A stretch of DNA of 64,000 nucleotides from an uncultured Azospirillaceae bacterium. Lineage in GTDB: Bacteria > Pseudomonadota > Alphaproteobacteria > Rickettsiales > UBA3002. Location: contig CAZMBI010000003.1 of assembly GCA_964564675.1 (NCBI GenBank), forward strand, positions 6,033 to 70,032, in the 5' to 3' direction. How positions within the stretch are numbered: the stretch's first letter is position 1; every line of letters begins with the position of its first letter. The position numbers were made by a program, and so were the translations under genes. Under the pieces are notes generated by a model that saw nothing but the letters and a program-made list of their open reading frames with translations, made no database searches and had not been told where the DNA came from. This document shows positions 1-64,000 of the stretch, in pieces.

Positions 1-261
1 AGCGGACCAGCCGGACGCGCCCGTGATGAATGGGTGGAAAAGCAGCTGGAAGGCCGGCTGACGATCACCAAGGGCATCAATATTCTTAATTTTGCCATTG
101 AGGTGACCAACGGCACGGCCTATTTTATCGGTCTGGTGGAAAACGAAGACGAGCTGGACCGCATATTGCGCGTGGCCAGCACCACCAAGGGCGTGAAAAA
201 GGTGATCAGCCATTTGCGCCTGTTTGAGCAAAACGCCAACCCAAACCCTGCCGAACTGTAA
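1..261 (+). CDS. BON domain-containing protein, C-terminal fragment (5' end outside window)
   Basis: The frame is open from base 1. The tail ...NGTAYFIGLVENEDELDRILRVASTTKGVKKVISHLRL matches the BON/OsmY-type pattern (V..G.V.L.G.V....e...a..ia....GV..V.n.l.v). Confidence 0.6.
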   Translation, partial: SGPAGRARDEWVEKQLEGRLTITKGINILNFAIEVTNGTAYFIGLVENEDELDRILRVASTTKGVKKVISHLRLFEQNANPNPAEL

Positions 262-264
262 GCG

Positions 265-1218
265 ATGGGGCTGCACGTTGCCATCCAGATGGACCCGCCG
301 GCAGGGCTGAACCCGGCGGACGACTCCACCCTTGCGCTGGCGTTGGAAGCGCAGGCGCGCGGCCATACGCTGTATTATTATCACGCCGGGGAATTGAGCC
401 ACCGGCACGGCAGTGTCTGGGCGCCGCTGCGACCCGTGCGGTTTTTTGATCAGTCCCGCGAATGGTTTCGTGAAGACGCGCCGGAACCGACAGATTTGCG
501 CCACGTCGACGTGGTGCTGATGCGCCAGGACCCGCCCTATGATATGGCCTATCTGACGGCGACGTATCTGCTCGATCAGATCACCGCCGAGACGCTGGTG
601 GTAAACCACCCAGCCGCCGTGCGCAACGCGCCTGAGAAATTATCCATCCTGCAGTTTCCGGATTACATCCCGCCAGGCTGTATCACCCGGGATATAGCCA
701 CCATCGACGCCTTTCGCCGCGAACACGGGGCGATTATTGTCAAGCCGCTTTATGGCTATGGCGGACATGAGGTCTATTATTTCACGCCTGAGGACAGTAA
801 TTGCCCCGTGGTGCTTGAGCATTATCTCGGTCTCTCGCCGCTGCCGCTGATCGTCCAGCGCTTTTTACCCGAGGTGAGTGAACAGGACCGGCGCGTGATA
901 CTGATTGACGGCAAAATAGCCGGCGCCATCGGCCGTATTCCGCTGGCCGGTCATATACGCAGCAATATGCGGGTCGGCGGGCAGGCCGTAGCGGCGGAAC
1001 TCAGCGCCCGCCAGCGAACCATCTGCGAAGCGGTGGGGGCGGTCATCGCGCGCGAGGGTATCCTGCTGGCGGGGCTGGATTTGATCGGCGAATATCTGAC
1101 CGAGATTAACGTCACCTCCCCCACCGGCCTGCGGGCGGTGGCAGCCACCTCTGAACACCGCCCGGCCGCCGCCTTCTGGGATGCAGTGAACCGAAAGGTT
1201 CCCAGCCCCTCGCCTTAA
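265..1218 (+). CDS. gshB: glutathione synthetase (prokaryotic ATP-grasp type)
   Basis: 317 aa. Motifs MRQDPPYDMAYLTATYLL, VVNHPAAVRNAPEKL, IVKPLYGYGG and EINVTSPTG are typical of GshB. Confidence 0.9.
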   Translation: MGLHVAIQMDPPAGLNPADDSTLALALEAQARGHTLYYYHAGELSHRHGSVWAPLRPVRFFDQSREWFREDAPEPTDLRHVDVVLMRQDPPYDMAYLTATYLLDQITAETLVVNHPAAVRNAPEKLSILQFPDYIPPGCITRDIATIDAFRREHGAIIVKPLYGYGGHEVYYFTPEDSNCPVVLEHYLGLSPLPLIVQRFLPEVSEQDRRVILIDGKIAGAIGRIPLAGHIRSNMRVGGQAVAAELSARQRTICEAVGAVIAREGILLAGLDLIGEYLTEINVTSPTGLRAVAATSEHRPAAAFWDAVNRKVPSPSP

Positions 1219-1991
1219 TTCCCCCACACCACAAAAGGACCGTTGCGAAAATCGGGCCGACCATAGGTAAAAGGATCACCCTGCGGCGTTTCAACACGGC
1301 CGCCGGCGGCCAGCACAATGGCATGCCCGGCGGCGGTATCCCATTCCATGGTCGGCCCGAAGCGCGGGTAAATATCGGCGGCGCCTTCCGCCACGCGGCA
1401 GAATTTGAGCGAGCTAGCCGCCGCCACGCGCTCGCTGATCGACAGTTCAGCAAGAAACGCATCAGTCTTGCGGTCACGGTGAGAGAGGCTGACCACCGCC
1501 GTCATCCCCGCCGGCGGCGCCGGGCGCGTGTAGATGGGCCGGCGCGGTCCGTCATGGTCCTGCCGCCAGGCGTCGCCCGCCTCGCTGCCGGCATACAGCT
1601 GACGCGTTACCGGCAGGTAGATCACCCCCATACTGGGGTAATACCCGTTGCCATGGCGCGTGACGAGGCCGATATTGACGGTAAATTCCGCTTCGCCGCG
1701 CAGAAAGCTTTTGGTGCCGTCAAGCGGATCCACCAGCCAGAAGCGCTCGGGATTTTCGGGCAGCACATGCGTTTCGCCCTCCTCGGAAATAATCGGAATC
1801 TCCGGCGCAAGCTCCTGCAATTCCCTTACGATCAGATGATTCGCCGCATGATCGGCGGCGGTCACCGGGCTGGCATCCGCTTTGCGCGCTACCGCCACAT
1901 CGGTTTGGTGATAACCCAGAATGACTTCGCCGGCGGCTTGTGCGATGCAACATAAGCCGTTCATAAATAATTCGTTTTGTGTATCAGCCAT
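1215..1991 (-). CDS. cysQ: 3'(2'),5'-bisphosphate nucleotidase (inositol monophosphatase family)
   Basis: 258 aa with IMPase-family motifs WLVDPLDGTKSF and WDTAAGHAIV. It overlaps the gshB stop by 4 bp on the opposite strand. Confidence 0.8.
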   Translation of the reverse strand: MADTQNELFMNGLCCIAQAAGEVILGYHQTDVAVARKADASPVTAADHAANHLIVRELQELAPEIPIISEEGETHVLPENPERFWLVDPLDGTKSFLRGEAEFTVNIGLVTRHGNGYYPSMGVIYLPVTRQLYAGSEAGDAWRQDHDGPRRPIYTRPAPPAGMTAVVSLSHRDRKTDAFLAELSISERVAAASSLKFCRVAEGAADIYPRFGPTMEWDTAAGHAIVLAAGGRVETPQGDPFTYGRPDFRNGPFVVWGN

Positions 1992-2070
1992 AGCGTTTTA
2001 TGGGGTGACAACCGGCGCGTTGATGCGTATGAATAACGCCATACCATAACCTCAAATTGCACCCAAGGCT

Positions 2071-5000
2071 ATGACCGATCCCTATACAGAACGTTTTTCC
2101 TCTCTTGTAGACCAGATTGCCAACCAGCTTCCGCCGGATACGCCGGAGCTAAAGCGGCAGTTCGTGCGCCTGTTCTTCAACAAAATGCCGCTGATGGATC
2201 TCGAGCAGCTTGATCCCGGGCAGGCCTGCGCGGTGGCCTGCCACAGCTACGGTTTCTTCAAAGATAAAGGGCAGCCGCTGCAAATCCGCCTCCAGACCGC
2301 CGGGGAAGCCCCGCGCGCGGTGGACGATACCCAGCTTATCATCGAGGTGCACAATGACGACATGCCCTTTATTCTCGATTCACTGACGGCGGAACTAAAC
2401 CGTCAGGGCTTTACGTTTTATGAAACCATCCATCCCGTTTTATACCTGAAACGCCAGAAAGACGGCGCGTTAAAACAATTACTGCATATTGACGAGAGCG
2501 GTGATCTGCCCTCCGGGGCGCGGGCCGAATCCTTCATTCATTTCGAGATTTCCGCCATGCCCGAGGGGATGACGGCAGAGCAGCTGGAAAACGACCTGCG
2601 GCGCGTGCTTGATTCAGTGGAACTGTTGGTCAGCGACTGGAAGCCGATGGTGGGCAAGACGCAGGAGGTTTCCAAGCGCTTAAGCTCTGTCAGCAAATAT
2701 TTCGGGCCCGATGAAATTGAGGAGGCACGGGATTTTCTGGAGTGGCTGGGCAATAAGAATTTCGTGTTTTTCGGCTATGTCGAGTATGATTTTTACGACC
2801 GCAACGGCGAGGCATGCCTAACCGTCCGCCCCAATTCGGAACTGGGGATTTTTAAGGCCGCTGATGAAGAGCTCAAGCCGCAGGGCTTGTCTTCGCTGCC
2901 GCCGGAAGTGCTGCATTTCGCGCGCGAGCCGCACCTGATCGAGGTCACCAAATCCAACCGCAAGGCCACGGTGCACCGGCGCGTATTGATGGATTACATC
3001 GCCATCAAGCGTTTTGACGAGCGCGGCGAAGTTATCGGCGAATCACGATTTCTAGGATTATTCACCTCGACGGTGTATTATCAAAGCGCCGACCGTATTC
3101 CCTATATCCGCCGCAAAATAGCGCGCACCCTGGCGCGGGCCAATTTTGACCCGATGAGCCATAACGGCAAAGCGCTGAAAGCGATTCTGGAATTCTACCC
3201 GCGCGATGAACTGTTCCAGATTTCCGAAGACGACCTGTTCCGCTTTTCAATCGAGCTGATTTCGCTGGAAGCGCGGCCAGAGGTCAAGCTGTTTGCCCGG
3301 CGCGACCGGTTTGAACGGTTCATGAGCTGTATGGTCTATGTCCCGCGCGAGCGGTTCACTTCCTATTTACGCGACCAGATCCGCCAGATTCTGGAACATG
3401 CTTTCAACGGCCAGATGAAAGCGTTTTATACGCAACTCAGCGAGTCGCCGCTGGCGCGGGTGCACCTGATTATCGATACCACCCCGGGCCGGATACCGGA
3501 TTATTCGGCGCATGAAATCGAATCGCGCATCGCCGCCATCACCAACCAGTGGGGTGACGCCCTGCGCGAGGCGCTGGCCAAATCGAAAGATGACGAGGAG
3601 GCTCAGCGCCTGGCGCATTCCTTTCAGACCGCTTTTCCCGACGGCTATATCAACTCGCACGCTATCGAGCAGGCCGTTCAGGATATCGACAAAATCCAGC
3701 AATGTGTCGCCGAATGCGGGCTGGCGGTTGATCTGTATCAACGCACAGGCGAAGCGGTCCATCGCTTCCATCTCAAGCTGTATACCTATCAGGGCCAGCA
3801 GGCGCTGTCCGACATGCTGCCCATGCTGGAATATATGGGCTGCCGGGTGCTGGAGATGATCCCTTATGCCATCGCCCCGCGCTGGAAACACGGCGAAATT
3901 CTGATTCGTGATTTTATGCTGGAATTGCCCGGCGAGCAGGAAGTCAGGCTCAACAAGGTGAAGCAAAAGGTCGAAGATACGCTGATTGAAGTGTGGAGCG
4001 GCCGCATCGCCAATGATGCGTTTAATGCGCTGGTGTTAATGGCGCGCCTGTCGTGGCGTCAGGTAGAGATGCTGCGCGCTTACAGCCAGTATCTGCGGCA
4101 GGTCGGGTTTGCATATTCCCAGCGTTACATTGCGCAGGCCCTCGCCCGCCACCCGGAAGCCGCGCGCATTATCGTCGAGGCGTTCAGCCTGCGCTTTGAC
4201 CCGAAGGTCAACACGCCGCAGGATGATTCGCAGTTCCGCGGCCAGCTGGTGGCGATGGATCACTATCTCGATCAGGTCAGCAACCTCGCCGAAGACCGCA
4301 TTATCCGCCGCTTTATCGATTTGATTCAGGCGACGTTGCGCACCAATTATTTCCAGACCGACAGCGCGGGCAACCATAAGCCCTATGTCGCCCTTAAATT
4401 TCGCTCGGCCGATGTACCGGGACTGCCGGCGCCGGTGCCCTATGCCGAGATTTTCGTCTATAGCCTGCGCACCGAAGGCATTCATCTGCGCGGCAGCGAT
4501 GTGGCGCGCGGCGGACTGCGCTGGTCGGACCGGCCGGAAGATTACCGCACCGAAGTGCTCGGTCTGGTCAAAGCGCAGATGGTGAAAAACGCGGTGATCG
4601 TCCCCCAGGGCGCCAAGGGCGGATTCGTCGTCAAGTGCCCGCCGGCAGGCGGAGACCGCCAGGCCTTGCAGGAAGAAGGCAAAGCCTGTTACCGCCTGTT
4701 TTTAAGCGGCCTGCTCGATGTGACCGATAATATCCGCCAGGGCGAGGTGGTGCCGCCCAAACACGTCATCCGCTTCGACGGCGACGACCCCTATCTCGTG
4801 GTGGCGGCCGATAAGGGCACCGCAACCTTCTCCGATATCGCCAACGAGATCGCCGCGTCATATAATTTCTGGCTGGGTGATGCCTTTGCCTCCGGCGGAT
4901 CGGCTGGCTATGATCACAAGGAAATGGGCATTACGGCGCGCGGCGCATGGGTCTCAGTCGAGCGGCATTTCCGAGAGATGGGTAAAAATATTGCCGAGGA

Positions 5001-6894
5001 AGATGTCACCGTTATCGGCATCGGCGATATGTCCGGCGACGTGTTTGGCAACGGCATGTTACTGTCACGGCATATCAAGCTGATCGGTGCGTTTAATCAT
5101 CGCCATATCTTCCTTGATCCCGACCCCGACCCGAAAACAAGCTACGCAGAGCGCGAGCGGTTATTCGCCGCACCCGGCTCGCAATGGACCGATTATAACG
5201 AAAAATGCATCTCCAAAGGTGGCGGCGTGTTCCCGCGGGATCAGAAAATCATCCCCTTAAGCCCGCAGGTCCGTGAGATGCTGGGTACGTCGGAAGAACG
5301 CGTGGCCCCGGAGATTCTGATCCAGCTGCTGCTTAAGACCGAAGCCGACCTGCTCTGGAATGGCGGGATCGGCACCTATGTCAAAGCCTCTGATGAAACC
5401 CACGACGATGTGGGTGACCGGGCCAATAATGCGGTGCGCGTTAACGGCAATCAGCTACGTGTGAAGGTGGTCGGCGAAGGCGGCAATCTGGGGCTCACCC
5501 AGAAAGCGCGCATTGAGTACGCGCGCGCCGGCGGGCGGATTAATACCGATGCCATCGATAATTCCGGCGGGGTGGATTGCTCCGACCATGAAGTCAACAT
5601 CAAGATCGCCCTCAAGCCGGCGATTGAATCGGGCGCACTCGCACTGGCCGAGCGCAACCGGCTGCTTGAGGACATGACGAAAGGGGTGGCGCGGCTGGTC
5701 CTGATTGATAACCGGCTGCAAACCCAGGCGCTGTCGATCGCCGAGCATCGCGGTTATGAATTGCTGGATCCACTGGCGCGTATGATGGACCGGCTGGAAG
5801 ATGAGGGTTTCCTCGACCGCGAGATGGAATTTCTGCCGACACGCAAGCAAATCAGCGAGTTGCGCGCCCAGCGCAGCGGCCTGAGCCGGCCGGAGCTAGC
5901 TGTCCTGCTGGCCTATGCCAAGCTTGTACTTTACCGTGATCTGAAGGATTCGGCAATGGTGCGCTCGGATTATTTTCAGCATGATCTGTTACGCTATTTC
6001 CCCGAACCCATGCGTGAACCCTACCGCGAGGGAATCATGCATCACCGCCTGCGCGGAGAGATCGTGGCCACCATCATCACCAACAGCATGGTCAACCGCG
6101 CGGGTATCAATTTCGCCAACACTATTTTAGAGGAAACCGGCGTGCACCCGTGCGATCTGGCGCGGGCATATGTCATCAGCCGCGACGCGTTTAACCTGCG
6201 CTCGCTGTGGACGGAGATCGAGGCGATCGAACGGGTGGATGTGCAGGCGGATCTGTTCAGCGCAACGGCCACCTTCCTTGAGCGCACCGTGTTGTGGTTC
6301 CTCAATCACTTGCCGCAACCGATCGAAATCGAGCAGACCATCGCCGATTACAAACCCGGTATCGAATCTTTCCTGACCTGTTTTGAATCGATTCTCTCCC
6401 CTACCCTGCTTGAGACCTATAAACAACGCACGGCGGGTTATGCCGAATGCGGCGCACCGGAACATGTGGCCAGTCGGGTGGCCGGACTTGACGTATTAAG
6501 CTCGGCGTGCGACGTGGTCGCCGTCGCGCGTGGCAGCGGGCTGAGCGTGCCGGTAGTGGGCAATATCTATTTCGAGCTTGGCGCCCGGCTGCGTCTGGGC
6601 TGGCTGCGGCGCCGCGCACAGGCGCTGCCGGTTGAGAATTATTGGGACCGGCTGGCCACGAAAACCGTGATCGACGATTTATTCACCCAGCAACAGCGGC
6701 TGACGGCGACCGTGCTGAAAACGCTGTGCGAGGGCGATGATTGCAGCCTCTCGGTGGAACGCTGGCAGGAACACCATCAGGCCGAACTCGATCGCTATTT
6801 CCGTTTCCTGGATGATCTGAAGAGTATGGACCATATCGACCTGTCGATGCTGGTGGTGGGGTTGCGTCAGGTGGAATCGATCTGTTCGCTGTAA
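2071..6894 (+). CDS. gdhZ: NAD-specific glutamate dehydrogenase, large (about 180 kDa) type
   Basis: 1607 aa. The central catalytic block GGLRWSDRPEDYRTEVLGLVKAQMVKNAVIVPQGAKGGF and the overall size match the giant bacterial NAD-GDH family (GdhB of Pseudomonas, GdhZ of Caulobacter). Confidence 0.9.
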   Translation: MTDPYTERFSSLVDQIANQLPPDTPELKRQFVRLFFNKMPLMDLEQLDPGQACAVACHSYGFFKDKGQPLQIRLQTAGEAPRAVDDTQLIIEVHNDDMPFILDSLTAELNRQGFTFYETIHPVLYLKRQKDGALKQLLHIDESGDLPSGARAESFIHFEISAMPEGMTAEQLENDLRRVLDSVELLVSDWKPMVGKTQEVSKRLSSVSKYFGPDEIEEARDFLEWLGNKNFVFFGYVEYDFYDRNGEACLTVRPNSELGIFKAADEELKPQGLSSLPPEVLHFAREPHLIEVTKSNRKATVHRRVLMDYIAIKRFDERGEVIGESRFLGLFTSTVYYQSADRIPYIRRKIARTLARANFDPMSHNGKALKAILEFYPRDELFQISEDDLFRFSIELISLEARPEVKLFARRDRFERFMSCMVYVPRERFTSYLRDQIRQILEHAFNGQMKAFYTQLSESPLARVHLIIDTTPGRIPDYSAHEIESRIAAITNQWGDALREALAKSKDDEEAQRLAHSFQTAFPDGYINSHAIEQAVQDIDKIQQCVAECGLAVDLYQRTGEAVHRFHLKLYTYQGQQALSDMLPMLEYMGCRVLEMIPYAIAPRWKHGEILIRDFMLELPGEQEVRLNKVKQKVEDTLIEVWSGRIANDAFNALVLMARLSWRQVEMLRAYSQYLRQVGFAYSQRYIAQALARHPEAARIIVEAFSLRFDPKVNTPQDDSQFRGQLVAMDHYLDQVSNLAEDRIIRRFIDLIQATLRTNYFQTDSAGNHKPYVALKFRSADVPGLPAPVPYAEIFVYSLRTEGIHLRGSDVARGGLRWSDRPEDYRTEVLGLVKAQMVKNAVIVPQGAKGGFVVKCPPAGGDRQALQEEGKACYRLFLSGLLDVTDNIRQGEVVPPKHVIRFDGDDPYLVVAADKGTATFSDIANEIAASYNFWLGDAFASGGSAGYDHKEMGITARGAWVSVERHFREMGKNIAEEDVTVIGIGDMSGDVFGNGMLLSRHIKLIGAFNHRHIFLDPDPDPKTSYAERERLFAAPGSQWTDYNEKCISKGGGVFPRDQKIIPLSPQVREMLGTSEERVAPEILIQLLLKTEADLLWNGGIGTYVKASDETHDDVGDRANNAVRVNGNQLRVKVVGEGGNLGLTQKARIEYARAGGRINTDAIDNSGGVDCSDHEVNIKIALKPAIESGALALAERNRLLEDMTKGVARLVLIDNRLQTQALSIAEHRGYELLDPLARMMDRLEDEGFLDREMEFLPTRKQISELRAQRSGLSRPELAVLLAYAKLVLYRDLKDSAMVRSDYFQHDLLRYFPEPMREPYREGIMHHRLRGEIVATIITNSMVNRAGINFANTILEETGVHPCDLARAYVISRDAFNLRSLWTEIEAIERVDVQADLFSATATFLERTVLWFLNHLPQPIEIEQTIADYKPGIESFLTCFESILSPTLLETYKQRTAGYAECGAPEHVASRVAGLDVLSSACDVVAVARGSGLSVPVVGNIYFELGARLRLGWLRRRAQALPVENYWDRLATKTVIDDLFTQQQRLTATVLKTLCEGDDCSLSVERWQEHHQAELDRYFRFLDDLKSMDHIDLSMLVVGLRQVESICSL

Positions 6895-6982
6895 GGCGAT
6901 GTGTTCTCAGTGGATGATGCGCAAAACACCGATTATATGACGCCCCCTTCCAGCGGCTCGGCTGCGCGGAGCGCACCTCCAC

Positions 6983-7004
6983 CTCCTCCCTTAAAGGGGA
7001 GGAG
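6983..7004. repeat. C-rich/G-rich hairpin (CTCCTCCC-TTAAAG-GGGAGGAG) followed by GGGAGGGGGG; intergenic member of the hairpin-repeat family
   Basis: 8-bp perfect stem read directly from the sequence, between the convergent gdh and purH genes. No flanking U-tract on either strand. Confidence 0.6.
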
Positions 7005-7061
7005 CAGGGAGGGGGGTATAGAATGTTATCACCCGTAACAATACGCTGCCCGGCGAGGCGC

Positions 7062-8600
7062 TTAATGTTTGAAATGCCGGGTACCGGTGAGCACCATGGC
7101 CATGCCGTAATGGTCGGCCGCGCGGGTAACGTCTTCGTCGCGGATCGACCCGCCGGGCTGAATCAGCGCCACCACGCCGAGTTCGGCGGCGTAATGCACG
7201 TTATCATCAAAGGGAAAAAACGCATCGGAGGCCAGCACGCTGCCCACTGTGGAAAGCTTGGCATGCTCGGCCTTCCACCCGGCCAGGCGTACGCTGTCCA
7301 CCCGGCTCATCTGCCCGGCGCCGATACCTACCGTCGCCCCGTCCTTGGCTAACACGATGGCGTTGGATTTGACATGTTTACACACCGTAAAGGCAAAGCG
7401 CAGGTCGCGCATTTCCGAAAGGATCGGCTTGCGACTGGTGGCAAGCGTCAGGCCAGCGTCATTCATCACGCCGGTATCGCGCTGCTGCACCAGATAACCG
7501 CCGTTGATCGAGGTAATCTCCCAGGATGCGCGGTCCTTATCGGGCAGACCGCCGGTGGTGAGAATGCGCAGATTTTTGCGCGCGCGCAGCCTGTCCATCG
7601 CGCCGGGAGTGATATCGGGGGCGATCAACACCTCAAGGAACAGGCTGCCCAACGCCTCAACCAGCTCCGTCTCCACCGTGCGGTTGACGGCGACGATCCC
7701 GCCATAAGCGCTGGTGGTATCGCAGGCCAGCGCCTTGTGATAGGCGTTGACCAGATCGTCCGCGATGGCCGCGCCGCAGGGATTGGCGTGTTTGACGATA
7801 ACCACCGCCGGTTCGTCGAACTCGCTGACCAGTTCAAAGGCGGCATTGGTATCGTTGATATTGTTATAGCTGAGTTCCTTGCCGTGATGCTGTGTGGCGC
7901 CGGCCACTCCTGCCGGCGCGTGATGACGCACATAAAAGGCGGCGGCCTGATGGGGGTTTTCGCCGTAGCGCAGGACCTGCCGGCGCGCCCCGTCATACAG
8001 ATAAGGCGGCCAGTCGTCGGTATTCTCCTGGGCGGCGAACCAGGCGGCAATCGCGCTGTCATAGGCCGCGCAGCGGGCAAAGGCCTTAGCCGCCAGGCGA
8101 CGGTTAAGCGCTGGCGATATGTCTTGCGCCAGCGCGCTGATAACGCTGCCGTAATCCTGCGGGTCCACCACCACGGTCACATGCGGATGGTTCTTAGCGG
8201 CGGCGCGGATCATCGCCGGGCCGCCGATATCGATCTGTTCGACCGCCGCGTCAAAACCGGCACCGGCGGCAACGGTCGATTCAAACGGGTAGAGATTGAC
8301 CACCAGCAAATCGATGGCGTCTATGCGGTGCGCCTGCATGGCGCGCATGTCTTCGGGCGTGTCGCGTCGTGCCAGCAGCCCGCCATGGATCATGGGATGC
8401 AGGGTTTTCACCCGCCCGTCCATCATCTCGGGAAAACCGGTATGATCCGACACATCGGTCACGGCAATGCCGTGTTCCTGCAACAGCCGGGCGGTACCGC
8501 CGGTGGACAGAATCGCCACCTCCTGGGCAATAAGCGCCTGCGCAAGTTCGACGATGCCGGTTTTATCCGATACGGAAAGCAGGGCGCGGGTGATGGTCAT
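7062..8600 (-). CDS. purH: bifunctional AICAR transformylase / IMP cyclohydrolase
   Basis: 512 aa. N-terminus [10 protein letters not shown]...STGGTARLL and C-terminus [10 protein letters not shown] are canonical PurH. Confidence 0.95.
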
Positions 8601-10474
8601 GTCACACTTTCTGGCCGGTATTCCGGCACCAGGGTTTGCAGTTGTTGCATCAGCTGCCGGCGATTTCCCTCGCGCGCGCTTTTTTGCAGCGCATCAAGCT
8701 GCTCACGCAGGGGTGCCAGCGCAATCTCGCGGGCCTGCGCGAGCTTAATCGCCGTATGGTCGGTTTCGATCAGCGGTTCGCTATCATAAAATAATTCCTC
8801 GTGCAATTTCTCTCCCGGGCGTAATCCCGTATAGCTGATGGCAATATCCTCATACGGGCGCAGGCCGGCCAGGCGGATCATTTGCAGCGCCAGATCCTCG
8901 ATACGTACCGGCTCGCCCATCTCCAGCACATAAATGGGGGCGGCCTGTTGGCGTTGTTCCAGCCCGAGCACGGCAGCCTGTATGATCAGTTGCACCGCCT
9001 CGCGGATGGTCATGAAATAACGCGTCATATCCTTATGGGTGACGGTCAGCGGCCCCCCGCCCTCAAGCTGACGCTGAAACAACGGCACCACCGAGCCGGT
9101 GGAGCCCAGCACGTTACCGAAACGCACGGTGATAAAGCGCGTGGCGGCGCCGCTCTGACCGAGCGCCTGGCAGTAGGTCTCGCCGATGCGTTTACACGCC
9201 CCCATGATATTGGTCGGGTTGACAGCCTTGTCGGTGGAAACCTGCACCATCAGCGGCACTTCGGCTTCCACGCAAGCATCAGCGATGATGCGCGTGCCAA
9301 GCGCATTGCTTAATACCGCTTCTTCGGGATTGGTCTCGCATAGCGGTACGTGTTTGAGCGCGGCGGCATGAAACACGATATCGGGCCGGTGACGACTAAA
9401 CAACCGCCGCATGGAAGGGCCTTCACGCACATCGCCGAGCACAGCCTTGCGCGGCAGGTCGGCGGCGTGTTCGTGTACTTCACGGTCAATTTCATACAGG
9501 TTGTATTCGCCGTTATCGACCAGAATAAGGGCACGCGGATGAAAACCCGTCACCTGGCGCACCAGTTCCGAACCGATGGACCCGCCGGCACCGGTGATCA
9601 GCACCGTTTTATCCATTACCATGGCCCGCATCGCCTCCCAGTCAAGCCGCGCTTGCGGCCGGCCGAGTATATCCTCTACCGCCACCGGCTTAATATCGAA
9701 CTTATCGCCGTCGCCCTGGGCCAGATTCGCCAGCCGCGGCATACGCGCCAGCGGCACGCCCTCGCGCTCGGCTATCTCCAGCAGGGTGCGCACCTGCCCA
9801 CCCTCCAGCAGTGGATCGGTTAGCACCATGCGTTGCGGCGCCTCATCCTTGCGCCGCAGTTTACGCAGCACCGTGGATAATTCCTCGGTGGTGCCATACA
9901 CGCGCACATGGTTGATGTTGCGCCCGGCATGTTCAGGCGTAGTGGCCACCACCCCCACCACCCGGTATGAGAAGGACGGGCTGCGCAGCGATTCACGAAT
10001 GAATAATTCGGCATCAGCAGTCGCTCCGATAAGCAGCACCGGGATCTGCCGCTCATGCGGTAGAGCGAGGCGTTTTTCGTGAAAGGCGCGGATCAGCACG
10101 CGCGGGGCGGCCAGCAGAGTGACCAGCACCATGGCATGCAGCAAAGGCACCGAGCGCGGCAGCAATTCCAGCCGCATGGTTAAAAACAGCAGGCCATAAA
10201 AGCAGCCCAGCGCGGCGATGGTAATCTTGCCGATGGTAAACAGATCCTTCAGCGAGACATAGCGCCACAGGCGGCGGTAAAGCCGGGTGAGCAGCACCAT
10301 CCCCAGCGTGATCGCCGCACATAGCAGCATGCCCGGCCACACATAATCGGCCGCGTGCACCCACATCGCATCCGACCAGCGCAGATACAGCGCCACCATA
10401 AAGCTCAGCCCGGCAGCCAGCGTGTCATGGGTCAGGGTCAGCAGGTTGCGCAGATATTTAGGCCGCCATTTCAT
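8597..10474 (-). CDS. polysaccharide biosynthesis protein, CapD/PglF/WbpM-like membrane-anchored NDP-sugar 4,6-dehydratase
   Basis: 625 aa. Hydrophobic N-terminal segments are followed by a Rossmann motif [14 protein letters not shown] and [15 protein letters not shown]. Its stop overlaps the purH start by 4 bp. Confidence 0.85.
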
Positions 10475-11456
10475 CGGCCGATACCTTGGGCGGGCGCGCC
10501 AGCAACACGCAAAACGCGACGCTCATCGCATAGGCCAGTGCCAGCATGGCGTAACTGACAGGGCCCTTCATCACCGACAGACAGGCAAACGCCACTAAGA
10601 ATATGTTCACGGTGAGCACGCTGTGGGCCACCTGTGCATGGCTGCGCCCGGCACGCACGGCCTTTTGATAAAAATGCTCGGAATGCGCCTGCCACGGTGC
10701 TTGCCGTTTGATCACCCGGCGCCCCAGCGTGACCGTGGCGTCGGTCAGATAATATGCCGGCAGAATCAACGCCGCTTCCCAATAGCCATGACCGGCCAGG
10801 CTGAGCAATAGATAACCCATGAGAAATCCCAGCGGCAGGCTGCCGGCATCGCCCATAAACAGGGCGGCCGGATGCCGGTTCCAGGGATAAAAGGCGAGCA
10901 CCGCGGCAATAATGATCACCGCATCAATCGCCAGGGAACGCGGAATATCGGGCACGGTAAAGCCCAGCACGGCGATGCCGGCGGCAATCGCCGCGCTTTC
11001 CATCACCGAGATTTCATCGATCCCGTCCATGAAGTTAAACAGGTTGATAAACCACAGCCAGAGCAACAGCATGATCGGATAATCCAGCCATAACGGCACG
11101 ATCCCCTGCAGCAAGGGCATCTGCACCGTCCCTATGGCCAGCAGTACCGCGATACATTGCACCCCGAAACGATGGACGATCGGCACGCCGCGCATATCGT
11201 CGATAAAGCCGACCAGGCACAAGATGAGTGTGCCCCACAGCAGGTTTTCGGGCGCGTTGGCGACGATTAAAAAGCCGAGCGCCACCAAGATGAAGGCAAT
11301 GCCCGCCCCGGTGGGCACCGGATTGGCGTGGTTGCTGCGCTCGGTGGGCGCGTCAAACAATTCGTATTTGTTCAGGATGATATAGGCGGCATAAACCGCC
11401 AGCCCCGCGAACAGAAACGTCGAAACCGCCAAAATAATGTAATACAGCGTATACAT
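10458..11456 (-). CDS. glycosyltransferase family 4 (WecA/WbpL/MraY-like polyprenyl-phosphate HexNAc-1-phosphate transferase)
   Basis: Polytopic membrane protein with motifs NLFNFMDGIDE and MGDAGSLPLGF. I chose the ATG at 11456 (MYTLYYIILAV...). The track ORF start at 11660 would overlap mutL and encodes an Arg/Pro-rich non-membrane leader. Confidence 0.8.
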   Translation of the reverse strand: MYTLYYIILAVSTFLFAGLAVYAAYIILNKYELFDAPTERSNHANPVPTGAGIAFILVALGFLIVANAPENLLWGTLILCLVGFIDDMRGVPIVHRFGVQCIAVLLAIGTVQMPLLQGIVPLWLDYPIMLLLWLWFINLFNFMDGIDEISVMESAAIAAGIAVLGFTVPDIPRSLAIDAVIIIAAVLAFYPWNRHPAALFMGDAGSLPLGFLMGYLLLSLAGHGYWEAALILPAYYLTDATVTLGRRVIKRQAPWQAHSEHFYQKAVRAGRSHAQVAHSVLTVNIFLVAFACLSVMKGPVSYAMLALAYAMSVAFCVLLARPPKVSADEMAA

Positions 11457-11476
11457 GTGCGGGACTATATATCCCA

Positions 11477-13264
11477 TTAACCGCGGCGACCAAACAGTTT
11501 TTCGATATCCGCCCGTTTCAGTTCGACATAGGTCGGCCGGCCGTGATTGCACTGACCGGCATGCGGCGTCGCCTCCATCTGGCGCAGCAGCGCGTTCATT
11601 TCCTCGACCGTCAGACGGCGGCCGGCGCGCACGCTGCCGTGACAGGCCATGGTGCCGCACACATGCTCGAGCCTGTCGCGCAGGCTGAGCGCCTCGCCGA
11701 ATTCCTCCAACTCGTCGGCCAGATCGCGTATGAGGCCCTGCACATCCATCTCGCCGAGCAAAGCGGGGGTCTCGCGTACAATCAGCGCCGCCTCACCAAA
11801 GGGCTCGATCACCAGCCCCAGCTCCGCCAACTCGTCGGCGCGCGCATGCAGGCCGGCAGCGGCCTGCGCATCCAGCTCCACCACTTCGGGCACCAGCAGG
11901 GTCTGGCGGGCGATGCCGCGCTCGGCGATCTGGCATTTCATGCGCTCATAGACCAGCCGCTCATGCGCGGCGTGCTGATCGACGACGACGATGCCATCAG
12001 CGGTCTGGGCAACGATATAGGTCTCATGAAGCTGAGTGCAGGCGGCCCCGAGTGGATAGTGCGCCAGCGCGGTCACCGAAGCTGGCTCGGATGGGTGCTG
12101 GCGTGCAGCCGGCGCCTGTGCGGCAATCGGCTCGAACATGGCGACGCTGGCTTCGGCAAGCTGGCCGGGCGCGGCGCCAGCGGGCGGCCCATAGGCCGGC
12201 GGTGCCTGTATCCCGGGGGTGAACGCCCAGAGCGCCTGGGCGCTGACCGTGCTGGACGCGCGATGGCCAGCCTCGCTCAGCGCATGTTTGAGCGCGCCGA
12301 GAATCAGGCCGCGGATCATGGCGTTATCGCGGAAACGCACTTCGGCTTTGGCGGGATGGACATTCACATCGACCTGATCGCTGGGCAGCTGGAGAAACAA
12401 CGCCACCACCGGATAGCGGTCCCGCGCCAGGAAATCCTGATAAGCGGCGCGGACCACACCCAGCAGCAGCCGATCGCGCACGGGGCGGCCATTGACGAAG
12501 AGATATTGCGCACTGGCTGTGCCTCGGTCATAGGTGGGCAGGGCGGCGAATCCGCTCAGCCGCACGTCTTCGCGCCGGGCGTCGATGCGCAGGGCGTTTT
12601 CGGCAAAGTCGCGGCCCATCACCTCGCCGATGCGGGCGCGGGCACCCGCCAGCAGGTCGCCCTGGCCGGTCCTGAAACGCAACAGCGACTTGCCTTCGGC
12701 GCTTAGCGTAAAGCCGATGGCGGGATGCGCCATAGCCAGACGCTCGATCACATCCTTGACATGAGAGCGTTCGCTACGTTCGCTCTTGAGGAATTTAAGC
12801 CGCGCCGGGGTGGCATAAAATAAGTCGCGCACGGTCACGGTGGTGCCCGGCTCGCAGGCGGCGGGGCTCGCCGGTGAGATCACTCCGCCTTCAACACCCA
12901 GCGACCAGCCGTGCGCGGCGTCGCCAGTGCGGCTGGTTATCTGCAGCCGACTGATCGAGCCGATAGAGGGCAATGCCTCGCCACGGAAGCCCAGATGCTC
13001 GATTTGCAGCAGGTCTTCGGCCGGCAGCTTGGAGGTGGCGTGCCGCGTCACCGCCAGCGCCAGCGCGTCGGCATCCATGCCGCTGCCGTCGTCGCGCACC
13101 TGGATCAAGGTGCGCCCGGCGCGCTCCAGCATAACATCAATATGCTGCGCCCCGGCGTCTATGGCGTTTTCCACCAGTTCTTTGACAGCCGCGGCGGGAC
13201 GTTCGATCACCTCGCCGGCGGCGATCTGGTTAACAAGATTCGCAGGTAATACGCGGATGCTCAC
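11477..13264 (-). CDS. mutL: DNA mismatch repair endonuclease MutL
   Basis: 595 aa with N-terminal GHKL ATPase motifs [28 protein letters not shown] and C-terminal CNHGRPT. Confidence 0.95.
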
Positions 13265-14535
13265 GCCACCGATTCCGTTTGCCCTTTAGCGTGCTGCTTA
13301 TGCCGGAGATATTCACGCGCCAGTTGCTTGCTTTCCTCGACCGCGGGCTGATCGAAAGCGTTGATGCGCAGCAATTCAGCGGCGGCGATGGTCTCCAGCA
13401 TGAAATGCATAAGTAGGGCCCCCATAGTGCGTGCGTCGTTGCGCGCGATACCCAGCAAACGCAGCGGCACCTCGTGCCGGCGCAGGGTTTCGATCGTGCC
13501 GTGCTGCAGGGCCGCCATCACATCGCCGATATGCACCCCGTCCAGATGTGACAGCGCCGCGATACCCTGCGCGTTCAAACGCGGGCCTTCGCCTTCGTGC
13601 GCCAAGGTGAGCAGCGTAAAACTTTTATCTTTCGGCCCGTCGAGATACAGCTGCAGCTGGCTGTGTTGGTCCACCGCCCCCAGCGCGCGCACGGGCGTGG
13701 AGCCGATTCCGTCTTTGCCGAGGCTTTCCGCCCAGAGCTGCTGATACCACGCCGCAAAATACAGCAGGCGGTCGCAATACGGCATGAGCACCGACACCGG
13801 TCGGGTGGGCATGAGCGCCGCCGCCCAGGCCGCCCCTTCCAGCGGTGCGGCATCGGGTTTTTCCAGCACCTCATCGAGCACCGCCACCGCACCTTCGCGC
13901 ATGGCGGCAATATGCACGTCCGCGGCGGCGGCGGGGATCAGCCCCACCAGCGACAGGACCGAATAACGCCCGCCAATATCCGGGTCATGATCCAGTACGG
14001 GAATATCAAACGCAGCCGCCAGCTGACGCAGCGGCGAGTCGCCGGGCACCGTCACCGCATGACAGCGCTCGCCGATCACGCCTGCGCCGACGCTTTGCAT
14101 CGCCTCAATCAGCACAAGGGCCTGGCTCAGCGTTTCCACCGTGCCGCCGGATTTACTGATAATCAGCAAATGGATGCCGGTCATATCGCGGGTGGCGATA
14201 AACTGCTCGATGGTCTGCGGATCGACATTATCTAAAAACCACACGGGATAGTCGCCGCTATTAAGCTGGCAGGCGGTCTGCCCGCCGAGGCTGGAGCCGC
14301 CGGTTCCCAGCACGATAAGTCCCGTGCTGCGCTCGCGGATCTGGCGCGCGATGGTCAGGCATTGTTCGGTATCGGCCAGATCATATTGCAGTGACAGCAG
14401 CGGCAAACGTTTGCTGTCGCGCGCCTCGCGGATGGTTTGCTGAATGGCGGGAAATGCCGCGCGATATCCATCCCGGCGCGACTGTTCCTGGGCGCTGAGA
14501 TGCGCGATATTGTGAAACTCCTGGGTATATGTCAT
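13261..14535 (-). CDS. pgi: glucose-6-phosphate isomerase (short bacterial type)
   Basis: 424 aa with SIS-domain motifs [18 protein letters not shown] and GGRYSVLS, plus DQHSQLQLY. Confidence 0.85.
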
Positions 14536-15923
14536 GGGCTTGTCTGCTCCTGCTGCGGGTTTTCAGCTGGCGGTTCATCGGCCTGACCGGTTTGTACAAT
14601 GATCAATTTTTCCAGCTGAATCAAGCGTTTTGCCGCGCGGTTGACCGCCTCAAGCGTAACCGCCTCAAAATAGGCGTTGCGTTTGTTCAAATAGTCTTTG
14701 CCCAGATCATACAGCTGCATCCCGATCAGGTAATGGGCGATGCTGTCATTGTTATCAATCGCCAGCGGAAAGGAGCCGGTGATAAACCCTTTGGCCTGCT
14801 TGAGTTCGGCTTCGGTGGCGCCGTCAACCGCCAGCTCGTGCAGGGTTTGCCTGGTGGTTTCCAGCGCGCGAGGGGCATCGGCGGCTATGGTGGCGAAACT
14901 GCCGGTCAATGCCGCCGCGTGCAGGCTGGTATCCAGATCGGTGCCGATGTGATAGCTCAAGCCCTGCTCTTTGCGGACCGCTTCGCCCAAACGCGAGGTC
15001 AGCGTCATCCCGCCAAGAATCTGGTTCATCACATAGGCGGCATAAAAATCCGCATCAGCGCGCGCGACACCACCGGAGCCGAACAGCACCACGCGCTGCG
15101 GAATCTGCATGGCGATGGTCTGGTCGGTGCCCACGTCGGAGACGGCGGTGTCCTCAATGGGCTGCTCCGGCCGGAAGCGCGCCGGCAGACCGGCGAGATG
15201 GGATTCCATCAGATGCGCCAGAGTGTCGGCATCAATCGCACCGGCGACGGCCATCACTGCGTTTTCCCGCGTCAGGTAGCGCGTGCGGAACTGGTGCAGT
15301 GCCGGCGGTGTGATTGCTTTGATGCCGGCTGTCGTACCCAGCGGCGGATTGGCATACGGATGCTCGCCATAAGCCAGCCGGTTCCATTGCAGCTGGCCGC
15401 GATAATACGGTGATTCCTGTGCGCGGCGCAGACTGCTCAGCGCCCGCGCGCGGGCATTTTCCAGGCGCTCCGGCGCAAAGCGCGGCCGCTGCAGCACATC
15501 GCCCAGCAGGGCGAAAGCCGCATCCTGATGGTCGCTGAGGGTTTGCATATGCACGCTCAGACTGTCGCGCGCGGCATCGGTGCGCAATCGGATGGCGCGC
15601 GATTCCAGCGCTTTGGCGAAAGCCTGCTGGTCGCGCGCGCCGGCGCCTTTGGTCAGCATCTCAGCAACCAGCCCGGCGCGCCCATAAAACGGGGCTGCAT
15701 CGCTGGCGGTGCCGGCGTCACGAAAGACCATGCGCACGGTCAGCGCCGGAATGTGATGATCTTCGACCAGCCAGGCGGTCAGCCCGCCGGCGCGCACTTC
15801 CTGAACCGTCACGTCCGCTGTGGCCGCGCCCGCCATCGTCATCATGGCAAGGCACACCCACCATTTATGGTACCGCAGGCGCATCGGCTTCCTCTTGAGC
15901 GGTTGATTGAGCGGTTGGATCAT
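14532..15923 (-). CDS. M16 (pitrilysin) family peptidase, non-catalytic-like subunit
   Basis: 463 aa with an M16 fold-like sequence but no HxxEH zinc motif. It has a signal-peptide-like N-terminus. An alternative ATG at 15884 (MRLRYHKWWVCLAMMTMAGAATA) is equally plausible. Confidence 0.75.
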   Translation of the reverse strand: MIQPLNQPLKRKPMRLRYHKWWVCLAMMTMAGAATADVTVQEVRAGGLTAWLVEDHHIPALTVRMVFRDAGTASDAAPFYGRAGLVAEMLTKGAGARDQQAFAKALESRAIRLRTDAARDSLSVHMQTLSDHQDAAFALLGDVLQRPRFAPERLENARARALSSLRRAQESPYYRGQLQWNRLAYGEHPYANPPLGTTAGIKAITPPALHQFRTRYLTRENAVMAVAGAIDADTLAHLMESHLAGLPARFRPEQPIEDTAVSDVGTDQTIAMQIPQRVVLFGSGGVARADADFYAAYVMNQILGGMTLTSRLGEAVRKEQGLSYHIGTDLDTSLHAAALTGSFATIAADAPRALETTRQTLHELAVDGATEAELKQAKGFITGSFPLAIDNNDSIAHYLIGMQLYDLGKDYLNKRNAYFEAVTLEAVNRAAKRLIQLEKLIIVQTGQADEPPAENPQQEQTSP

Positions 15924-17355
15924 CAGATAGGCGCGCCGGCGGGCTCACTGCCTGTGGGCGCAGGCTGCCGGTCACCGAACGGGCCGGCTGCAGCACCGCC
16001 CGCGCCGCGGTTTGCACCTGTTCGGCCGAAACGGCTTCTACCCGTTCTTCCCAGTCGGTGTAATAGTCCAGCGCAAGGTCGAGCATGCGCAGATGCCCGA
16101 TATAGCGCGCAATGCCCTGCAGCCCGTCGCGGGCATAAACGGCATCGGCTTTCAGCAGGGTTTTGGCGCGGGCCAGACTGGCGCTGTCGATACGCTCGCG
16201 GCGCGTGCGGGCAATGACCTCATCCATCGCGGTTTCCAGCTTTTTCAGACTGACCCCGTCCACCGGGGTGGCACGCACGGTCAATACCGCCGGGCCGCGC
16301 GAAAGACCCGAATAATACGCATTCACGGACGTTGCCAGCTGCTGCTCCACCACCAGTTCCCGATATAGCAGACTGGTCCGCCCGCCGCCCAGCCAATAGC
16401 TGAGCACTTCAAGCGGCAGCGCATGCTGCGCGTCACCGTAGGCGTAACTTGGTGCGGCATAATAGCGCGTCAGGCGCGGCTGTTTGACCAGCTCGTGCGC
16501 TAACGCCACCCGCCGCGCGGTACGCTGCGGCGGCTCGTTCACCCACTGGCGCGCCAGCGGCTGCCGCGACGGAATAGTGCCATAATAACGCTCGGCCAGC
16601 GGCTCCAACCGCTCCCGCGTGATGTCGCCCACTACCACCAGCACCATCATGCCCGGATGGTAATAGCTATCATAAAACGCCCTGACGTCTTCGGCACTGA
16701 GCGTTTCGATCTCATGCATCCAGCCGATGATGGGAATACGATATGGGTGATGGCGAAACAACGCCGCACGCATGGCTTCGTCGAGCAGGGCTGCCGGGCG
16801 GTTATCCACCCGGCTGCGGCGCTCCTCCAAAATGACCTGTAATTCCTTTTCAAAGGCTTCCGCCGAGGGCTTCAGATGTTGCAGGCGCTGGCTTTCCAAC
16901 TGCATCACGCGTTCGAGATGCTCGCTGGCTATATTGACGTAATAACCGGTGAAATCGCGTCCGGTAAAGGCGTTGAGCTCGCCGCCAAGCTCGGTGATCT
17001 GTTGCTCGAACTCGCCTGCGGCGTATTGCCGGGTGGCTTTGAACATCATGTGTTCGACATAATGCGCAAGCCCCGAACGGCCCGCCGGATCATCGGCCGC
17101 GCCGACACGCATCCACAGCGTGTGGCTGATCGCCGGCACCCGGTCATTGCGCACCAGCACCACCTCCATGCCGTTGCTCAGGCTGAAGGACTCAACTTCC
17201 TGTTGATCGGTGACCGGCTTCTCGGGGGCTGGTTGCTCATCGCTGAACTCAAACAGGCCCAGCAGCAGCACCGTAAATATCAGGGTTACGATTGCAACGA
17301 GTATGACGGTGCGCATGCGGTTGTTGTATCCCATTCCCTGCGGCAGGGCGAGCAC
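15865..17355 (-). CDS. M16 (pitrilysin) family zinc peptidase
   Basis: 496 aa with the inverted zinc motif HYVEHMMFK (HxxEH) and an N-terminal membrane/signal segment. It is paired with the downstream M16 gene. Confidence 0.85.
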   Translation of the reverse strand: MLALPQGMGYNNRMRTVILVAIVTLIFTVLLLGLFEFSDEQPAPEKPVTDQQEVESFSLSNGMEVVLVRNDRVPAISHTLWMRVGAADDPAGRSGLAHYVEHMMFKATRQYAAGEFEQQITELGGELNAFTGRDFTGYYVNIASEHLERVMQLESQRLQHLKPSAEAFEKELQVILEERRSRVDNRPAALLDEAMRAALFRHHPYRIPIIGWMHEIETLSAEDVRAFYDSYYHPGMMVLVVVGDITRERLEPLAERYYGTIPSRQPLARQWVNEPPQRTARRVALAHELVKQPRLTRYYAAPSYAYGDAQHALPLEVLSYWLGGGRTSLLYRELVVEQQLATSVNAYYSGLSRGPAVLTVRATPVDGVSLKKLETAMDEVIARTRRERIDSASLARAKTLLKADAVYARDGLQGIARYIGHLRMLDLALDYYTDWEERVEAVSAEQVQTAARAVLQPARSVTGSLRPQAVSPPARLSDDPTAQSTAQEEADAPAVP

Positions 17356-17380
17356 CCGCTATGAACGGGCCACGTATGCC

Positions 17381-17980
17381 TCATTCAAACACTTTTTTAA
17401 TTACACTCTGGCTGGCGGGGTCGACGGTTTTGACCTCCCCTTCGTTGACGGGCTTGCCCCCATCGATATTGCGCCGGATCCGCTTGGCCTCTTCGCGCGC
17501 ATCCACCACCGGATCGCTGCCTTTAAGGCCGAGCCATTTATCCAGCGGGGTGAGATCGTCGTTTCGGTCTTTCTGTTCACTCTGGCTTGCCGATTCCAGC
17601 TTGCGGCGAATCGCGGGATCGGCCTTCCCGGCACCAGCGCGTTGCAGCAAATTGGCTTCGCCACTGCTGGTCAGCGAACTGCTGACAACCGGATCAACCG
17701 CGGTTTTGGCTTTGGGTTTTTGCAGAATACGCGTCACCGGTGCGCCGTCATCCTGAAAGACGATGGAGCGGCCGCCGTCTTCCGCCTGCGGCGTGCCAAA
17801 CGAAGGCGCGCCCGGCTCGGGTGGGCGCAGGTAAAAATCGGGCGGCACCGAAAGCGGGGGGCGCGAGACCACCCGGAACTCATCCGGCGCTTCGCGGTTG
17901 AGCCCAAGATTCTCCCGGACTTCGCCACTGGCACAAGCGGTCAGGATGCAGGCACTCAGTAAGCCGATAATCAGTCGCAT
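17381..17980 (-). CDS. conserved alphaproteobacterial lipoprotein (DUF3035/BamF-like; family name from memory, unverified)
   Basis: 199 aa with lipobox LSACILTAC at the N-terminus and a Pro/charged-rich mature part. It sits next to lspA. Confidence 0.55.
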   Translation of the reverse strand: MRLIIGLLSACILTACASGEVRENLGLNREAPDEFRVVSRPPLSVPPDFYLRPPEPGAPSFGTPQAEDGGRSIVFQDDGAPVTRILQKPKAKTAVDPVVSSSLTSSGEANLLQRAGAGKADPAIRRKLESASQSEQKDRNDDLTPLDKWLGLKGSDPVVDAREEAKRIRRNIDGGKPVNEGEVKTVDPASQSVIKKVFE

Positions 17981-18020
17981 AGTGCTAACATAACCTAATG
18001 GCGCACGAATTCAAGCGGTC

Positions 18021-18560
18021 TTAAGCCGCCGGCGCTTGCCGCCTGCTGCGCACCAGTCCGTCCCACAATAACAAAGCCACGCCGATGCAAATCGCCGAAT
18101 CGGCAATATTAAAGGCCGGCCAGTGCAGCCCGGCCACATGAAAGTCGAAAAAATCAGCCACCGCGCCGAAGCGGGCGCGGTCGATCACATTGCCGATCGC
18201 CCCGCCTATCACCAGCCCCAGCGCCAGTCCGATAAAACGGTCGGCACAGCGCCACAGCCAGACGCTCAAACCGGCGGCGATCACCAGCGCCACCCCGATT
18301 AACACCCAGGGCATCCAGCTTACTGAATCGGCGAACATGCCGAAGCTCACGCCGGTATTCCATACCATCACCAGATTGAAAAAGGCGGTCACTTCGATCG
18401 GCGGCCGAGCTGCGATCTGCACCATATCGAGCATCACCCATTTGACGAGCTGATCGGCACCGATGATGGATAAGGCCGTAAGCAGCCCTAAGAGGCGGGC
18501 GCGGCGTGCCAGGGACGGGTTGGCGGTATTGTCGCCAGCTTCGCCGTGGCCTGATGACAA
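18021..18560 (-). CDS. lspA: lipoprotein signal peptidase II
   Basis: Motifs FNLVMVWNTGVSFG, GGAIGNVIDR, VADFFDF and NIADSAI. The start is uncertain. The ATG at 18659 gives a 50-aa Arg-rich leader overlapping ribF by 172 bp. The TTG at 18560 is the nearest start upstream of the first TM helix. Confidence 0.8.
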   Translation of the reverse strand: MSSGHGEAGDNTANPSLARRARLLGLLTALSIIGADQLVKWVMLDMVQIAARPPIEVTAFFNLVMVWNTGVSFGMFADSVSWMPWVLIGVALVIAAGLSVWLWRCADRFIGLALGLVIGGAIGNVIDRARFGAVADFFDFHVAGLHWPAFNIADSAICIGVALLLWDGLVRSRRQAPAA

Positions 18561-19453
18561 TCCTGTTGTATCTGACTGCGTAATGCCTCGACTCCTTCGA
18601 AGGGTTTTTCGTCGCGCAGATGCGAGTGAAACTCTACACAAATCCGCGCGTCGTACCAATCGATTTCGGCGTTCAGTACATGGATTTCGAGGCGCAACTG
18701 CTCCCCCTTAAAGGTGGGGCGATAGCCCAGATTGGCCACCGCATCATAGGTGCGCGCCTCACCGAAGCGCTGCACGCGCACCGCATAGACCCCGTGGCGC
18801 GGCATTAACACCGGCGGCGGCAACAGATTCAGGGTGGGATAGCCCAGCGTGCGGCCGCGCGCCTCGCCGCGGATCACACGCCCCAGCCAGTGATAGGGCC
18901 GCCCCAGCAAATCGGCGGCAGCTTCCATCTCACCGCGGGCGACATGGGCGCGGATATGGGTGGAGGAGCATTTCTCAGTGCCCGCAGTCAGTGGCGCAAT
19001 CGCTTCATAATGGAATCTCCCCTGTTGCGCGGCTGCTTCCAGCAGCCCGGCATGGCCGCGTCGGCCGCGCCCGAAGGCGAACTCCTCGCCGGTAATCACA
19101 TAGCGCGCGCCGAGACCACGCACCAATACGCGGTCGATGAACGCTTCGGCTTCCAGCGCTGCGAAGCGGGCATTAAAACGCTGGGCGATCAGACCGTTTA
19201 TGCCTGCCGCCTGCAGCAGGCGTGCCTTATGATGAAAAGGAATCAACCGCAGCCGGACATCGTCGCGGGCGAAAAATCGGCGCGGATGCGGCTCAAAGGT
19301 GAGAATGGCAGCCGGGGCCTCGAGCGCGCGCGCCTGCGCGATGACATGGCGCAACACCTCGGCATGGCCGCGATGCACTGCATCAAAATTGCCGATTGCC
19401 ACCACCGCGCCCTGACGCGCTGGTGATAGTTTATACTGACGGGCAAACCACAT
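18488..19453 (-). CDS. ribF: bifunctional riboflavin kinase / FMN adenylyltransferase
   Basis: 321 aa. Contains GNFDAVHRGH (nucleotidyltransferase) and GRVIRGEARGRTLGYPTLNL (riboflavin kinase). Confidence 0.9.
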   Translation of the reverse strand: MWFARQYKLSPARQGAVVAIGNFDAVHRGHAEVLRHVIAQARALEAPAAILTFEPHPRRFFARDDVRLRLIPFHHKARLLQAAGINGLIAQRFNARFAALEAEAFIDRVLVRGLGARYVITGEEFAFGRGRRGHAGLLEAAAQQGRFHYEAIAPLTAGTEKCSSTHIRAHVARGEMEAAADLLGRPYHWLGRVIRGEARGRTLGYPTLNLLPPPVLMPRHGVYAVRVQRFGEARTYDAVANLGYRPTFKGEQLRLEIHVLNAEIDWYDARICVEFHSHLRDEKPFEGVEALRSQIQQDCHQATAKLATIPPTRPWHAAPAS

Positions 19454-19460
19454 AGCCGGA

Positions 19461-20384
19461 TTACGCCGCCTGTTCCTCGGCCGGTCGGCTGCCGCGCAGA
19501 TTAAAATATTGCAGAACCGGCGCCGAGATATAAATCGAGGAATAGGTGCCGATCAGCACGCCGAACACCAGCGCATAGCCGAAGACCTCAAGCACCGGGC
19601 CGCCGAGCACGGCGATGAACAGCGCGGCGAGCACGGTGGTCAGCCCGGTGACGATGGTGCGCGCCAGCGTGTCATTGACGCTTTTATTCAGCAGCTCTTC
19701 CAGCGGCATTTTTTTGTATTTACGCATGTTCTCGCGGATACGGTCGTAAATCACCACCGAGTCGTTAATGGAATACCCTACCACCGTGAGAATGGCCGCC
19801 ACCGCGGTCAGGCCGAATTCAAACCCGGAGACGGCATAAAACCCAATCATCAGAATGGTATCGTGCAGCAGGGCCATGATGGCGCCAAGGCCAAACTGCC
19901 ATTCGAAACGAATCCAGATATACAGCATCATGGCGCCGATAGCGAGAACGAAGGCCATAATCCCCGATTCCACCAGTTCCTGGCCGACGGTGGGGCCGAC
20001 ATATTCGGTCTGGCGATAATCGATATTGGGAAATAAGGCGTTGAGTTTTTCTTTGACCACGCCCACCAGCTCGGCCTGTTCTTCGTCTTCGCCCATCTCG
20101 ATGCGGATCAACACCTCGCGCGGATCGCCGAAGGTCTGCAGCGACACCTCACCGAGCCTTGGAATATTAAGCGCCTCGCGCATGGCGGCCAGATCGGCCG
20201 CCTCCTGCGTGCGGATTTCCATCAGGATGCCGCCGGCGAAATCGATGCCGAGATTGAGTCCTTGGCGCCACATGACCAACGCCGTGGCCACGATCAGCAG
20301 CGCGGATACTCCAAAACCGAACCACCGGTAACGGACAAAGGGGATGGCGGTATCGGCCGGAATAAGGGAAATCGGAAAGCGCAT
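19461..20384 (-). CDS. secF: protein translocase subunit SecF
   Basis: 307 aa. Contains GIDFAGG, YSINDSVVIYDRIREN and six TM segments. Confidence 0.9.
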   Translation of the reverse strand: MRFPISLIPADTAIPFVRYRWFGFGVSALLIVATALVMWRQGLNLGIDFAGGILMEIRTQEAADLAAMREALNIPRLGEVSLQTFGDPREVLIRIEMGEDEEQAELVGVVKEKLNALFPNIDYRQTEYVGPTVGQELVESGIMAFVLAIGAMMLYIWIRFEWQFGLGAIMALLHDTILMIGFYAVSGFEFGLTAVAAILTVVGYSINDSVVIYDRIRENMRKYKKMPLEELLNKSVNDTLARTIVTGLTTVLAALFIAVLGGPVLEVFGYALVFGVLIGTYSSIYISAPVLQYFNLRGSRPAEEQAA

Positions 20385-20385
20385 T

Positions 20386-21339
20386 TTAACTCGTCACCAA
20401 ATGGTATTGATAAAGAATATATAGAATGTACCAGCTGAACATCACCCCGCCTTCCGTACGGGAGATTTTCTTATCCGACATCATCAGCGGAATCAAGAGC
20501 GTGGAAGACACCAGCATAACAAAGATATCGCCTTCCAGAAACTGCTGGAGCACGCTGACCGGATGGACGATCGCCGCGGCGGCCAGCACCGCGCAAATAT
20601 TAAACAGATTACTGCCGATGACATTGCCCACCGCGATATCCGAATGCCGCCGGTAAGCCGCCACGCCGCAGGTCACCAGTTCCGGCGCCGAGGTCCCGAT
20701 GGCGACAATGGTGGCCGCAATCACCCCTTCGCTTACCCCGAAGGCGCGCGCCATATCGGAAGCGCCATCCACCAGAATATCGGCGCCGAATATCAGCAAC
20801 ACAAAGCCGGCCGACAACAGTGCCAAGGATAACAGCCAGCCATAGTCATATTGGGTTTCTTCCTCGAACTCCTGGAGAATCTCCGGCGCTGCCTTACGCC
20901 GTGACAGACGAAACATATTGGCCAGGTAGCCCACCAGGATCGCCAGCAACACGATGCCTTCCAGCCGCGAGACGATATTATTGCTCATGAAAACGAACAT
21001 AAGCACGCTGACCAGCACCATCAGAATCCCGTCGCGCTTGGTGATATCCGGATTGGTTTTGATGGGATAGATCAGCGCTGTCACCCCGAGCACGAGCAAC
21101 ACGTTGGCGATATTGCTGCCGATGACGTTACCCAAGGCGATATCGGGATGGCCTTCCAGCACCGCCATGATACTGACCACCATCTCCGGCGCCGAGGTGC
21201 CCATGGCGACAATGGTCAGCCCGATCACCACCACCGGGATGCTCAACCGATTAGCCACAGAGACCGCGCCGCGCACCAAACCCTCGCCGCCGGCGATCAG
21301 CATCAGCAGGCCGCCGACAATCTGCAGCATATCTTCCAT
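20386..21339 (-). CDS. Ca2+/Na+ antiporter, CaCA (YrbG-like) family
   Basis: 317 aa polytopic protein with two alpha-repeat signatures, GTSAPEMVVS and GTSAPELVT. Confidence 0.85.
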   Translation of the reverse strand: MEDMLQIVGGLLMLIAGGEGLVRGAVSVANRLSIPVVVIGLTIVAMGTSAPEMVVSIMAVLEGHPDIALGNVIGSNIANVLLVLGVTALIYPIKTNPDITKRDGILMVLVSVLMFVFMSNNIVSRLEGIVLLAILVGYLANMFRLSRRKAAPEILQEFEEETQYDYGWLLSLALLSAGFVLLIFGADILVDGASDMARAFGVSEGVIAATIVAIGTSAPELVTCGVAAYRRHSDIAVGNVIGSNLFNICAVLAAAAIVHPVSVLQQFLEGDIFVMLVSSTLLIPLMMSDKKISRTEGGVMFSWYILYILYQYHLVTS

Positions 21340-21412
21340 ATTGGAATTTCCTTAAGTCCTGCTATGGGATAAAGTCCAAATGGATTCCTGTCAATGAAAT
21401 CGCAGTCCGCCT

Positions 21413-22966
21413 ATGTCCTTGCTTAAATCCACTGCCATCATTGGCAGCCTGACATTCGTTTCGCGGATTTTCGGCTTTCTGCGTGACGTGCTGATTGCCA
21501 ATGTCATCGGCGCGAGCTGGCTGTCGGATGCGTTCTTTGTGGCCTTCAAACTGCCCAATTTCTTCCGCCGGCTATTTGCCGAGGGGGCATTTAATGCCGC
21601 CTTTGTGCCGCTTTTCACCGGCAAGCTGACGGCGGAAGGCAAAGACGCCGCCCTGCGTTTCGCCTCGGAAGTGCTGGTCGTGCTGTTACTGGTATTATTG
21701 CTGCTTAATGCGATTTTCCTGCTTTTCATGCCGTGGATTCTGCCGCTGTTTGCCCCCGGCTTTACCAACGAACCCGATAAATTCGCCCTGACCGTCACCC
21801 TGGCGCGTATCGCATTCCCATATATCCTGTTTATTTCGCTGGTTTCCCTGCTTGGCGGCATCTTGCATTCGCTGGGCCGTTTTGCCGCGATTGCGGCGGC
21901 GCCGATCCTGCTGAATATCTGCCTGATCGGGGCGCTGCTGGGGCTTGCCGCCTATACCGACACCCCGGCGCATGCGCTGAGCATCGGGGTCTTTCTCGCC
22001 GGCATCGTGCAGCTGATGTGGGTGGCGGCGGCCTGCCGGCGCGCCGATGCCCTGCCCGCCCTGCTGCGCCCGCGGCTGAGCGAACAGGTGCGCAAACTCT
22101 TCCACCTGATCGCCCCGGCCGCGCTGGGGGCTGGGGTGGCGCAGATCAATCTGCTGATCGATGTGGTGCTCGCCTCCACCTTCGCGGAAGGCGTGTCGTA
22201 TCTGTATTATGCCGACCGGCTCAATGAACTGCCCATCGGTGTGATCGGCGTGGCGGTGGGCACGGCGCTGCTGCCCATGCTCTCCCGCCAGATCCGCCAG
22301 GGGGCGCATGAGCAGGCGCGTGAGAGCCTCAACCGCGCCATTGAGCTGGTGCTGGTGTTTGGTCTGCCGGCGGCGGCGGCCCTGCTGGTGATCCCCGAGC
22401 CGATTACTCGTACGCTGTATGAACACGGCGCATTCAAACCCGCCGATACAGCCGCCACCTACACGGCGATGGCGGCCTTTGCCGCCGGCCTGCCCGCCTT
22501 CGTGCTGGTCAAGGTGCTGGCACCCGGGTTTTACGCCAATGAAGATACCAAAACGCCATTTTACATCGCGCTATTTTGTGTCGTGGTCAATCTGAGTTTT
22601 AACCTGATCCTGATGCAGTTTTACGCCCATGTCGGGCTGGCCATGGCCACCGCCATTGCCGGGTGGGTCAATGCCGGGCTGATGGCGCTGATTTTATTCC
22701 GCCGCCGTTTACTGGTGCCGGATGCGGCGCTGATCCGGCGCAGCGGGCGTATGGCGCTGGCCGCGCTAGGCATGGCCGGGGTGCTGCTGGCGCTTAATAC
22801 AGGGATGGCAGCGTGGCTGGCCGGGAACAAATGGCAGCAGGTTGGTGCTTTAAGCGTCCTGGTGCTGATCGGCGCGGCCGTTTATGGCGGGCTATGCCTG
22901 TGGCTAAAAGCGGTGGAGCCAGGCGAGATACGGCAACTGCTGAAGCGCCGCTCAGCCGAGCAATAA
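21413..22966 (+). CDS. murJ: lipid II flippase MurJ
   Basis: 517 aa. The N-terminus SRIFGFLRDVLIANVIGASWLSDAFFVAFKLPNFFRRLFAEGAFNAAFVP is canonical MurJ/MviN. Confidence 0.9.
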   Translation: MSLLKSTAIIGSLTFVSRIFGFLRDVLIANVIGASWLSDAFFVAFKLPNFFRRLFAEGAFNAAFVPLFTGKLTAEGKDAALRFASEVLVVLLLVLLLLNAIFLLFMPWILPLFAPGFTNEPDKFALTVTLARIAFPYILFISLVSLLGGILHSLGRFAAIAAAPILLNICLIGALLGLAAYTDTPAHALSIGVFLAGIVQLMWVAAACRRADALPALLRPRLSEQVRKLFHLIAPAALGAGVAQINLLIDVVLASTFAEGVSYLYYADRLNELPIGVIGVAVGTALLPMLSRQIRQGAHEQARESLNRAIELVLVFGLPAAAALLVIPEPITRTLYEHGAFKPADTAATYTAMAAFAAGLPAFVLVKVLAPGFYANEDTKTPFYIALFCVVVNLSFNLILMQFYAHVGLAMATAIAGWVNAGLMALILFRRRLLVPDAALIRRSGRMALAALGMAGVLLALNTGMAAWLAGNKWQQVGALSVLVLIGAAVYGGLCLWLKAVEPGEIRQLLKRRSAEQ

Positions 22967-23854
22967 CACCAGCATCACGCTGCCCACGGCAATCCGGTAC
23001 CAGGCAAAGGGGACAAAGCCATGGCGGCTGATGAAGGCGATGACACTGCGCACGACCAGCATGGCGGCGAGAAAAGCGGCGATAAAACCGGCCGCGATCA
23101 AACCCAGCCCCTCCGCGCTCACCGTCGCCCAGTTCTGATAAAGATCATAGACGGTAGCCGCCAGCATGGTCGGAATCGCCAGAAAAAAAGAGAATTCGGT
23201 AGCCGCCTTGCGGTCCACCTTCAGCAGCAGCGCCCCCATGATGGTCGCCCCCGAGCGCGAGGTGCCGGGTATCATAGCCAGGCACTGGCACAGGCCGATT
23301 TTCAGCGCCAGCGACCATGAGAAACGCTCCATCGTATGATGCTGCGGCGTGGGTTTATAGCGCTCGATCACAATGATGAGCACCCCGCCGATCACCAGCG
23401 TCACCGCCACCACCACCGGATCGAACAGCACCGATTTGATGAAGCCGTGCAAACCGGCGCCGATCACCATCGCCGGTAAAAACGCGATGAACAGGGTCAG
23501 CAGAAAATAAAGATTGGGTGTGGTCTGGACATTTACCCGCCGCCAGCCCGGCCCTTTCCCATCGATAGCGGAGGGAAATGGTTCCTGCCCCCGTTTATGC
23601 CAAACGCTCAGCAGCGGGTCCAGCTCCTGCCACGCACCGCATACCAGCGTAATAATCTTCTCGCGATACAGCCAGCACACCGCCAGAATCGCGCCGAGCT
23701 GGATAACGATTTCGAACAGCTTGCCCGGCGGGCCCTGAAATCCGATTAAATCGATCAACAAGATGAGATGACCGGTGGACGATACCGGGATAAACTCGGT
23801 GAGGCCCTCGACAAGGCCGAGCAAAAGCGCCTGCAGGAGATCGGTTACGCCCAT
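22952..23854 (-). CDS. uppP: undecaprenyl-diphosphate phosphatase
   Basis: 300 aa. Contains VEGLTEFIPVSSTGHL and PGTSRSGATI. One loop is longer than usual (see findings). Confidence 0.9.
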   Translation of the reverse strand: MGVTDLLQALLLGLVEGLTEFIPVSSTGHLILLIDLIGFQGPPGKLFEIVIQLGAILAVCWLYREKIITLVCGAWQELDPLLSVWHKRGQEPFPSAIDGKGPGWRRVNVQTTPNLYFLLTLFIAFLPAMVIGAGLHGFIKSVLFDPVVVAVTLVIGGVLIIVIERYKPTPQHHTMERFSWSLALKIGLCQCLAMIPGTSRSGATIMGALLLKVDRKAATEFSFFLAIPTMLAATVYDLYQNWATVSAEGLGLIAAGFIAAFLAAMLVVRSVIAFISRHGFVPFAWYRIAVGSVMLVLLLG

Positions 23855-23937
23855 AAAAGATTCCGGGTTACAGGTTTTTGGGTTTCAGGGTATCAGGATC
23901 ATGCCGGAAGCCGGAACCGTTCCCCTTGGAGTCTGTC

Positions 23938-24690
23938 TTAGTGAACATCCCGCCAGATGCGTTTCTTGGCCAGATAAAACAGCACGGTGAACACCGCCAG
24001 AAAGAGCATGACGCGCAGCCCCATGCGCTTGCGGGTTTCCATTTCCGGCTCGGCCGCCCATTGCAGGAAATTGACCACATCCTTCGTCTGTTGTTGGAGC
24101 GTGGCCTCGGTTCCGTCCTGATAGTCCACCATACCGTCCGACAAGGGCGGCGCCATGGCGATGAGTCCGCCCGCCATATAGGGATTATAATATTGGCCGG
24201 CGGCAAGCTCCATATCCGCCGGCGGATCTTCATAACCGGTCAGCAGGGAATAGACATAATTCGCGCCGTCGGGGCGGGCTTTGATAATCAGACTGAGATC
24301 GACCGGATAGGCCCCGTTATTCATGGCCCGCGCCATTTTCTCGTTGGGATAGGGCGAGGGAAACGTATCCGTCGGCCGGCCGGGGCGGTCATACATTTCA
24401 CCGTCATCGTTGGGCCCGTCTTCAAACGTGTATTGCGCAGCCAGCGCCTTGACTTCGGCTTCGCTGAAACCGACATCTTTCAGTTTGCGGAACGGGATAC
24501 GCGTCAATCCGTGGCAGGCAGAGCACACCTCGCGATAGACCTGCAGCCCGCGCTGGATGGAGAGCTCGTTGAAGCGGCCGAACACTCCATCAAACGCCCA
24601 GTCCATCTGTTTGGGTGATTTGGCGTCACCGGCGGCAAAGGCCGATGCGCTGATCAGAACGACCAGGCAGGAGAGAATCAAACGTGTCAC
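23938..24690 (-). CDS. petC: cytochrome c1 (bc1 complex)
   Basis: 250 aa with a signal peptide, heme motif CSACHG and a C-terminal TM anchor. Its start overlaps the petB stop by 4 bp. Confidence 0.9.
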
Positions 24691-26192
24691 GCGTACGCTT
24701 CCTTATGTTGCGAGGAGTGTTGCGACGATAAGATCGCCTCGCCGATACTTGCCGGCAGCGGCAGCGGTTTTTCCTTTTTGCCGAGAACAGGCAGCAAAAG
24801 CAAGAAGTGGAAAAAATAGTAACCGGTGGCAATCAGGCTGATGGAAATATCCACCAGGCTGTCGGCCAGCCATTCGGGTGCAGGGATGGCAAGCATGGCG
24901 GTGTTGGCAGCCTGAGCACAGCCTTCCTCGCCGGCGCAGAACACCACCAGAATGCCCCAGTCCGCGGTTTGTGAGCCGGCATAGCCCAGCACCAGACAGT
25001 CAATCACCAGCAGCCAGAAAAACCATTTATAGATAGGCCGGTAATTGGTGCTGCGCACGGGCGAGGTATCCAGCCAGGGCAGAGCGAACAGCAGCAGAAT
25101 CGAGCCGAACATGGCCAGCACGCCACCCAGCTTAGGGCTGATGGCCGCGCCGCCAAAACCGGCGATCGTCAGCACCAGACCCAGCACGCCGCTGATCATC
25201 ACGTAATTCAAAGCATATTTGTGTTTCCATAACCAAACCGCCAGACCGAGCGCGGGCAGGCCGATCATCCACAGCGGAATGCTGAAGGTAATAGCGCGCA
25301 AAATGGCATAAAACGGCAGGAAATACCATTCCGGCACGATATGCGCCGGAGTCACCAGCGGATCGGCCTCGATATAATTATCCGCATGGCCGAGATAGTT
25401 TGGCGCAAAAAACAGAAAGGCGGCAAACACCAGCAGGAATACCCCGAAGCCGAAGAAATCCTTCACCGTATAATAGGGATGAAAGGGAATCGTATCCTGC
25501 GGACCTTTAACATCAATGCCTTTGGGGTTGTTCGAGCCATAGGCATTGAGCGCGAGAATATGCAGAAATACCACGCCTACCGTCACGAAAGGCAGCAGAA
25601 AATGCAGTGCGAAGAAGCGGTTCAGCGTCGGGTTGTCGACCGAGAATCCACCCCACAGCCAGGTAACGATAGACTCACCGACCAGCGGCAAAGCCGAGAA
25701 CAGGTTGGTAATCACTGTCGCGCCCCAGAAACTCATCTGCCCCCAGGGCAGCACGTATCCCATGAAGGCGGTGGCCATCATCAGCAGCAGGATGATCACG
25801 CCCATCCACCACAATACTTCGCGCGGTGTTTTGTAGGAGCCGTAATACAGCCCCCTGAAAATATGGATGAATACCACAACAAAAAACATCGACGCACCGA
25901 CCGCGTGCATATAGCGAAGCAGCCAGCCATTATTGACGTTGCGCATGATATATTCTACCGAATCAAACGCGTGGTTGACATGCGGCACGTAGTGCATGGC
26001 CAGGAAAATCCCGGTGATGATCTGGGTGATCAGACACAACCCGGCGAGCGAACCAAAATTCCAGAAATAATTAAGGTTTTTCGGAGTCGGATGGCGGCGC
26101 CCCACCATCTTGTCGGTGGCGTAGATAATCGGCAGGCGGCTATCCAGCCAGCCGACCCAGCCTTTATACGGCGTATTATGATGCAATGCCAT
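24687..26192 (-). CDS. petB: cytochrome b (bc1 complex)
   Basis: 501 aa. Contains [18 protein letters not shown] and [13 protein letters not shown]. It appears longer than the alphaproteobacterial PetB sequences I remember. Confidence 0.95.
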
Positions 26193-26203
26193 TGGTGACT
26201 CCT

Positions 26204-26746
26204 TTACCCAATGCGAATGGTCGTATCATTGACGAACTGATATTCCGGCACCACCAGATTGGTCGGCGCCGGGCCTTTGCGTATGCGACCGGCTGTATCA
26301 TAGTGAGACCCGTGACAGGGACAGAACCAGCCGTTATATTCCCCGGCGTTCTTACCGAGCGGCACACAGCCAAGATGCGTACAGATGCCGACCATAACCA
26401 GCCACTGCTCCTTGCCCTCTTTGACACGGGCCGAATCCGGCTGCGGATCGGGCAATGCCTCAAGGTTTACGGCAAGGGACTTTTCTATATCTTCCGGCGT
26501 GCGATGGCGAATAAATACCGGCTTGCCACGCCACATCACCTTGATTTCCTGACCTTCGGCAATGGGGGCCAGATTGACCTCGATCGTCGCCAGCGCCAGT
26601 ACGTCGGCGGCCGGGTTCATACTGTCGACAAAAGGCCAGACGGCGGCCGCTGCGCCCAGGCCCGCCATGGCCGAGGCCGACAGCACGATAAAGTCCCGGC
26701 GTTCGGGTTGTTCCGGTGAATCAGAATGAGCGGTATTGTCTTGCAT
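26204..26746 (-). CDS. petA: ubiquinol-cytochrome c reductase Rieske iron-sulfur subunit
   Basis: 180 aa with a Tat-like N-terminus (RRDF) and Rieske boxes CTHLGC and CPCHGSHYD. Confidence 0.95.
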
Positions 26747-26936
26747 CTCTCAAGCTCTACTTTAGAAAAATTCTAACCAATTTTCCAGTGTTTTGTTTGC
26801 TTCTCCGACCGTTTTATCTACGTGTGGCGGGGCACGTTGTGAAGCAAAAAATGCACACATATGTTATATAAGTCGCGTTGTCGTATGGAGACACTGGCGG
26901 GATGACTTTCCGGCTACGGCATGCTATGCGCCCTGT

Positions 26937-27389
26937 ATGCCGTCTGTGGTCTTATATCAGCCCGATATCGCTGCCAATTTCGGGGCCTTATTGCGCCTGT
27001 GCGCCTGTGTCGGTCTGCCGCTGCATGTGATTGAACCCTGCGGCTTTCCGCTGGATGATAAGCGCATGCGCCGCGCTGGCATGGATTATATCGCGCTGGC
27101 GGACTGGCAGCGTCATGCCGGGTGGGAGGACTTTACCGCCTACCGCGCCGCGCAGGGCGGGCGGTTGCTGCTGCTGACGACCAAAGCCGCCACCCTTTAC
27201 ACAGACTTTCGTTTTCATGCACAAGATATGCTGCTATTGGGGCGGGAAAGCGCCGGTGTGCCGGAGCAAGTCCACCAGACGGCCGATGCGAGGCTGCTGA
27301 TTCCGATGCAGCCGGGCGCCCGCTCACTTAATGTTGGCATGGCGGCGGCGATGGTTGTGGGCGAGATGAAACGGCAATTAGGGCATTAA
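26937..27389 (+). CDS. trmL: tRNA (cytidine/uridine-2'-O)-methyltransferase, SpoU/TrmL family
   Basis: Starting at the ATG at 26937 (MPSVVLYQPDIAANFGALLR...) gives a 150-aa SpoU-type protein with LLLGRESAGVP and IPMQPGARSLNVGMAAAMV. The track start at 26793 adds a Cys/Trp-rich leader across an AT-rich promoter region. Confidence 0.8.
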   Translation: MPSVVLYQPDIAANFGALLRLCACVGLPLHVIEPCGFPLDDKRMRRAGMDYIALADWQRHAGWEDFTAYRAAQGGRLLLLTTKAATLYTDFRFHAQDMLLLGRESAGVPEQVHQTADARLLIPMQPGARSLNVGMAAAMVVGEMKRQLGH

Positions 27390-27393
27390 ACGG

Positions 27394-28491
27394 ATGGTAT
27401 TAGAAGAAAAAAAACAACGCGCCAGCGAGTGGTTCCGCCAGTTGCGCGATATGATCTGCGCCGGCTACGAAGCGATTGAAGCCGAGTATGATGGTGACGG
27501 CGAGCCGGGCCGGTTCACCATCACCCCGTGGGAAAGGCCTGAGGGCGGCGGGGGCGAAATGGGCATGATGAAGGGCCGGGTGTTTGAAAAAGTAGGGGTG
27601 AATATTTCCATCGTCGAGGGTATGTTTGACGAGAAATTCCGTCGCGAGATTCCCGGCGCTTCCGACGATCCACGCTATTGGGCGGCCGGCATTTCACTGG
27701 TGGCGCATATGCACTCACCGCTGGTGCCGGCGGCGCATTTCAATACGCGCATGATCGTTATCGGGGGTGAGAGCCAAGCCGAGCAGGAGGCGAGCCGAGG
27801 AAGCCATTACAGACTCTGGTTCGGCGGCGGCGGCGATCTCAATCCGATGTACCCAGATGATCAGGATACGGCGGATTTTCATCAGGCGTTCCGGGATGCC
27901 TGCGACCCGTTTGACCCGGCCCTTTATCCGGCATTCGCAAACTGGTGCGACGAATATTTTTATATCCCTCATCGCGACATGACGCGCGGCGTGGGCGGGA
28001 TTTTTTATGATTATCTGGGGCTGAATACATTATACCCTCACCCTGCCCCTCTCCCTGAGGAAGAGGGAAGCGTTCGCTTCGCTCACGCGAATGGGGAACA
28101 AGAAAACCTCTCGTATTGGGAGAGTTCCAAACGCGATAGCGTTTCGGGTGAGGGTAAGATTGACCTTACCAAGTTCGGCAAGGGCGGCGTGGGCAAGGAG
28201 AAAACACAGGCCGGCATGGAAATTGCTGCCAACGCCGCGCTCGACTGGAATCAGGCCTTCGCCTTCACCCAGGCGGTGGGGCGCGCCTTTCGCGATATAT
28301 ACCCGACGCTCATCCGCCGCCATATGCACACGCCGTGGACGGCCGAGCAACGCGAATGGCAATTGCAAAAGCGCGGCTGGTATGCGGAATATAATTTATT
28401 GTATGACCGCGGCACCCGCTTCGGGCTGATGACCGGCGGCAATACGGACGCGATTCTGATGTCCCTGCCGCCGGTGGCGAAATGGCCGTGA
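27394..28491 (+). CDS. hemF: oxygen-dependent coproporphyrinogen III oxidase, carrying an in-frame repeat insertion
   Basis: 365 aa. Contains WFGGGGDLNP, YIPHRDMTRGVGGIFYDYL and RGTRFGLMTGGNTDAILMSLPP. It is about 65 aa longer than the HemF I recall from E. coli. Confidence 0.9.
   Translation: MVLEEKKQRASEWFRQLRDMICAGYEAIEAEYDGDGEPGRFTITPWERPEGGGGEMGMMKGRVFEKVGVNISIVEGMFDEKFRREIPGASDDPRYWAAGISLVAHMHSPLVPAAHFNTRMIVIGGESQAEQEASRGSHYRLWFGGGGDLNPMYPDDQDTADFHQAFRDACDPFDPALYPAFANWCDEYFYIPHRDMTRGVGGIFYDYLGLNTLYPHPAPLPEEEGSVRFAHANGEQENLSYWESSKRDSVSGEGKIDLTKFGKGGVGKEKTQAGMEIAANAALDWNQAFAFTQAVGRAFRDIYPTLIRRHMHTPWTAEQREWQLQKRGWYAEYNLLYDRGTRFGLMTGGNTDAILMSLPPVAKWP
28021..28240. repeat. palindromic hairpin-repeat element inserted in-frame in hemF
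   Basis: An 11-bp perfect inverted repeat, TACCCTCACCC (28033-28043) and GGGTGAGGGTA (28146-28156), encloses nested hairpins. These include CCCCTCTCCCTGAGGAAGAGGGAAG (28046-28070). The core resembles the copies in ampG and uppP. Confidence 0.7.
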
Positions 28492-28517
28492 TGGGGGTTA
28501 CATCCGCTCAATAGCAA

Positions 28518-29000
28518 TTACATTGACCGACCGGTACGGCCTCCGGCAGGAAAAAGCGGTTTATCAAAACGAGAAAGCGCTTCATCAAACAACTCGCCCA
28601 TCCACTCTTTGGTCGCTGCGGCATCTTTTCTGGTCTGTTCTTCTGTCCTTTGCTCCACGGCCTCAACAATGCCTGTGAGTAATGCTGGAAGATTTTGAAG
28701 TGCGGGGGACTCATTAGCCTTTTCTTCTACCGCGCTTTTTATTGCCTGCAGCCAATAACTGGCTTTTCCTTCCGTGTACGTGAGATGGGCATTATGGATG
28801 CGCCGTGATTCGTGATTAAAATAGTTGGTTATCAGCCCTTTCAGGGTTAGGTTCTGTTGCCCCGTCTCTGTATCCCGCGTGTATACTATCGCTGGATTAT
28901 CAATGGCTCGGGATATTTGAATACTATCTCTGGTATATATACCCAGCTCTTCTTTAAGTTCTGTGAGGATCACTTCATTTTCTGAAACTTCGCCCGGCAT
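28518..29000 (-). CDS. hypothetical protein (no recognisable family)
   Basis: 160-aa ORF with an ATG start in low-GC DNA. There is no TM segment or signal peptide. It is co-directional with the upstream 421-aa ORF. Confidence 0.5.
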   Translation of the reverse strand: MPGEVSENEVILTELKEELGIYTRDSIQISRAIDNPAIVYTRDTETGQQNLTLKGLITNYFNHESRRIHNAHLTYTEGKASYWLQAIKSAVEEKANESPALQNLPALLTGIVEAVEQRTEEQTRKDAAATKEWMGELFDEALSRFDKPLFPAGGRTGRSM

Positions 29001-29106
29001 TGTTAGCTATCCACTTCGTTGCAATTGATGTACTCGTTTTCCTCGTGTCGCCTTTATGTGCCGGTTATTAGCGCCTTCCTACATGGCATGGCTGCCCCTG
29101 GCACAA

Positions 29107-30372
29107 TCACCTTCTTATTTCCCTTCCTCCATTTGTTCTTTCACTCGTGATTTGCTCTGCTCTACTTGTTGGGGCATATAATGCGTCAGCCCGTTTCTTC
29201 AGCACGCCTAATCTTTCCTGATCGGCCATCAGCTCAACTTGTTTTCCGCTCCCTTCAAATTCCTCACGCAGCAATTTATTGCTGCGCAACGCATTGGCAA
29301 TCATTCGCGGCGGAGAGGTAAGGCCCTGTTTTTCAAGCTCCTCTGTCATCCGCCTTTGAAAAACGTCCCGCACCTGATCCGGAGGCGTTTGTTGTTTGGT
29401 TATGTCATGCATTACCGATCGCACTGTTTTGGAGACCACAGTCACAAAATAATTAGCAAGCTGCTGTCGCCTTGTTCTGGTTTCTGCCTGCGACTGATCT
29501 GATCGATCGTCATCTGGGCCGGATTCAGAGGATGGCGTTAGATGCGGTGCATTTCCGATATCGCTAAGACCCAACCCACCGCCTATGAGGTTTATCTCAT
29601 CAATTTGCTGTCCGATTGGATCATCCGGTCCGGCAGGCACTGTGCGCCGCATTTGCCTAACAAACTCGGTGTTTTCAATCACTTCCTGCAGTTGCTCTTG
29701 CAGCAACCGCCCATCCTCGGGCGCCCCGGCTTTGGCAAACAGCTCTTCAAACGCTTCTAAGTACAGCGCTATCAGCGGGTAGCCCGCCGCCTGAATCCAA
29801 CCGCCTAGGGAAATGGCCGGATAGGTTTGGGCGCCGAAATAATGTTTATGGGGTGGGTGCAAGCCCTGTTCTTGCAGATGGGAAAAGAACGCCTGCGTTA
29901 GTTGCTGCTTTGGCGTAAGGCCGGGATCTAATTCGTATGAGTTTTTATCCAGCGTTTCATTTATGGCGCTTGCGGCGGCCTCGTCGAATGCAAACACTAA
30001 TGCGTCATGATATGCTTTTTTATTTTCGGCTAGATGGTTATCGACAGTGGACTGAAAATGCGCTTGGTAGGCTGTCCGGATTTGTTCCTGACAATCGTTG
30101 ATTTTTCTATTTCTATCCCAAGACGGAGTTTTTTTTCCGAGCTTGCGTTCCTCTAATATTTTTACCAGTTCAGAGGAACTAAATATGCGATCGACAGCAT
30201 TTCCGAATGCTAAATATGCCTGCGCGAGCGGTCCGGCCTCTTCACGAGGTCTTCTAGCTTCTCGTTCCTCCAGAAGCCGCAGGTTTATTTGTTCGACATA
30301 GCCTGACACCATTTGATCCCAACCCGGATAATATGACTGATGCATTTCCAGCAGTATACTGGATTTCAGCAA
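29107..30372 (-). CDS. hypothetical protein (no recognisable family), two helical regions joined by a Ser/Asp/Pro-rich linker
   Basis: 421-aa uninterrupted ORF in about 45% GC DNA, which is unlikely by chance. The track start at 30372 is a TTG located 17 nt after the ampG stop. The first ATG is at 30345. Confidence 0.55.
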   Translation of the reverse strand: MLKSSILLEMHQSYYPGWDQMVSGYVEQINLRLLEEREARRPREEAGPLAQAYLAFGNAVDRIFSSSELVKILEERKLGKKTPSWDRNRKINDCQEQIRTAYQAHFQSTVDNHLAENKKAYHDALVFAFDEAAASAINETLDKNSYELDPGLTPKQQLTQAFFSHLQEQGLHPPHKHYFGAQTYPAISLGGWIQAAGYPLIALYLEAFEELFAKAGAPEDGRLLQEQLQEVIENTEFVRQMRRTVPAGPDDPIGQQIDEINLIGGGLGLSDIGNAPHLTPSSESGPDDDRSDQSQAETRTRRQQLANYFVTVVSKTVRSVMHDITKQQTPPDQVRDVFQRRMTEELEKQGLTSPPRMIANALRSNKLLREEFEGSGKQVELMADQERLGVLKKRADALYAPTSRAEQITSERTNGGREIRR

Positions 30373-30389
30373 AGGGCTTTATGATGATT

Positions 30390-31772
30390 TTATGATATTT
30401 TGGGGGCATCCAGCCCCACAAGCAACGCTCCCTTGGCGCGCAGGCGCCACCACAGCAGCAACGCCGGCAGGCCCATCAGTGCGGAAGCGGCGAACATGCC
30501 CGACCAGCCGATCCATTCGGCGACCAGCCCAGCCGAACCGGCGAGTGTTTTACTGGCCAGCGAGGCCAGCGAGGACAGCAGCGCGTATTGGGTGGCGGTA
30601 TATTCGAGGTTGCACAGCCGCATCATATAGGCGATGGCCGCCGCTGTGACCATGCCGCCGGAAAGGTTGTCGACACTGATGGCAAGCATCAGATAGTCTT
30701 GGCGCGGGCCGACAGCGCCAAATCCGGCATAAATCAGATTGGCCACCATCTGAAAGAGCAGAAAAGACAGCAGGCACCAGCGCACTCCCTTAAGGCGAAT
30801 CAGGCTGCCGCCGACAAACATCCCCAGCAGGGTCGCGCCGAACCCATAGATTTTGGCAATGGCGGCAATTTCGCTCTTGGTAAAGCCGATATCAAGGAAA
30901 AACGGCGTGGTGATGAAGGCGATGAAACCGTCGGGGATGCGGTAGCACAGGATAAACAGCAAAATCAGCAGCCAATAAGGATAGCGCTGCATAAAGTCAC
31001 GGAAGGGCATGACGAAGGCGTTGATGAGCCATTCTCGGACGGCTCCCTTTCCCTCTGAGGGGGAAGATTGGGGAGGGGGGTGACCGCTTGCGCCATCAAT
31101 TCCCGATAGAACGCCTCCCCCCTTCTTCAAGGGGAGGGGGTTTTGCGGCTCTCTTGCACATAGCACCGCGAGCATACCCACCGCCATACAGGCGGCCATG
31201 GCCAGATAAACGATCGGCCAGGTGGTCTGGTCAGCCAGCGCCAGCGCCCCCGCCCCGGCCACCAGCATCCCGAGTCGATAGCCGAACACCGCCATTGCCG
31301 CGCCCTCGCCATATTGCCGGGGCTCAAGATATTCGGCGCGGAAGGCATCGATCACCACATCCTGACTGGCGGAGAAAAAGGCAATCCCAACCGCAATCCA
31401 GGCGAACGCGAACGGGTGGCTGCCGGGATCGGAAAAGGCAAGCAACGCCAAGACTCCCGCCAGACAGGCCTGGATGAACAACATCCAGCCCCGCCGCCGG
31501 CCGAAACGACGGGTTAAAAACGGCAGGCGCAGATGGTCGATCAGTGGCGCCCAGACGAAATTGAAGGAATAGGGAACCGCCACCAGCGCAAACGCCCCGA
31601 TGGTGGCTTTATCAAGCCCGGCATCGCTCAGCCAGGCCCCCAGCGTACCGCCCACCAGCAAAAGCGGCAGGCCGCTGGAGAAACCGAGGAACAATACGAT
31701 AAGCAGTTTGGGGTGTAAGTAAGGGGCCAGGATTCGGGGTTCAGGATTCGGATGATTTTTATTTTCTTTCAT
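30390..31772 (-). CDS. ampG: AmpG-family muropeptide MFS permease, carrying an in-frame repeat insertion in the central loop
   Basis: Starting at the ATG at 31772 (MKENKNHPNPEPRILAPYLHPKLLIVLFLGFSSGLPLLL...) gives 460 aa with 12-14 TM segments and FGRRRGWM. The track start at 31964 overlaps the upstream kinase gene and is rejected. Confidence 0.85.
   Translation of the reverse strand: MKENKNHPNPEPRILAPYLHPKLLIVLFLGFSSGLPLLLVGGTLGAWLSDAGLDKATIGAFALVAVPYSFNFVWAPLIDHLRLPFLTRRFGRRRGWMLFIQACLAGVLALLAFSDPGSHPFAFAWIAVGIAFFSASQDVVIDAFRAEYLEPRQYGEGAAMAVFGYRLGMLVAGAGALALADQTTWPIVYLAMAACMAVGMLAVLCAREPQNPLPLKKGGGVLSGIDGASGHPPPQSSPSEGKGAVREWLINAFVMPFRDFMQRYPYWLLILLFILCYRIPDGFIAFITTPFFLDIGFTKSEIAAIAKIYGFGATLLGMFVGGSLIRLKGVRWCLLSFLLFQMVANLIYAGFGAVGPRQDYLMLAISVDNLSGGMVTAAAIAYMMRLCNLEYTATQYALLSSLASLASKTLAGSAGLVAEWIGWSGMFAASALMGLPALLLWWRLRAKGALLVGLDAPKIS
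31041..31145. repeat. C-rich/G-rich hairpin-repeat element inside ampG
   Basis: CCCTTTCCCTCTGAGGGGGAAG (31046-31066), then GGGGAGGGGGG (31070-31080), then the hairpin CCTCCCC-N10-GGGGAGG (31114-31137). It encodes ...GHPPPQSSPSEGKGAV... in the central cytoplasmic loop. Confidence 0.65.
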
Positions 31773-31794
31773 ATCTTCTTCCTGAATCCCTCCT

Positions 31795-32790
31795 TTAAGC
31801 CGCCAGCACGTCTTTGAGCGGCTTGAGCGCCCGCGCGCCGAGTTGCTGGATGATTTGGGTGGCGCACAGGCTGCCCAGCCGCCCGCACTCGGCCAGCGGC
31901 ATGGCATGCACATAGCCATAGAGAAATCCTGCGGCATATAAATCGCCGGCGCCGGTGGTATCAATCACCTCGTTGGCAGGCACCGGGGCAACGTCAAGCC
32001 GTTCATCCTTGCTTAAGATCACCGAGCCTTTTTCGCTGCGGGTGATAATGACCGCATCGCACCGGCCCTGCAGGTGATCAAGGATATCCTCCCAGCTACT
32101 ATCGGGATACAGCGCCCGGGCTTCAGCTTCGTTGGCAAACAATATATCGATATGATTGGTGATAATTTCCTGAAACGCCTCGCGGTGATTGTCGACGCAA
32201 AACACATCCGACAAGGTAAACGCGCTTTTGGCGCCATGGCGCTCGGCCAGCGCGAAGGCATGGCGGACCATGGCCTGATTGTCCGGTGTGCTCCACTGAT
32301 AGCCTTCGATATAGACGACCTTGGCCTTGGCGATGAGCGTTTCGTCGAGGTCGCTGTCGGCCATGTCGCTGCCCGCACCGAGATAGGTGTTCATCGTACG
32401 CTGCGCATCGGGCGTCACCAGAATATAGCTGCAGCCGGTGGGTTTGTCGCCGGTGGCAACGGGCGTATCGAAATCGACTCCCACCGCGCGCAGATCGTGG
32501 CGATAGATACGGCCGAACTGATCGTCGGCGACTTTGCCGATAAAGGCGGTGTGGGCGCCCAGCGATGCCAGCCCGGCCAGGGTATTGGCCGCCGAGCCGC
32601 CGGATACTTCCTGGCTTTGCTCCATATGGCTATACAGCCGGTTGGCCTCTTCCGCCGTGATCAGCGTCATCGCGCCTTTTTTCATATCATAGCGTTCCAG
32701 CAGGGCATCATCGGTAAAGGCGAGAATATCCAAAATGGCGTTGCCGATGGCCACGACGTCGTAGGGTTTATTGCGATCAAGTCCGTACAT
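31795..32790 (-). CDS. PfkB-family carbohydrate/nucleoside kinase (adenosine kinase-like)
   Basis: 331 aa. Contains GGSAANT and the C-terminal anion-hole motif DTTGAGDLYAAGFLYG. Confidence 0.75.
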   Translation of the reverse strand: MYGLDRNKPYDVVAIGNAILDILAFTDDALLERYDMKKGAMTLITAEEANRLYSHMEQSQEVSGGSAANTLAGLASLGAHTAFIGKVADDQFGRIYRHDLRAVGVDFDTPVATGDKPTGCSYILVTPDAQRTMNTYLGAGSDMADSDLDETLIAKAKVVYIEGYQWSTPDNQAMVRHAFALAERHGAKSAFTLSDVFCVDNHREAFQEIITNHIDILFANEAEARALYPDSSWEDILDHLQGRCDAVIITRSEKGSVILSKDERLDVAPVPANEVIDTTGAGDLYAAGFLYGYVHAMPLAECGRLGSLCATQIIQQLGARALKPLKDVLAA

Positions 32791-32802
32791 TGCTAAAGCC
32801 CT

Positions 32803-32832
32803 TAGTTGTTTGCAGGTAGTAGTTGTTTGCAG
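32803..32832. promoter_or_regulatory. tandem 13-bp direct repeat TAGTTGTTTGCAG x2 (17-bp period) just upstream of the PfkB kinase start
   Basis: The copies are at 32803-32815 and 32820-32832, both perfect. They lie 13-42 nt upstream of the ATG at 32790 on the coding strand. Confidence 0.35.
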
Positions 32833-32868
32833 ATAGCAGATAGTCGTTAGCCATCAGCGCCGTAACGG

Positions 32869-33606
32869 CTAACCGCTAACGGCTAGTAACTCCCGTGCTT
32901 TCTCCAGATCCGCCGGCGTGTCCACGCCCAGCGGTAGCGCATCCACGATACATACTTCAATTCGCATGCCTTCTTCAAGCGCGCGTAATTGTTCGAGCCG
33001 CTCGCGCTGCTCGAGCGGGCTGGGCGGCAGGCTGACAAAACGCCCAAGCGCCGCCCGGCGATAGGCATACACACCGATATGATGATATAACGGCCCATCA
33101 CCGCCGGGCGCGGCGGCCCGTGTGAAATACAGCGCGCGGCCACGGCGTTCGGTATCAAACGTGATGACGGGCTTGACGACGGCGGGGTTGGTTTTTTCCC
33201 TGTCGTCGGTAATTTCCACCGCCAGGGTGGCGATATCCACCTGCGGGTGACTGAGACCATCCAGCAGGGTGGTAAGCAGGTTCGGCTCGAACGTGGGCAG
33301 ATCGCCCTGCAGATTAATCACGATGTCGTGCCGTCCTTCCGGGTCCACTTGCGCGAGCGCCTCCCAAATACGGTCCGACCCAGAGGCATGCGCCGGATCG
33401 GTCAGCACCGCCTTGCCCCCTGCCCGCTCGACCACCCAGGCGATTTCCGCATCATCGCAGGCGACCACGACCGGGCCGAGCTCGGCCTCGCAGGCGCGGC
33501 GCCAGACATGCGTGATCATCGGCTCATCGCCGATCATGGCGAGTGGCTTATCGGGCAGGCGCGTGGCACGCCGGCGCGCCGGAATCAGAATTATCGGCTG
33601 TGGCAT
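32869..33606 (-). CDS. kdsB: 3-deoxy-manno-octulosonate cytidylyltransferase (CMP-KDO synthetase)
   Basis: 245 aa. Contains [24 protein letters not shown] and LEQLRALE. Confidence 0.9.
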
Positions 33607-33800
33607 CGGTTCCTGATTGAGGCACGAGGTGGCGCGAAAAGCAAGGGGTTTGCGCAGTATCCATTGACATTCGCCTGCTTTCGCGCTTGATAACTAGTTG
33701 GACAGTTATACTGCGCTAGCCGACGCCAAAGCGCAGAGTCTGTCACGATTCTGCGATGCCTGCGGCCTTCGCTGAACGATAACGTAATACAGGACATCAC

Positions 33801-34487
33801 ATGGAATTAAATAAAATCGCTGCTGCCGTATTGCTCGCCGGACTGATCGGGATGGTCACCGGTAAGGTCGCCACGATTTTGTATTATGGCGGCGATCCGC
33901 ATGCGGGAGGAGACAAGGAGATCACTCGCGGCTATGAAATCGAGGGCGCCGAGGAATATCTCTCGGAAATGGCGGCGGGTGCCGGAAAAGAAAAGAAAGA
34001 GGAAAAGCTCGCCAGTATCATTCCGCTGCTGCACAAAGCCGATATACAGGCCGGTGAGTCGTTTTTCGCGAAAAAATGCGCGCTGTGCCATACGCATGAA
34101 AAAGGCGGGCCGCACCGCACCGGCCCCAACCAGTGGGAGGTGGTTGGTCAGGATATCGCTTCGAAAGAGGGGTTCAATTATTCGGATGCGCTGTCGGACT
34201 ATCCCGGCGAATGGACCTATGATGAACTCAACGGGTTTTTACACAAACCCAAGAAATATATTCCCGGCACGATCATGGCCTATATCGGTATCCGCGACGC
34301 CGAAGACCGCGCCAATGTCATCGCCTACTTGCGCACCTTAAGTGACAGTCCGGAGCCGATTCCGGAAGCGCCCGCCGAGCCGGAAGAACCGGCAGATGCG
34401 GAAGGTGAGGCACAAGAGGAGCCCACAGCCGATACAATGCCCGCCGATGGCACTTCGGACGCTCCGGGGGCGGGTGAAACGCCATGA
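33801..34487 (+). CDS. membrane-anchored class I cytochrome c (CycM-like) with an acidic Pro/Glu-rich C-terminal tail
   Basis: 228 aa with an N-terminal TM helix, heme motif CALCH, and a downstream GTIMAY segment whose Met is the likely distal heme ligand. The tail is PEPIPEAPAEPEEPADAEGEAQEEP. Confidence 0.8.
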   Translation: MELNKIAAAVLLAGLIGMVTGKVATILYYGGDPHAGGDKEITRGYEIEGAEEYLSEMAAGAGKEKKEEKLASIIPLLHKADIQAGESFFAKKCALCHTHEKGGPHRTGPNQWEVVGQDIASKEGFNYSDALSDYPGEWTYDELNGFLHKPKKYIPGTIMAYIGIRDAEDRANVIAYLRTLSDSPEPIPEAPAEPEEPADAEGEAQEEPTADTMPADGTSDAPGAGETP

Positions 34488-34942
34488 CGCTCGAGCCCGC
34501 TTACTGGTGGCTGATTGCCGGGGCATTGTTTCTGGCCGTTGAGGCTTTCGGCATTCAGGGTATCGGTTTCTTATTTGTCGGGCTGGCCGCCATCATTATC
34601 GGGCTGGTGGTGAATTATCAGCTGATCCCGCCTGAAAACTGGATCGCCCAGTTCGGCGCGTTTTTCGGTATCGCCACGCTGATGGCCGCCCTGTTATGGA
34701 AAAAGCTGAAGAACTGGCGCACAAGCCCGGCCACAGCCGCGGATTATCAGAATATTATCGGCGATATGGCCACCGTCGGCAAAGACGGGCTCAGTCAGGG
34801 CAAAATCGGCCAGGTTAGCTGGTCGGGCACAACCATGATGGCGGAGCTGGACTCCGATGCGCCGGCGCATTGCGAACAGGGCGCTATTGTTGAGATTGTA
34901 GCGGTTAAGGGCAATAAGCTGGTGGTGCGACCGGTGGCTTAG
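34484..34942 (+). CDS. NfeD-family membrane protein
   Basis: 152 aa with three N-terminal TM helices and a soluble C-terminal beta-domain (GQVSWSGTTMMAEL...IVEIVAVKGNKLVVRP). Its start overlaps the cytochrome c stop (ATGA). It is followed by an SPFH gene. Confidence 0.75.
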   Translation: MTLEPAYWWLIAGALFLAVEAFGIQGIGFLFVGLAAIIIGLVVNYQLIPPENWIAQFGAFFGIATLMAALLWKKLKNWRTSPATAADYQNIIGDMATVGKDGLSQGKIGQVSWSGTTMMAELDSDAPAHCEQGAIVEIVAVKGNKLVVRPVA

Positions 34943-35018
34943 TGGCTGGTGAATAGCGGATAGGGGGGGCACGGCCTGTCCCTTACTCACTACCCATTAT
35001 CCAACCCGGAGGCATCCC

Positions 35019-36002
35019 ATGGACTTTGGCTCGCTGTTTTTACTCGTTATCGGTTTTGTCATCTTCCTGGTCATCTGGAAGGGGGTGAAGATTGTCCCCC
35101 AGCAGACGGCCTGGATTATCGAAAAGCTCGGCCGCTTCGACCGTAAGCTGGAACCGGGACTCAATCTGCTCATCCCGTTTATCGAGCGCATCGCCTATAG
35201 ACATTCGCTCAAGGAATTCGCCTTTGATGTGCAGGAGCAAACCGCCATCTCGCGCGATAACGTGACCCTGGTGCTCGACGGTTTGATCTATGTGCGCATT
35301 ATCGACCCGGTGCAGGCTTCCTACGGCGTGAATGACCCGGTTTATGCCGTTACGCAACTGGCGCAAACCACCATGCGCTCAGAAATCGGCAAGCTGGCGC
35401 TGGATGAATGTTTCGAGGAGCGCGAACAGCTCAACACCAATATCGTCAATGCCATCAATCAAGCCTCGCAGACCTGGGGCATTCAGTGCATGCGCTACGA
35501 AATCCGCAACATCACCCCGCCGGCCAGCGTGCTCAAAGCGATGGAGTTACAGGTTGCAGCGGAACGCAAAAAACGTGCGGAAATTCTCGACTCCGAAGGC
35601 GTGCGGCAATCCAAAATCAATGTCGCCGAGGGGGATAAACAGGAAGTGGTGCTTGAATCGGAAGCGGCGATGACGGATCAGATCAACCGCGCCCGCGGCG
35701 AGGCTGAGGCTATCCGTGAAGTGGCGCGCGCCACGGCGGAGGGGATCGAAACCGTGGCCGGTTCCATTCAGAAAGCCGGCGGCGAGGAAGCGGTGGCGCT
35801 GAAAATCGCCGAGCAATATGTCGAGGCGTTTTCCAAACTCGCCAAGGAATCGACCACGCTGCTGTTGCCGGCCAATGCCAGCGATGCCGGCTCAATGGTA
35901 GCCCAGGCGCTGGCGGTATTCAACTCCATCCGCAACCATCCGGAAACACCGGTCGCCCCGCAGCCGGGCAAACCGCCAAGCGGGCCGTGGACGCAGAATT
36001 AG
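35019..36002 (+). CDS. SPFH/band 7 (stomatin/paraslipin-like) protein
   Basis: 327 aa with an N-terminal TM helix. Contains VPQQTAWIIEKLGRF, RDNVTL and AERKKRAEILDSEG. Confidence 0.9.
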   Translation: MDFGSLFLLVIGFVIFLVIWKGVKIVPQQTAWIIEKLGRFDRKLEPGLNLLIPFIERIAYRHSLKEFAFDVQEQTAISRDNVTLVLDGLIYVRIIDPVQASYGVNDPVYAVTQLAQTTMRSEIGKLALDECFEEREQLNTNIVNAINQASQTWGIQCMRYEIRNITPPASVLKAMELQVAAERKKRAEILDSEGVRQSKINVAEGDKQEVVLESEAAMTDQINRARGEAEAIREVARATAEGIETVAGSIQKAGGEEAVALKIAEQYVEAFSKLAKESTTLLLPANASDAGSMVAQALAVFNSIRNHPETPVAPQPGKPPSGPWTQN

Positions 36003-36175
36003 ACGTTGCACCTTGGAACCGGTTCATAAACGGCATCTCTTTACCCGCCGGTGAAGCCGCCACGTAACCGGGATCGGGCCCGGCGGCGGCAAACGGGTAT
36101 GGCCTCCCATAGCAAAAGGCGTTATACTGCCGACCACATCATGAACGTGCCAACCTCCCACATCGTTTCCAGCTC

Positions 36176-37966
36176 ATGCGTTTCCTTGTTTTTTTCCTGA
36201 TCATACTTATCGGCTGGCTACCTGCCGCGCAGGCCGCGCCGTCGCACGGGCTGACACCGTTCGGAGAGCTGAAATACCCGCCGGATTTCCCTTATTTTGA
36301 TTATGTCAATCCGCAGGCTCCCAAGGGCGGGCGTTTCCGGCTGGGCTACTCCGCCGCCTTCGATAATCTCAATCCGTTTATCCTGAAAGGCGTCTCAGCG
36401 CCCGGTATGAGCGAGTATTTCGAGACACTGATGACACCCGCGCTTGATGAACCGCAATCCTATTACGGCCTGCTGGCGCGCTCCATCGAGATCGCCGACG
36501 ATAAAACCCATGCCGATTTTATCCTGCGCCCGCAGGCGCGCTGGCATGACGGTGAGCCGGTCACCGCCGAGGATGTGGCGTTTTCCTTTCGTACTTTAAA
36601 AGAAGAAGGTCACCCCAATTTCCGCATTCTGTATGAGCCCATCGAACGGGTGGAGGTCCTTGATACCCACCATGTGCGCTTTCACTTCAGCAATCCCGAT
36701 CTGCGCGAACTGCCGCTGCTGGCCGCCTCGATGCCGGTGCTGCCGGCGCATTATTATGCCCGGCACGCATTTTCCCAGACGACGCTGGAACCGCCACTGA
36801 CCAGCGGGCCCTACCGCGTCAAGGAGGTGGATCAGGGGCGCTCGATCACCTTTGAGCGGGTGGCGGATTACTGGGGCAAAGACCTGCCGGTGAATATCGG
36901 CCAGCATAATTTTGACGAATGGCGCTATGATGTGTTCCGCGATGAAACGGTGGGTGTGGAAGCGCTCAAGGCCGGGCGTTATGATTTCCGCGAGGAATAT
37001 ATAGCGCGCAACTGGGCCACCGCCTATGACATTGCCGCAGTGGAAGAAGGCCGGCTGATCAAACGGGCCGTATCGCATAAAATCCCGCGCGGGATGCAGG
37101 CGTTCCTGTTCAATCTGCGTAAGGACAAGTTTGCCGATCGCCGCGTGCGCCGGGCTATCGGCCTGACCATGGACTTTAAATGGATGAACGAGACGCTGTT
37201 TTACGGCGCCTATGAGCGTAATACGAGTTTCTTTCAGAATACCCGCTTTGAAGCCCGGGGCCTGCCGTCCGATGCCGAAAGCGCCCTGCTTGAGGCCTTC
37301 CGCGACGATCTACCCCCTGCCCTGTTTACGCAGGCGTTTGAACTGCCGCAAACCGACGGTAGCGGTTATCCGCGCGGAAAATTATTACAGGCCCAGCAAT
37401 TACTGGAAGCCGCCGGCTGGGTGCTGCGCGACGGCGTACGCGTCAACACGCAAACCGGCGAGCCACTGACGGTGGAATTCATGATGCGCCAGCGCACATT
37501 CGAGCGTGTTGTCGGCAGTATGATCCGCAATCTGAGCAAGCTCGGCATTAAAGCCAATTTCCGCTATGTCGATGATTCACAATATCAAAAACGCATCGAC
37601 AGCCGCGATTTCGATATCATCTCGGTGTGGTGGAATCGCGGCGTGTTCTTCCCTGGCAACGAACAGGTCGGCTACTGGCATTCGAGCCAGGCCGATGTGG
37701 TGGGCGGGAACAATCTCAGCGGGATGAAACGCCCGGTGGTGGATTTTCTGCTGGACAAACTCATGCAGGCGCAAACGCTGGAGGAGCTTACCCCCGCCGC
37801 GCGCGCGCTTGACCGCGTATTGCTGTGGCATCACGTGGTGATTCCGCACTGGCATATCAGCAAATGGCGCATGCTTTACTGGGATAAGTTCGGCCAGCCG
37901 GTGATTACCCCGGCTTATGGCATGGGGCTTGAAACCTGGTGGTATGAGGGAGACAAACAACCATGA
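36176..37966 (+). CDS. yejA: ABC transporter periplasmic substrate-binding protein, family 5 (YejA-like)
   Basis: 596 aa with a signal peptide and SBP_bac_5-like sequence. It is the first gene of a yejABEF-ordered operon. Confidence 0.75.
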
Positions 37967-39069
37967 GCGCCTATATCATCCGCCGTTTATTGTTAATTCT
38001 TCCCACTTTGTTCGGGATCCTGCTGATTAATTTTATCATTGTGCAGGCCGCGCCCGGCGGACCGGTCGAGCAACTCATTTTTCAACTCACCAGCGCCGAT
38101 GCGTTAAGCGGGGCGACGGATCGTATCAGCGGACCGAAGTCTGATTTCGCCGGCAGCGCCGAGCAGGCGCAAGGCGCGCAACAGGCTGCGATGCGCGGCT
38201 CACGCGGGCTTGATCCTGAACTGATTGGGGAGATCGAGGCCATGTACGGCTTCGACAAACCGCCGCACGAGCGGTTCTTCAAGATGCTCAGCGATTATGC
38301 CCGGCTGGATTTCGGCACCAGCTTTTTCCGCGATGAGCCGGTGATCGATCTGATCATCGATAAGTTGCCGGTCTCCATTTCGCTGGGCCTGTGGACCACG
38401 CTGATCGTCTATATAATCTCGATTCCGCTGGGCATCGCCAAGGCCGTGCGTGACGGCACCCGTTTTGATGTGTGGAGCTCGACGGTAGTGATTGTCGGTC
38501 AGGCCATCCCCAGCTTCTTATTCGCCATTTTGCTCATTATTTTATTCGCCGGCGGCAGCTACTGGCAGATTTTCCCGCTGCGCGGGCTGGTCTCCGATAA
38601 TTGGGAACAGATGAGCACGCTGGAGCAGATCGCCGATTATTTCTGGCATCTCACCCTGCCGGTTGCCGCCATGGTCATCAGCGGGTTTGCCAGCCTTACC
38701 CTGCTGACCAAAAATTCCTTTCTCGAGGAAATCGGTAAGCAATATGTGATGACCGCACGCGCCAAGGGGCTTGGCGAGCGGCAGGTGCTGTACGGGCATG
38801 TCTTCCGCAATGCCATGCTGATTATCATCGCCGGGCTGCCCGGCGCTCTGCTCAGCGTGCTGTTTACCAGCGCCTTGCTGATAGAGGTAATCTTCTCGCT
38901 CGACGGGCTCGGCCTGCTCGGCTTTGAAGCCGCCTTAAGCCGTGATTACCCAGTGATGTTCGGTACGTTGTTTATCTTCACCCTCATCGGCCTGATTTTC
39001 AAGCTGATCGGGGATCTGACTTATGTGCTGGTGGACCCGCGGATTGATTTCGAACGGAGGGGGGTATGA
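37963..39069 (+). CDS. yejB: ABC transporter permease (YejB-like)
   Basis: 368 aa with an EAA-loop region [16 protein letters not shown]. It overlaps yejA by 4 bp. Confidence 0.8.
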
Positions 39070-40109
39070 TGTCGCCCCTTCTTCAGCGCCGCTTGGCGGT
39101 CTTCAAATCGAATCGCCGCGGCTATTGGTCGTTGTGGGTGTTTCTGGTGCTATTCGGCCTGGGCCTTATGGCGGAACTGCTGGCCAACGATAAGCCGATC
39201 CTCATCCACTATAAGGGTGAATATCTCGCGCCCATCCTGTTTACCTATACCGAAGCCGAGATGTTCGGCGGTGGGCTGAAAACCGAGGCCGATTATACCG
39301 ACCCGTTTATCATACGAGAGATCGAGCGCCACGGCTGGATGCTCAAGCCGCTGATCCCGTTTTCTTATGACACGATCAATTATGATATCACGCGAGCCCC
39401 CTCCGCGCCCGATCATGTCAACTGGCTGGGCACGGATGATCAGGGCCGCGACGTACTGGCGCGGGTGATTTACGGCTTTCGCATTTCTATCCTGTTTGCC
39501 CTGGCGCTGACTGCGATCTCCAGCGTGGTCGGCATCGTCATGGGGGCCGTTCAGGGCTATTTCGGCGGGCTGACCGATCTGCTCCTGCAGCGCTTTATTG
39601 AAATCTGGCAGGGCATGCCGGTGTTGTATCTGCTGATTATTCTGGCCAGTATAGTCGAGCCTAATATCTGGTGGCTGCTGGGTTTGATGGTTCTGTTTTC
39701 GTGGATGGCGCTGGTGGATCTGGTGCGCGCCGAATTCCTGCGCGCGCGGAATTTTGACTATGTCCGCGCCGCCCGTGCGCTCGGCGTGCGCGAGCCTACC
39801 ATTATGGTACGCCATGTATTACCCAATGCCCTGGTTTCGGTATTTACCTTTGTGCCGTTTATCCTGAGCGGCGCCATCACCACGCTCACTTCGCTGGATT
39901 TTCTTGGCTTCGGCCTGCCGCCGGGCTCACCGTCACTGGGCGAATTGCTGGCACAGGGTAAAAATAACCCGCAATCGCCCTGGCTGGGTATGACGGGCTT
40001 TCTGACCCTGGCCATCATGCTCAGCCTGCTGATTTTTATCGGCGAGGCCGTGCGTGACGCCTTCAATCCGCGTAAGACCCTGGCCCGTAAGGCGGAGGTG
40101 CTGGCATGA
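39066..40109 (+). CDS. yejE: ABC transporter permease (YejE-like)
   Basis: 347 aa with an EAA-loop region [11 protein letters not shown]. It has 4-bp overlaps on both sides. Confidence 0.8.
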
Positions 40110-41746
40110 GTGATCACACCCCGCTGCTTGCCATCCGCGATCTGGCCGTCGCCTTTCAGCAGGGGGCGGAACAGTCACAAGCCGTGCGCGGCGCCTCGCT
40201 TACCATTGATCGCGGGGAAATGCTGGCGCTGGTCGGCGAAAGCGGCTCGGGTAAATCGGTCACGGCGCAGGCGGTCATGCAATTGCTGCCCGACAGTGCG
40301 GGGATTGAAGGGGCCATCACGTTTGACGGCGAAGGGCTGCTTGGCCGCTCCATCCGCCACCTTCGCGGTAAACGCATGGCGATGATTTTCCAGGAACCCC
40401 TAAGCGCGCTGAACCCGTTGCACCCCATCGGCCGTCAGATCGGCGAGATGTTGCGCATCCACCAGGTGATGAATCCGGACGCGGTTACCGCGCGCATCCA
40501 TCAACTGCTCGAACAGGTGGGGCTGTCTCATTTTAAGGCCCGGCTCGATACGTTTCCGCATCAACTCTCCGGCGGCGAACGCCAGCGCGTGATGATCGCC
40601 ATGGCCATGGCCAACGATCCCGATTTGCTCATTGCCGATGAACCGACCACGGCGCTGGATGTCACGCTGCAGATTCAGATCCTCAACCTGCTCAAACGCC
40701 TGCAGCGCGAACGCGGCATGGCGGTGTTGCTCATCACGCATGATCTGACCATCGTGCGCAGGCTGGCGGAAAAAGTCGCCATCATGCGCGAAGGAGCCAT
40801 TGTCGAGCAGGGGGAAACGCGCGCCATTTTCACCAACCCGACACATTCCTATACCCGGCATTTGATCAATTCGGAACCGAAAGGATCCCCCCTGCCCTTA
40901 CCGGGGGATGCCAGGGAGCTGCTGCGCTGCGAAGCGTTGAACGTGCATTTCCCGATCCATAAAGGACTGCTCAGGCGCGTTACCGGCCATGTCAAGGCGG
41001 TCGATGGCATCACGCTGGCGCTTAAACGCGGCGAGACGCTGGGGCTGGTCGGCGAAAGCGGCTCGGGTAAAACGACGCTGGCGCTGGCATTGCTGCGCCT
41101 GATTCATTCCGAAGGGCCGATTGTGTGGATGGCGGGCGACAGCGCGCAACGGCTAGATCAACAGCGCGGCGCCTCACTGCGGGCACTGCGCCACCAGATG
41201 CAGCTGGTCTTTCAGGATCCGTACGGCAGCCTCAATCCGCGCATGACGATCGGCGAAATCATCGCCGAGGGGCTGCGCGTGCACCACCCCGAATTCTCAA
41301 GCAGCCAGCGCGAGCTGTCGGTCGCCGCCATCTTGCAACAGGTCGGGCTGGAACCGCCGATGATACACCGCTTTCCCCATGAATTTTCTGGCGGTCAGCG
41401 CCAGCGTATCGCTATCGCCCGCGCCATGATTCTTAAACCCATGCTGGTGGTGCTCGATGAGCCGACCTCGGCGCTTGATCTGTCGGTACAGTCGCAGATC
41501 ATTGCGCTGCTTAAACAATTCCAGCAGGAGATGGAGTTAAGCTATATTTTCATCAGTCATGACCTGCGCGTCATCCGTGCCATCGCCCACCGTATTGCCG
41601 TTATGAAAGAAGGCCGTGTGGTCGAAGCCTCGGCAACGCCGGAGCTCATCCAACGCCCGCAACAGGCTTATACGAAAACCCTCATTTCGGCAGCGTTCGA
41701 TCAGGAAACCGGTGAGACCGTCACGTCGCCGGAGCCATTGGCATAG
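40106..41746 (+). CDS. yejF: ABC transporter ATP-binding protein with duplicated ATPase domains (YejF-like)
   Basis: 546 aa. It has two Walker A motifs ([16 protein letters not shown]), two signature motifs ([16 protein letters not shown]) and two Walker B motifs. Confidence 0.9.
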
Positions 41747-41748
41747 GC

Positions 41749-42735
41749 TCAGACATCGGTGAAGAAGATGGTCGCCCCCGTCGTCTGCCGGGACTCCAGA
41801 TCACGATGGGCGCGCGCCGCATCCTTTAGATAATAGCTCTGTTTAATGTTGATTTTCAGCTTACCCAGGCTGACCATCTGCATCAGCATGGTGCAGGCGA
41901 GCAGATATTCTTCATAGTCCTTGATGTAATCGGTCAGCCGCGGGCGGGTGAGAAAGATGGATCGCCGGTTTTGCAGTTCATCCATACCGATCTTGGGCGG
42001 TATGCCGGATGACTGGCCGTAACTGACCATGAGGCCAAACGACATCAGGCAGTCCAGTGAGCGCATAAAGGTATCCGCCCCCACCGAATCATAGACTACG
42101 TTGCAGCCGACCCCGTTGGTAATCTCACGCACGCGTTCGACAAAATCTTCCTGCGTATAAATGATGGGAAACTCGCAGCCATTATTCGCAGCCAATTCAG
42201 CCTTCTCCGGCGTACTAACCGTGCCGATGACGCGCGCCCCAAGCTCCCTGCCCCATTGACACAGCAGCAACCCCACCCCGCCGGCGGCGGCATGCACGAG
42301 CATGGTGGTTTGTTCATCGACGAAAAACGTACGCATCAGCAGAAAATGCGCCGTCAGCCCCTTCAACATGATACCGGCCGCATGCTGATCTTTGATATTC
42401 TCTGGAATCCCGGCCAGATGGCGCTCGGGCAGTACACGGTGTTGGGCATAGGCCCCGATCGGTCCGCCCGCGTAACATACCCGCTGGCCGATCTGAAACC
42501 CGAATTCACAGTCCGGCCCCAGCGCTTCGACAACCCCCGCACCTTCCAGCCCGATAACGGCCGGATAGCCCGGCAGGGTGTACAGCCCGCTGCGATGATA
42601 GGTATCGATATAGTTCAGACCGACTGCGGTTTGCTTAATCAACACCTCACTGCCCTCAGGCTGCGGTGGCTCCTGGTCGCGCCACTGCAACACCTCCGGC
42701 CCGCCCGGCTGGTCCATCACCACGGCTTTACTCAT
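41749..42735 (-). CDS. qor: NADPH:quinone oxidoreductase (zeta-crystallin/MDR family)
   Basis: Starting at the ATG at 42735 (MSKAVVMDQPGGPEVL...) gives 328 aa with GLNYIDTYHRSG and HAAAGGVG. The track start at 43017 overlaps mnmE antisense and is rejected. Confidence 0.85.
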   Translation of the reverse strand: MSKAVVMDQPGGPEVLQWRDQEPPQPEGSEVLIKQTAVGLNYIDTYHRSGLYTLPGYPAVIGLEGAGVVEALGPDCEFGFQIGQRVCYAGGPIGAYAQHRVLPERHLAGIPENIKDQHAAGIMLKGLTAHFLLMRTFFVDEQTTMLVHAAAGGVGLLLCQWGRELGARVIGTVSTPEKAELAANNGCEFPIIYTQEDFVERVREITNGVGCNVVYDSVGADTFMRSLDCLMSFGLMVSYGQSSGIPPKIGMDELQNRRSIFLTRPRLTDYIKDYEEYLLACTMLMQMVSLGKLKINIKQSYYLKDAARAHRDLESRQTTGATIFFTDV

Positions 42736-42789
42736 CAGGTTATCTCTGGTGTTTCGGTTACAATATCGGTTATATGACACAAAAGTGTA

Positions 42790-44181
42790 ATGAGCGTCAT
42801 GGCAAAAACCAACGACAAAATCGATTCGGCGCCCGATATGACAGCGCTTCCGGCAGAGACGATTGCCGCTTTGGCCACACCACCGGGGCGCTCGGGCGTG
42901 GCCGTGATCCGCCTCTCGGGGGGCACGGTCGACGACATATTGGCAGCGCTGGGCATGACTTCCCTGCCCGCGCCGCGCGTGGCCAGCCTGCGCACGCTGT
43001 ATCATCCGCATACTCACGAGGTGATAGATCAGGGACTGGTATTATATTTTCCGGCGCCGCACAGTTTCACCGGTGAAACGGTCGCCGAATTGCACGTACA
43101 TGGCAGCCGCTCGGTGATCCGCAGCCTGCTGGACGCGCTCACCCAACTGCCCGCCTGCCGGCTGGCCGAGCCGGGGGAATTTACCCGCCGCGCCTTTATT
43201 AACGGCAAGATGGATCTGGTTGCCGCCGAAGGGCTGGCCGATCTGATTGCCGCTGATACCAATGCCCAGCGCGCCCAGGCCCTGCGCCAACTGCATGGCG
43301 AGGTGAGCGGGCACTATGAGGCCATGCGCGCGCAGCTGGTCCAGTCACTGGCGCTGGTGGAGGCCTATATCGATTTCCCCGATGAGGAAATTCCCGAGTC
43401 GGTATTACAGGATTTGCAGGCCACCGTATCGACACTAAAACAAAACATTGCCGAGATACTGGATGATCAGCATATCGGTGAGAAAGTCCGCGATGGCTGG
43501 CATTTGGCGATTCTCGGCGCGCCCAACGCCGGCAAGTCCAGCCTGCTCAACGCCCTGGCCCGACGGGATGCAGCGATCGTCTCGCCCGTTGCCGGCACCA
43601 CGCGCGATACAATTGAAGTCGAGCTTGATCTGCAGGGTTATTCTCTGACTGTAATTGATACCGCCGGCCTGCGCGACAGTGACGATCCCATCGAGCAAGA
43701 GGGCGTGCGCCGCGCGCGGGCGCGCGCTGATCAGGCCGATTTTACTTTGGTGTGCTTCGATGCCACGCAATTACCCCTGCTGGATGAAACGAGCCGACAG
43801 CTGATAATGGAAGACACGCTGGTGGTCATCACCAAATCAGACCAGATGCAAACGCAGATCCCGGCGACGCTTGCGGCTTACCACCCGATCTCGCTGTCTG
43901 TTGTCACCGGCGACGGCCTCCCTGCCCTGCTCGCGCAACTGCAGGAACGCGTGACACAACAGGCAGCAGGGCGGGAAAACACCCTCATTACCCGGGCGCG
44001 GCATCGCCGCGCCTTACAGGTTGCCCATGAGCATCTGGCCGGGTTTCATCCAGATCAGGCGATCGAATGCCAAGCTGAAGAGTTGCGCCAGGCCGCCTTG
44101 CAGTTTGCGAAAATCACTGGCAGAATTGCCGTTGATGAGTTATTAGATGCCATCTTCAGTCAATTTTGTATTGGCAAATAG
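42790..44181 (+). CDS. mnmE: tRNA modification GTPase MnmE
   Basis: 463 aa. Contains GAPNAGKSSLLNAL, DTAGLR and the C-terminal FCIGK. The start may instead be the ATG at 42838 (MTALPAETIAALATPPG). Confidence 0.9.
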   Translation: MSVMAKTNDKIDSAPDMTALPAETIAALATPPGRSGVAVIRLSGGTVDDILAALGMTSLPAPRVASLRTLYHPHTHEVIDQGLVLYFPAPHSFTGETVAELHVHGSRSVIRSLLDALTQLPACRLAEPGEFTRRAFINGKMDLVAAEGLADLIAADTNAQRAQALRQLHGEVSGHYEAMRAQLVQSLALVEAYIDFPDEEIPESVLQDLQATVSTLKQNIAEILDDQHIGEKVRDGWHLAILGAPNAGKSSLLNALARRDAAIVSPVAGTTRDTIEVELDLQGYSLTVIDTAGLRDSDDPIEQEGVRRARARADQADFTLVCFDATQLPLLDETSRQLIMEDTLVVITKSDQMQTQIPATLAAYHPISLSVVTGDGLPALLAQLQERVTQQAAGRENTLITRARHRRALQVAHEHLAGFHPDQAIECQAEELRQAALQFAKITGRIAVDELLDAIFSQFCIGK

Positions 44182-44234
44182 CGTCGGCGCTGGCCGGTCA
44201 TGGATCGCAAGGATAACTAAATATAGGGGCGTGC

Positions 44235-44250
44235 TGTTTCACGTGGAACA
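44235..44250. promoter_or_regulatory. parS: parS centromere-like site (TGTTTCACGTGGAACA)
   Basis: It matches the 16-bp parS consensus TGTTNCACGTGAAACA at 15 of 16 positions. It ends directly on the mnmG ATG. Confidence 0.8.
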
Positions 44251-46119
44251 ATGGATAGGTTTTTTGACGTCATTATCATAGGCGGTGGCCATGCCGGAAC
44301 GGAAGCGGCGGCGGCGGCGGCACGCCTCGGTGCCGATACGCTGCTGCTGACCCATCGCCGCGATACGATCGGCGAGATGTCTTGTAATCCGGCCATTGGC
44401 GGGATTGCCAAGGGTACGCTGGTGCGTGAGATCGATGCGCTGGACGGCATCATGGGCCGCGCCATCGACCGCGCCGGTATTCAGTTTCGTGTACTCAACC
44501 AAAGTAAGGGCCCAGCGGTTCGTGGTCCACGTGCGCAGGCTGATCGCGCACGCTATCGCGAGGCTGTCCAGTCACTACTGGCAGAATATGACCGGTTACG
44601 TATTGTCGAAGATAGCGCCGAAGATATTGTCCGCGATGACAATGGCTATATATGTGGCGTTATCGGGTCAAGCACTACTATATATAGAGCTGGCGCAGTC
44701 GTGATTACGACGGGCACCTTTCTGGACGGCGTCATGCATATGGGCGAAACACAAATCCGCGCGGGCCGTGTGGGCGAAGCGCCGGCGATTGGGTTATCGA
44801 AGACCCTGTACGGGCTGGGACTGCGTATGGGACGGCTCAAGACCGGCACCCCGCCCCGCCTCGACGGCAGGACAATCGATTGGTCAGCCACCACACCGCA
44901 GCCCGGCGACAGCCCACCGCGCCCGTTTTCGTATCTGACAGATCATATCCAGGTTCCACAAATCGCCTGTTATATCACCCATACCACGCCGCAGGCGCAT
45001 GCCCTGATCCGTGATAATTTGCATCGCTCACCCATGTATTCCGGCCAGATCGAAAGCGCCGGTCCGCGCTATTGTCCCTCGATTGAAGATAAGGTGGTGC
45101 GTTTTGCCGAGCGTGAACGGCATCAGATTTTTCTGGAACCGGAAGGACTCGATGATGACACCGTCTATCCTAACGGCATTTCCACGTCACTGCCCGAGGC
45201 CGTGCAGAACGCGCTGATACGCCACATACCCGGCCTCGCCGCAGCTCGCATCATCCGGCCCGGCTATGCGATCGAATATGATTGTGTAGACCCGCGGGAA
45301 TTAAAGCCCACCCTTGAGCTCAAAGCCGTTCCGGGATTATTTCTGGCCGGTCAGATCAATGGCACCACCGGTTACGAGGAAGCTGGCGCCCAGGGCATCG
45401 TAGCCGGACTCAACGCCGCGCTGTACGCAGCTGGATCGCCGCCCTTCGCGATTGACCGTTCGCAGGCCTATATTGGCGTGATGATAGACGATCTGGTAAC
45501 ACAGGGCACCACCGAGCCTTATCGTATGTTTACCTCGCGGTCTGAATACCGGCTGACCCTGCGCCCGGACAATGCCGATCTGCGCTTAACCCAACGGGCG
45601 ATTGATTTAGGTGCCGCCAGCACTGCACGCCAAAAGCAATTTCTGAATAAAGTCGCCCGGCTTGAACACGCCCGGGCCTTTTGTCAGTCGCAGACGATCA
45701 GCCCAAACCAAGCTGCGCGTTACGAGCTTCGCTTGAACCAGGACGGGGTGCGGCGCTCGCTTTTCGAATTGCTAAGCTATCCCGATATGTCCCACACACA
45801 ATTGGCTCAGGTTTGGCCGGAGTTGCAGGATATGTACGAAGATGTGCGGGAGCAGCTGACCATTGACTCACTTTACCGCAACTACCTGGCACGCCAGTCC
45901 GCCGACATTTTGTTGTTTCAGAAAGAAGAACATGTGCCGATTCCGACCAGTATTAATTACTGGCAGGTGGCCTCACTATCTAATGAGGTGCGCGAAAAGC
46001 TGGAGACAGTCCGCCCGCTGACGGTCGGGGCTGCGAGCCGCATTCCCGGTGTGACGCCTGCCGCTATCGCCGCCATCCTGGTCCATATGCGTGCCACTGC
46101 CGCTGCAGCCACCTCCTAG
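44251..46119 (+). CDS. mnmG: tRNA uridine 5-carboxymethylaminomethyl modification enzyme MnmG (GidA)
   Basis: 622 aa with an FAD motif [16 protein letters not shown] and [11 protein letters not shown]. Confidence 0.95.
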
Positions 46120-46121
46120 TC

Positions 46122-46730
46122 ATGGACTATCAGACCTTCACGCAGCATATTGTTGTTCCACGTGGAACATTTGATGCGCTAGCTTATTATGTCGCCCAGC
46201 TGGAGAAATGGCAAAGCCGGCTCAACTTGATCAGCCCGAATACCGTCCCGGATATCTGGCACCGCCATATCCTTGATTCCTGTCAATTCTATCCGCACCT
46301 TGTTCCACGTGGAACAATGCCCGTTGCCGATTTTGGCAGCGGGGCGGGCCTGCCGGGTCTGGTGCTCGCCATACTGGGAATCCCAAACCTACATCTTATT
46401 GAAAGCGATCAGCGCAAGGCAGTCTTTTTACAGGAAATCGTACGGGCGCTTGAACTGCCGGCTACCATCCATGCGACCCGGATAGAGCAAACGCAGATTG
46501 CCCGACCGGGCGCCATCACTGCGCGTGGCTGTGCACCCTTAACGCGTTTATTATCATTAGCTTATCCGTTTTTGTGTGAAAACACGATTTGTTACTTTGC
46601 AAAAGGGAAAAATTACGCTACAGAGATAACAGAGGCACAACAGCACTGGGTGTTCCGGTGGCAGGCATATCACAGTAACACGGACCCACAAGCCGCCCTG
46701 TTAGCAATCTCCGACATCGCATTGAGGTAG
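46122..46730 (+). CDS. rsmG: 16S rRNA (guanine527-N7)-methyltransferase RsmG (GidB)
   Basis: 202 aa with a SAM motif ADFGSGAGLPG, in the position between mnmG and parA. Confidence 0.9.
   Translation: MDYQTFTQHIVVPRGTFDALAYYVAQLEKWQSRLNLISPNTVPDIWHRHILDSCQFYPHLVPRGTMPVADFGSGAGLPGLVLAILGIPNLHLIESDQRKAVFLQEIVRALELPATIHATRIEQTQIARPGAITARGCAPLTRLLSLAYPFLCENTICYFAKGKNYATEITEAQQHWVFRWQAYHSNTDPQAALLAISDIALR
46154..46169. promoter_or_regulatory. parS: parS site (TGTTCCACGTGGAACA, perfect palindrome) inside rsmG
   Basis: 16-bp perfect palindrome, a symmetric variant of the parS consensus. It encodes VPRGT in RsmG. Confidence 0.8.
46301..46316. promoter_or_regulatory. parS: parS site (TGTTCCACGTGGAACA, perfect palindrome; 18 bp with flanking T/A) inside rsmG
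   Basis: Second identical palindrome, 147 bp downstream of the first. It again encodes VPRGT. Confidence 0.8.
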
Positions 46731-46733
46731 GTT

Positions 46734-47516
46734 ATGGCACGTATCCTTTCTGTTGTGAACCAAAAAGGGGGGGTGGGCAAAACCACCACCGCCGTCAATA
46801 TGGCCACCGCCCTGGCGGCGGTGGGCAAAACTGTCTTACTGATTGATCTGGATCCACAAGGCAATGCCAGTACCGGGCTGGGGATAGACTCGCGACGCCG
46901 CCGCTTAACCAGCTATCAGATGCTGATCGAAGGCGCACGCGCCAGCGATGCTGCCGTCGAAACTGAAATCCCGCGCCTGTCTATTGTGCCTTCTACCATT
47001 GACCTATCGGCAGCCGAACTCGAACTGGTCACGATTCCCAAGCGTGAATACCAATTACACAATGCCCTGAAGGATGATCGGCTTCCCTATGACTATGTCA
47101 TCATTGATTGTCCGCCTTCGCTGGGCCTGACCACGATTAATGCGCTGACGGCAGCCGATTCGGTGCTGATTCCCCTACAGTGTGAATTTTATGCGCTGGA
47201 AGGGCTGAGCCATCTGCTTAAAACTATCAAACTCATTCAAAGCAAGTTAAACCCGCCATTGACCATTCATGGGGTAATTCTGACCATGTATGATAAGCGT
47301 AATAAACTCACCGAATATATCGAAAACGATGTGCGCGGCTTTATGGGGGACGATGTCTATCAAACCGTGATCCCGCGCAATGTCCGTATCTCGGAAGCGC
47401 CGTCCTTTGGCAAGCCCGCCATTGTCTACGATATGCGCTGTGCCGGTTCGCAGGCCTATTTACAGCTTGCCAAAGAGTTGATTAAACGAGAGAAACGCTT
47501 GGTTCAGGCCGCTTAA
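46734..47516 (+). CDS. parA: chromosome partitioning ATPase ParA
   Basis: 260 aa with the deviant Walker A NQKGGVGKTTT. Confidence 0.95.
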   Translation: MARILSVVNQKGGVGKTTTAVNMATALAAVGKTVLLIDLDPQGNASTGLGIDSRRRRLTSYQMLIEGARASDAAVETEIPRLSIVPSTIDLSAAELELVTIPKREYQLHNALKDDRLPYDYVIIDCPPSLGLTTINALTAADSVLIPLQCEFYALEGLSHLLKTIKLIQSKLNPPLTIHGVILTMYDKRNKLTEYIENDVRGFMGDDVYQTVIPRNVRISEAPSFGKPAIVYDMRCAGSQAYLQLAKELIKREKRLVQAA

Positions 47517-47551
47517 TATAGGGAATTACAGCAGATTATAGGAGCACTATC

Positions 47552-48484
47552 ATGACTGCCATGCAAAAGGGACTTGGAAAGGGCCTCTCGGCTCTGATGG
47601 GAGAGGAGTACAGCCAGACCGCACCAGAACCCCGCCCGGCCGATAGCGGCCCGCCGGACCGGCTGCCGTTAGAGCAGATCCATAGCGGTAAATTCCAACC
47701 GCGCGCACGTTTTGACGAGGACTATCTGAATGAGCTGGCTGATTCCATTGAGAAAAACGGGGTAATGCAGCCCATTTTGGTGCGGGCGTCCACCGAACAG
47801 GCCGGCATGTATGAGATTATTGCCGGTGAGCGCCGCTGGCGTGCGGCAAAATTAGCCAAGGTAAGCGAGATTCCGGTTCTGCTGCGCGAGGTAGACGATC
47901 AACTGGCGTTGGAACTGGCCCTTGTTGAAAACGTCCAGCGGCAGGACCTGACGCCGCTGGAGGAGTCTGCCGGCTATCAACGCTTAATGGATGAGTTCGG
48001 CTACACGCAGGATGAGCTGGCGCGTACCGTCGGCAAAAGCCGTAGTCACATCGCCAACCTGCTGCGGCTGCTCACCCTACCGGAAGAAATTAAACAGTTT
48101 CTGGATCAGGATGAATTAACCATGGGCCATGCGCGGGCCCTGCTTAATGCCGAGCATCCGGAGAAGTTGGCGCGCGAAGTGGTCAAGCGTGGCCTCAATG
48201 TCCGTCAGACTGAAAACCTCGTGCGCAGCGGCGGGGCAGACTATTCCCAACCGCCGTCCAAGCCGCAGACGCCTCATGGGACGCAGTCTAAAAGCAACGG
48301 CAGCAGCCGGCCGCGCCAGGAAAAAGACCCGGATATTCTGGCGCTGGAAGAAACCCTGTCCGACAATCTCGGCCTGACCGTCAGCATCCATGATCAGGGC
48401 GGGCAGAAGGGCGAGATCGTCATTCAGTACGGCTCCCTCAGTCAGCTGGATGAAATCCTGCGCCGCCTGGGTGACAGTATTTAG
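47552..48484 (+). CDS. parB: chromosome partitioning protein ParB
   Basis: 310 aa with the ParB box GERRWRAA and an HTH region SQDELARTVGKSRSHIANLLRLL. Confidence 0.95.
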   Translation: MTAMQKGLGKGLSALMGEEYSQTAPEPRPADSGPPDRLPLEQIHSGKFQPRARFDEDYLNELADSIEKNGVMQPILVRASTEQAGMYEIIAGERRWRAAKLAKVSEIPVLLREVDDQLALELALVENVQRQDLTPLEESAGYQRLMDEFGYTQDELARTVGKSRSHIANLLRLLTLPEEIKQFLDQDELTMGHARALLNAEHPEKLAREVVKRGLNVRQTENLVRSGGADYSQPPSKPQTPHGTQSKSNGSSRPRQEKDPDILALEETLSDNLGLTVSIHDQGGQKGEIVIQYGSLSQLDEILRRLGDSI

Positions 48485-48506
48485 CGCCTGCATTTAGAAC
48501 CGAAGA

Positions 48507-49538
48507 CTATGCCGCAGCGCGGGCAATACGCAACACGGTCTGTGCGCACAGGGTGGCCCCGAGTTCTCCGCCCCGTTTACTGTCGCGTTCAGCCTCCTGG
48601 GTCATCTGCAGGACCCGGTTGATCCGCGCTGTATTCCAGCGCCGCGTATGCGATGCCAGCCGCGGCTGATCTTTGAAGAAAACCGGCGGGCGCAATGCCT
48701 TGACCGCCTCCTCCACGGACCGCCCATGCCGGCGCATCTGCTGCTGAATCTCCCATAACCGACTGAAATGCCTGTGTAGGGCACGTAAAATCACCACCTC
48801 CGGCGTACCCTCCAATTGTAACCGGTCGAGCAGGCGGGCGGTATAATCCAGCTGGCCGGCAGCGACCGCGTGGCACAGCCCGTCAACCCCCTGGTCACTA
48901 TTATCGCCTAATACATTGCGAATCGAATCAATAGGTATGGATTGTTCGCCAAAATGATACAATGCCAAACGCTCCAGTTCGCTCTCGACTGTCATCCGGT
49001 CACCAGTGATATGCTGCGCAAGATAGGCAATAGTTTCTCTATCAACCGAAAAGCCACGCGTTTTCAGCGCTTCCTCTATATATAGCTGGCGGTCCCTGCC
49101 TTCTTCCTGATAGCAGGGCAGGGCGGCCAGACGCTTATCACTTTCAAATAATTTGCGTAACGTCGAACGCGGCCCGCACTCCTCCGCGGTGACGGCCAGA
49201 TAATGATGCATGCCAGCCTGTTCGACGGCTGGCTGAATTGCTGCGGCCAGCTTGTCCGAAGCATCCCGGATAACCACCACCCGCCGATCCCCGAACATAC
49301 TGATGCTGGCCAGCTCGTCGGCGACGCTCACCGGGTCGGCCAGCACCGTCTCGCAGGCCAGATCCACCCGTTGAAACGGGTCGTTGGGATCGGGCAACAG
49401 GGCCTGCAGGATGTGTTGCAGCCGCTGCCGTACCTGCCCGCGGTCCGCCCCATAGATTAACGCGCCAACCACCGGCTGGCCTTTATAAAGGGTCGGCTCG
49501 GTGACGAACACCCGGCTGTCACGAACGGTTATTTTCAT
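48507..49538 (-). CDS. holA: DNA polymerase III subunit delta
   Basis: 343 aa. The call rests on size, helical C-terminal domain and the conserved leuS-lptE-holA order. Sequence-level recognition is weaker than the context. Confidence 0.75.
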   Translation of the reverse strand: MKITVRDSRVFVTEPTLYKGQPVVGALIYGADRGQVRQRLQHILQALLPDPNDPFQRVDLACETVLADPVSVADELASISMFGDRRVVVIRDASDKLAAAIQPAVEQAGMHHYLAVTAEECGPRSTLRKLFESDKRLAALPCYQEEGRDRQLYIEEALKTRGFSVDRETIAYLAQHITGDRMTVESELERLALYHFGEQSIPIDSIRNVLGDNSDQGVDGLCHAVAAGQLDYTARLLDRLQLEGTPEVVILRALHRHFSRLWEIQQQMRRHGRSVEEAVKALRPPVFFKDQPRLASHTRRWNTARINRVLQMTQEAERDSKRGGELGATLCAQTVLRIARAAA

Positions 49539-50050
49539 GTGCGTCCACGCTCACGCGCCATCAGTGCACTGATACGCAGTTTATAATCCTCCGCCAGTTC
49601 GACGACGACACGTCTCAGCGCATCCTGCTGGGCAACAAAGGTCGAATAGTCATTGTCTTCAGAGACGTTATAATTGACCTGACGGCGGACTTCGCCTTCG
49701 GCGATCACTGTATCGTCCGCCATGCGGGTGAGGGTATAGGGCGAAGTGATGGTGATGCGGTAACGCGAGGCGGTACCGTCGGGCTCGATAATGAACGGCT
49801 CAGACTGGCTTTGTATGGCGATTTTAAGCATAAAATCGAGTGGGGTGCTACGTGACTCCGGATTGAGGTGATCAAGTAACTCAGCGCGCAACAATTCGCC
49901 TTCACGCCCCACCGGGGTACTGATCTGAACACCGTTGAGGGCATCGCGAATGTCATAACGCTGCGGGTTATCGGCATAAATCGGCTGAAACCCGCAACCC
50001 ACCAGCCATAACGGCAAAAGGATTATCCCCCATATAGCCCGTGCTTTCAT
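49535..50050 (-). CDS. lptE: LPS-assembly lipoprotein LptE
   Basis: 171 aa with lipobox LWLVGCG, immediately downstream of leuS with 4-bp overlaps. Confidence 0.7.
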
Positions 50051-52617
50051 GCCGCCACCACATTGACAATTTTATTAGGCACCACAATCACCTTACGCAC
50101 CTGCTTGCCAGCGATGGCCTGGCTGACCGAGGGCAGGGCGAGGGCTTCATTTTCCGCGGCTTTGGCATCGATATCCCGTACCAGCTCGAGCGTGCCGCGC
50201 AGTTTGCCGTTGACCTGCACCGCCACCGTTACCATGTCATCGACCAGAAACCGCGGATCCGCTTGCGGCCACGGGCGATCACCTAAACAGTCACTATGGC
50301 CCAGCGTTTCCCACATCTCTTCGGCCAGATGCGGCATCATCGGCGCGATCAGATGGATCACCGCCTCCACACCCTCCTTATAAACCGCGCAGGCCGGAGC
50401 CTGGTCTAACGCCAGCGCGCTAAGCGTATTGGTCAGCTCGCGAATCCGCGCGACGGCCTTGTTATAATGAAACCCCTCAATATCTCTGGTGACGGTATCG
50501 ATGGTTTTGTGAATCGCTTTACGTGTCTTAAGCAGGGACTCGTCGGCTATCGTCTCCGGCGCTGGCAGCTCGCCGTGCAGCCCCGCCAGCGGTTCGGCAA
50601 CCATACGCCACAGCCGGTTGATGTAGCGCCAGGCGCCGTCTATGCCGCCTTCGGTCCATTCCAGATCGCGCTCCGGCGGGCTGTCGGACAGCATGAACAG
50701 CCGCGCCGTATCCGCGCCGTAGCTTTCGATTATCTGATGCGGGTCGACCGTATTACGTTTGGATTTACTCATTTTCTCCAGCCGCCCGGACGTAACCGGA
50801 TCGCCGCTTTGGGCGTGAACAAGCCCGCCGTCTTCGGCTTTGACCACCTCGTCCGGATACAGCCAGCGACCCTGCGCATCCTGATAGGTCTGGTGGCAGA
50901 CCATGCCCTGCGTTAGCAGACCGGCGAAAGGCTCCTTGAGATCGAGCAGACCGCAATGCGTTAGAGCCCGTGTGAAGAACCGGGCATATAATAAATGCAG
51001 GACCGCATGCTCAACACCGCCGATATATTGATCCACCGGCAACCAGGCACGCGCCGCCTGCGTATCGATTCCTTCTGTCGCGTGTGGCGAGCAAAAGCGG
51101 GCGAAATACCAGGAGGATTCAAAAAACGTGTCAAACGTATCAGTTTCACGTTCGGCCGGCTTGCCACAGGCCGGGCAGGGGACATATTTCCATGTCGGAT
51201 GATGGGCCAGCGGATTGCCCGGCTGATCAAATGCAACATCCTCGGGCAGTGTGACGGGCAGATCGGAGGCCGGCACCGGAACCGCGCCGCAATCAGCACA
51301 ATAAATAATGGGAATCGGGCAGCCCCAATAGCGCTGGCGAGAGACCCCCCAGTCACGCAGGCGGTAATTAATCCGCCGGTTACCGATGCCCTGCGCTTCG
51401 ATGGCGGCAATGGCTTGTTCTTTTGCCTCGTCCACGGGCAGGCCATTGAGAAAATCTGAATTGATCATCACACCGTCACTGGTATAGGCATCGTTTTCAA
51501 CGGCGAAATCCGGCTGGTCGGCCGGTGCTACCACAGTGGTGACCGGCAGATAATATTTTCTGGCAAAGTCCAGATCGCGCTGATCATGCGCCGGGCAGGC
51601 GAAAATGGCGCCGGTTCCGTAATCCATCAGAACGAAGTTAGCAATGTAAAGCGGGTGGGGCTCACCGGTGAAAGGATGATTTACCTGCAAGCCGGTGTCA
51701 TAGCCTTTTTTTTCCGCCTTTTCGATGGCCTCCTCGCTAGTGCCCAGCGCATCGCAGGCTTTGATGAAGGCGGCCATCTGCGAATCATTGGCGGCAAGCT
51801 CCTTGGCCAGCTGATGATTGGGCGATATCGCCGCAAAGGACATACCGAAAATTGTCTCCGGGCGGGTTGTATATACTTCCAGCTTCTCGGCGCGGCCCAC
51901 CACGTCGAAATGAATGGATGCGCCATACGATTTGCCGATCCATTTTTCCTGCATCAGCTTGACGTTGGACGGCCAGCGCTCAAGCGTGCGGATATCTTCC
52001 AGCAGCTCATCGGCAAACGCGCTGATCTTCAGGAACCACTGCGAGAGCTGGCGGCGCTCGACCGGTGCACCGGAGCGCCAGCCGCGCCCTTCCACCACCT
52101 GTTCATTGGCCAGTACGGTCTGATCCAGCGGATCCCAGTTGACATAGGATTCTCTGCGGTAAGCCAGACCCGCTTCCAGCATTTTCAGAAAAAAGCGCTG
52201 CTCTTGCCGGTAATAGTCGGGATCGCACGTGGCAAACTCGCGGTCCCAATCGTAGGACAGACCGATGAGTTTGAGTTGCTCGCGCATGGCGGCGATATTC
52301 TCATAGGTCCATTGCCGGGGGTGTATACCGCGCTCAATAGCCGCATTTTCCGCCGGCAGGCCGAACGCGTCCCAGCCCATCGGATGCAGCACCTCAAAGC
52401 CCTGCGCCCGTTTATAGCGCGCCAGCACATCTCCCAGCGTATAGTTGCGCAAATGGCCCATATGGATTTTTCCGGACGGGTAGGGAAACATCTCCAGCAC
52501 ATAATAGCCGGGCTTTTCAGGCCGATCGGAGCAGGCAAACGCGCGGCGCTCAGCCCAGCGCTGTTGCCATTTGGCCTCAACGGCACGGTGGGAATAACGG
52601 GTGTTAATCTCGCTCAT
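50047..52617 (-). CDS. leuS: leucine--tRNA ligase
   Basis: 856 aa with a HIGH region [12 protein letters not shown] and a KMSKS region KMSKSKRN. Confidence 0.95.
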
Positions 52618-52640
52618 GGCTTACGGGCCGCAGTGATCGG

Positions 52641-53147
52641 TTAGCGTATGCTTCTGACTTTCAATTCCCGCGCGCGGGTGAGAATCGTATCTTCAAGGTC
52701 ACGTTCCAGCTTGTCGGGCACTGTCACGTCAATCCATTGGCTGTCTGGCATTTTTTCCTGTTTGAACAGCGAGACGTTAATGCCGTCCGCACGCAGGTTG
52801 CGATCAAGGATCAGGGCCGTGACCTTAAACCGCTCGCCGCGCGCGTTCGGGTCTTCATACCAGTCGGTGATGACCACGCCGCCAAACGGATCAGCCGAGG
52901 CCAGCGGCATAAAGGCCAGCGTGTCGAGCGTGGCGCGCCACAGGAAACTATTAACACCCAACGGGTTGGTGCCGGCAGCCGACTCATCGCCGCCGCCCAG
53001 GGTCAGTCCATCGCCGGTCAGCTTGCCGCGACCAGCCTGGCGCTCAATTTCCGTACGCTCAGGAAAACTGATTTCTTTTTCGACATCGCCGCAGGCACTT
53101 AATAACAGGGCGCAGGCGGCGGATAATAGTAAGATGGAAATACGCAT
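52641..53147 (-). CDS. conserved lipoprotein (DUF3576-like; family name from memory)
   Basis: 168 aa with lipobox LLLSACG, in the leuS-adjacent position common in alphaproteobacteria. Confidence 0.55.
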   Translation of the reverse strand: MRISILLLSAACALLLSACGDVEKEISFPERTEIERQAGRGKLTGDGLTLGGGDESAAGTNPLGVNSFLWRATLDTLAFMPLASADPFGGVVITDWYEDPNARGERFKVTALILDRNLRADGINVSLFKQEKMPDSQWIDVTVPDKLERDLEDTILTRARELKVRSIR

Positions 53148-53212
53148 GGCACTCTTCGGTTATGTTGTGTTCATACAATGGGGTTAATACTGCAATGGGT
53201 GTTAATACAATG

Positions 53213-53244
53213 AAAAAGGGCGACGCTACGTTAGCGTCGCCCTT
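53213..53244 (-). terminator. rho-independent terminator of the porin gene
   Basis: On the minus strand there is a GGGCGACGCT-AACGT-AGCGTCGCCC stem (10 bp) followed by TTTTT. It starts 29 nt after the porin stop. Confidence 0.75.
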
Positions 53245-53272
53245 TCCGTTAAGCAAGTGTTTCTAGCCTAAA

Positions 53273-54379
53273 CTAGAATGCCAATTGCGTACCCAGGATG
53301 AACAGCGTGCCATCGTTTTCGTTGGCAGCACCCGGGGTTTCGAAATCATACAGGCTGAGTTCGGCATACGGGGTCAGGCCCGGAGCCAGCTTGTAGTCAG
53401 CACCGAAGACCAGGTTGCTGAAATCGTTATCACCGGCGCCGGTTTCAAACGACGAATCCAGCCAGGTAGCGGACACACCGAACGGGCCACCTTCATAAGC
53501 CGCCCCAAGGGTGTAGTAGTCGGACTCATTGTCCGAGCCCTGCGCCTGCAGGCTGTCGTCCCAGTCGCTGTACGAAGCAGCCACTTTGAAGCCTTCGTAA
53601 CCGACATGCGCACCGATCACCCATGCGTTGAGGTCTTCAACACCGGTATCACCGTCTGCGAAGGTGTACACACCGGCAACACCCAGATTCACGCGATCGA
53701 ACTCGTTCTCATAGTTCACACCGATATCGAACGCATCGCCGCCCAGACCGCCGACTTCGCTGCGGGTAACGGTCTGACCACGATCCGACAGATCCGGAGC
53801 ATAGGACAGGCCTACCTGGAAGCCCGAGAAGCGGGGCGAATAATAGGTAATTTTGTTATTATTTACCAGGGTCTCATCATTCAGAATGGCGGTGTTACCA
53901 TGCTCAACCGGCAGCGCAGCGTTACGGATGTAGCTCTGACCATTTGGGTTAGCAAAATAGCTCCAGGCGCCGTTAATACCGCCGGTTGCTACCGCGATAT
54001 TGTCGGCATCGATACCCATGGTCGAACCGGCACCTTCGTTCGAACCCAGCTCAAAGCGGCCCCAGCCGCCATCCAGGTAAACATAAGTGCGTGATGCGTT
54101 TATACCTTCACCGTCCGCATCACCGGTCACGTCTGCTTCCAGATCGATGACCGCACCATAACCCAGACCGCTGTCGGACTTCCCGTCCACGCGAATGCTG
54201 ACTTCGGTATCGTTACGGAAGCCATATTCGCGCTGGTTTTGATCCAGATCATCATCCACAAAACCGGCTTGGAAGTCGATGAAACCACCAACCGTTACTT
54301 TCGGAGTCTCAGCGGAAGCAGATGCCGCCAGCAGTGCTGCGCCGACAAGACCAGTTGTACCAAGAAGAATATTTTTCAT
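53273..54379 (-). CDS. outer-membrane porin (alphaproteobacterial Porin_2/Omp2-like)
   Basis: Starting at the ATG at 54379 (MKNILLGTTGLVGAALLAASASAETP...) gives a signal peptide, an alternating Gly/Tyr/Asp-rich beta-strand pattern and a C-terminal ...GTQLAF. The track start at 54469 is rejected. Confidence 0.8.
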   Translation of the reverse strand: MKNILLGTTGLVGAALLAASASAETPKVTVGGFIDFQAGFVDDDLDQNQREYGFRNDTEVSIRVDGKSDSGLGYGAVIDLEADVTGDADGEGINASRTYVYLDGGWGRFELGSNEGAGSTMGIDADNIAVATGGINGAWSYFANPNGQSYIRNAALPVEHGNTAILNDETLVNNNKITYYSPRFSGFQVGLSYAPDLSDRGQTVTRSEVGGLGGDAFDIGVNYENEFDRVNLGVAGVYTFADGDTGVEDLNAWVIGAHVGYEGFKVAASYSDWDDSLQAQGSDNESDYYTLGAAYEGGPFGVSATWLDSSFETGAGDNDFSNLVFGADYKLAPGLTPYAELSLYDFETPGAANENDGTLFILGTQLAF

Positions 54380-54406
54380 AGTAAAATCCTTTTCTTTCAA
54401 GCACTT

Positions 54407-54440
54407 ATTAACATAATTGTTAATGAGGTTGTTATTAACA
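54407..54440. promoter_or_regulatory. operator-like palindromes in the porin leader (ATTAACA-TAAT-TGTTAAT, then TGTTATTAACA)
   Basis: A perfect 7-4-7 inverted repeat at 54407-54424 plus a related near-palindrome at 54430-54440. They lie 28-61 nt upstream of the porin ATG. Confidence 0.3.
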
Positions 54441-54645
54441 AGGCGCACATGTCTTTGCGTGTGCTCCAAGCATTATCTATCACAACGGGGGGTATGGGTG
54501 GCAAGCCGGCAAATAGTAAATCTCTCCTCTGTTGCTTCTTTTGACCCTCTATGTTGCAGATTAGCCACAAGCCGGGCGCGGCGATTTTGCCCCCGTTGCT
54601 CTTGCCATTGATCCGCAATTACCCCATACCATTCATTTAGATCCC

Positions 54646-55314
54646 ATGGCATTTCACGAACAGTTTCAGCGCATTCATCAAGATCTGGTCAACGCCTGCG
54701 AGGCGTCGCCGCTGCGCCCCGCTCCGCCGACGGTGATCGCAGTGAGCAAACAACAGCCGAGCGCGCGCATACAGGAGGCGCTGGCCGCCGGCCATCGTCA
54801 CTTCGGCGAAAACCGCGTGCAGGAGGCGCGGGCGCGCTGGCCGGAGCTGAAATCGCTTTATGACGGGGTGATGCTGCATCTGATTGGCCCGCTACAGTCA
54901 AACAAAGTGCGCGAGGCCATGGCTTTATTCGACGTCATCCACACGGTGGACAGGGCCCGCCTGGCCGACGCCCTGCGCGCGGAAAGCGCACGTCAGGGAC
55001 GGACGCCGGCCTGTTTGATTCAGGTTAATACCGGCGAAGAAGCCCAGAAATCGGGTGTAACACCCGATCAGCTCGCGACGTTGCTGGCGCATTGCCGCGC
55101 GATCGGGCTGGCCATTGAGGGGCTGATGTGCATTCCGCCTGCAAACGAGCCGCCCGCGCCGCATTTCGCTTTATTACATAAACTGGCTGAAGAGCACGGG
55201 CTGCAGACGCTGAGTATGGGCATGAGTGGGGATTATGAAACCGCCGCGCGCTTTGGGGCAAGCTATGTGCGCATCGGTACGGCGCTGCTCGGCGCGCGCC
55301 CGGGTGCGGCATAA
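54646..55314 (+). CDS. yggS: YggS-family pyridoxal-phosphate homeostasis protein
   Basis: 222 aa. Contains VIAVSKQQP (the Lys is the likely PLP-binding residue), HFGENRVQE and LSMGMSGDYE. Confidence 0.85.
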   Translation: MAFHEQFQRIHQDLVNACEASPLRPAPPTVIAVSKQQPSARIQEALAAGHRHFGENRVQEARARWPELKSLYDGVMLHLIGPLQSNKVREAMALFDVIHTVDRARLADALRAESARQGRTPACLIQVNTGEEAQKSGVTPDQLATLLAHCRAIGLAIEGLMCIPPANEPPAPHFALLHKLAEEHGLQTLSMGMSGDYETAARFGASYVRIGTALLGARPGAA

Positions 55315-55323
55315 GATAACCGG

Positions 55324-56022
55324 CTAGTATTTCAGCTTGTCTGCCATTTCCTGGGCCATAATCAGCGCCTGACTCGGGCCGGACAGATGCTGGCTGACCT
55401 GCGCGCTTTCGGACTCGAACAGATCAAGCACGGCCTCGTAGGGATCTATCGCGCCGGACGTGTCGCGCCTGTCCTGTTGATTATCCGGCTGCGCGTTTAG
55501 CTGTGGCACCGCTAATTGCGGCAGGGCCTGTAATTGCTCAATCGGCGTGGGCTCGAGCAGGGCAGGGGGGGCTTCCGCCAGCGCCGCCTCGATTTGCGGC
55601 CCGGTCCGGGCTGCGGCTGCGGGTTCTCCCTCGAACAGATTCACAATCTGCGAGCCCAGCGATGCGCCGCTTTGCTGGGTGATGAGGGCATCGACCGCTG
55701 AGCCGACAAATCCGGGCACGCCGCCGAGCAGGCCACCGGCAATCAGTTTCGGACCGGGGGCAATGCTATCGCCGGTAAGCTCGCGATAGATCGTGGAAAC
55801 GCCGGGAATATGCTGCAGCGGATTGACCAGATCGAGCACGTCATCGAAGGTAAACCCGTCCTCGCCCCAAAAGGTGCCGTTGGCATTATCGCCCAGCGTC
55901 GCCTTTTGTATCGGCTTGCGCAGCCCGCTGTCATAGGCCTGATTGGCCGGCGCCGCCGGTTCGGGCCGGATGGTCAGGCTGGTAGCGGCGGGTGTGTTGA
56001 AATCAATAGCCATAGCATACAT
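55324..56022 (-). CDS. hypothetical protein
   Basis: 232-aa ORF with ordinary GC and codon usage for this window. No family was recognised. It has a Gly-rich hydrophobic patch LIAGGLLGGVPGFVGSAV. Confidence 0.5.
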   Translation of the reverse strand: MYAMAIDFNTPAATSLTIRPEPAAPANQAYDSGLRKPIQKATLGDNANGTFWGEDGFTFDDVLDLVNPLQHIPGVSTIYRELTGDSIAPGPKLIAGGLLGGVPGFVGSAVDALITQQSGASLGSQIVNLFEGEPAAAARTGPQIEAALAEAPPALLEPTPIEQLQALPQLAVPQLNAQPDNQQDRRDTSGAIDPYEAVLDLFESESAQVSQHLSGPSQALIMAQEMADKLKY

Positions 56023-56117
56023 TAATGCAAATTGCAGGCCAGCCCGCCGCTTCCTTTCAACCGTTTGGGAAATAATAATTTACCAGCGCCGGCACCATCA
56101 CAGCGGCGTGTTTTTGC

Positions 56118-56516
56118 CTAGCGCAACGCTTCAGCCAGCGCTTCGGCCAGAAAGACCCGCTTTTCATATTTGGCCTGATCGGCCGCCGCCGCCTGCGATA
56201 AGTCATGGCGGGCAATTTCCAGCTCTTTGTTGGCGGCCGCCAGATCAACGGCGGCCAGATCACGCGCATGTTCGGCCAGAATCGTACAGCCCTCGGTGTT
56301 CACCTCGGCATAGCCGCTGGGAATAAAATAACGGATATCGCCGCCTTGCGCGTCGTGAACATGAACCACGCCCGCGCGCACCATCGAAAAAAACGGGGCA
56401 TGGCCGGGCAGCACGCCGAAATCGCCGAGCTCGCCGGGCACTTCGACCATGGCGACCGGCGCCGAGTGGGCGATGCTTTCGGGTGTTACTAATTCAAATG
56501 TCAGCGTATCGCTCAT
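56118..56516 (-). CDS. atpC: F0F1 ATP synthase subunit epsilon
   Basis: 132 aa. The N-terminus LTFELVTPE...VEVPGELGDFGVLPGHAPF is typical of AtpC. It is the last gene of the F1 cluster. Confidence 0.9.
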   Translation of the reverse strand: MSDTLTFELVTPESIAHSAPVAMVEVPGELGDFGVLPGHAPFFSMVRAGVVHVHDAQGGDIRYFIPSGYAEVNTEGCTILAEHARDLAAVDLAAANKELEIARHDLSQAAAADQAKYEKRVFLAEALAEALR

Positions 56517-56641
56517 ACATCACACACCACTGGTTTAATCATCGTTGACGCTACTTAGCATGCTTTCTCTGTCTCCATAGGCATCTTTTCCATGTCCACA
56601 CTATGGATTACTCCCAGCATAATCAGCAGAAAACCACTGCG

Positions 56642-58105
<1,464 letters not shown>

Positions 58106-58263
58106 TCACATGATGAGCGGATAAACAGCTGATCGGGTGATCAGATGGTTAACCGATCGTAGCGTGTCGTTGTGATATCGTTTTTAAGAGATATTTATCC
58201 TCTTTCCGCAATTTTTGCCACTCCCTGTGCGTTGCTCGTCCGTTCATCTGATACCCCATATAT

Positions 58264-59148
58264 CTAAACCGCTTCCGCGCCGGAAATGATCTCAATCAGT
58301 TCTTTCGTAATGGCCGCTTGTCTAGTGCGGTTATATTGCAGCGTCAACCGATCGATCATCTCACCGGCGTTGCGGGTGGCGTTGTCCATCGCAGTCATAC
58401 GCGCGCCCTGTTCGCTGGCGGCGCTTTCAAGCAGCGACTTGAAAATCTGCATAGACAGATTGCGTGGGAGCAGATCGGCGAGAATGGTGGCTTCATCCGG
58501 CTCATATTCATACGGCACAGCTTCGGTCCGGCCGGCCTGCTCGACTGGTGTGTCCAGCGTCAGCGGAATGAGTTGCTGCCAGGTGACCACTTGCGCGATG
58601 ACGGATTTGAAATGGTTATACACCACCCAGCAGACATCATACGACTCGGTTTCATACAGCGCGACCACCTGTTCGCCGATACGCTCGGCCGTCTCATACC
58701 CCAAATTTTTACGCCCCACGTCGCTGATCTGGCCGACAATCGCCTCGCCGTATTCGCCTTTGAGCAGATCATAGCCCTTGCGTCCGACGCAAAACAGCCG
58801 GACATCCTTGCCTTCCGCATGCAGCGCTTTGATCTTCTGGCGCACCGAGCGCACGATACTGCTGTTAAACGCGCCGCACAGCCCGCGGTCAGCCGTGGCC
58901 ACAATAATCAGGTGTTTGTCGGAGCTGCCCGTGCCGCGCATCAGCAGCGGCGCCTGATCCATATTGTCAATCCCGGCGCTCAGGGACTGCACCATCCCCT
59001 CCATACGCTCGGCATAGGGCCGTGCGGCTTCCGCTGCCTCGCGCGCGCGGCGCAGCTTGGCCGCTGCCACCATCTTCATCGCTTTGGTGATTTTCTGCGT
59101 ATTTTTAACCGACCCGATGCGGTTTTTTAGATCCTTGAGGCTGGGCAT
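58264..59148 (-). CDS. atpG: F0F1 ATP synthase subunit gamma
   Basis: 294 aa. Contains [35 protein letters not shown] and the C-terminal [14 protein letters not shown]. Confidence 0.95.
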
Positions 59149-59157
59149 GCCACTCCC

Positions 59158-59189
59158 GAAGTTACGAAATTACGAAGTCACGTAGTCAC
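59158..59189. repeat. tandem octamer array GAAGTTAC GAAATTAC GAAGTCAC GTAGTCAC (arm 1 of an inverted pair)
   Basis: Read directly from the sequence. It is the reverse complement of the array at 59566-59589. It spans the stop codon of the four-helix-bundle ORF and abuts the atpG Shine-Dalgarno sequence. Confidence 0.85.
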
Positions 59190-59595
59190 GAATTTTATAC
59201 AACATGCGTTGCACCTTATCGTAACCATCGTTGAAGGTTAACCATTGAGCGTCGGTAATATAACCAAGCTCCTTACAATAATCCAGCCACACCTGGGTTT
59301 CATACGCAGAACCCAGCGCCAGCATCATAAAACGGTTGAATTCGGGTCTGGAATATTGCTGCCGTCCAAACCCTTCCGCAATATTGGCGCAGATACTTTT
59401 GCTGGAGCGACGAATTTGATCGCTTAACGCATATCGCTCTTCTTTCGGAAATTGATGAGAAAGCGCATGCAACTCAAGTGATAATGAAAATGCCTCTTTA
59501 TATACATTTAAATCACGGAAATGCGCAACAAACGACGCAGATCTGCTTTCTGCAAATCCCTCCGCGTGACTTCGTGACTTCGTGACTTCGAGCAT
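59170..59595 (-). CDS. four-helix-bundle protein (23S rRNA intervening-sequence protein family)
   Basis: 141 aa. FRDLNVYKEAF...FPKEERYALSDQIRRSSKSICANIAEGFGR...GSAYETQVWLDYCKELGYI matches my memory of the family consensus. One sampled line gives about 40% GC. Confidence 0.8.
   Translation of the reverse strand: MLEVTKSRSHAEGFAESRSASFVAHFRDLNVYKEAFSLSLELHALSHQFPKEERYALSDQIRRSSKSICANIAEGFGRQQYSRPEFNRFMMLALGSAYETQVWLDYCKELGYITDAQWLTFNDGYDKVQRMLYKIRDYVTS
59566..59589. repeat. tandem octamer array GTGACTTC x3, perfect (arm 2 of the inverted pair)
   Basis: Read directly from the sequence. It lies inside codons 3-10 of the four-helix-bundle ORF, 14 nt from the atpA stop. Confidence 0.85.
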
Positions 59596-59602
59596 TCGAA
59601 AC

Positions 59603-61132
59603 CTACTTCATCAACTGCACGATCGACTCAATGGCCGATTTGATCTGGATTTCCAGATCATCGGACAGCACGGCCTTATCGCGTATGGTGGCCAGCAGCT
59701 CCTTGCGGTTGGTGCGCAGCTCGCGCAGCAGATTCTGCTCAAACTCACCGACTTTCTCCACCGGCACATCATCGAGATAGCCGCGCACGCCGGCGAAAAT
59801 CACGCACACCTGCTCTTCCATCTGCAGCGGCGCGTATTGCGGCTGCTTGAGCAGCTCGGTCAGGCGCTGCCCGCGCGCCAGCAATTTCTGAGTGGCGGCA
59901 TCCAGATCCGAGCCGAACTGGGCAAAGGCTTCCATCTCGCGGAACTGGGCAAGCTCAAGCTTGATCGAGCCGGCCACCTGCTTCATCGCCTTTTTCTGCG
60001 CCGATGAGCCAACTCGGGAAACCGACAACCCGACATTTACCGCCGGTCGTACCCCCTTATAAAACAACCCGGTCTCCAGAAAGATCTGCCCGTCGGTAAT
60101 CGAGATGACGTTGGTGGGGATATACGCCGAGACGTCTCCCGCCTGGGTTTCGATAATGGGCAGGGCGGTCAGCGATCCGGCGCCCTGATCGTCAGACATT
60201 TTGGCGGCCCGCTCCAGCAAGCGCGAGTGAATGTAAAAGACGTCTCCCGGATAGGCTTCACGCCCCGGAGGGCGGCGCAGCAGCAGGGACATCTGGCGGT
60301 AAGCCACGGCCTGCTTGGACAGATCGTCATAAATAATCAGCGCGTGACGGCCGGAATCGCGGAAATATTCGCCCATGGCGCAACCGGTGTATGGCGCCAA
60401 GAACTGCAGCGGCGCCGCTTCGGATGCGGTTGCCGCCACCACCACCGTGTAATCCAGCGCGCCAGCTTCCTCCAGCGTTTTGACCACCTGCGCCACGGTC
60501 GAGCGCTTCTGCCCGACACAGACATAAACGCAAAACAGCTTTTCTTTTTCGTTACCGGACTCATGCGCGGGCTTTTGATTTAAGATCGTATCGATGGCGA
60601 TCGCCGTTTTCCCGGTCTGTCGATCACCAATGATCAATTCGCGCTGGCCGCGGCCGATCGGGATCAGCGAATCAATCGATTTAATCCCGGTTTGCACCGG
60701 CTCATGCACCGATTTGCGGTAGACAATGCCCGGCGCTTTGACTTCGACCCGGCCGCGTTTCTCGCTTTTAATCGGGCCCTTGCCGTCAATCGGGTTGCCC
60801 TGGGCGTCCACCACGCGGCCAAGCAGCTCCTCGCCGACCGGCACGTCGACAATGCTGTTGGTGCGCTTGACCGTATCGCCTTCCTTCACGCTGCGGTCGT
60901 CCCCGAAAATAACCACGCCGACGCTATCCGTCTCCAGATTCAGCGCCATGCCGCGCATGCCGTTTGGAAACTCAACCATCTCACCGGCCTGTATCTGCTC
61001 CAGCCCGTAGACGGTGGCTACGCCGTCGCTTACCGAGACCACCTGACCGACCTCAGCGAGCTCCGCCGCGTCTTCATAGCCGGTGATCTGCTGCTTGAGA
61101 ATGTCTGAAATTTCCGAAGGACGAATATCCAT
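59603..61132 (-). CDS. atpA: F0F1 ATP synthase subunit alpha
   Basis: 509 aa with Walker A GDRQTGKT. Confidence 0.97.
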
Positions 61133-61148
61133 AATGTGCTCCTTGCTG

Positions 61149-61712
61149 TTAGGCTACCGCCGTGCGTAACGTTGCTTGCAGCCGTTGCAGACGGCCAGCC
61201 ACTGAACGGTCGAGCAACAGGCTGCCCATTTTGATGGTGATGCCGCCGATAAGCGACGGCTCAGTCTGACGAATAAGCCGGACTTGCTGACCGGCGGCCG
61301 CCTTTAATTCGTCGGCGATACGCCGGGCCATGGCGTCGCTTAGCGGCGCGGCGGTGGTAACGGTCGCCTCGCGCTCCCCCCTAAAGGCGCGCAGCTGCGT
61401 TTGATAGGCCTCAACAATATCGGGCAGCAGCGCGATGCGTTTTTGCACAATGACAAAGCGCACCGAGCGGGTGGTAAGCGCTTGTGCGCCCAGCTTTTGC
61501 AGCAACGCGTCAAACACCGCAGCTTTATCTTTGGTCTCGATGACGGGATTAACCAGCAAGCGTTGCAATGGCTCACTGCGTGTTACGGCCTCGCCGAGCG
61601 CCTGCAGATCCTCGCCCACCTGCTCATGCGCAGATGCTGCCTGCGCAACATCGAATATCGCAGCCACATAACGGGAGGCGATGCGTCTGGACTCCGAACG
61701 GCTGAGTGACAT
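61149..61712 (-). CDS. atpH: F0F1 ATP synthase subunit delta (OSCP)
   Basis: 187 aa, upstream of atpA. Contains [13 protein letters not shown] and [20 protein letters not shown]. Confidence 0.85.
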
Positions 61713-61820
61713 GGCGAGCTGATTAATTCTGTTGTTACTAGCGGCGGCAACCTAGGCAAAAAAAATGGGGATGGCAACTCTTTTCATACGCGAGTCATAC
61801 GCAAAGGGTGGCTGGGTGCA

Positions 61821-63992
61821 TCACAAAAAGTAATAGGGGTCGATATCGACCTTAAGACGTACCGATCGCGGCAGCGGCGCGGCGGAAAGCCATGCACGCA
61901 GATAATGCTGCAGCGGCAGTTCGCGCGGCGCCTTGACCAATAAGCGGAATCGGTAGTGATCCTTTAGTTTTGATAACGGCGCGGGGGCCGGGCCAAGCAC
62001 GCGCACGCCCTCCCGTTGCGGCGCATGGCGCACCAGCTCGCGGGCGGCGCGGGCGGTCACCTGTTCCTGTTTGCCGTCGAGCAACAGCGCCGCCAGCCGG
62101 CCATAAGGCGGCCAGCCGCCGCGGCGGCGCTGGGTAAGTTCCGCCTGCACAAACCCGTCGCGGTTGCCGGCGGCCATCGCCTGCAGCACCGGATGCTCGG
62201 GCTGACAGGTTTGCAACAGCACGCGCCCGGCCACCGATTCGCGCCCAGCGCGCCCGGCCAGCTGATGCAGCAGCTGAAACGTATGTTCACAGGCGCGTAA
62301 GTCGCCGCCGGACAGCCCCAGATCGGCGTCTATAATCCCCACCAGTCCCAGTTGCGGAAAATGGTGGCCCTTGGCGACCAGCTGCGTGCCGATGATGATA
62401 TCGACCTCGTGGCGGATAATGCGGGCAATCTGTTCGGCAAGCCCGCTATCGTCGCCGGTCAGCACCGCCAGTCGCGCCTCGGGAAAACGCTGCGCCACTT
62501 CCTCGTGCACACGCTCCACCCCCGGCCCGCAGGCCACCAGCTGGTCTTGTTCTCCGCATTGCGGGCAGGCCGGCGGCATCGGCTGGCGGTGGCCGCAATG
62601 ATGGCACTCCAGTCGCGGCGGGTGCTGATGCTGCACCAGCCAGGCCGAACAGTGTTCGCATTGAAAGCGGAACCCGCAATTGCGGCAGAGCACCAGCGGC
62701 GCATAGCCACGGCGGTTGAGAAAAAGCAGCGATTGCTGTCGGTTCGCCCAGCTTTCCGTGAGCGCCGCCAGCAGCGGCGGCGATAGCCAGCTTTGACGCT
62801 CGGGCTTGTGCTGACGGCCATCGATCAGCTCCACCGGCGCCGCGCCGTGCGTGCCGTGGCGCCGGCGCAGCCGGAACTCATGGTATTTACCCTGCGCGAT
62901 ATTGTAGACCGTCTCCAGCGACGGCGTGGCCGAGACCAGTATTGCCGGAACCTCTTCCTGGTGCGCGCGCGCCACCGCCATATCCCGCGCCTGATAGGGC
63001 ACGCCCTCCTCCTGTTTGTAGGAGGTTTCATGCTCCTCATCGACAATCACCGCCTGCAGGTTACGATAGGGCAGATACAGCGCCGAGCGCGCGCCGACCA
63101 CCAGCCGTGCCGTGCCGTTTGCGATGGCCAGCCACGCCTGTTTACGCTGCGCCTGACTCATGTTGGAATGCCAGATGAACGGGCGGGCCCCGAAGCGCGC
63201 CTCGCAACGGGCAAGCCACTGCACGGTCAGCACAATTTCCGGTAGCAACACGAGAATCTGCCCGTTTGCCCGGCGCTTCTCCGGCACCGTGCCGACCTGG
63301 TGAGACGGCGCCGCGGTTTGCTGCAAGACTGCCTCGATCACTTCAAAATAGACCTCCGTCTTGCCCGAACCGGTGACACCATCGAGCACATTGGCGGAGA
63401 ACCCCCGGCCAAGCCGGCCCTTAAGCGCGGAAGCCGCCGCCTCCTGTTCGCCAGACAGGGTGGGCGAGGCGGCAAAGGTGAAGGATTGCGCCGCCGGCAT
63501 GGCCGGCTCGTCGCGGGCGATCAACTGCCCGTCTTTCACCATGGCGCGCAGGGTGGCGGCACTGGCCACGTCGAGCAGCGCGTCGCGAGCCGCTGAATCA
63601 CCGAGCCGGTCTATCACGCGTTGTCGCGCCGCCGACAGCTTCGCCGGTAATACGCCCGGCCGATATACCGTTCGCGTCGGCGGGTCGCTGAGCGCCTGCG
63701 GCATCGTCAGAAGCATTTTCAGGCACAGGCCGGCGGGTTGCAGATAATACGCCGCGCTCCAGGCGATGAAGCGACGCATGGTCTGCGAGACGGCCGGCAC
63801 GTGGGTGTAGGCTTCGGCCACGGGTTTACACTTATCCGGCGCCCGCGAGCCCTCGCCCCACACCACGCCGGTCAGGTGACGGCGACCGAAAGGCACCCGC
63901 ACATATTGTCCGCAAACCAACTGCATGCCGTCGGGCACACGGTAATCAAAGCCGTGGTCAAAGGGCAGGGGCAGCAGGATTTCAACTTGCAT
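61821..63992 (-). CDS. priA: primosomal replication restart helicase PriA
   Basis: 723 aa with Walker A GVTGSGKT, DEEH and a Cys-rich zinc region (CRNCG...CEHC...CHHCG...CPQCG). Confidence 0.9.
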   Translation of the reverse strand: MQVEILLPLPFDHGFDYRVPDGMQLVCGQYVRVPFGRRHLTGVVWGEGSRAPDKCKPVAEAYTHVPAVSQTMRRFIAWSAAYYLQPAGLCLKMLLTMPQALSDPPTRTVYRPGVLPAKLSAARQRVIDRLGDSAARDALLDVASAATLRAMVKDGQLIARDEPAMPAAQSFTFAASPTLSGEQEAAASALKGRLGRGFSANVLDGVTGSGKTEVYFEVIEAVLQQTAAPSHQVGTVPEKRRANGQILVLLPEIVLTVQWLARCEARFGARPFIWHSNMSQAQRKQAWLAIANGTARLVVGARSALYLPYRNLQAVIVDEEHETSYKQEEGVPYQARDMAVARAHQEEVPAILVSATPSLETVYNIAQGKYHEFRLRRRHGTHGAAPVELIDGRQHKPERQSWLSPPLLAALTESWANRQQSLLFLNRRGYAPLVLCRNCGFRFQCEHCSAWLVQHQHPPRLECHHCGHRQPMPPACPQCGEQDQLVACGPGVERVHEEVAQRFPEARLAVLTGDDSGLAEQIARIIRHEVDIIIGTQLVAKGHHFPQLGLVGIIDADLGLSGGDLRACEHTFQLLHQLAGRAGRESVAGRVLLQTCQPEHPVLQAMAAGNRDGFVQAELTQRRRGGWPPYGRLAALLLDGKQEQVTARAARELVRHAPQREGVRVLGPAPAPLSKLKDHYRFRLLVKAPRELPLQHYLRAWLSAAPLPRSVRLKVDIDPYYFL

Positions 63993-64000
63993 ACCGGCAG

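Follow-up and report, generated by a model that had tools for sequence, protein, structure and literature searches.

A self-complementary, BoxC-like element read in frame within hemF of an uncultured alphaproteobacterium

Triplex motifs and palindromic repeats described in bacteria

The intrastrand triplex motifs known as BoxC, PIT or TMECO were described by Bachellier et al. in the 1990s, and later by Hoyne et al. (2000) and Holder et al. (2015; PMC4666352). The published motif reads 5'-CCCTCNCCC N3-6 GGGNGAGGG N3 GGGNGAGGG-3', and one mismatched triplet is tolerated (PMC4666352). In Escherichia coli K-12 all copies of the motif (23 of 23) are intergenic, and 10 of the 23 are arranged as inverted pairs (PMC4666352). 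The Rickettsia palindromic elements (RPE) are known from Ogata et al. (2000), as cited in PMC3184786. In addition, bacterial MITEs and small repeats fused to open reading frames have been reported, among them the ERIC/RU type, Correia, BOX and the QMITEs of Coxiella (PMC3184786, PMC2229807, PMC5896051).

The case presented here was found in a stretch of 64,000 nucleotides (hereafter, the window) and joins two separate topics, namely the BoxC/PIT/TM repeats, which are intergenic in E. coli, and the RPE-type palindromes in essential genes. We consider it likely that a segment of the hemF gene is a BoxC-type passenger repeat, which entered the gene with the reading frame kept and is tolerated in a surface loop of HemF with no role in the enzyme. 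The insert adds a case to a known class of tolerated, "selfish" insertions, and no new mechanism is involved.

The hemF gene and the element inserted in it

The open reading frame of hemF confirmed the protein length given in a preliminary description of this DNA. The product matched Pfam PF01218 (E = 1.7e-84) and the NCBIfam equivalog NF003727 (344.7 bits, cut-off 297), and its AF2 core gave a TM-score of about 0.8 (normalised to the target) with solved HemF structures. The dN/dS of the core was 0.16 against the hemF of metagenome contig L001, 0.11 against L002 and 0.10 against L004. Judging from these comparisons, purifying selection acts on the core and the gene is a working one, contrary to the pseudogene that had been considered beforehand.

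Between GGIFYDYLG and WNQAF the protein has 75 residues (210-284), compared with about 3 in solved HemF structures. The preliminary description had counted about 65 extra residues after GGIFYDYLG and assigned positions 28021-28240 to the insert. The extra stretch does exist, but only about 42 amino acids (residues 214-255, codons 28033-28158) are lineage-specific, and the proposed span was too wide. The following residues 256-284, although missing in solved HemF structures, are conserved in 22 of 22 and in 120 aligned homologues; since they include (near-)invariant columns over the 120 homologues (among others F261, G262, G264, G265, T271, G274 and M275), the element covers 28033-28156 and not 28021-28240. 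About 40 of these 120 homologues carry inserts, located at four hot spots, and identical peptides reappear at differing sites. The smaller lineage-specific segment listed in Table 1 is longer in L001 and missing from L002 and L004.

Table 1. Coordinates of hemF and of the features in and around the inserted element (positions of the window)
Feature	Position	Strand	Basis
hemF, oxygen-dependent coproporphyrinogen III oxidase, 365 aa, intact	27394..28491	+	ORF, Pfam, NCBIfam, dN/dS
Second, smaller lineage-specific segment, residues 126-139 (ESQAEQEASRGSHY), another insertion hot spot	27769..27810	+	alignment
124-nt self-complementary element, in frame as residues 214-255 (YPHPAPLPEEEGSVRFAHANGEQENLSYWESSKRDSVSGEG)	28033..28156		DNA fold, ortholog comparison, AlphaFold
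Left arm, perfect 11-bp terminal inverted repeat: TACCCTCACCC = TA + CCCTCACCC	28033..28043	+	inverted-repeat search
Matches BoxC/PIT/TMECO triplex motif; minus strand CCCTCTTCC TCA GGGAGAGGG GCA GGGTGAGGG	28035..28067	-	pattern match
Spacer hairpin GTTC GCTTCGC TCAC GCGAA..GAAC	28072..28099		minimum-free-energy structure
Weak hairpin CCTCTC GTATT GGGAGAG	28102..28127		minimum-free-energy structure
Hairpin AAACGC GATA GCGTTT	28129..28144		minimum-free-energy structure
Right arm, terminal inverted repeat: GGGTGAGGGTA = GGGTGAGGG + TA	28146..28156	+	inverted-repeat search
Clade-conserved loop extension, residues 256-284 (IDLTKFGKGGVGKEKTQAGMEIAANAALD; FGKGG...AANAALDW), outside the insert	28159..28245	+	alignment

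The perfect 11-bp inverted repeat at the ends of the element and the three inner hairpins named beforehand (CCCTCTCC..GGAAGAGGG, TTCGC..GCGAA and CTCTC..GAGAG) were all found, together with a fourth, AAACGC..GCGTTT. It should be noted that the window contains eight perfect inverted repeats of at least 11 nt within 160 nt, where 3.7 are expected, so that the 11-bp repeat by itself is weak evidence. The entire 124-nt element, on the other hand, is self-complementary to a degree that chance does not explain: its DNA folding with ViennaRNA, which models Watson-Crick hairpins only, gave z = -5.47 for the plus strand and z = -4.87 for the minus strand, and 0 of 200 shuffles were as stable. The wider span of 220 nt (28021-28240), folded as RNA, gave z = -3.84. 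Four of the six reading frames are open across the element.

The preliminary description had proposed mapping the insert on a HemF model to look for a surface loop. In the AlphaFold model the inserted residues connect a core strand to a core helix as a coil of low confidence, with pLDDT below 50 for residues 230-251 and no secondary structure over residues 209-268; the insert is thus predicted to occupy a floppy surface loop of HemF.

The relationship with the BoxC family was established through the left arm. Its minus strand fits the published triplex pattern over 33 nt with 1 substitution, the mismatch being placed in block 1, and the CCCTCACCC of the terminal repeat is the third block of the motif. 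The same pattern had no match at up to 2 substitutions in 100 shuffles of the 64 kb, and none at up to 4 substitutions in 30 Markov-1 random sequences of 64 kb. By blastn, BoxC-site matches to the left-arm motif were obtained in 4313 of 5426 E. coli genomes, and the first 47 nt of the element match BoxC sites of E. coli, Klebsiella, Enterobacter, Aeromonas, Azospirillum, Rhizobium and cyanobacteria. Furthermore, the BoxC element between pepA and holC of E. coli starts with the identical TACCCTCACCC, and the flanking bases (TA ahead of the motif, AA behind GGGAGAGGG) agree with those of copies elsewhere. On the strength of these matches the left arm can be assigned to the BoxC/PIT/TMECO family. 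The presence of the motif inside hemF indicates that BoxC-type motifs are not restricted to spacers, and they can supply raw material for new protein loops.

The element would consist of a canonical G/C-rich triplex motif on the left, a hairpin spacer of 38 nt, and a right arm formed by a weak hairpin and the terminal GGGTGAGGG. That right arm keeps only GGGTGAGGG and the weak CCTCTC/GAGAG hairpin, and the total layout and the 124 nt fit an inverted pair; in E. coli, an antisense-spacer-sense order, 129 bp in length, is likewise seen for TMECO sites 17 and 18 between lldD and trmL. The weak hairpin may be what is left of a second triplex motif in inverted orientation, and it contained no motif in sense orientation at up to 2 substitutions and no hairpin part at up to 4.

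Copies of the motif and relatives of the insert

The exact 21-mer of the left arm was present on at least 120 metagenome stretches. Among the 73 metagenome copies with enough flank, 11 (about 15%) have an inverted partner, in elements of 82-213 nt, and 6 show a full motif opposite a lone terminal GGGTGAGGG, as in the hemF element. On metagenome contigs the motif was also found in frame within IleS, the HrpB helicase (twice) and HypF, with Pfam domains on either side. Since 3 of 82 metagenome copies sit inside real genes, intergenic placement is better seen as a tendency than as a rule that defines the motif. Matches of E. coli labelled cpsG were rejected as coding copies; they overlap the gene end by only 6 nt and are therefore intergenic.

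Repetition was observed at the level of the motif only. The window holds one canonical motif and degenerate, triplex-like ones with 4 substitutions at 31045-31079 and with 5 at 6981-7015. Neither a further match to the 24-nt core at up to 3 mismatches nor, by blastn-short, a second copy of the element was found in these 64 kb, where a single stray TACCCTCACCC occurs at 49726. The copies of the core that had been reported in ampG and uppP did not hold: both exceed 3 mismatches to the core, ampG has only a degenerate three-block triplex-like motif with 4 substitutions from the triplex consensus and uppP a marginal one with 6, and both segments lack overall self-complementarity (z = 0.04 for ampG and -0.13 for uppP, which is the level of shuffles). 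The 38-nt spacer carries GCGTTCGCTTCGCTCACGCGAATGGGG, and its block AGAGGGAAGCGNTCGCNNNGCTCACGC is common to the window and L001; exact scans for this block gave 0 matches in GTDB representative genomes and 0 in JGI metagenomes. In 80 hemF loci of GTDB genomes (1.37 Mb) there was no triplex motif at up to 1 substitution, so the motif is not generally common around the hemF of named relatives.

At the protein level, a HMMER search of 1.84 billion representative proteins with the 42-aa insert gave two matches, both of them tandem PHPSPLPEGEG arrays. They were rejected as homologous loops, being translated motif arrays; peptides like PHPxPLPxGEG in alignments should be taken as translated repeats and not as homology. 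A structured-RNA gene was also rejected, given that Rfam, with which the whole window was scanned, had no match at the gathering threshold; below it, the element matched only Whalefall-1 (17.6 bits, gathering score 37).

Regarding its age, the orthologues with 69% identity (P0003 and P0004) lack the insert, and one with 80% (P0002) has it at the same site. It is also missing in the hemF of L002 and L004, and a diverged form lies at the same codon in L001, which comes from another sample (ERR1878606) and an independent assembly. Residues 214-255 are thus lineage-specific, contrary to an ancestral loop of similar length across alphaproteobacteria, which had been contemplated beforehand. The nearest insert-free orthologues, with 7-10 residues of difference in the loop, are too distant to offer a clean empty site. 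Between the two carriers the amino-acid identity is 53% in the insert vs 92% in the core, and the insert has dN 0.34 and dS about 1.0 (this dS coming from 40 uncertainly aligned codons) vs 0.045 and 0.28 in the core. From these alignments, the insert appears to change several-fold faster than the core. Both forms fold strongly (z = -5.5 for the window form and -6.3 for that of L001), the fold of L001 being owed mostly to a different, additional triplex-like motif and not to conserved pairs.

Origin of the element and its meaning

We propose that the element entered hemF in the common ancestor of the window organism and the source of L001, probably later than the split from the lineages with 69%-identical HemF. 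The favoured route would be a structure-driven insertion or repair event, or else recombination with another copy, after which selection would have removed frame breaks. It would have survived because the net change kept the reading frame, because the frame used had no stop codon, and because the landing site, which lies after the last core beta-strand (GGIFYDYL) and before the next helix, was a surface loop already extended and disordered. The element would appear in the mRNA and in the protein, there as about 42 residues free of constraint and contributing nothing to the enzyme; at the DNA level it would be locally unstable and quick to change, keeping its self-complementarity, as reported for such motifs. 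Several observations count against a passenger: no second copy of the element or of its spacer was found in the window, in GTDB representative genomes or in JGI metagenomes, a clean empty site is lacking among the orthologues, the motif is always intergenic in E. coli K-12, and the right arm is not recognisable as a triplex motif. Moreover, one would hardly expect a perfect 11-bp terminal repeat where the sequence otherwise outpaces synonymous sites; this repeat could reflect a structural constraint or a more recent conversion event.

A true MITE, that is, a non-autonomous element with terminal inverted repeats of 9-11 bp, moved by an IS transposase in trans into a duplicated TA target, seems improbable to us. 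Although the terminal repeat is perfect over 11 bp, it is the third block of the triplex motif; and although TA stands on both sides of CCCTCACCC...GGGTGAGGG, TA is its own reverse complement, and a TA/TA target duplication is therefore indistinguishable from the repeat. Its length (124 bp) and its strong folding are typical of MITEs. However, the bases ahead of other motif copies vary widely and are not TA, the element has no other copy in the 64 kb and its spacer appears in neither database scanned, and Holder et al. saw no link between the motif and transposons, phages or plasmids (PMC4666352).

Equally doubtful is a co-option of the segment, in which the loop would give HemF a new interaction or localisation, or the mRNA or DNA structure would tune hemF expression (translation pausing, mRNA stability). 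The low identity of the inserted peptide between the two carriers, with indels, and its predicted disorder speak against it. In its favour, self-complementarity was kept in both lineages despite the fast change, the 11-bp closing stem is still perfect, and the mRNA strand is the C-rich strand, pyrimidine-type triplexes being possible in RNA (PMC4666352); yet Rfam yielded no family match, the L001 fold comes mainly from its different, extra motif, and PIT elements, as summarised in PMC4666352, showed neither promoter or terminator activity nor an effect on polymerase in vivo.

An ordinary lineage-specific expansion of the loop by slippage or local duplication, with a coincidental likeness to BoxC, is very improbable: this loop and three other HemF sites do vary in length across the clade and no second copy of the segment lies nearby, but the 33-nt three-block match is unmatched in shuffled or Markov-1 sequence, the bases flanking the motif (TA, AA) agree with other copies, and no internal direct repeats explain the segment. 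Finally, a pseudogene or an assembly artefact can practically be dismissed, since, even if the source, with this protein on a contig of 143.6 kb, is seemingly a draft assembly, the frame is intact, the invariant columns of the 120 homologues are kept in the window protein (by construction), dN/dS is 0.10-0.16, and the independent assembly of L001 has the insert at the same codon.

The finding alters neither the picture of heme biosynthesis nor that of known mechanisms. A broader and rather unlikely proposition is that BoxC/triplex elements are pan-bacterial palindromes which need no transposase for insertion and have settled in coding regions time and again with the frame kept, protein surface loops being a major niche in compact alphaproteobacterial genomes. 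If it were true, the four HemF hot spots would be a natural map of the insertion tolerance of the fold. In a bolder version, the retained mRNA or DNA structure may modulate hemF expression. The in-frame examples pertinent to this proposition are HemF and perhaps AmpG here, and IleS, HrpB and HypF in metagenomes. The four insertion-tolerant sites of HemF are useful in protein engineering.

Comparison with known systems

The preliminary description had spoken of a MITE-like or REP-like element absorbed in frame in an enzyme of heme synthesis. The REP-like part stands, with a left arm of the BoxC family in a lineage-specific segment of a working hemF; as regards MITE-type mobility, neither a clear target-site duplication nor, within the 64 kb, a further copy was seen. 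As in MITEs and small repeats fused to open reading frames, the hemF element is small and self-complementary, with terminal inverted repeats, and such repeats are now and then found in a reading frame; unlike them, it comes without a demonstrable target-site duplication, a cognate IS or multi-copy evidence.

The parallel with RPE, also drawn beforehand, holds for the kind of insertion and not for family membership. As with RPE, a palindromic repeat of about 100-150 bp lies in frame in a housekeeping gene and the extra peptide is compatible with function, as seen in the fold, the alignment and the AlphaFold model. No sequence relationship was detected: with E values up to 1 allowed, the insert alone matched nothing in Pfam or NCBIfam, and the whole protein matched only HemF families. 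NCBIfam presumably contains RPE domain models. RPE families are A/T-rich and are not known outside Rickettsia, whereas the hemF element is G/C-rich and its core motif is found across bacterial phyla.

The closest likeness is with the BoxC/PIT/TMECO motifs. The hemF copy differs from them in lying within a coding sequence and being read in frame, while the copies of E. coli K-12 are intergenic, in a right partner cut down to the terminal block, in the mismatch of block 1 (CCCTCTTCC), and in its host, an uncultured alphaproteobacterium. The motifs frequently occur in inverted pairs of about 85-130 bp, a layout which the hemF element may follow. Both share the three blocks with 3-nt loops and equal flanking bases, the absence of an associated transposase, and a tie to local sequence instability.

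The hemF gene and its lineage-specific insert

The 365-aa ORF previously proposed as hemF was confirmed, since its product matched Pfam PF01218 (E = 1.7e-84) and the NCBIfam equivalog for oxygen-dependent coproporphyrinogen oxidase (344.7 bits, cut-off 297). Outside the variable segments the gene is under purifying selection, with dN/dS values for the core of 0.16 (dS 0.28), 0.11 (dS 1.27) and 0.10 (dS 1.34) against the homologues on the metagenome contig L001 and the loci L002 and L004, respectively, which contradicts the idea of a pseudogene. The AlphaFold2 model, with 120 homologues as input, reached a mean pLDDT of 86.5, and its core resembles solved HemF structures (target-normalised TM-score of about 0.8).

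The solved structures align with the protein to residue 208 and resume at residue 284, with about 3 residues between these blocks versus 75 in the window HemF. Alignments of 22 and 120 close homologues show conservation of residues 256-284 (IDLTKFGKGGVGKEKTQAGMEIAANAALD), with F261, G262, G264, G265 and T271 invariant and G274 and M275 invariant or nearly so. Because this part is conserved clade-wide, the span 28021-28240 given in the preliminary description is too wide, and its approximately 65 extra residues merge an old loop with an insert of 42 residues. Alignment of orthologues delimits the lineage-specific part to residues 214-255, which coincides exactly with the palindromic DNA. The presence of the insert is lineage-specific: two 69%-identical orthologues have only 7-10 residues in its place (GTQSGGD in P0003, from loci L002 and L003; GTQAQSGDSD in P0004, from L004), contrary to an ancestral loop of similar length. 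The 80%-identical P0002, encoded on L001 of an independent metagenome assembly, carries an insert at the same codon, with a clearly homologous left part (TGCCCCCACCCTCTCCCTGGGGGAGAGGGAAGCGCTCGCGATGCTCACGCAAATG) and a different, longer right part.

The insert changes rapidly. When the window and L001 were compared over the 40 codons that could be aligned, amino-acid identity was 53% versus 92% in the core and third-position identity 57% versus 83%, with dN 0.34 and dS of about 1.0 in the insert, all rough figures because the alignment there is uncertain. The model shows no secondary structure over residues 209-268 and a pLDDT below 50 over 230-251, between a strand (203-208) and a helix (269-279), which places the insert in a stretch with predicted disorder. 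Four of the six frames are open across the element, so that it can be translated in frame, and no protein domain model of Pfam or NCBIfam matched the insert. The most economical interpretation is that a passenger repeat encodes a surface loop that is free of constraint and probably disordered.

Coordinates of hemF, the element and other motifs in the window
Feature	Position	Strand	Description
hemF	27394..28491	+	ORF, 365 aa
Second lineage-specific hemF segment	27769-27810		residues 126-139, ESQAEQEASRGSHY; smaller, at another hot spot
Left arm of inverted repeat	28033-28043		perfect 11 bp, TACCCTCACCC
Right arm of inverted repeat	28146-28156		perfect 11 bp, GGGTGAGGGTA
Triplex motif, element left arm	28035-28067	-	CCCTCTTCC TCA GGGAGAGGG GCA GGGTGAGGG; pattern with one substitution
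Hairpin 1 of element fold	28045-28071
Hairpin 2 of element fold	28072-28099
Hairpin 3 of element fold	28102-28127
Hairpin 4 of element fold	28129-28144
Triplex-like motif in ampG-like ORF 30390-31964	31045-31079	-	CCCCCTCCCC AAT CTTCCCCCT CAGA GGGAAAGGG; 4 substitutions from TMECO consensus
Intergenic triplex-like variant	6981-7015		CCTCCTCCC TTAAA GGGGAGGAG CAG GGAGGGGGG; 5 substitutions from consensus
Palindrome, three copies	44232-44256, 46151-46175, 46298-46322		perfect, 16-17 bp, TGTTCCACGTGGAACA
Short tandem arrays, inverted orientation	59157-59190, 59565-59590		8-nt units, CGAAGTCA / CGTGACTT
Inverted repeat, 24 nt	15772-15795, 15931-15954		92% complementary, 135 nt apart

Palindromic fold and repeat family

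The perfect 11-bp inverted repeat and the strong self-complementarity claimed for the insert DNA were both recovered. As single-stranded DNA, 28033-28156 forms a closing stem enclosing four hairpins (z = -5.47 on the plus and -4.87 on the minus strand), and none of 200 shuffles folded as well. By itself the 11-bp repeat says little, because the window has 8 perfect inverted repeats of this size within 160 nt, with 3.7 expected; it is the whole 124-nt fold together with the triplex-motif match that lies far beyond chance. Self-complementarity is strong in both carriers (window z = -5.5, L001 z = -6.3); the L001 fold owes largely to an additional triplex-like motif, CCCCCCACCTAACCTCCCCCCGAAAGCGGGGAGAG, and the closing stem of the window element is still perfect. 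A third exact copy of the 11-mer TACCCTCACCC, at 49726-49736 within ORF 49535-50050, has surroundings without similarity to the element and is probably due to chance (0.46 matches expected at up to one mismatch).

When the element was compared by blastn with E. coli genomes and plasmids, only its first ~47 nt matched. Of 5426 E. coli genomes, 4313 carry this part, at a median of 3 sites each, and it was also found in Klebsiella, Enterobacter, Aeromonas, Azospirillum, Rhizobium and cyanobacterial replicons; examples are the E. coli pepA-holC spacer (TACCCTCACCCTAACCCTCTCCCTAAGGGAGAGGGAAC) and an Azospirillum spacer (CCCTCACCCTGACCCTCTCCCCGGAGGGAGAGGGAA). The repeat was named BoxC, later PIT element and then TMECO intrastrand triplex motif (PMC4666352). 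Its pattern, CCCTCNCCC N3-6 GGGNGAGGG N3 GGGNGAGGG with one mismatch allowed, has 3610 copies across 262 proteobacterial genomes, and the E. coli copies are frequently inverted pairs (Holder et al. 2015, PMC4666352). In shuffled or Markov-1 random 64-kb sequences the pattern had no match, even at 2 to 4 substitutions. Judged by sequence, the left arm can be assigned to the BoxC/PIT/TMECO motif and the element core to this family, in an unusual location. The E. coli lldD-trmL pair (antisense motif, spacer and sense motif over 129 bp) has the layout of the hemF element. In the right arm the terminal block and a weak CCTCTC/GAGAG hairpin remain, with no motif-level score, and the element, 120 nt from block to block, groups with copies having only the terminal GGGTGAGGG. 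No Rfam family matched the element or the window.

Related motifs in the window, in metagenomes and in other HemF proteins

The ampG and uppP segments, proposed in the preliminary description as resembling copies of the core, are not copies of the element. Elsewhere in the window the 24-nt core is unmatched at up to 3 mismatches, blastn-short found no second copy of the element there, and neither segment is self-complementary overall (z = 0.04 for ampG and -0.13 for uppP). With 4 substitutions from the consensus in ampG and 6 in the best match of uppP, the two are at most remotely related members of the same class. A match at the ampG level appeared in 0 of 30 Markov-1 random sequences, and the central protein loop in which the ampG motif lies exceeds that of a 63%-identical orthologue on L004 by about 20 aa. 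The intergenic variant, in the spacer that separates convergent ORFs with ends at 6894 and 7062, suggests that variant triplex motifs rich in G/C also occur in spacers of the source genome.

The window holds other repeats as well. The three palindromes adjoin ORFs (44251-48484) that by size and order are putative mnmG-rsmG-parA-parB, and we take them to resemble parS centromere sites, being near the consensus TGTTTCACGTGAAACA. The two 8-nt arrays, separated by about 380 nt, lie between ORFs whose ends are at 59148 and 59603, and the 24-nt inverted repeat surrounds the junction of the minus-strand ORFs 14532-15923 and 15865-17355.

At least 120 metagenome stretches match the exact 21-mer CCCTCACCCTGCCCCTCTCCC of the window, and 82 matches on 80 loci were examined. 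Complete motifs were present in 64 of the 82; of the 73 whose downstream sequence was long enough, 11 are paired with an inverted motif, forming elements of 82-213 nt, and 6 further ones have only the terminal GGGTGAGGG. In 20 of the 82 copies an open frame runs through the motif and covers at least 60 codons to either side; the 12 with the longest flanks were inspected and 3 tested with Pfam. Each of these three is a real gene in which domains flank the in-frame BoxC/TM pairs: an isoleucyl-tRNA synthetase (IleS, L154), a HypF carbamoyltransferase (L093) and an HrpB-type helicase (L156) with two such inserts (FPSPQSSPPRGE...PLPAGGEGQGEG twice). The hemF insertion is not a one-off. The canonical triplex motif was absent from 80 hemF loci of GTDB genomes (1.37 Mb).

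Inserts of at least 8 aa occur in about 40 of the 120 closest HemF homologues, at four hot spots within the protein (around residues 33-35, 127-138, 174 and 220-255), the fourth being occupied only in the window protein, P0002 and P0030 among the 120 aligned. Named relatives of these uncultured alphaproteobacteria are MAGs labelled 'Rickettsiales bacterium' or 'Alphaproteobacteria bacterium'. The peptides SPKGEPERSERGGAVAGAERPP, AMSPRSGAEQSPVGDLAEQ, RSAEAARAA... and ASRASEPSAS... are repeated at different sites in different proteins, and some inserts look like translated triplex motifs (PSPNPLPQGERA in P0080, DPHPTLSLNRERA in P0097). Capture of G/C-rich repeats in frame thus recurs among these uncultured organisms. 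Repeat-derived peptides seen at differing HemF sites across metagenomic lineages include AMSPRSGAEQSPVGDLAEQ, SPKGEPERSERGGAVAGAERPP, RSAEAARAASGS and ASRASEPSASEAAR, and at the protein level they imply that additional repeat families lie within coding regions of these alphaproteobacteria. In L001 the counterpart of the second segment of the window hemF is longer by 18 aa, L002 and L004 lack the segment, and its site has unrelated inserts of up to 39 aa in 15 of the 120 aligned sequences, window included.

Origin and comparison with known repeats

The preliminary interpretation, a MITE-like or REP-like element absorbed in frame, holds in substance once its boundaries, family assignment and supposed ampG and uppP copies are corrected. 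The in-frame repeat stands and the MITE mechanism lacks support: the sole candidate for a target-site duplication is TA, which is self-complementary, TA flanks are missing at other copies of the motif in metagenome loci, and the family has no reported transposon association (PMC4666352). As for the manner of insertion, we infer that the segment reached hemF as a pre-formed repeat, without growth in place; it would have no function there. A further point against a MITE is that the spacer of the element had 0 matches in GTDB representative genomes and JGI metagenomes, among which the source genome is not included.

A non-exhaustive literature search found no papers on coding-region copies of BoxC/TMECO. 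All E. coli K-12 copies are intergenic (PMC4666352), whereas the hemF copy lies within a coding sequence. The fast change and the indels of the hemF insert agree with the local instability reported around TMECO motifs by Holder et al. (PMC4666352). Small repeats are known to enter genes in frame (review PMC3184786), and the parallel drawn earlier with the Rickettsia palindromic elements is right in kind and not in family membership: the hemF element is outside their families, but as a small repeat carried in frame within a gene it works alike.

Follow-up and report, generated by a model that had tools for sequence, protein, structure and literature searches.

The locus considered here raises the question of what a gene of a family known from the intervening sequences (IVSs) of 23S rRNA is doing inside an mRNA, between the cistrons for the α and γ subunits of F1-ATPase. 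In the window, i.e., the whole 64,000-nt stretch of DNA that was analyzed, the order atpA, ORF, atpG is recovered on the minus strand, in agreement with the initial annotation, which described an atpHAGDC cluster broken by a 141-aa ORF. The spacing also agrees: 7 nt separate the atpA stop from the ORF start, and 21 nt separate the ORF end from the atpG ATG. The features on which the discussion rests are the following.

59603..61132, minus strand: atpA (F1 alpha), the upstream host cistron (Pfam ATP-synt_ab, E 1.1e-81)
59605-59603, minus strand: atpA stop codon, UAG
59149..59602, minus strand: the whole cassette, 454 nt, which is the complete atpA-atpG spacer
59170..59595, minus strand: S23p/four-helix-bundle (Avd-like) ORF, 141 aa (PF05635, TIGR02436)
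59565..59592, minus strand: 5' arm of the terminal helix in the sense RNA (period 8, 3.2 copies, 100% match)
59155..59196, minus strand: 3' array of four to five degenerate units (period 8, 4.5 copies, 82% match)
59153..59157, minus strand: atpG Shine-Dalgarno sequence GGGAG, which pairs with the cassette AUG-CUC (59595-59590)
58264..59148, minus strand: atpG (F1 gamma), the downstream host cistron (Pfam ATP-synt, E 5.3e-104)

The ORF product matches PF05635 (E 6.6e-35, 120 bits against a cutoff of 33.8) and TIGR02436 (E 4.7e-32, 110.4 bits against a cutoff of 24), which places it above the curated cutoffs in the four-helix-bundle family of 23S rRNA IVS ORFs (S23p), as had been proposed. It also matches PDB 2GSC (E 2.7e-12), and 2RLD is likewise homologous, both having been deposited with five chains; a further match is to PHROG 3206, "Avd protein of DGR" (E 6e-8). 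In an alignment of 28 sequences that includes the window protein, the residues P50, E53, Q60, R62, R63, C69, A70, N71, A73, E74, G75, S82, R88, S96, E99, and W103 are invariant. The dN/dS ratio between the window ORF and that of a relative (L002) is about 0.08 and, as judged from the coding sequence, the window S23p is under purifying selection. No recombinase, transposase, or nuclease domain was detected in the ORF, and PADLOC returned no match for it. The idea that S23p might be HEPN-like was not confirmed by a literature search and was not used. A metagenome scan with the window protein as query returned distant homologues only; the close relatives were found via exact-protein look-ups.

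The sole in-frame start of the ORF is the ATG at 59595-59593, located 5' of the 5' arm. This arm, which encodes codons 2-11, holds CGAAGUCA as three perfect units (59565-59590), in line with the earlier report of a perfect triple octamer on this flank, which is found as GTGACTTC ×3 at 59566-59589 with 0 mismatches. The opposite flank carries, also as described before, a degenerate reverse-complement array (59157-59196) with the units CGUGACUA, CGUGACUU, CGUAAUUU, and CGUAACUU, and it covers the last ORF codons and the UAA stop (59170-59172). The coordinates bear out that the arms overlap the ORF at both ends, at its first codons and at its stop codon. An octamer search across the 64-kb window shows that the unit is not a dispersed repeat: the 16-nt double unit, allowing ≤3 mismatches, has 6 matches compared to 0.22 expected, and as all of them fall within the two arms, the octamer is absent elsewhere in the 64 kb. 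No second CGAAGTCA array and no second copy of the S23p gene occur in the window, and no direct repeats other than the arrays are present in 59050-59700.

The minus-strand fold that had been suggested as a check has the arm-arm stem as the closure of the minimum-free-energy (MFE) structure. In the sense RNA, 59565-59592 pairs with 59155-59182, with pair probabilities of 0.82-0.99, most of them 0.9-0.99, and a contribution of about −30 kcal/mol, and the fold has a z score of −4.06 relative to shuffled sequences. An imperfect stem around the whole ORF is thus found as anticipated, except that its length had been underestimated at about 24 bp: the helix comprises 28 bp with two C·A mismatches. 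The 3' arm does reach the atpG Shine-Dalgarno sequence, GGGAG pairing with the cassette AUG-CUC; the corresponding entries of the MFE pair table are G59157-C59590, G59156-U59591, G59155-C59592, G59153-U59594, and U59152-A59595. In the same fold, G59603, the last base of the atpA stop codon, is paired at the base of the cassette helix, which sets this stop codon beside the atpG start.

Among five atpA|atpG cassettes with 53-80% aa identity, 86% of the cells are paired, and both partners have changed in 11 of the 24 pairs. The observed level is not reached by any of 500 shuffles, and slid controls are paired at only 30-47%. These alignments indicate that the helix is kept by compensatory changes among the atpA|atpG cassettes down to 53% aa identity. 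The mismatches in the arms were also counted by type: non-rRNA loci have G·U-type and A·C-type changes at 42:51, rRNA loci at 37:32. Such symmetry makes the count uninformative as a test of RNA versus DNA selection, and it is therefore no proof that selection acts on RNA instead of on a DNA palindrome. A 28-bp helix over the ribosome-binding site of atpG could be a mere cost tolerated by the host, and pairing alone leaves the periodicity of the arms and the invariant 4-nt core of their units (see below) unexplained.

To place the window cassette in its family, 65 non-redundant homologous loci were surveyed, 38 of them 23S rRNA IVSs (35 in helix 45 and 3 in helix 25) and 27 non-rRNA cassettes. 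The latter lie in atpA|atpG (several lineages), atpG|atpD, accB|accC, leuD|leuB, frr|uppS, glyA|nrdR, and others, all of which are co-directional operon gaps. The Pfam-verified flanking genes are all co-directional, and neighbor picks based on ORFs, available for 25 non-rRNA loci, give a co-directional downstream ORF in 23. The junction atpA|atpG, initially called an unusual context, is a recurrent site that houses polyphyletic cassettes. S23p cassettes in the gaps of housekeeping operons form a widespread and apparently undescribed set; our literature search found no description of S23p cassettes in protein-coding operon gaps.

According to lag profiles, 59 of the 65 loci have the same best period in both arms, either 7 or 8 nt, while 7 or 8 is the best period in 27% of control segments. 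The period is 7 in both arms of 34 of the 35 helix-45 loci, and about half of the non-rRNA cassettes have 8-nt units. The lag profiles took the place of a first periodicity score (+1/−2, periods 5-12), which proved overly strict and was obscured by codon periodicity. Arm complementarity, measured as an ungapped arm-against-arm score, exceeds every shuffled control in 26/27 non-rRNA and 35/35 helix-45 loci; RNAduplex on whole flanks was discarded for this purpose, as it gave excessive energies to non-cognate pairs, too. Stems have a median length of 31 nt and are about 90% matched. The arms have about four units each, in most cases 2-6, and the variable unit positions of one arm co-vary in register with those of the other. 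Each unit combines an invariant 4-nt core (CGAA in the clade of the window, CAGA in the rRNA IVSs, AGTT in the leu clade) with a variable remainder. The sense 5' arm is purine-rich (>0.6) in 51 of the 65 loci. The sense duplex is the more stable one in 32/35 rRNA loci, a result confounded by the rRNA helix itself, and non-rRNA loci show no difference (13 vs 17), such that this comparison was not used as evidence.

The cassette is indeed lower in GC than its flanks, with 0.44 in the interior and 0.59 in the flanks, the early estimate of about 40% being slightly too low. The suggestion that this marks a foreign origin did not hold up. The interior GC is below that of the flanks in 27/27 loci and follows the GC of the host, which makes low GC a trait of the whole family rather than a sign of recent transfer.

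The survey places the window cassette beside the 23S rRNA IVSs of Leptospira, Coxiella burnetii, and others (helix 45 or 25), in agreement with the initial description of an IVS-type cassette in an mRNA operon: the layout is that of the 38 rRNA IVSs, and the stem closes the MFE fold and co-varies. Both have PF05635 in common, a size of about 430-450 nt, a GC content below that of the host, a sporadic occurrence among strains, and an ORF within a terminal stem that measures about 28-33 bp and consists of short units in tandem. In Coxiella, tandem heptamers (GACAGAT ×2-3) form part of a 28-bp stem that is cut in the middle by RNase III, and the number of units differs among strains (PMC4990558). 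The host in the window is instead a polycistronic mRNA (atpHAGDC), the cassette lying between atpA and atpG and not in helix 9, 25, or 45 of a 23S rRNA; no Rfam family, rRNA included, is found in the 64-kb window. In addition, the unit is 8 rather than 7 nt long, and the arms overlap translation signals, namely the cassette AUG and the atpG Shine-Dalgarno sequence. Excision here would cut the mRNA, whereas the pieces of a fragmented rRNA stay joined in the ribosome. The Coxiella S23p has been judged by the authors of that study to be probably untranslated and decaying (PMC4990558), and with the window ORF being constrained, the two cases may work differently.

Among close relatives, the cassette is absent from L084 and L085, which have 99% DNA identity to the window. 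Homology with these strains ends at the atpA stop codon and restarts 1 nt before the atpG ATG; five synonymous differences to L084 in codons 3-4 of atpG imply that the swapped segment extends to codon 4. The L084 spacer has 116 nt and is similar to the beginning of another type of cassette, making it an apparent remnant. A derivation of this spacer from the window cassette by deletion was considered and rejected, because the two share no similarity beyond that of shuffled sequences. The fold of this remnant, the sole ORF-less one seen, has decayed (z = −1.5), which suggests that the helix is selected along with the ORF. In L096-L099 (85-87% AtpD identity) the atpA-atpG gap is only 1-4 nt, the empty site of L097 reading TAA-gc-ATG. 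No target-site duplication is seen between the window and this site, the ATGC present at both cassette ends being too short to count as one.

The comparison of related atpA-atpG junctions, also suggested at the outset, further shows that L002 and L003 have the gene at this position with arrays and low GC, and that the cassette is patchy among relatives equally distant in AtpG. None of the computational results that the initial annotation had named as speaking against it (from relatives, from the fold, or from dispersal of the octamer) was obtained. The cassette is gained, lost, or replaced over short periods, and this turnover probably occurs by recombination through the conserved flanking genes.

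On balance, and with moderate confidence, we favor the interpretation that the window holds a promoter-less gene cassette of a class built like the ORF-bearing 23S rRNA IVSs, with a helix that insulates the host transcript. The cassette consists of an S23p ORF between two mutually complementary arms of tandem units, co-oriented with host transcription at a cistron junction, and its helix may shield the host transcript from the insert as in rRNA. Two routes can be envisioned. A cut by RNase III in the stem would yield separate atpHA, cassette, and atpGDC RNAs; since a cut within the helix would take off the start codon of the ORF, S23p would then be made only from uncut mRNA. Alternatively, ribosomes that terminate 7 nt upstream, at the atpA stop, may open the base of the helix, which by the same analogy would couple S23p translation to that of atpA and free the ribosome-binding site of atpG. 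Both the processing and a tuning of γ, β, and ε synthesis are proposed by analogy with the rRNA IVSs (PMC4990558). The 454-nt insert is placed where the stoichiometry of the ATP synthase falls from α (3 copies) to γ (1 copy).

Other known elements share parts of this design. Intercistronic hairpins processed by RNase III occur at the early R sites of phage T7 and in E. coli rpsO-pnp, and the window helix resembles them in being long, near-perfect, and intercistronic, and could likewise uncouple the fates of upstream and downstream mRNA. Those hairpins are, however, short and geneless, while the window helix has a loop of 382 nt of coding sequence and arms made of tandem arrays. REP/BIME and MITE-like palindromes are similarly intergenic, strain-variable, and located in operon spacers, but they are non-coding and multi-copy with a shared sequence in each genome, whereas the window unit is locus-specific, encloses a gene for a conserved protein, and has its octamer at a single place in 64 kb. 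With neither a target-site duplication nor a transposase domain, nor a second copy in 64 kb, the cassette does not resemble an IS or MITE. We know of no Avd genes with inverted tandem arrays, and the immediate neighbors of the S23p gene are atpA and atpG, without an adjoining reverse transcriptase or template/variable repeat as in diversity-generating retroelements (DGRs). The DGR protein Avd is nevertheless a homologous four-helix-bundle protein (PHROG 3206; the homology is discussed in PMC10053308), and retrohoming requires it as an accessory protein of the reverse transcriptase (PMC10053308).

A different reading takes the arms as terminal inverted repeats at the DNA level, belonging to a mobile element the cruciform or hairpin of which would be recognized by a recombinase, either S23p or a host enzyme, with the RNA helix being incidental. 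The lack of G·U bias in the arm mismatches, the presence or absence of the cassette in strains of 99% identity, where the entire spacer is exchanged, its patchy distribution at equal AtpG distance, and the polyphyletic cassettes in the same spacers are consistent with this, and IVSs have been proposed before to be remnants of transposition, or else mobile elements with a mobility ORF (PMC4990558). The ORF, however, lacks a recombinase, transposase, or nuclease domain, the empty site of L097 reveals no target-site duplication, and the 64 kb contain neither a second gene nor a second octamer array. The strict co-orientation and the purine-rich sense 5' arm (51/65) moreover indicate a strand-specific constraint at the transcript level, and we consider a mobile element of this kind unlikely.

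It is more doubtful still that the tandem units are putative repeated binding sites for a ring-shaped S23p oligomer that would control the helix, its own translation, and the downstream gene, in the manner of the GAG repeats bound by TRAP. The invariant core with a variable remainder would fit such sites, as would the number of about four units per arm next to the five chains of 2GSC and 2RLD, the purifying selection on the protein, and the requirement for the homologue Avd in retrohoming (PMC10053308). On the other hand, the core differs by clade, such that the specificity of the protein would have to co-evolve with it, and the periodicity could be sustained by replication slippage, the unit number being variable in Coxiella (PMC4990558). 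Finally, the cassette might be a functionless, decaying hitchhiker, with a helix left over from an rRNA origin and tolerated by the ATP synthase operon. Close strains do live without it, remnants such as the L084 spacer exist, and the Coxiella ORF is decaying (PMC4990558), but the low dN/dS of about 0.08, the intact conserved residues of the family, the compensatory changes that keep the helix down to 53% aa identity, and the decayed fold of the sole ORF-less remnant, which suggests joint selection of helix and ORF, render this option very improbable.

For the family as a whole there is a further reading, a speculation that we hold to be improbable: S23p cassettes would be widespread, so far unrecognized RNA-level selfish elements of highly expressed, highly conserved transcription units, their arms acting as a signal for cutting or folding the insert out of the host RNA and as putative repeated binding sites for a ring-shaped S23p, and S23p controlling processing or spread. 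If this were true, the hosts of such elements would include not only 23S rRNA helices but also the junctions of translationally coupled housekeeping genes, and S23p could spread the cassette to empty sites, e.g., through recruitment of a reverse transcriptase, in analogy to Avd in DGRs. The arms are also useful for annotation, since many "four helix bundle protein" entries, and some neighbor genes such as uppS, have N-terminal extensions that seem to result from translation of repeat arms.

Where IVSs and their conserved ORF come from, how they spread, and what they are for are questions that have awaited an answer since about 1990 (PMC4990558). The occurrence of the same cassette in operon junctions, with arms of one design throughout the family, with a constrained ORF, and with presence and absence at the strain level, makes these questions testable, as in mRNA hosts the processing, the translational coupling, and the function of the protein can be assayed without disturbing ribosomes.

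The 454-nt spacer between atpA and atpG in the window very probably belongs to a class of S23p cassettes that occupy operon junctions and resemble the intervening sequences (IVSs) of 23S rRNA. It lies in the minus-strand cluster atpH-atpA-ORF-atpG-atpD-atpC (56.1-61.7 kb), and its elements are the following:

59149-59602, minus strand: atpA-atpG spacer (cassette)
59170-59595, minus strand: S23p ORF, 141 aa
59565-59592: 5' arm of tandem units
59155-59182: 3' partner arm

The ORF is separated by 7 nt from the atpA stop and by 21 nt from the atpG ATG, and the octamer arrays lie where the initial annotation had placed them. The annotated four-helix-bundle identity is confirmed, the protein being a clear member of PF05635 ("23S rRNA-intervening sequence protein", E 6.6e-35) and TIGR02436 ("four helix bundle protein", E 4.7e-32). 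Further matches are to the solved structures 2GSC and 2RLD, with five chains per deposition, and, among PHROG families, to "Avd protein of DGR" (diversity-generating retroelement). The sole in-frame start of the ORF is upstream of the 5' arm. The 16-nt double unit, allowing up to 3 mismatches, has 6 matches, all in the two arms, with 0.22 expected by chance. The GC content is 0.44 in the cassette interior vs 0.59 in the flanks.

In the sense RNA, 59565-59592 pairs with 59155-59182 in a 28-bp helix (two C.A mismatches; pair probabilities 0.82-0.99), and ~30 kcal/mol is lost when this pairing is forbidden. The minimum-free-energy structure of 59140-59610 (z = -4.06) is closed by this terminal helix; the initial annotation had proposed a stem enclosing the ORF. 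In the predicted fold, the helix base sets the atpA stop beside the atpG start, G59603 pairing next to atpG codon 2, while the cassette AUG-CUC (59595-59590) pairs with the atpG Shine-Dalgarno sequence GGGAG (59153-59157).

The terminal helix is recovered by RNAalifold from five aligned atpA-atpG cassettes (window, L002, L003, L091, and L095), in which 86.4% of its cells are standard pairs and 11 of 24 pairs show both-side changes. None of 500 shuffles attains any of the five measures, and sliding the partner by 1-3 columns leaves 30-47% paired. The CGAA core columns are invariant and the remaining helix positions co-vary. The terminal helix of these cassettes is conserved by compensation.

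The same arm design is found across the family. Scanning a single genome per species gave 80 loci with S23p homologues (45-59% identity), where inverted arrays of 7- or 8-nt units, about four per arm, enclose nearly every gene; such arrays are also present at metagenome homologues of 34-44% identity. After removal of near-duplicates, the best autocorrelation period is the same in both arms and equal to 7 or 8 nt in 59 of 65 loci, whereas 7 or 8 is the best period in 27% of control segments of the same loci. The best ungapped arm-versus-arm match (median 31 nt, ~90% complementary) exceeds every shuffled control in 26/27 non-rRNA loci and in all 35 classical 23S rRNA helix-45 IVSs, 34 of which have period 7 in both arms. 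The helix-25 IVSs comprise three loci (L025, L028, and L047). The unit sequence is locus-specific (CAGAnnn, GAATCTCA, AGTTGCG, GGATGTT, GCTGATT, CGATGGTT), and within each locus the two arms mirror one another at the variable positions of their successive units.

The longest arms are those of L047, in which GAAGTCA-type heptamers match without gaps over 74 nt (62/74 positions). In L069 (~2360-2500 vs 2887-2912), a non-rRNA cassette that is close kin of the helix-25 IVS proteins, the expansion is one-sided, the 5' array having grown to ~15 or more GAAATCA/GAAATCT units against three in the 3' arm. The distant homologues L087 and L089 (34-43% identity) carry GAAGTAAY/TTCGTTAC-type arrays directly upstream of a gene starting LAIERTF, probably ndk, judging by the peptide only.

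The non-redundant non-rRNA loci number 27, and their neighbour genes were identified by Pfam or, in some cases, by terminal peptides.

Operon junctions occupied by non-rRNA cassettes (tp, by terminal peptides)
atpA-atpG: window, L002, L003, L016; L036 and L072 (tp)
atpG-atpD: L024
before atpC: L066
accB-accC: L004; L007 and L031 (tp)
leuD-leuB: L009; L026 (tp)
before leuC: L014
frr-uppS: L018; L022 (tp)
before purB: L033
pepA-holC: L054
glyA-nrdR: L080
trxB-lysR: L075
map-radC: L017
before ribD: L077
DUF484-integrase (xerC-like): L039
after sspB: L076
PPIase-alpha-amylase: L051

Exact-protein look-ups added two atpA-atpG cassettes, L091 (66% identity) and L095 (55%), and one before cvpA. Of the 25 non-rRNA loci with an ORF-based neighbour pick, 23 have the downstream ORF in the cassette's orientation, and the Pfam-verified neighbours are all co-directional. 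The arms usually start 0-12 nt past the stop of the upstream gene and reach to within 0-20 nt of the downstream start, and in some loci they overlap these codons. In the frr-uppS cassettes (L018:2846-2885, L022:1664-1702), the ORF-called uppS contains the 3' arm within its N-terminal codons (MSINQPISQSANQ...), so repeat arms can be read as neighbour coding sequence and as extensions of the S23p N-terminus (MTESRNLGISESRN, for example). At ~1.8 kb from the trxB-lysR cassette, on the opposite strand, there is another PF05635 homologue (L075:393-743, minus strand), diverged to 37% identity.

The interior GC is below that of the flanks in 27/27 loci (median 0.43 vs 0.56) and cassette GC correlates with that of the host (Spearman 0.77). 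Low GC thus belongs to the family as a whole, and we rejected it as a sign of recent arrival. Neighbour joining of the protein cores groups the rRNA copies in a single broad clade and puts the atpA-atpG occupants in at least four separate places, which indicates that this spacer has been colonised repeatedly, or exchanged. The ATP synthase operon is thus not the unusual context that it had been taken for.

The syntenic relatives L096, L097/L098, and L099 (85-87% AtpD identity) have an atpA-atpG gap of 1-4 nt (e.g., TAA-gc-ATG) and are true empty sites. AtpG of the window is 72% identical to that of cassette-bearing L002 and 72-73% to those of empty L096, L097, and L099, and L002 and L096 share 81%; the cassette, present in L002/L003, is therefore patchily distributed. 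The S23p proteins of the window and L002 are 72% identical (77% in the core), a divergence about that of AtpG. With dN of 0.19, saturated dS, and dN/dS of ~0.08, S23p evolves under purifying selection.

The metagenome contigs L084 and L085 are 99% identical to the window over atpH-atpA and atpG-atpD-atpC, with evenly spread SNPs, and carry a 116-nt spacer (L084:2385-2500, L085:257-372) instead of the 454-nt cassette. The divergent segment begins at base 3 of the atpA stop codon and extends to codon 4 of atpG, with five synonymous changes in codons 3-4, and similarity between the two spacers does not rise above that of shuffled sequences. The shorter one contains ~five degenerate GAATnnnn units and then ATG GCA GAA GTA ATA GAA ACC CGA TTC (MAEVIETRF) and a stop; the peptide resembles the N-termini of the S23p homologues P0004 (MANVIETDF) and P0006 (MAEVIKGNF). 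It matches the start of the L095 cassette at 21/24 nt (score 33 vs shuffle maximum 25) and folds weakly (z = -1.5). These features are suggestive, though not conclusive, of a truncated remnant of another cassette allele. Old residence with repeated loss, or repeated homologous replacement via the conserved flanks, would each fit the data.

Other spacers of the window's operon are also long, namely atpG-atpD (58091-58263; 173 nt, GC ~0.47) and atpD-atpC (56517-56641; 125 nt). In relatives, atpG-atpD (L096:3474-3977, L097:3706-3981, L095:2927-3661) holds unrelated small ORFs without arrays (167 aa and 91 aa without Pfam hit, plus a methyltransferase), and this group seems generally tolerant of inserts in its F1 operon spacers. 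Elsewhere in the window, a 78-nt spacer (32803-32885) between minus-strand ORFs 31795-32790 and 32869-33606 contains short tandem heptamers (GCAGATA x2, TAACGGC x3) and a 19-nt imperfect hairpin, and could be a solo array lacking S23p. At 23861-23897 (plus strand), 4.8 copies of a degenerate 8-nt unit (TTCAGGGT, 66% match) stand just ahead of an ATG at ~23901, with no complementary partner arm within 1.2 kb.

The proposal of an IVS-type cassette in a protein-coding operon is borne out, as the window cassette is like the rRNA IVSs in every feature tested (enclosing stem, tandem-unit arms, S23p ORF, low GC, sporadic distribution), differing in that it is not in 23S rRNA. A DGR was ruled out, there being no reverse transcriptase or repeat pair adjacent to the S23p gene, and the cassette lacks the usual hallmarks of an IS or MITE; no target-site duplication or recombinase was found. 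The one earlier mention of tandem heptamers in IVS arms concerns Coxiella burnetii, where GACAGAT occurs x2-3 with strain-variable copy number and a 28-bp stem is cut mid-stem by RNase III (PMC4990558). The full-text literature searched, most subscription journals lying outside it, yielded this note and the Avd homology, and no account of S23p cassettes in protein-coding operons or of the family-wide arm design.

The mechanism that we infer at the window locus is that the helix would insulate the host transcript from a 454-nt insert at a junction normally of 1-4 nt, as in rRNA. By route (a), RNase III would cut the 28-bp stem, by analogy with rRNA IVSs (PMC4990558); in the window copy such a cut would take away the ORF start codon. 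By route (b), ribosomes that finish atpA 7 nt from the helix would open its base, leading to coupled initiation at the cassette AUG and a freed atpG Shine-Dalgarno sequence, and those completing S23p would stop 21 nt short of the atpG AUG. The two routes are non-exclusive, and we put the chances at about even that the helix works at the RNA level through one or the other.

The arms could also form a palindrome that matters at the DNA level. The arm mismatches show no G.U-compatible excess (42:51 in non-rRNA and 37:32 in rRNA loci) and so give no demonstration of RNA-level selection; against it stands the strand asymmetry, since the sense-strand 5' arm is purine-rich (median 0.67; >0.6 in 51/65 loci) and the cassettes follow host transcription. 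Pairing by itself leaves the periodic invariant core unexplained; the core may be kept by slippage-driven turnover or may constitute a repeated candidate binding motif for an S23p ring. The generalisation to operon cassettes would surprise a specialist, and these cassettes make the long-standing IVS/S23p question experimentally tractable.
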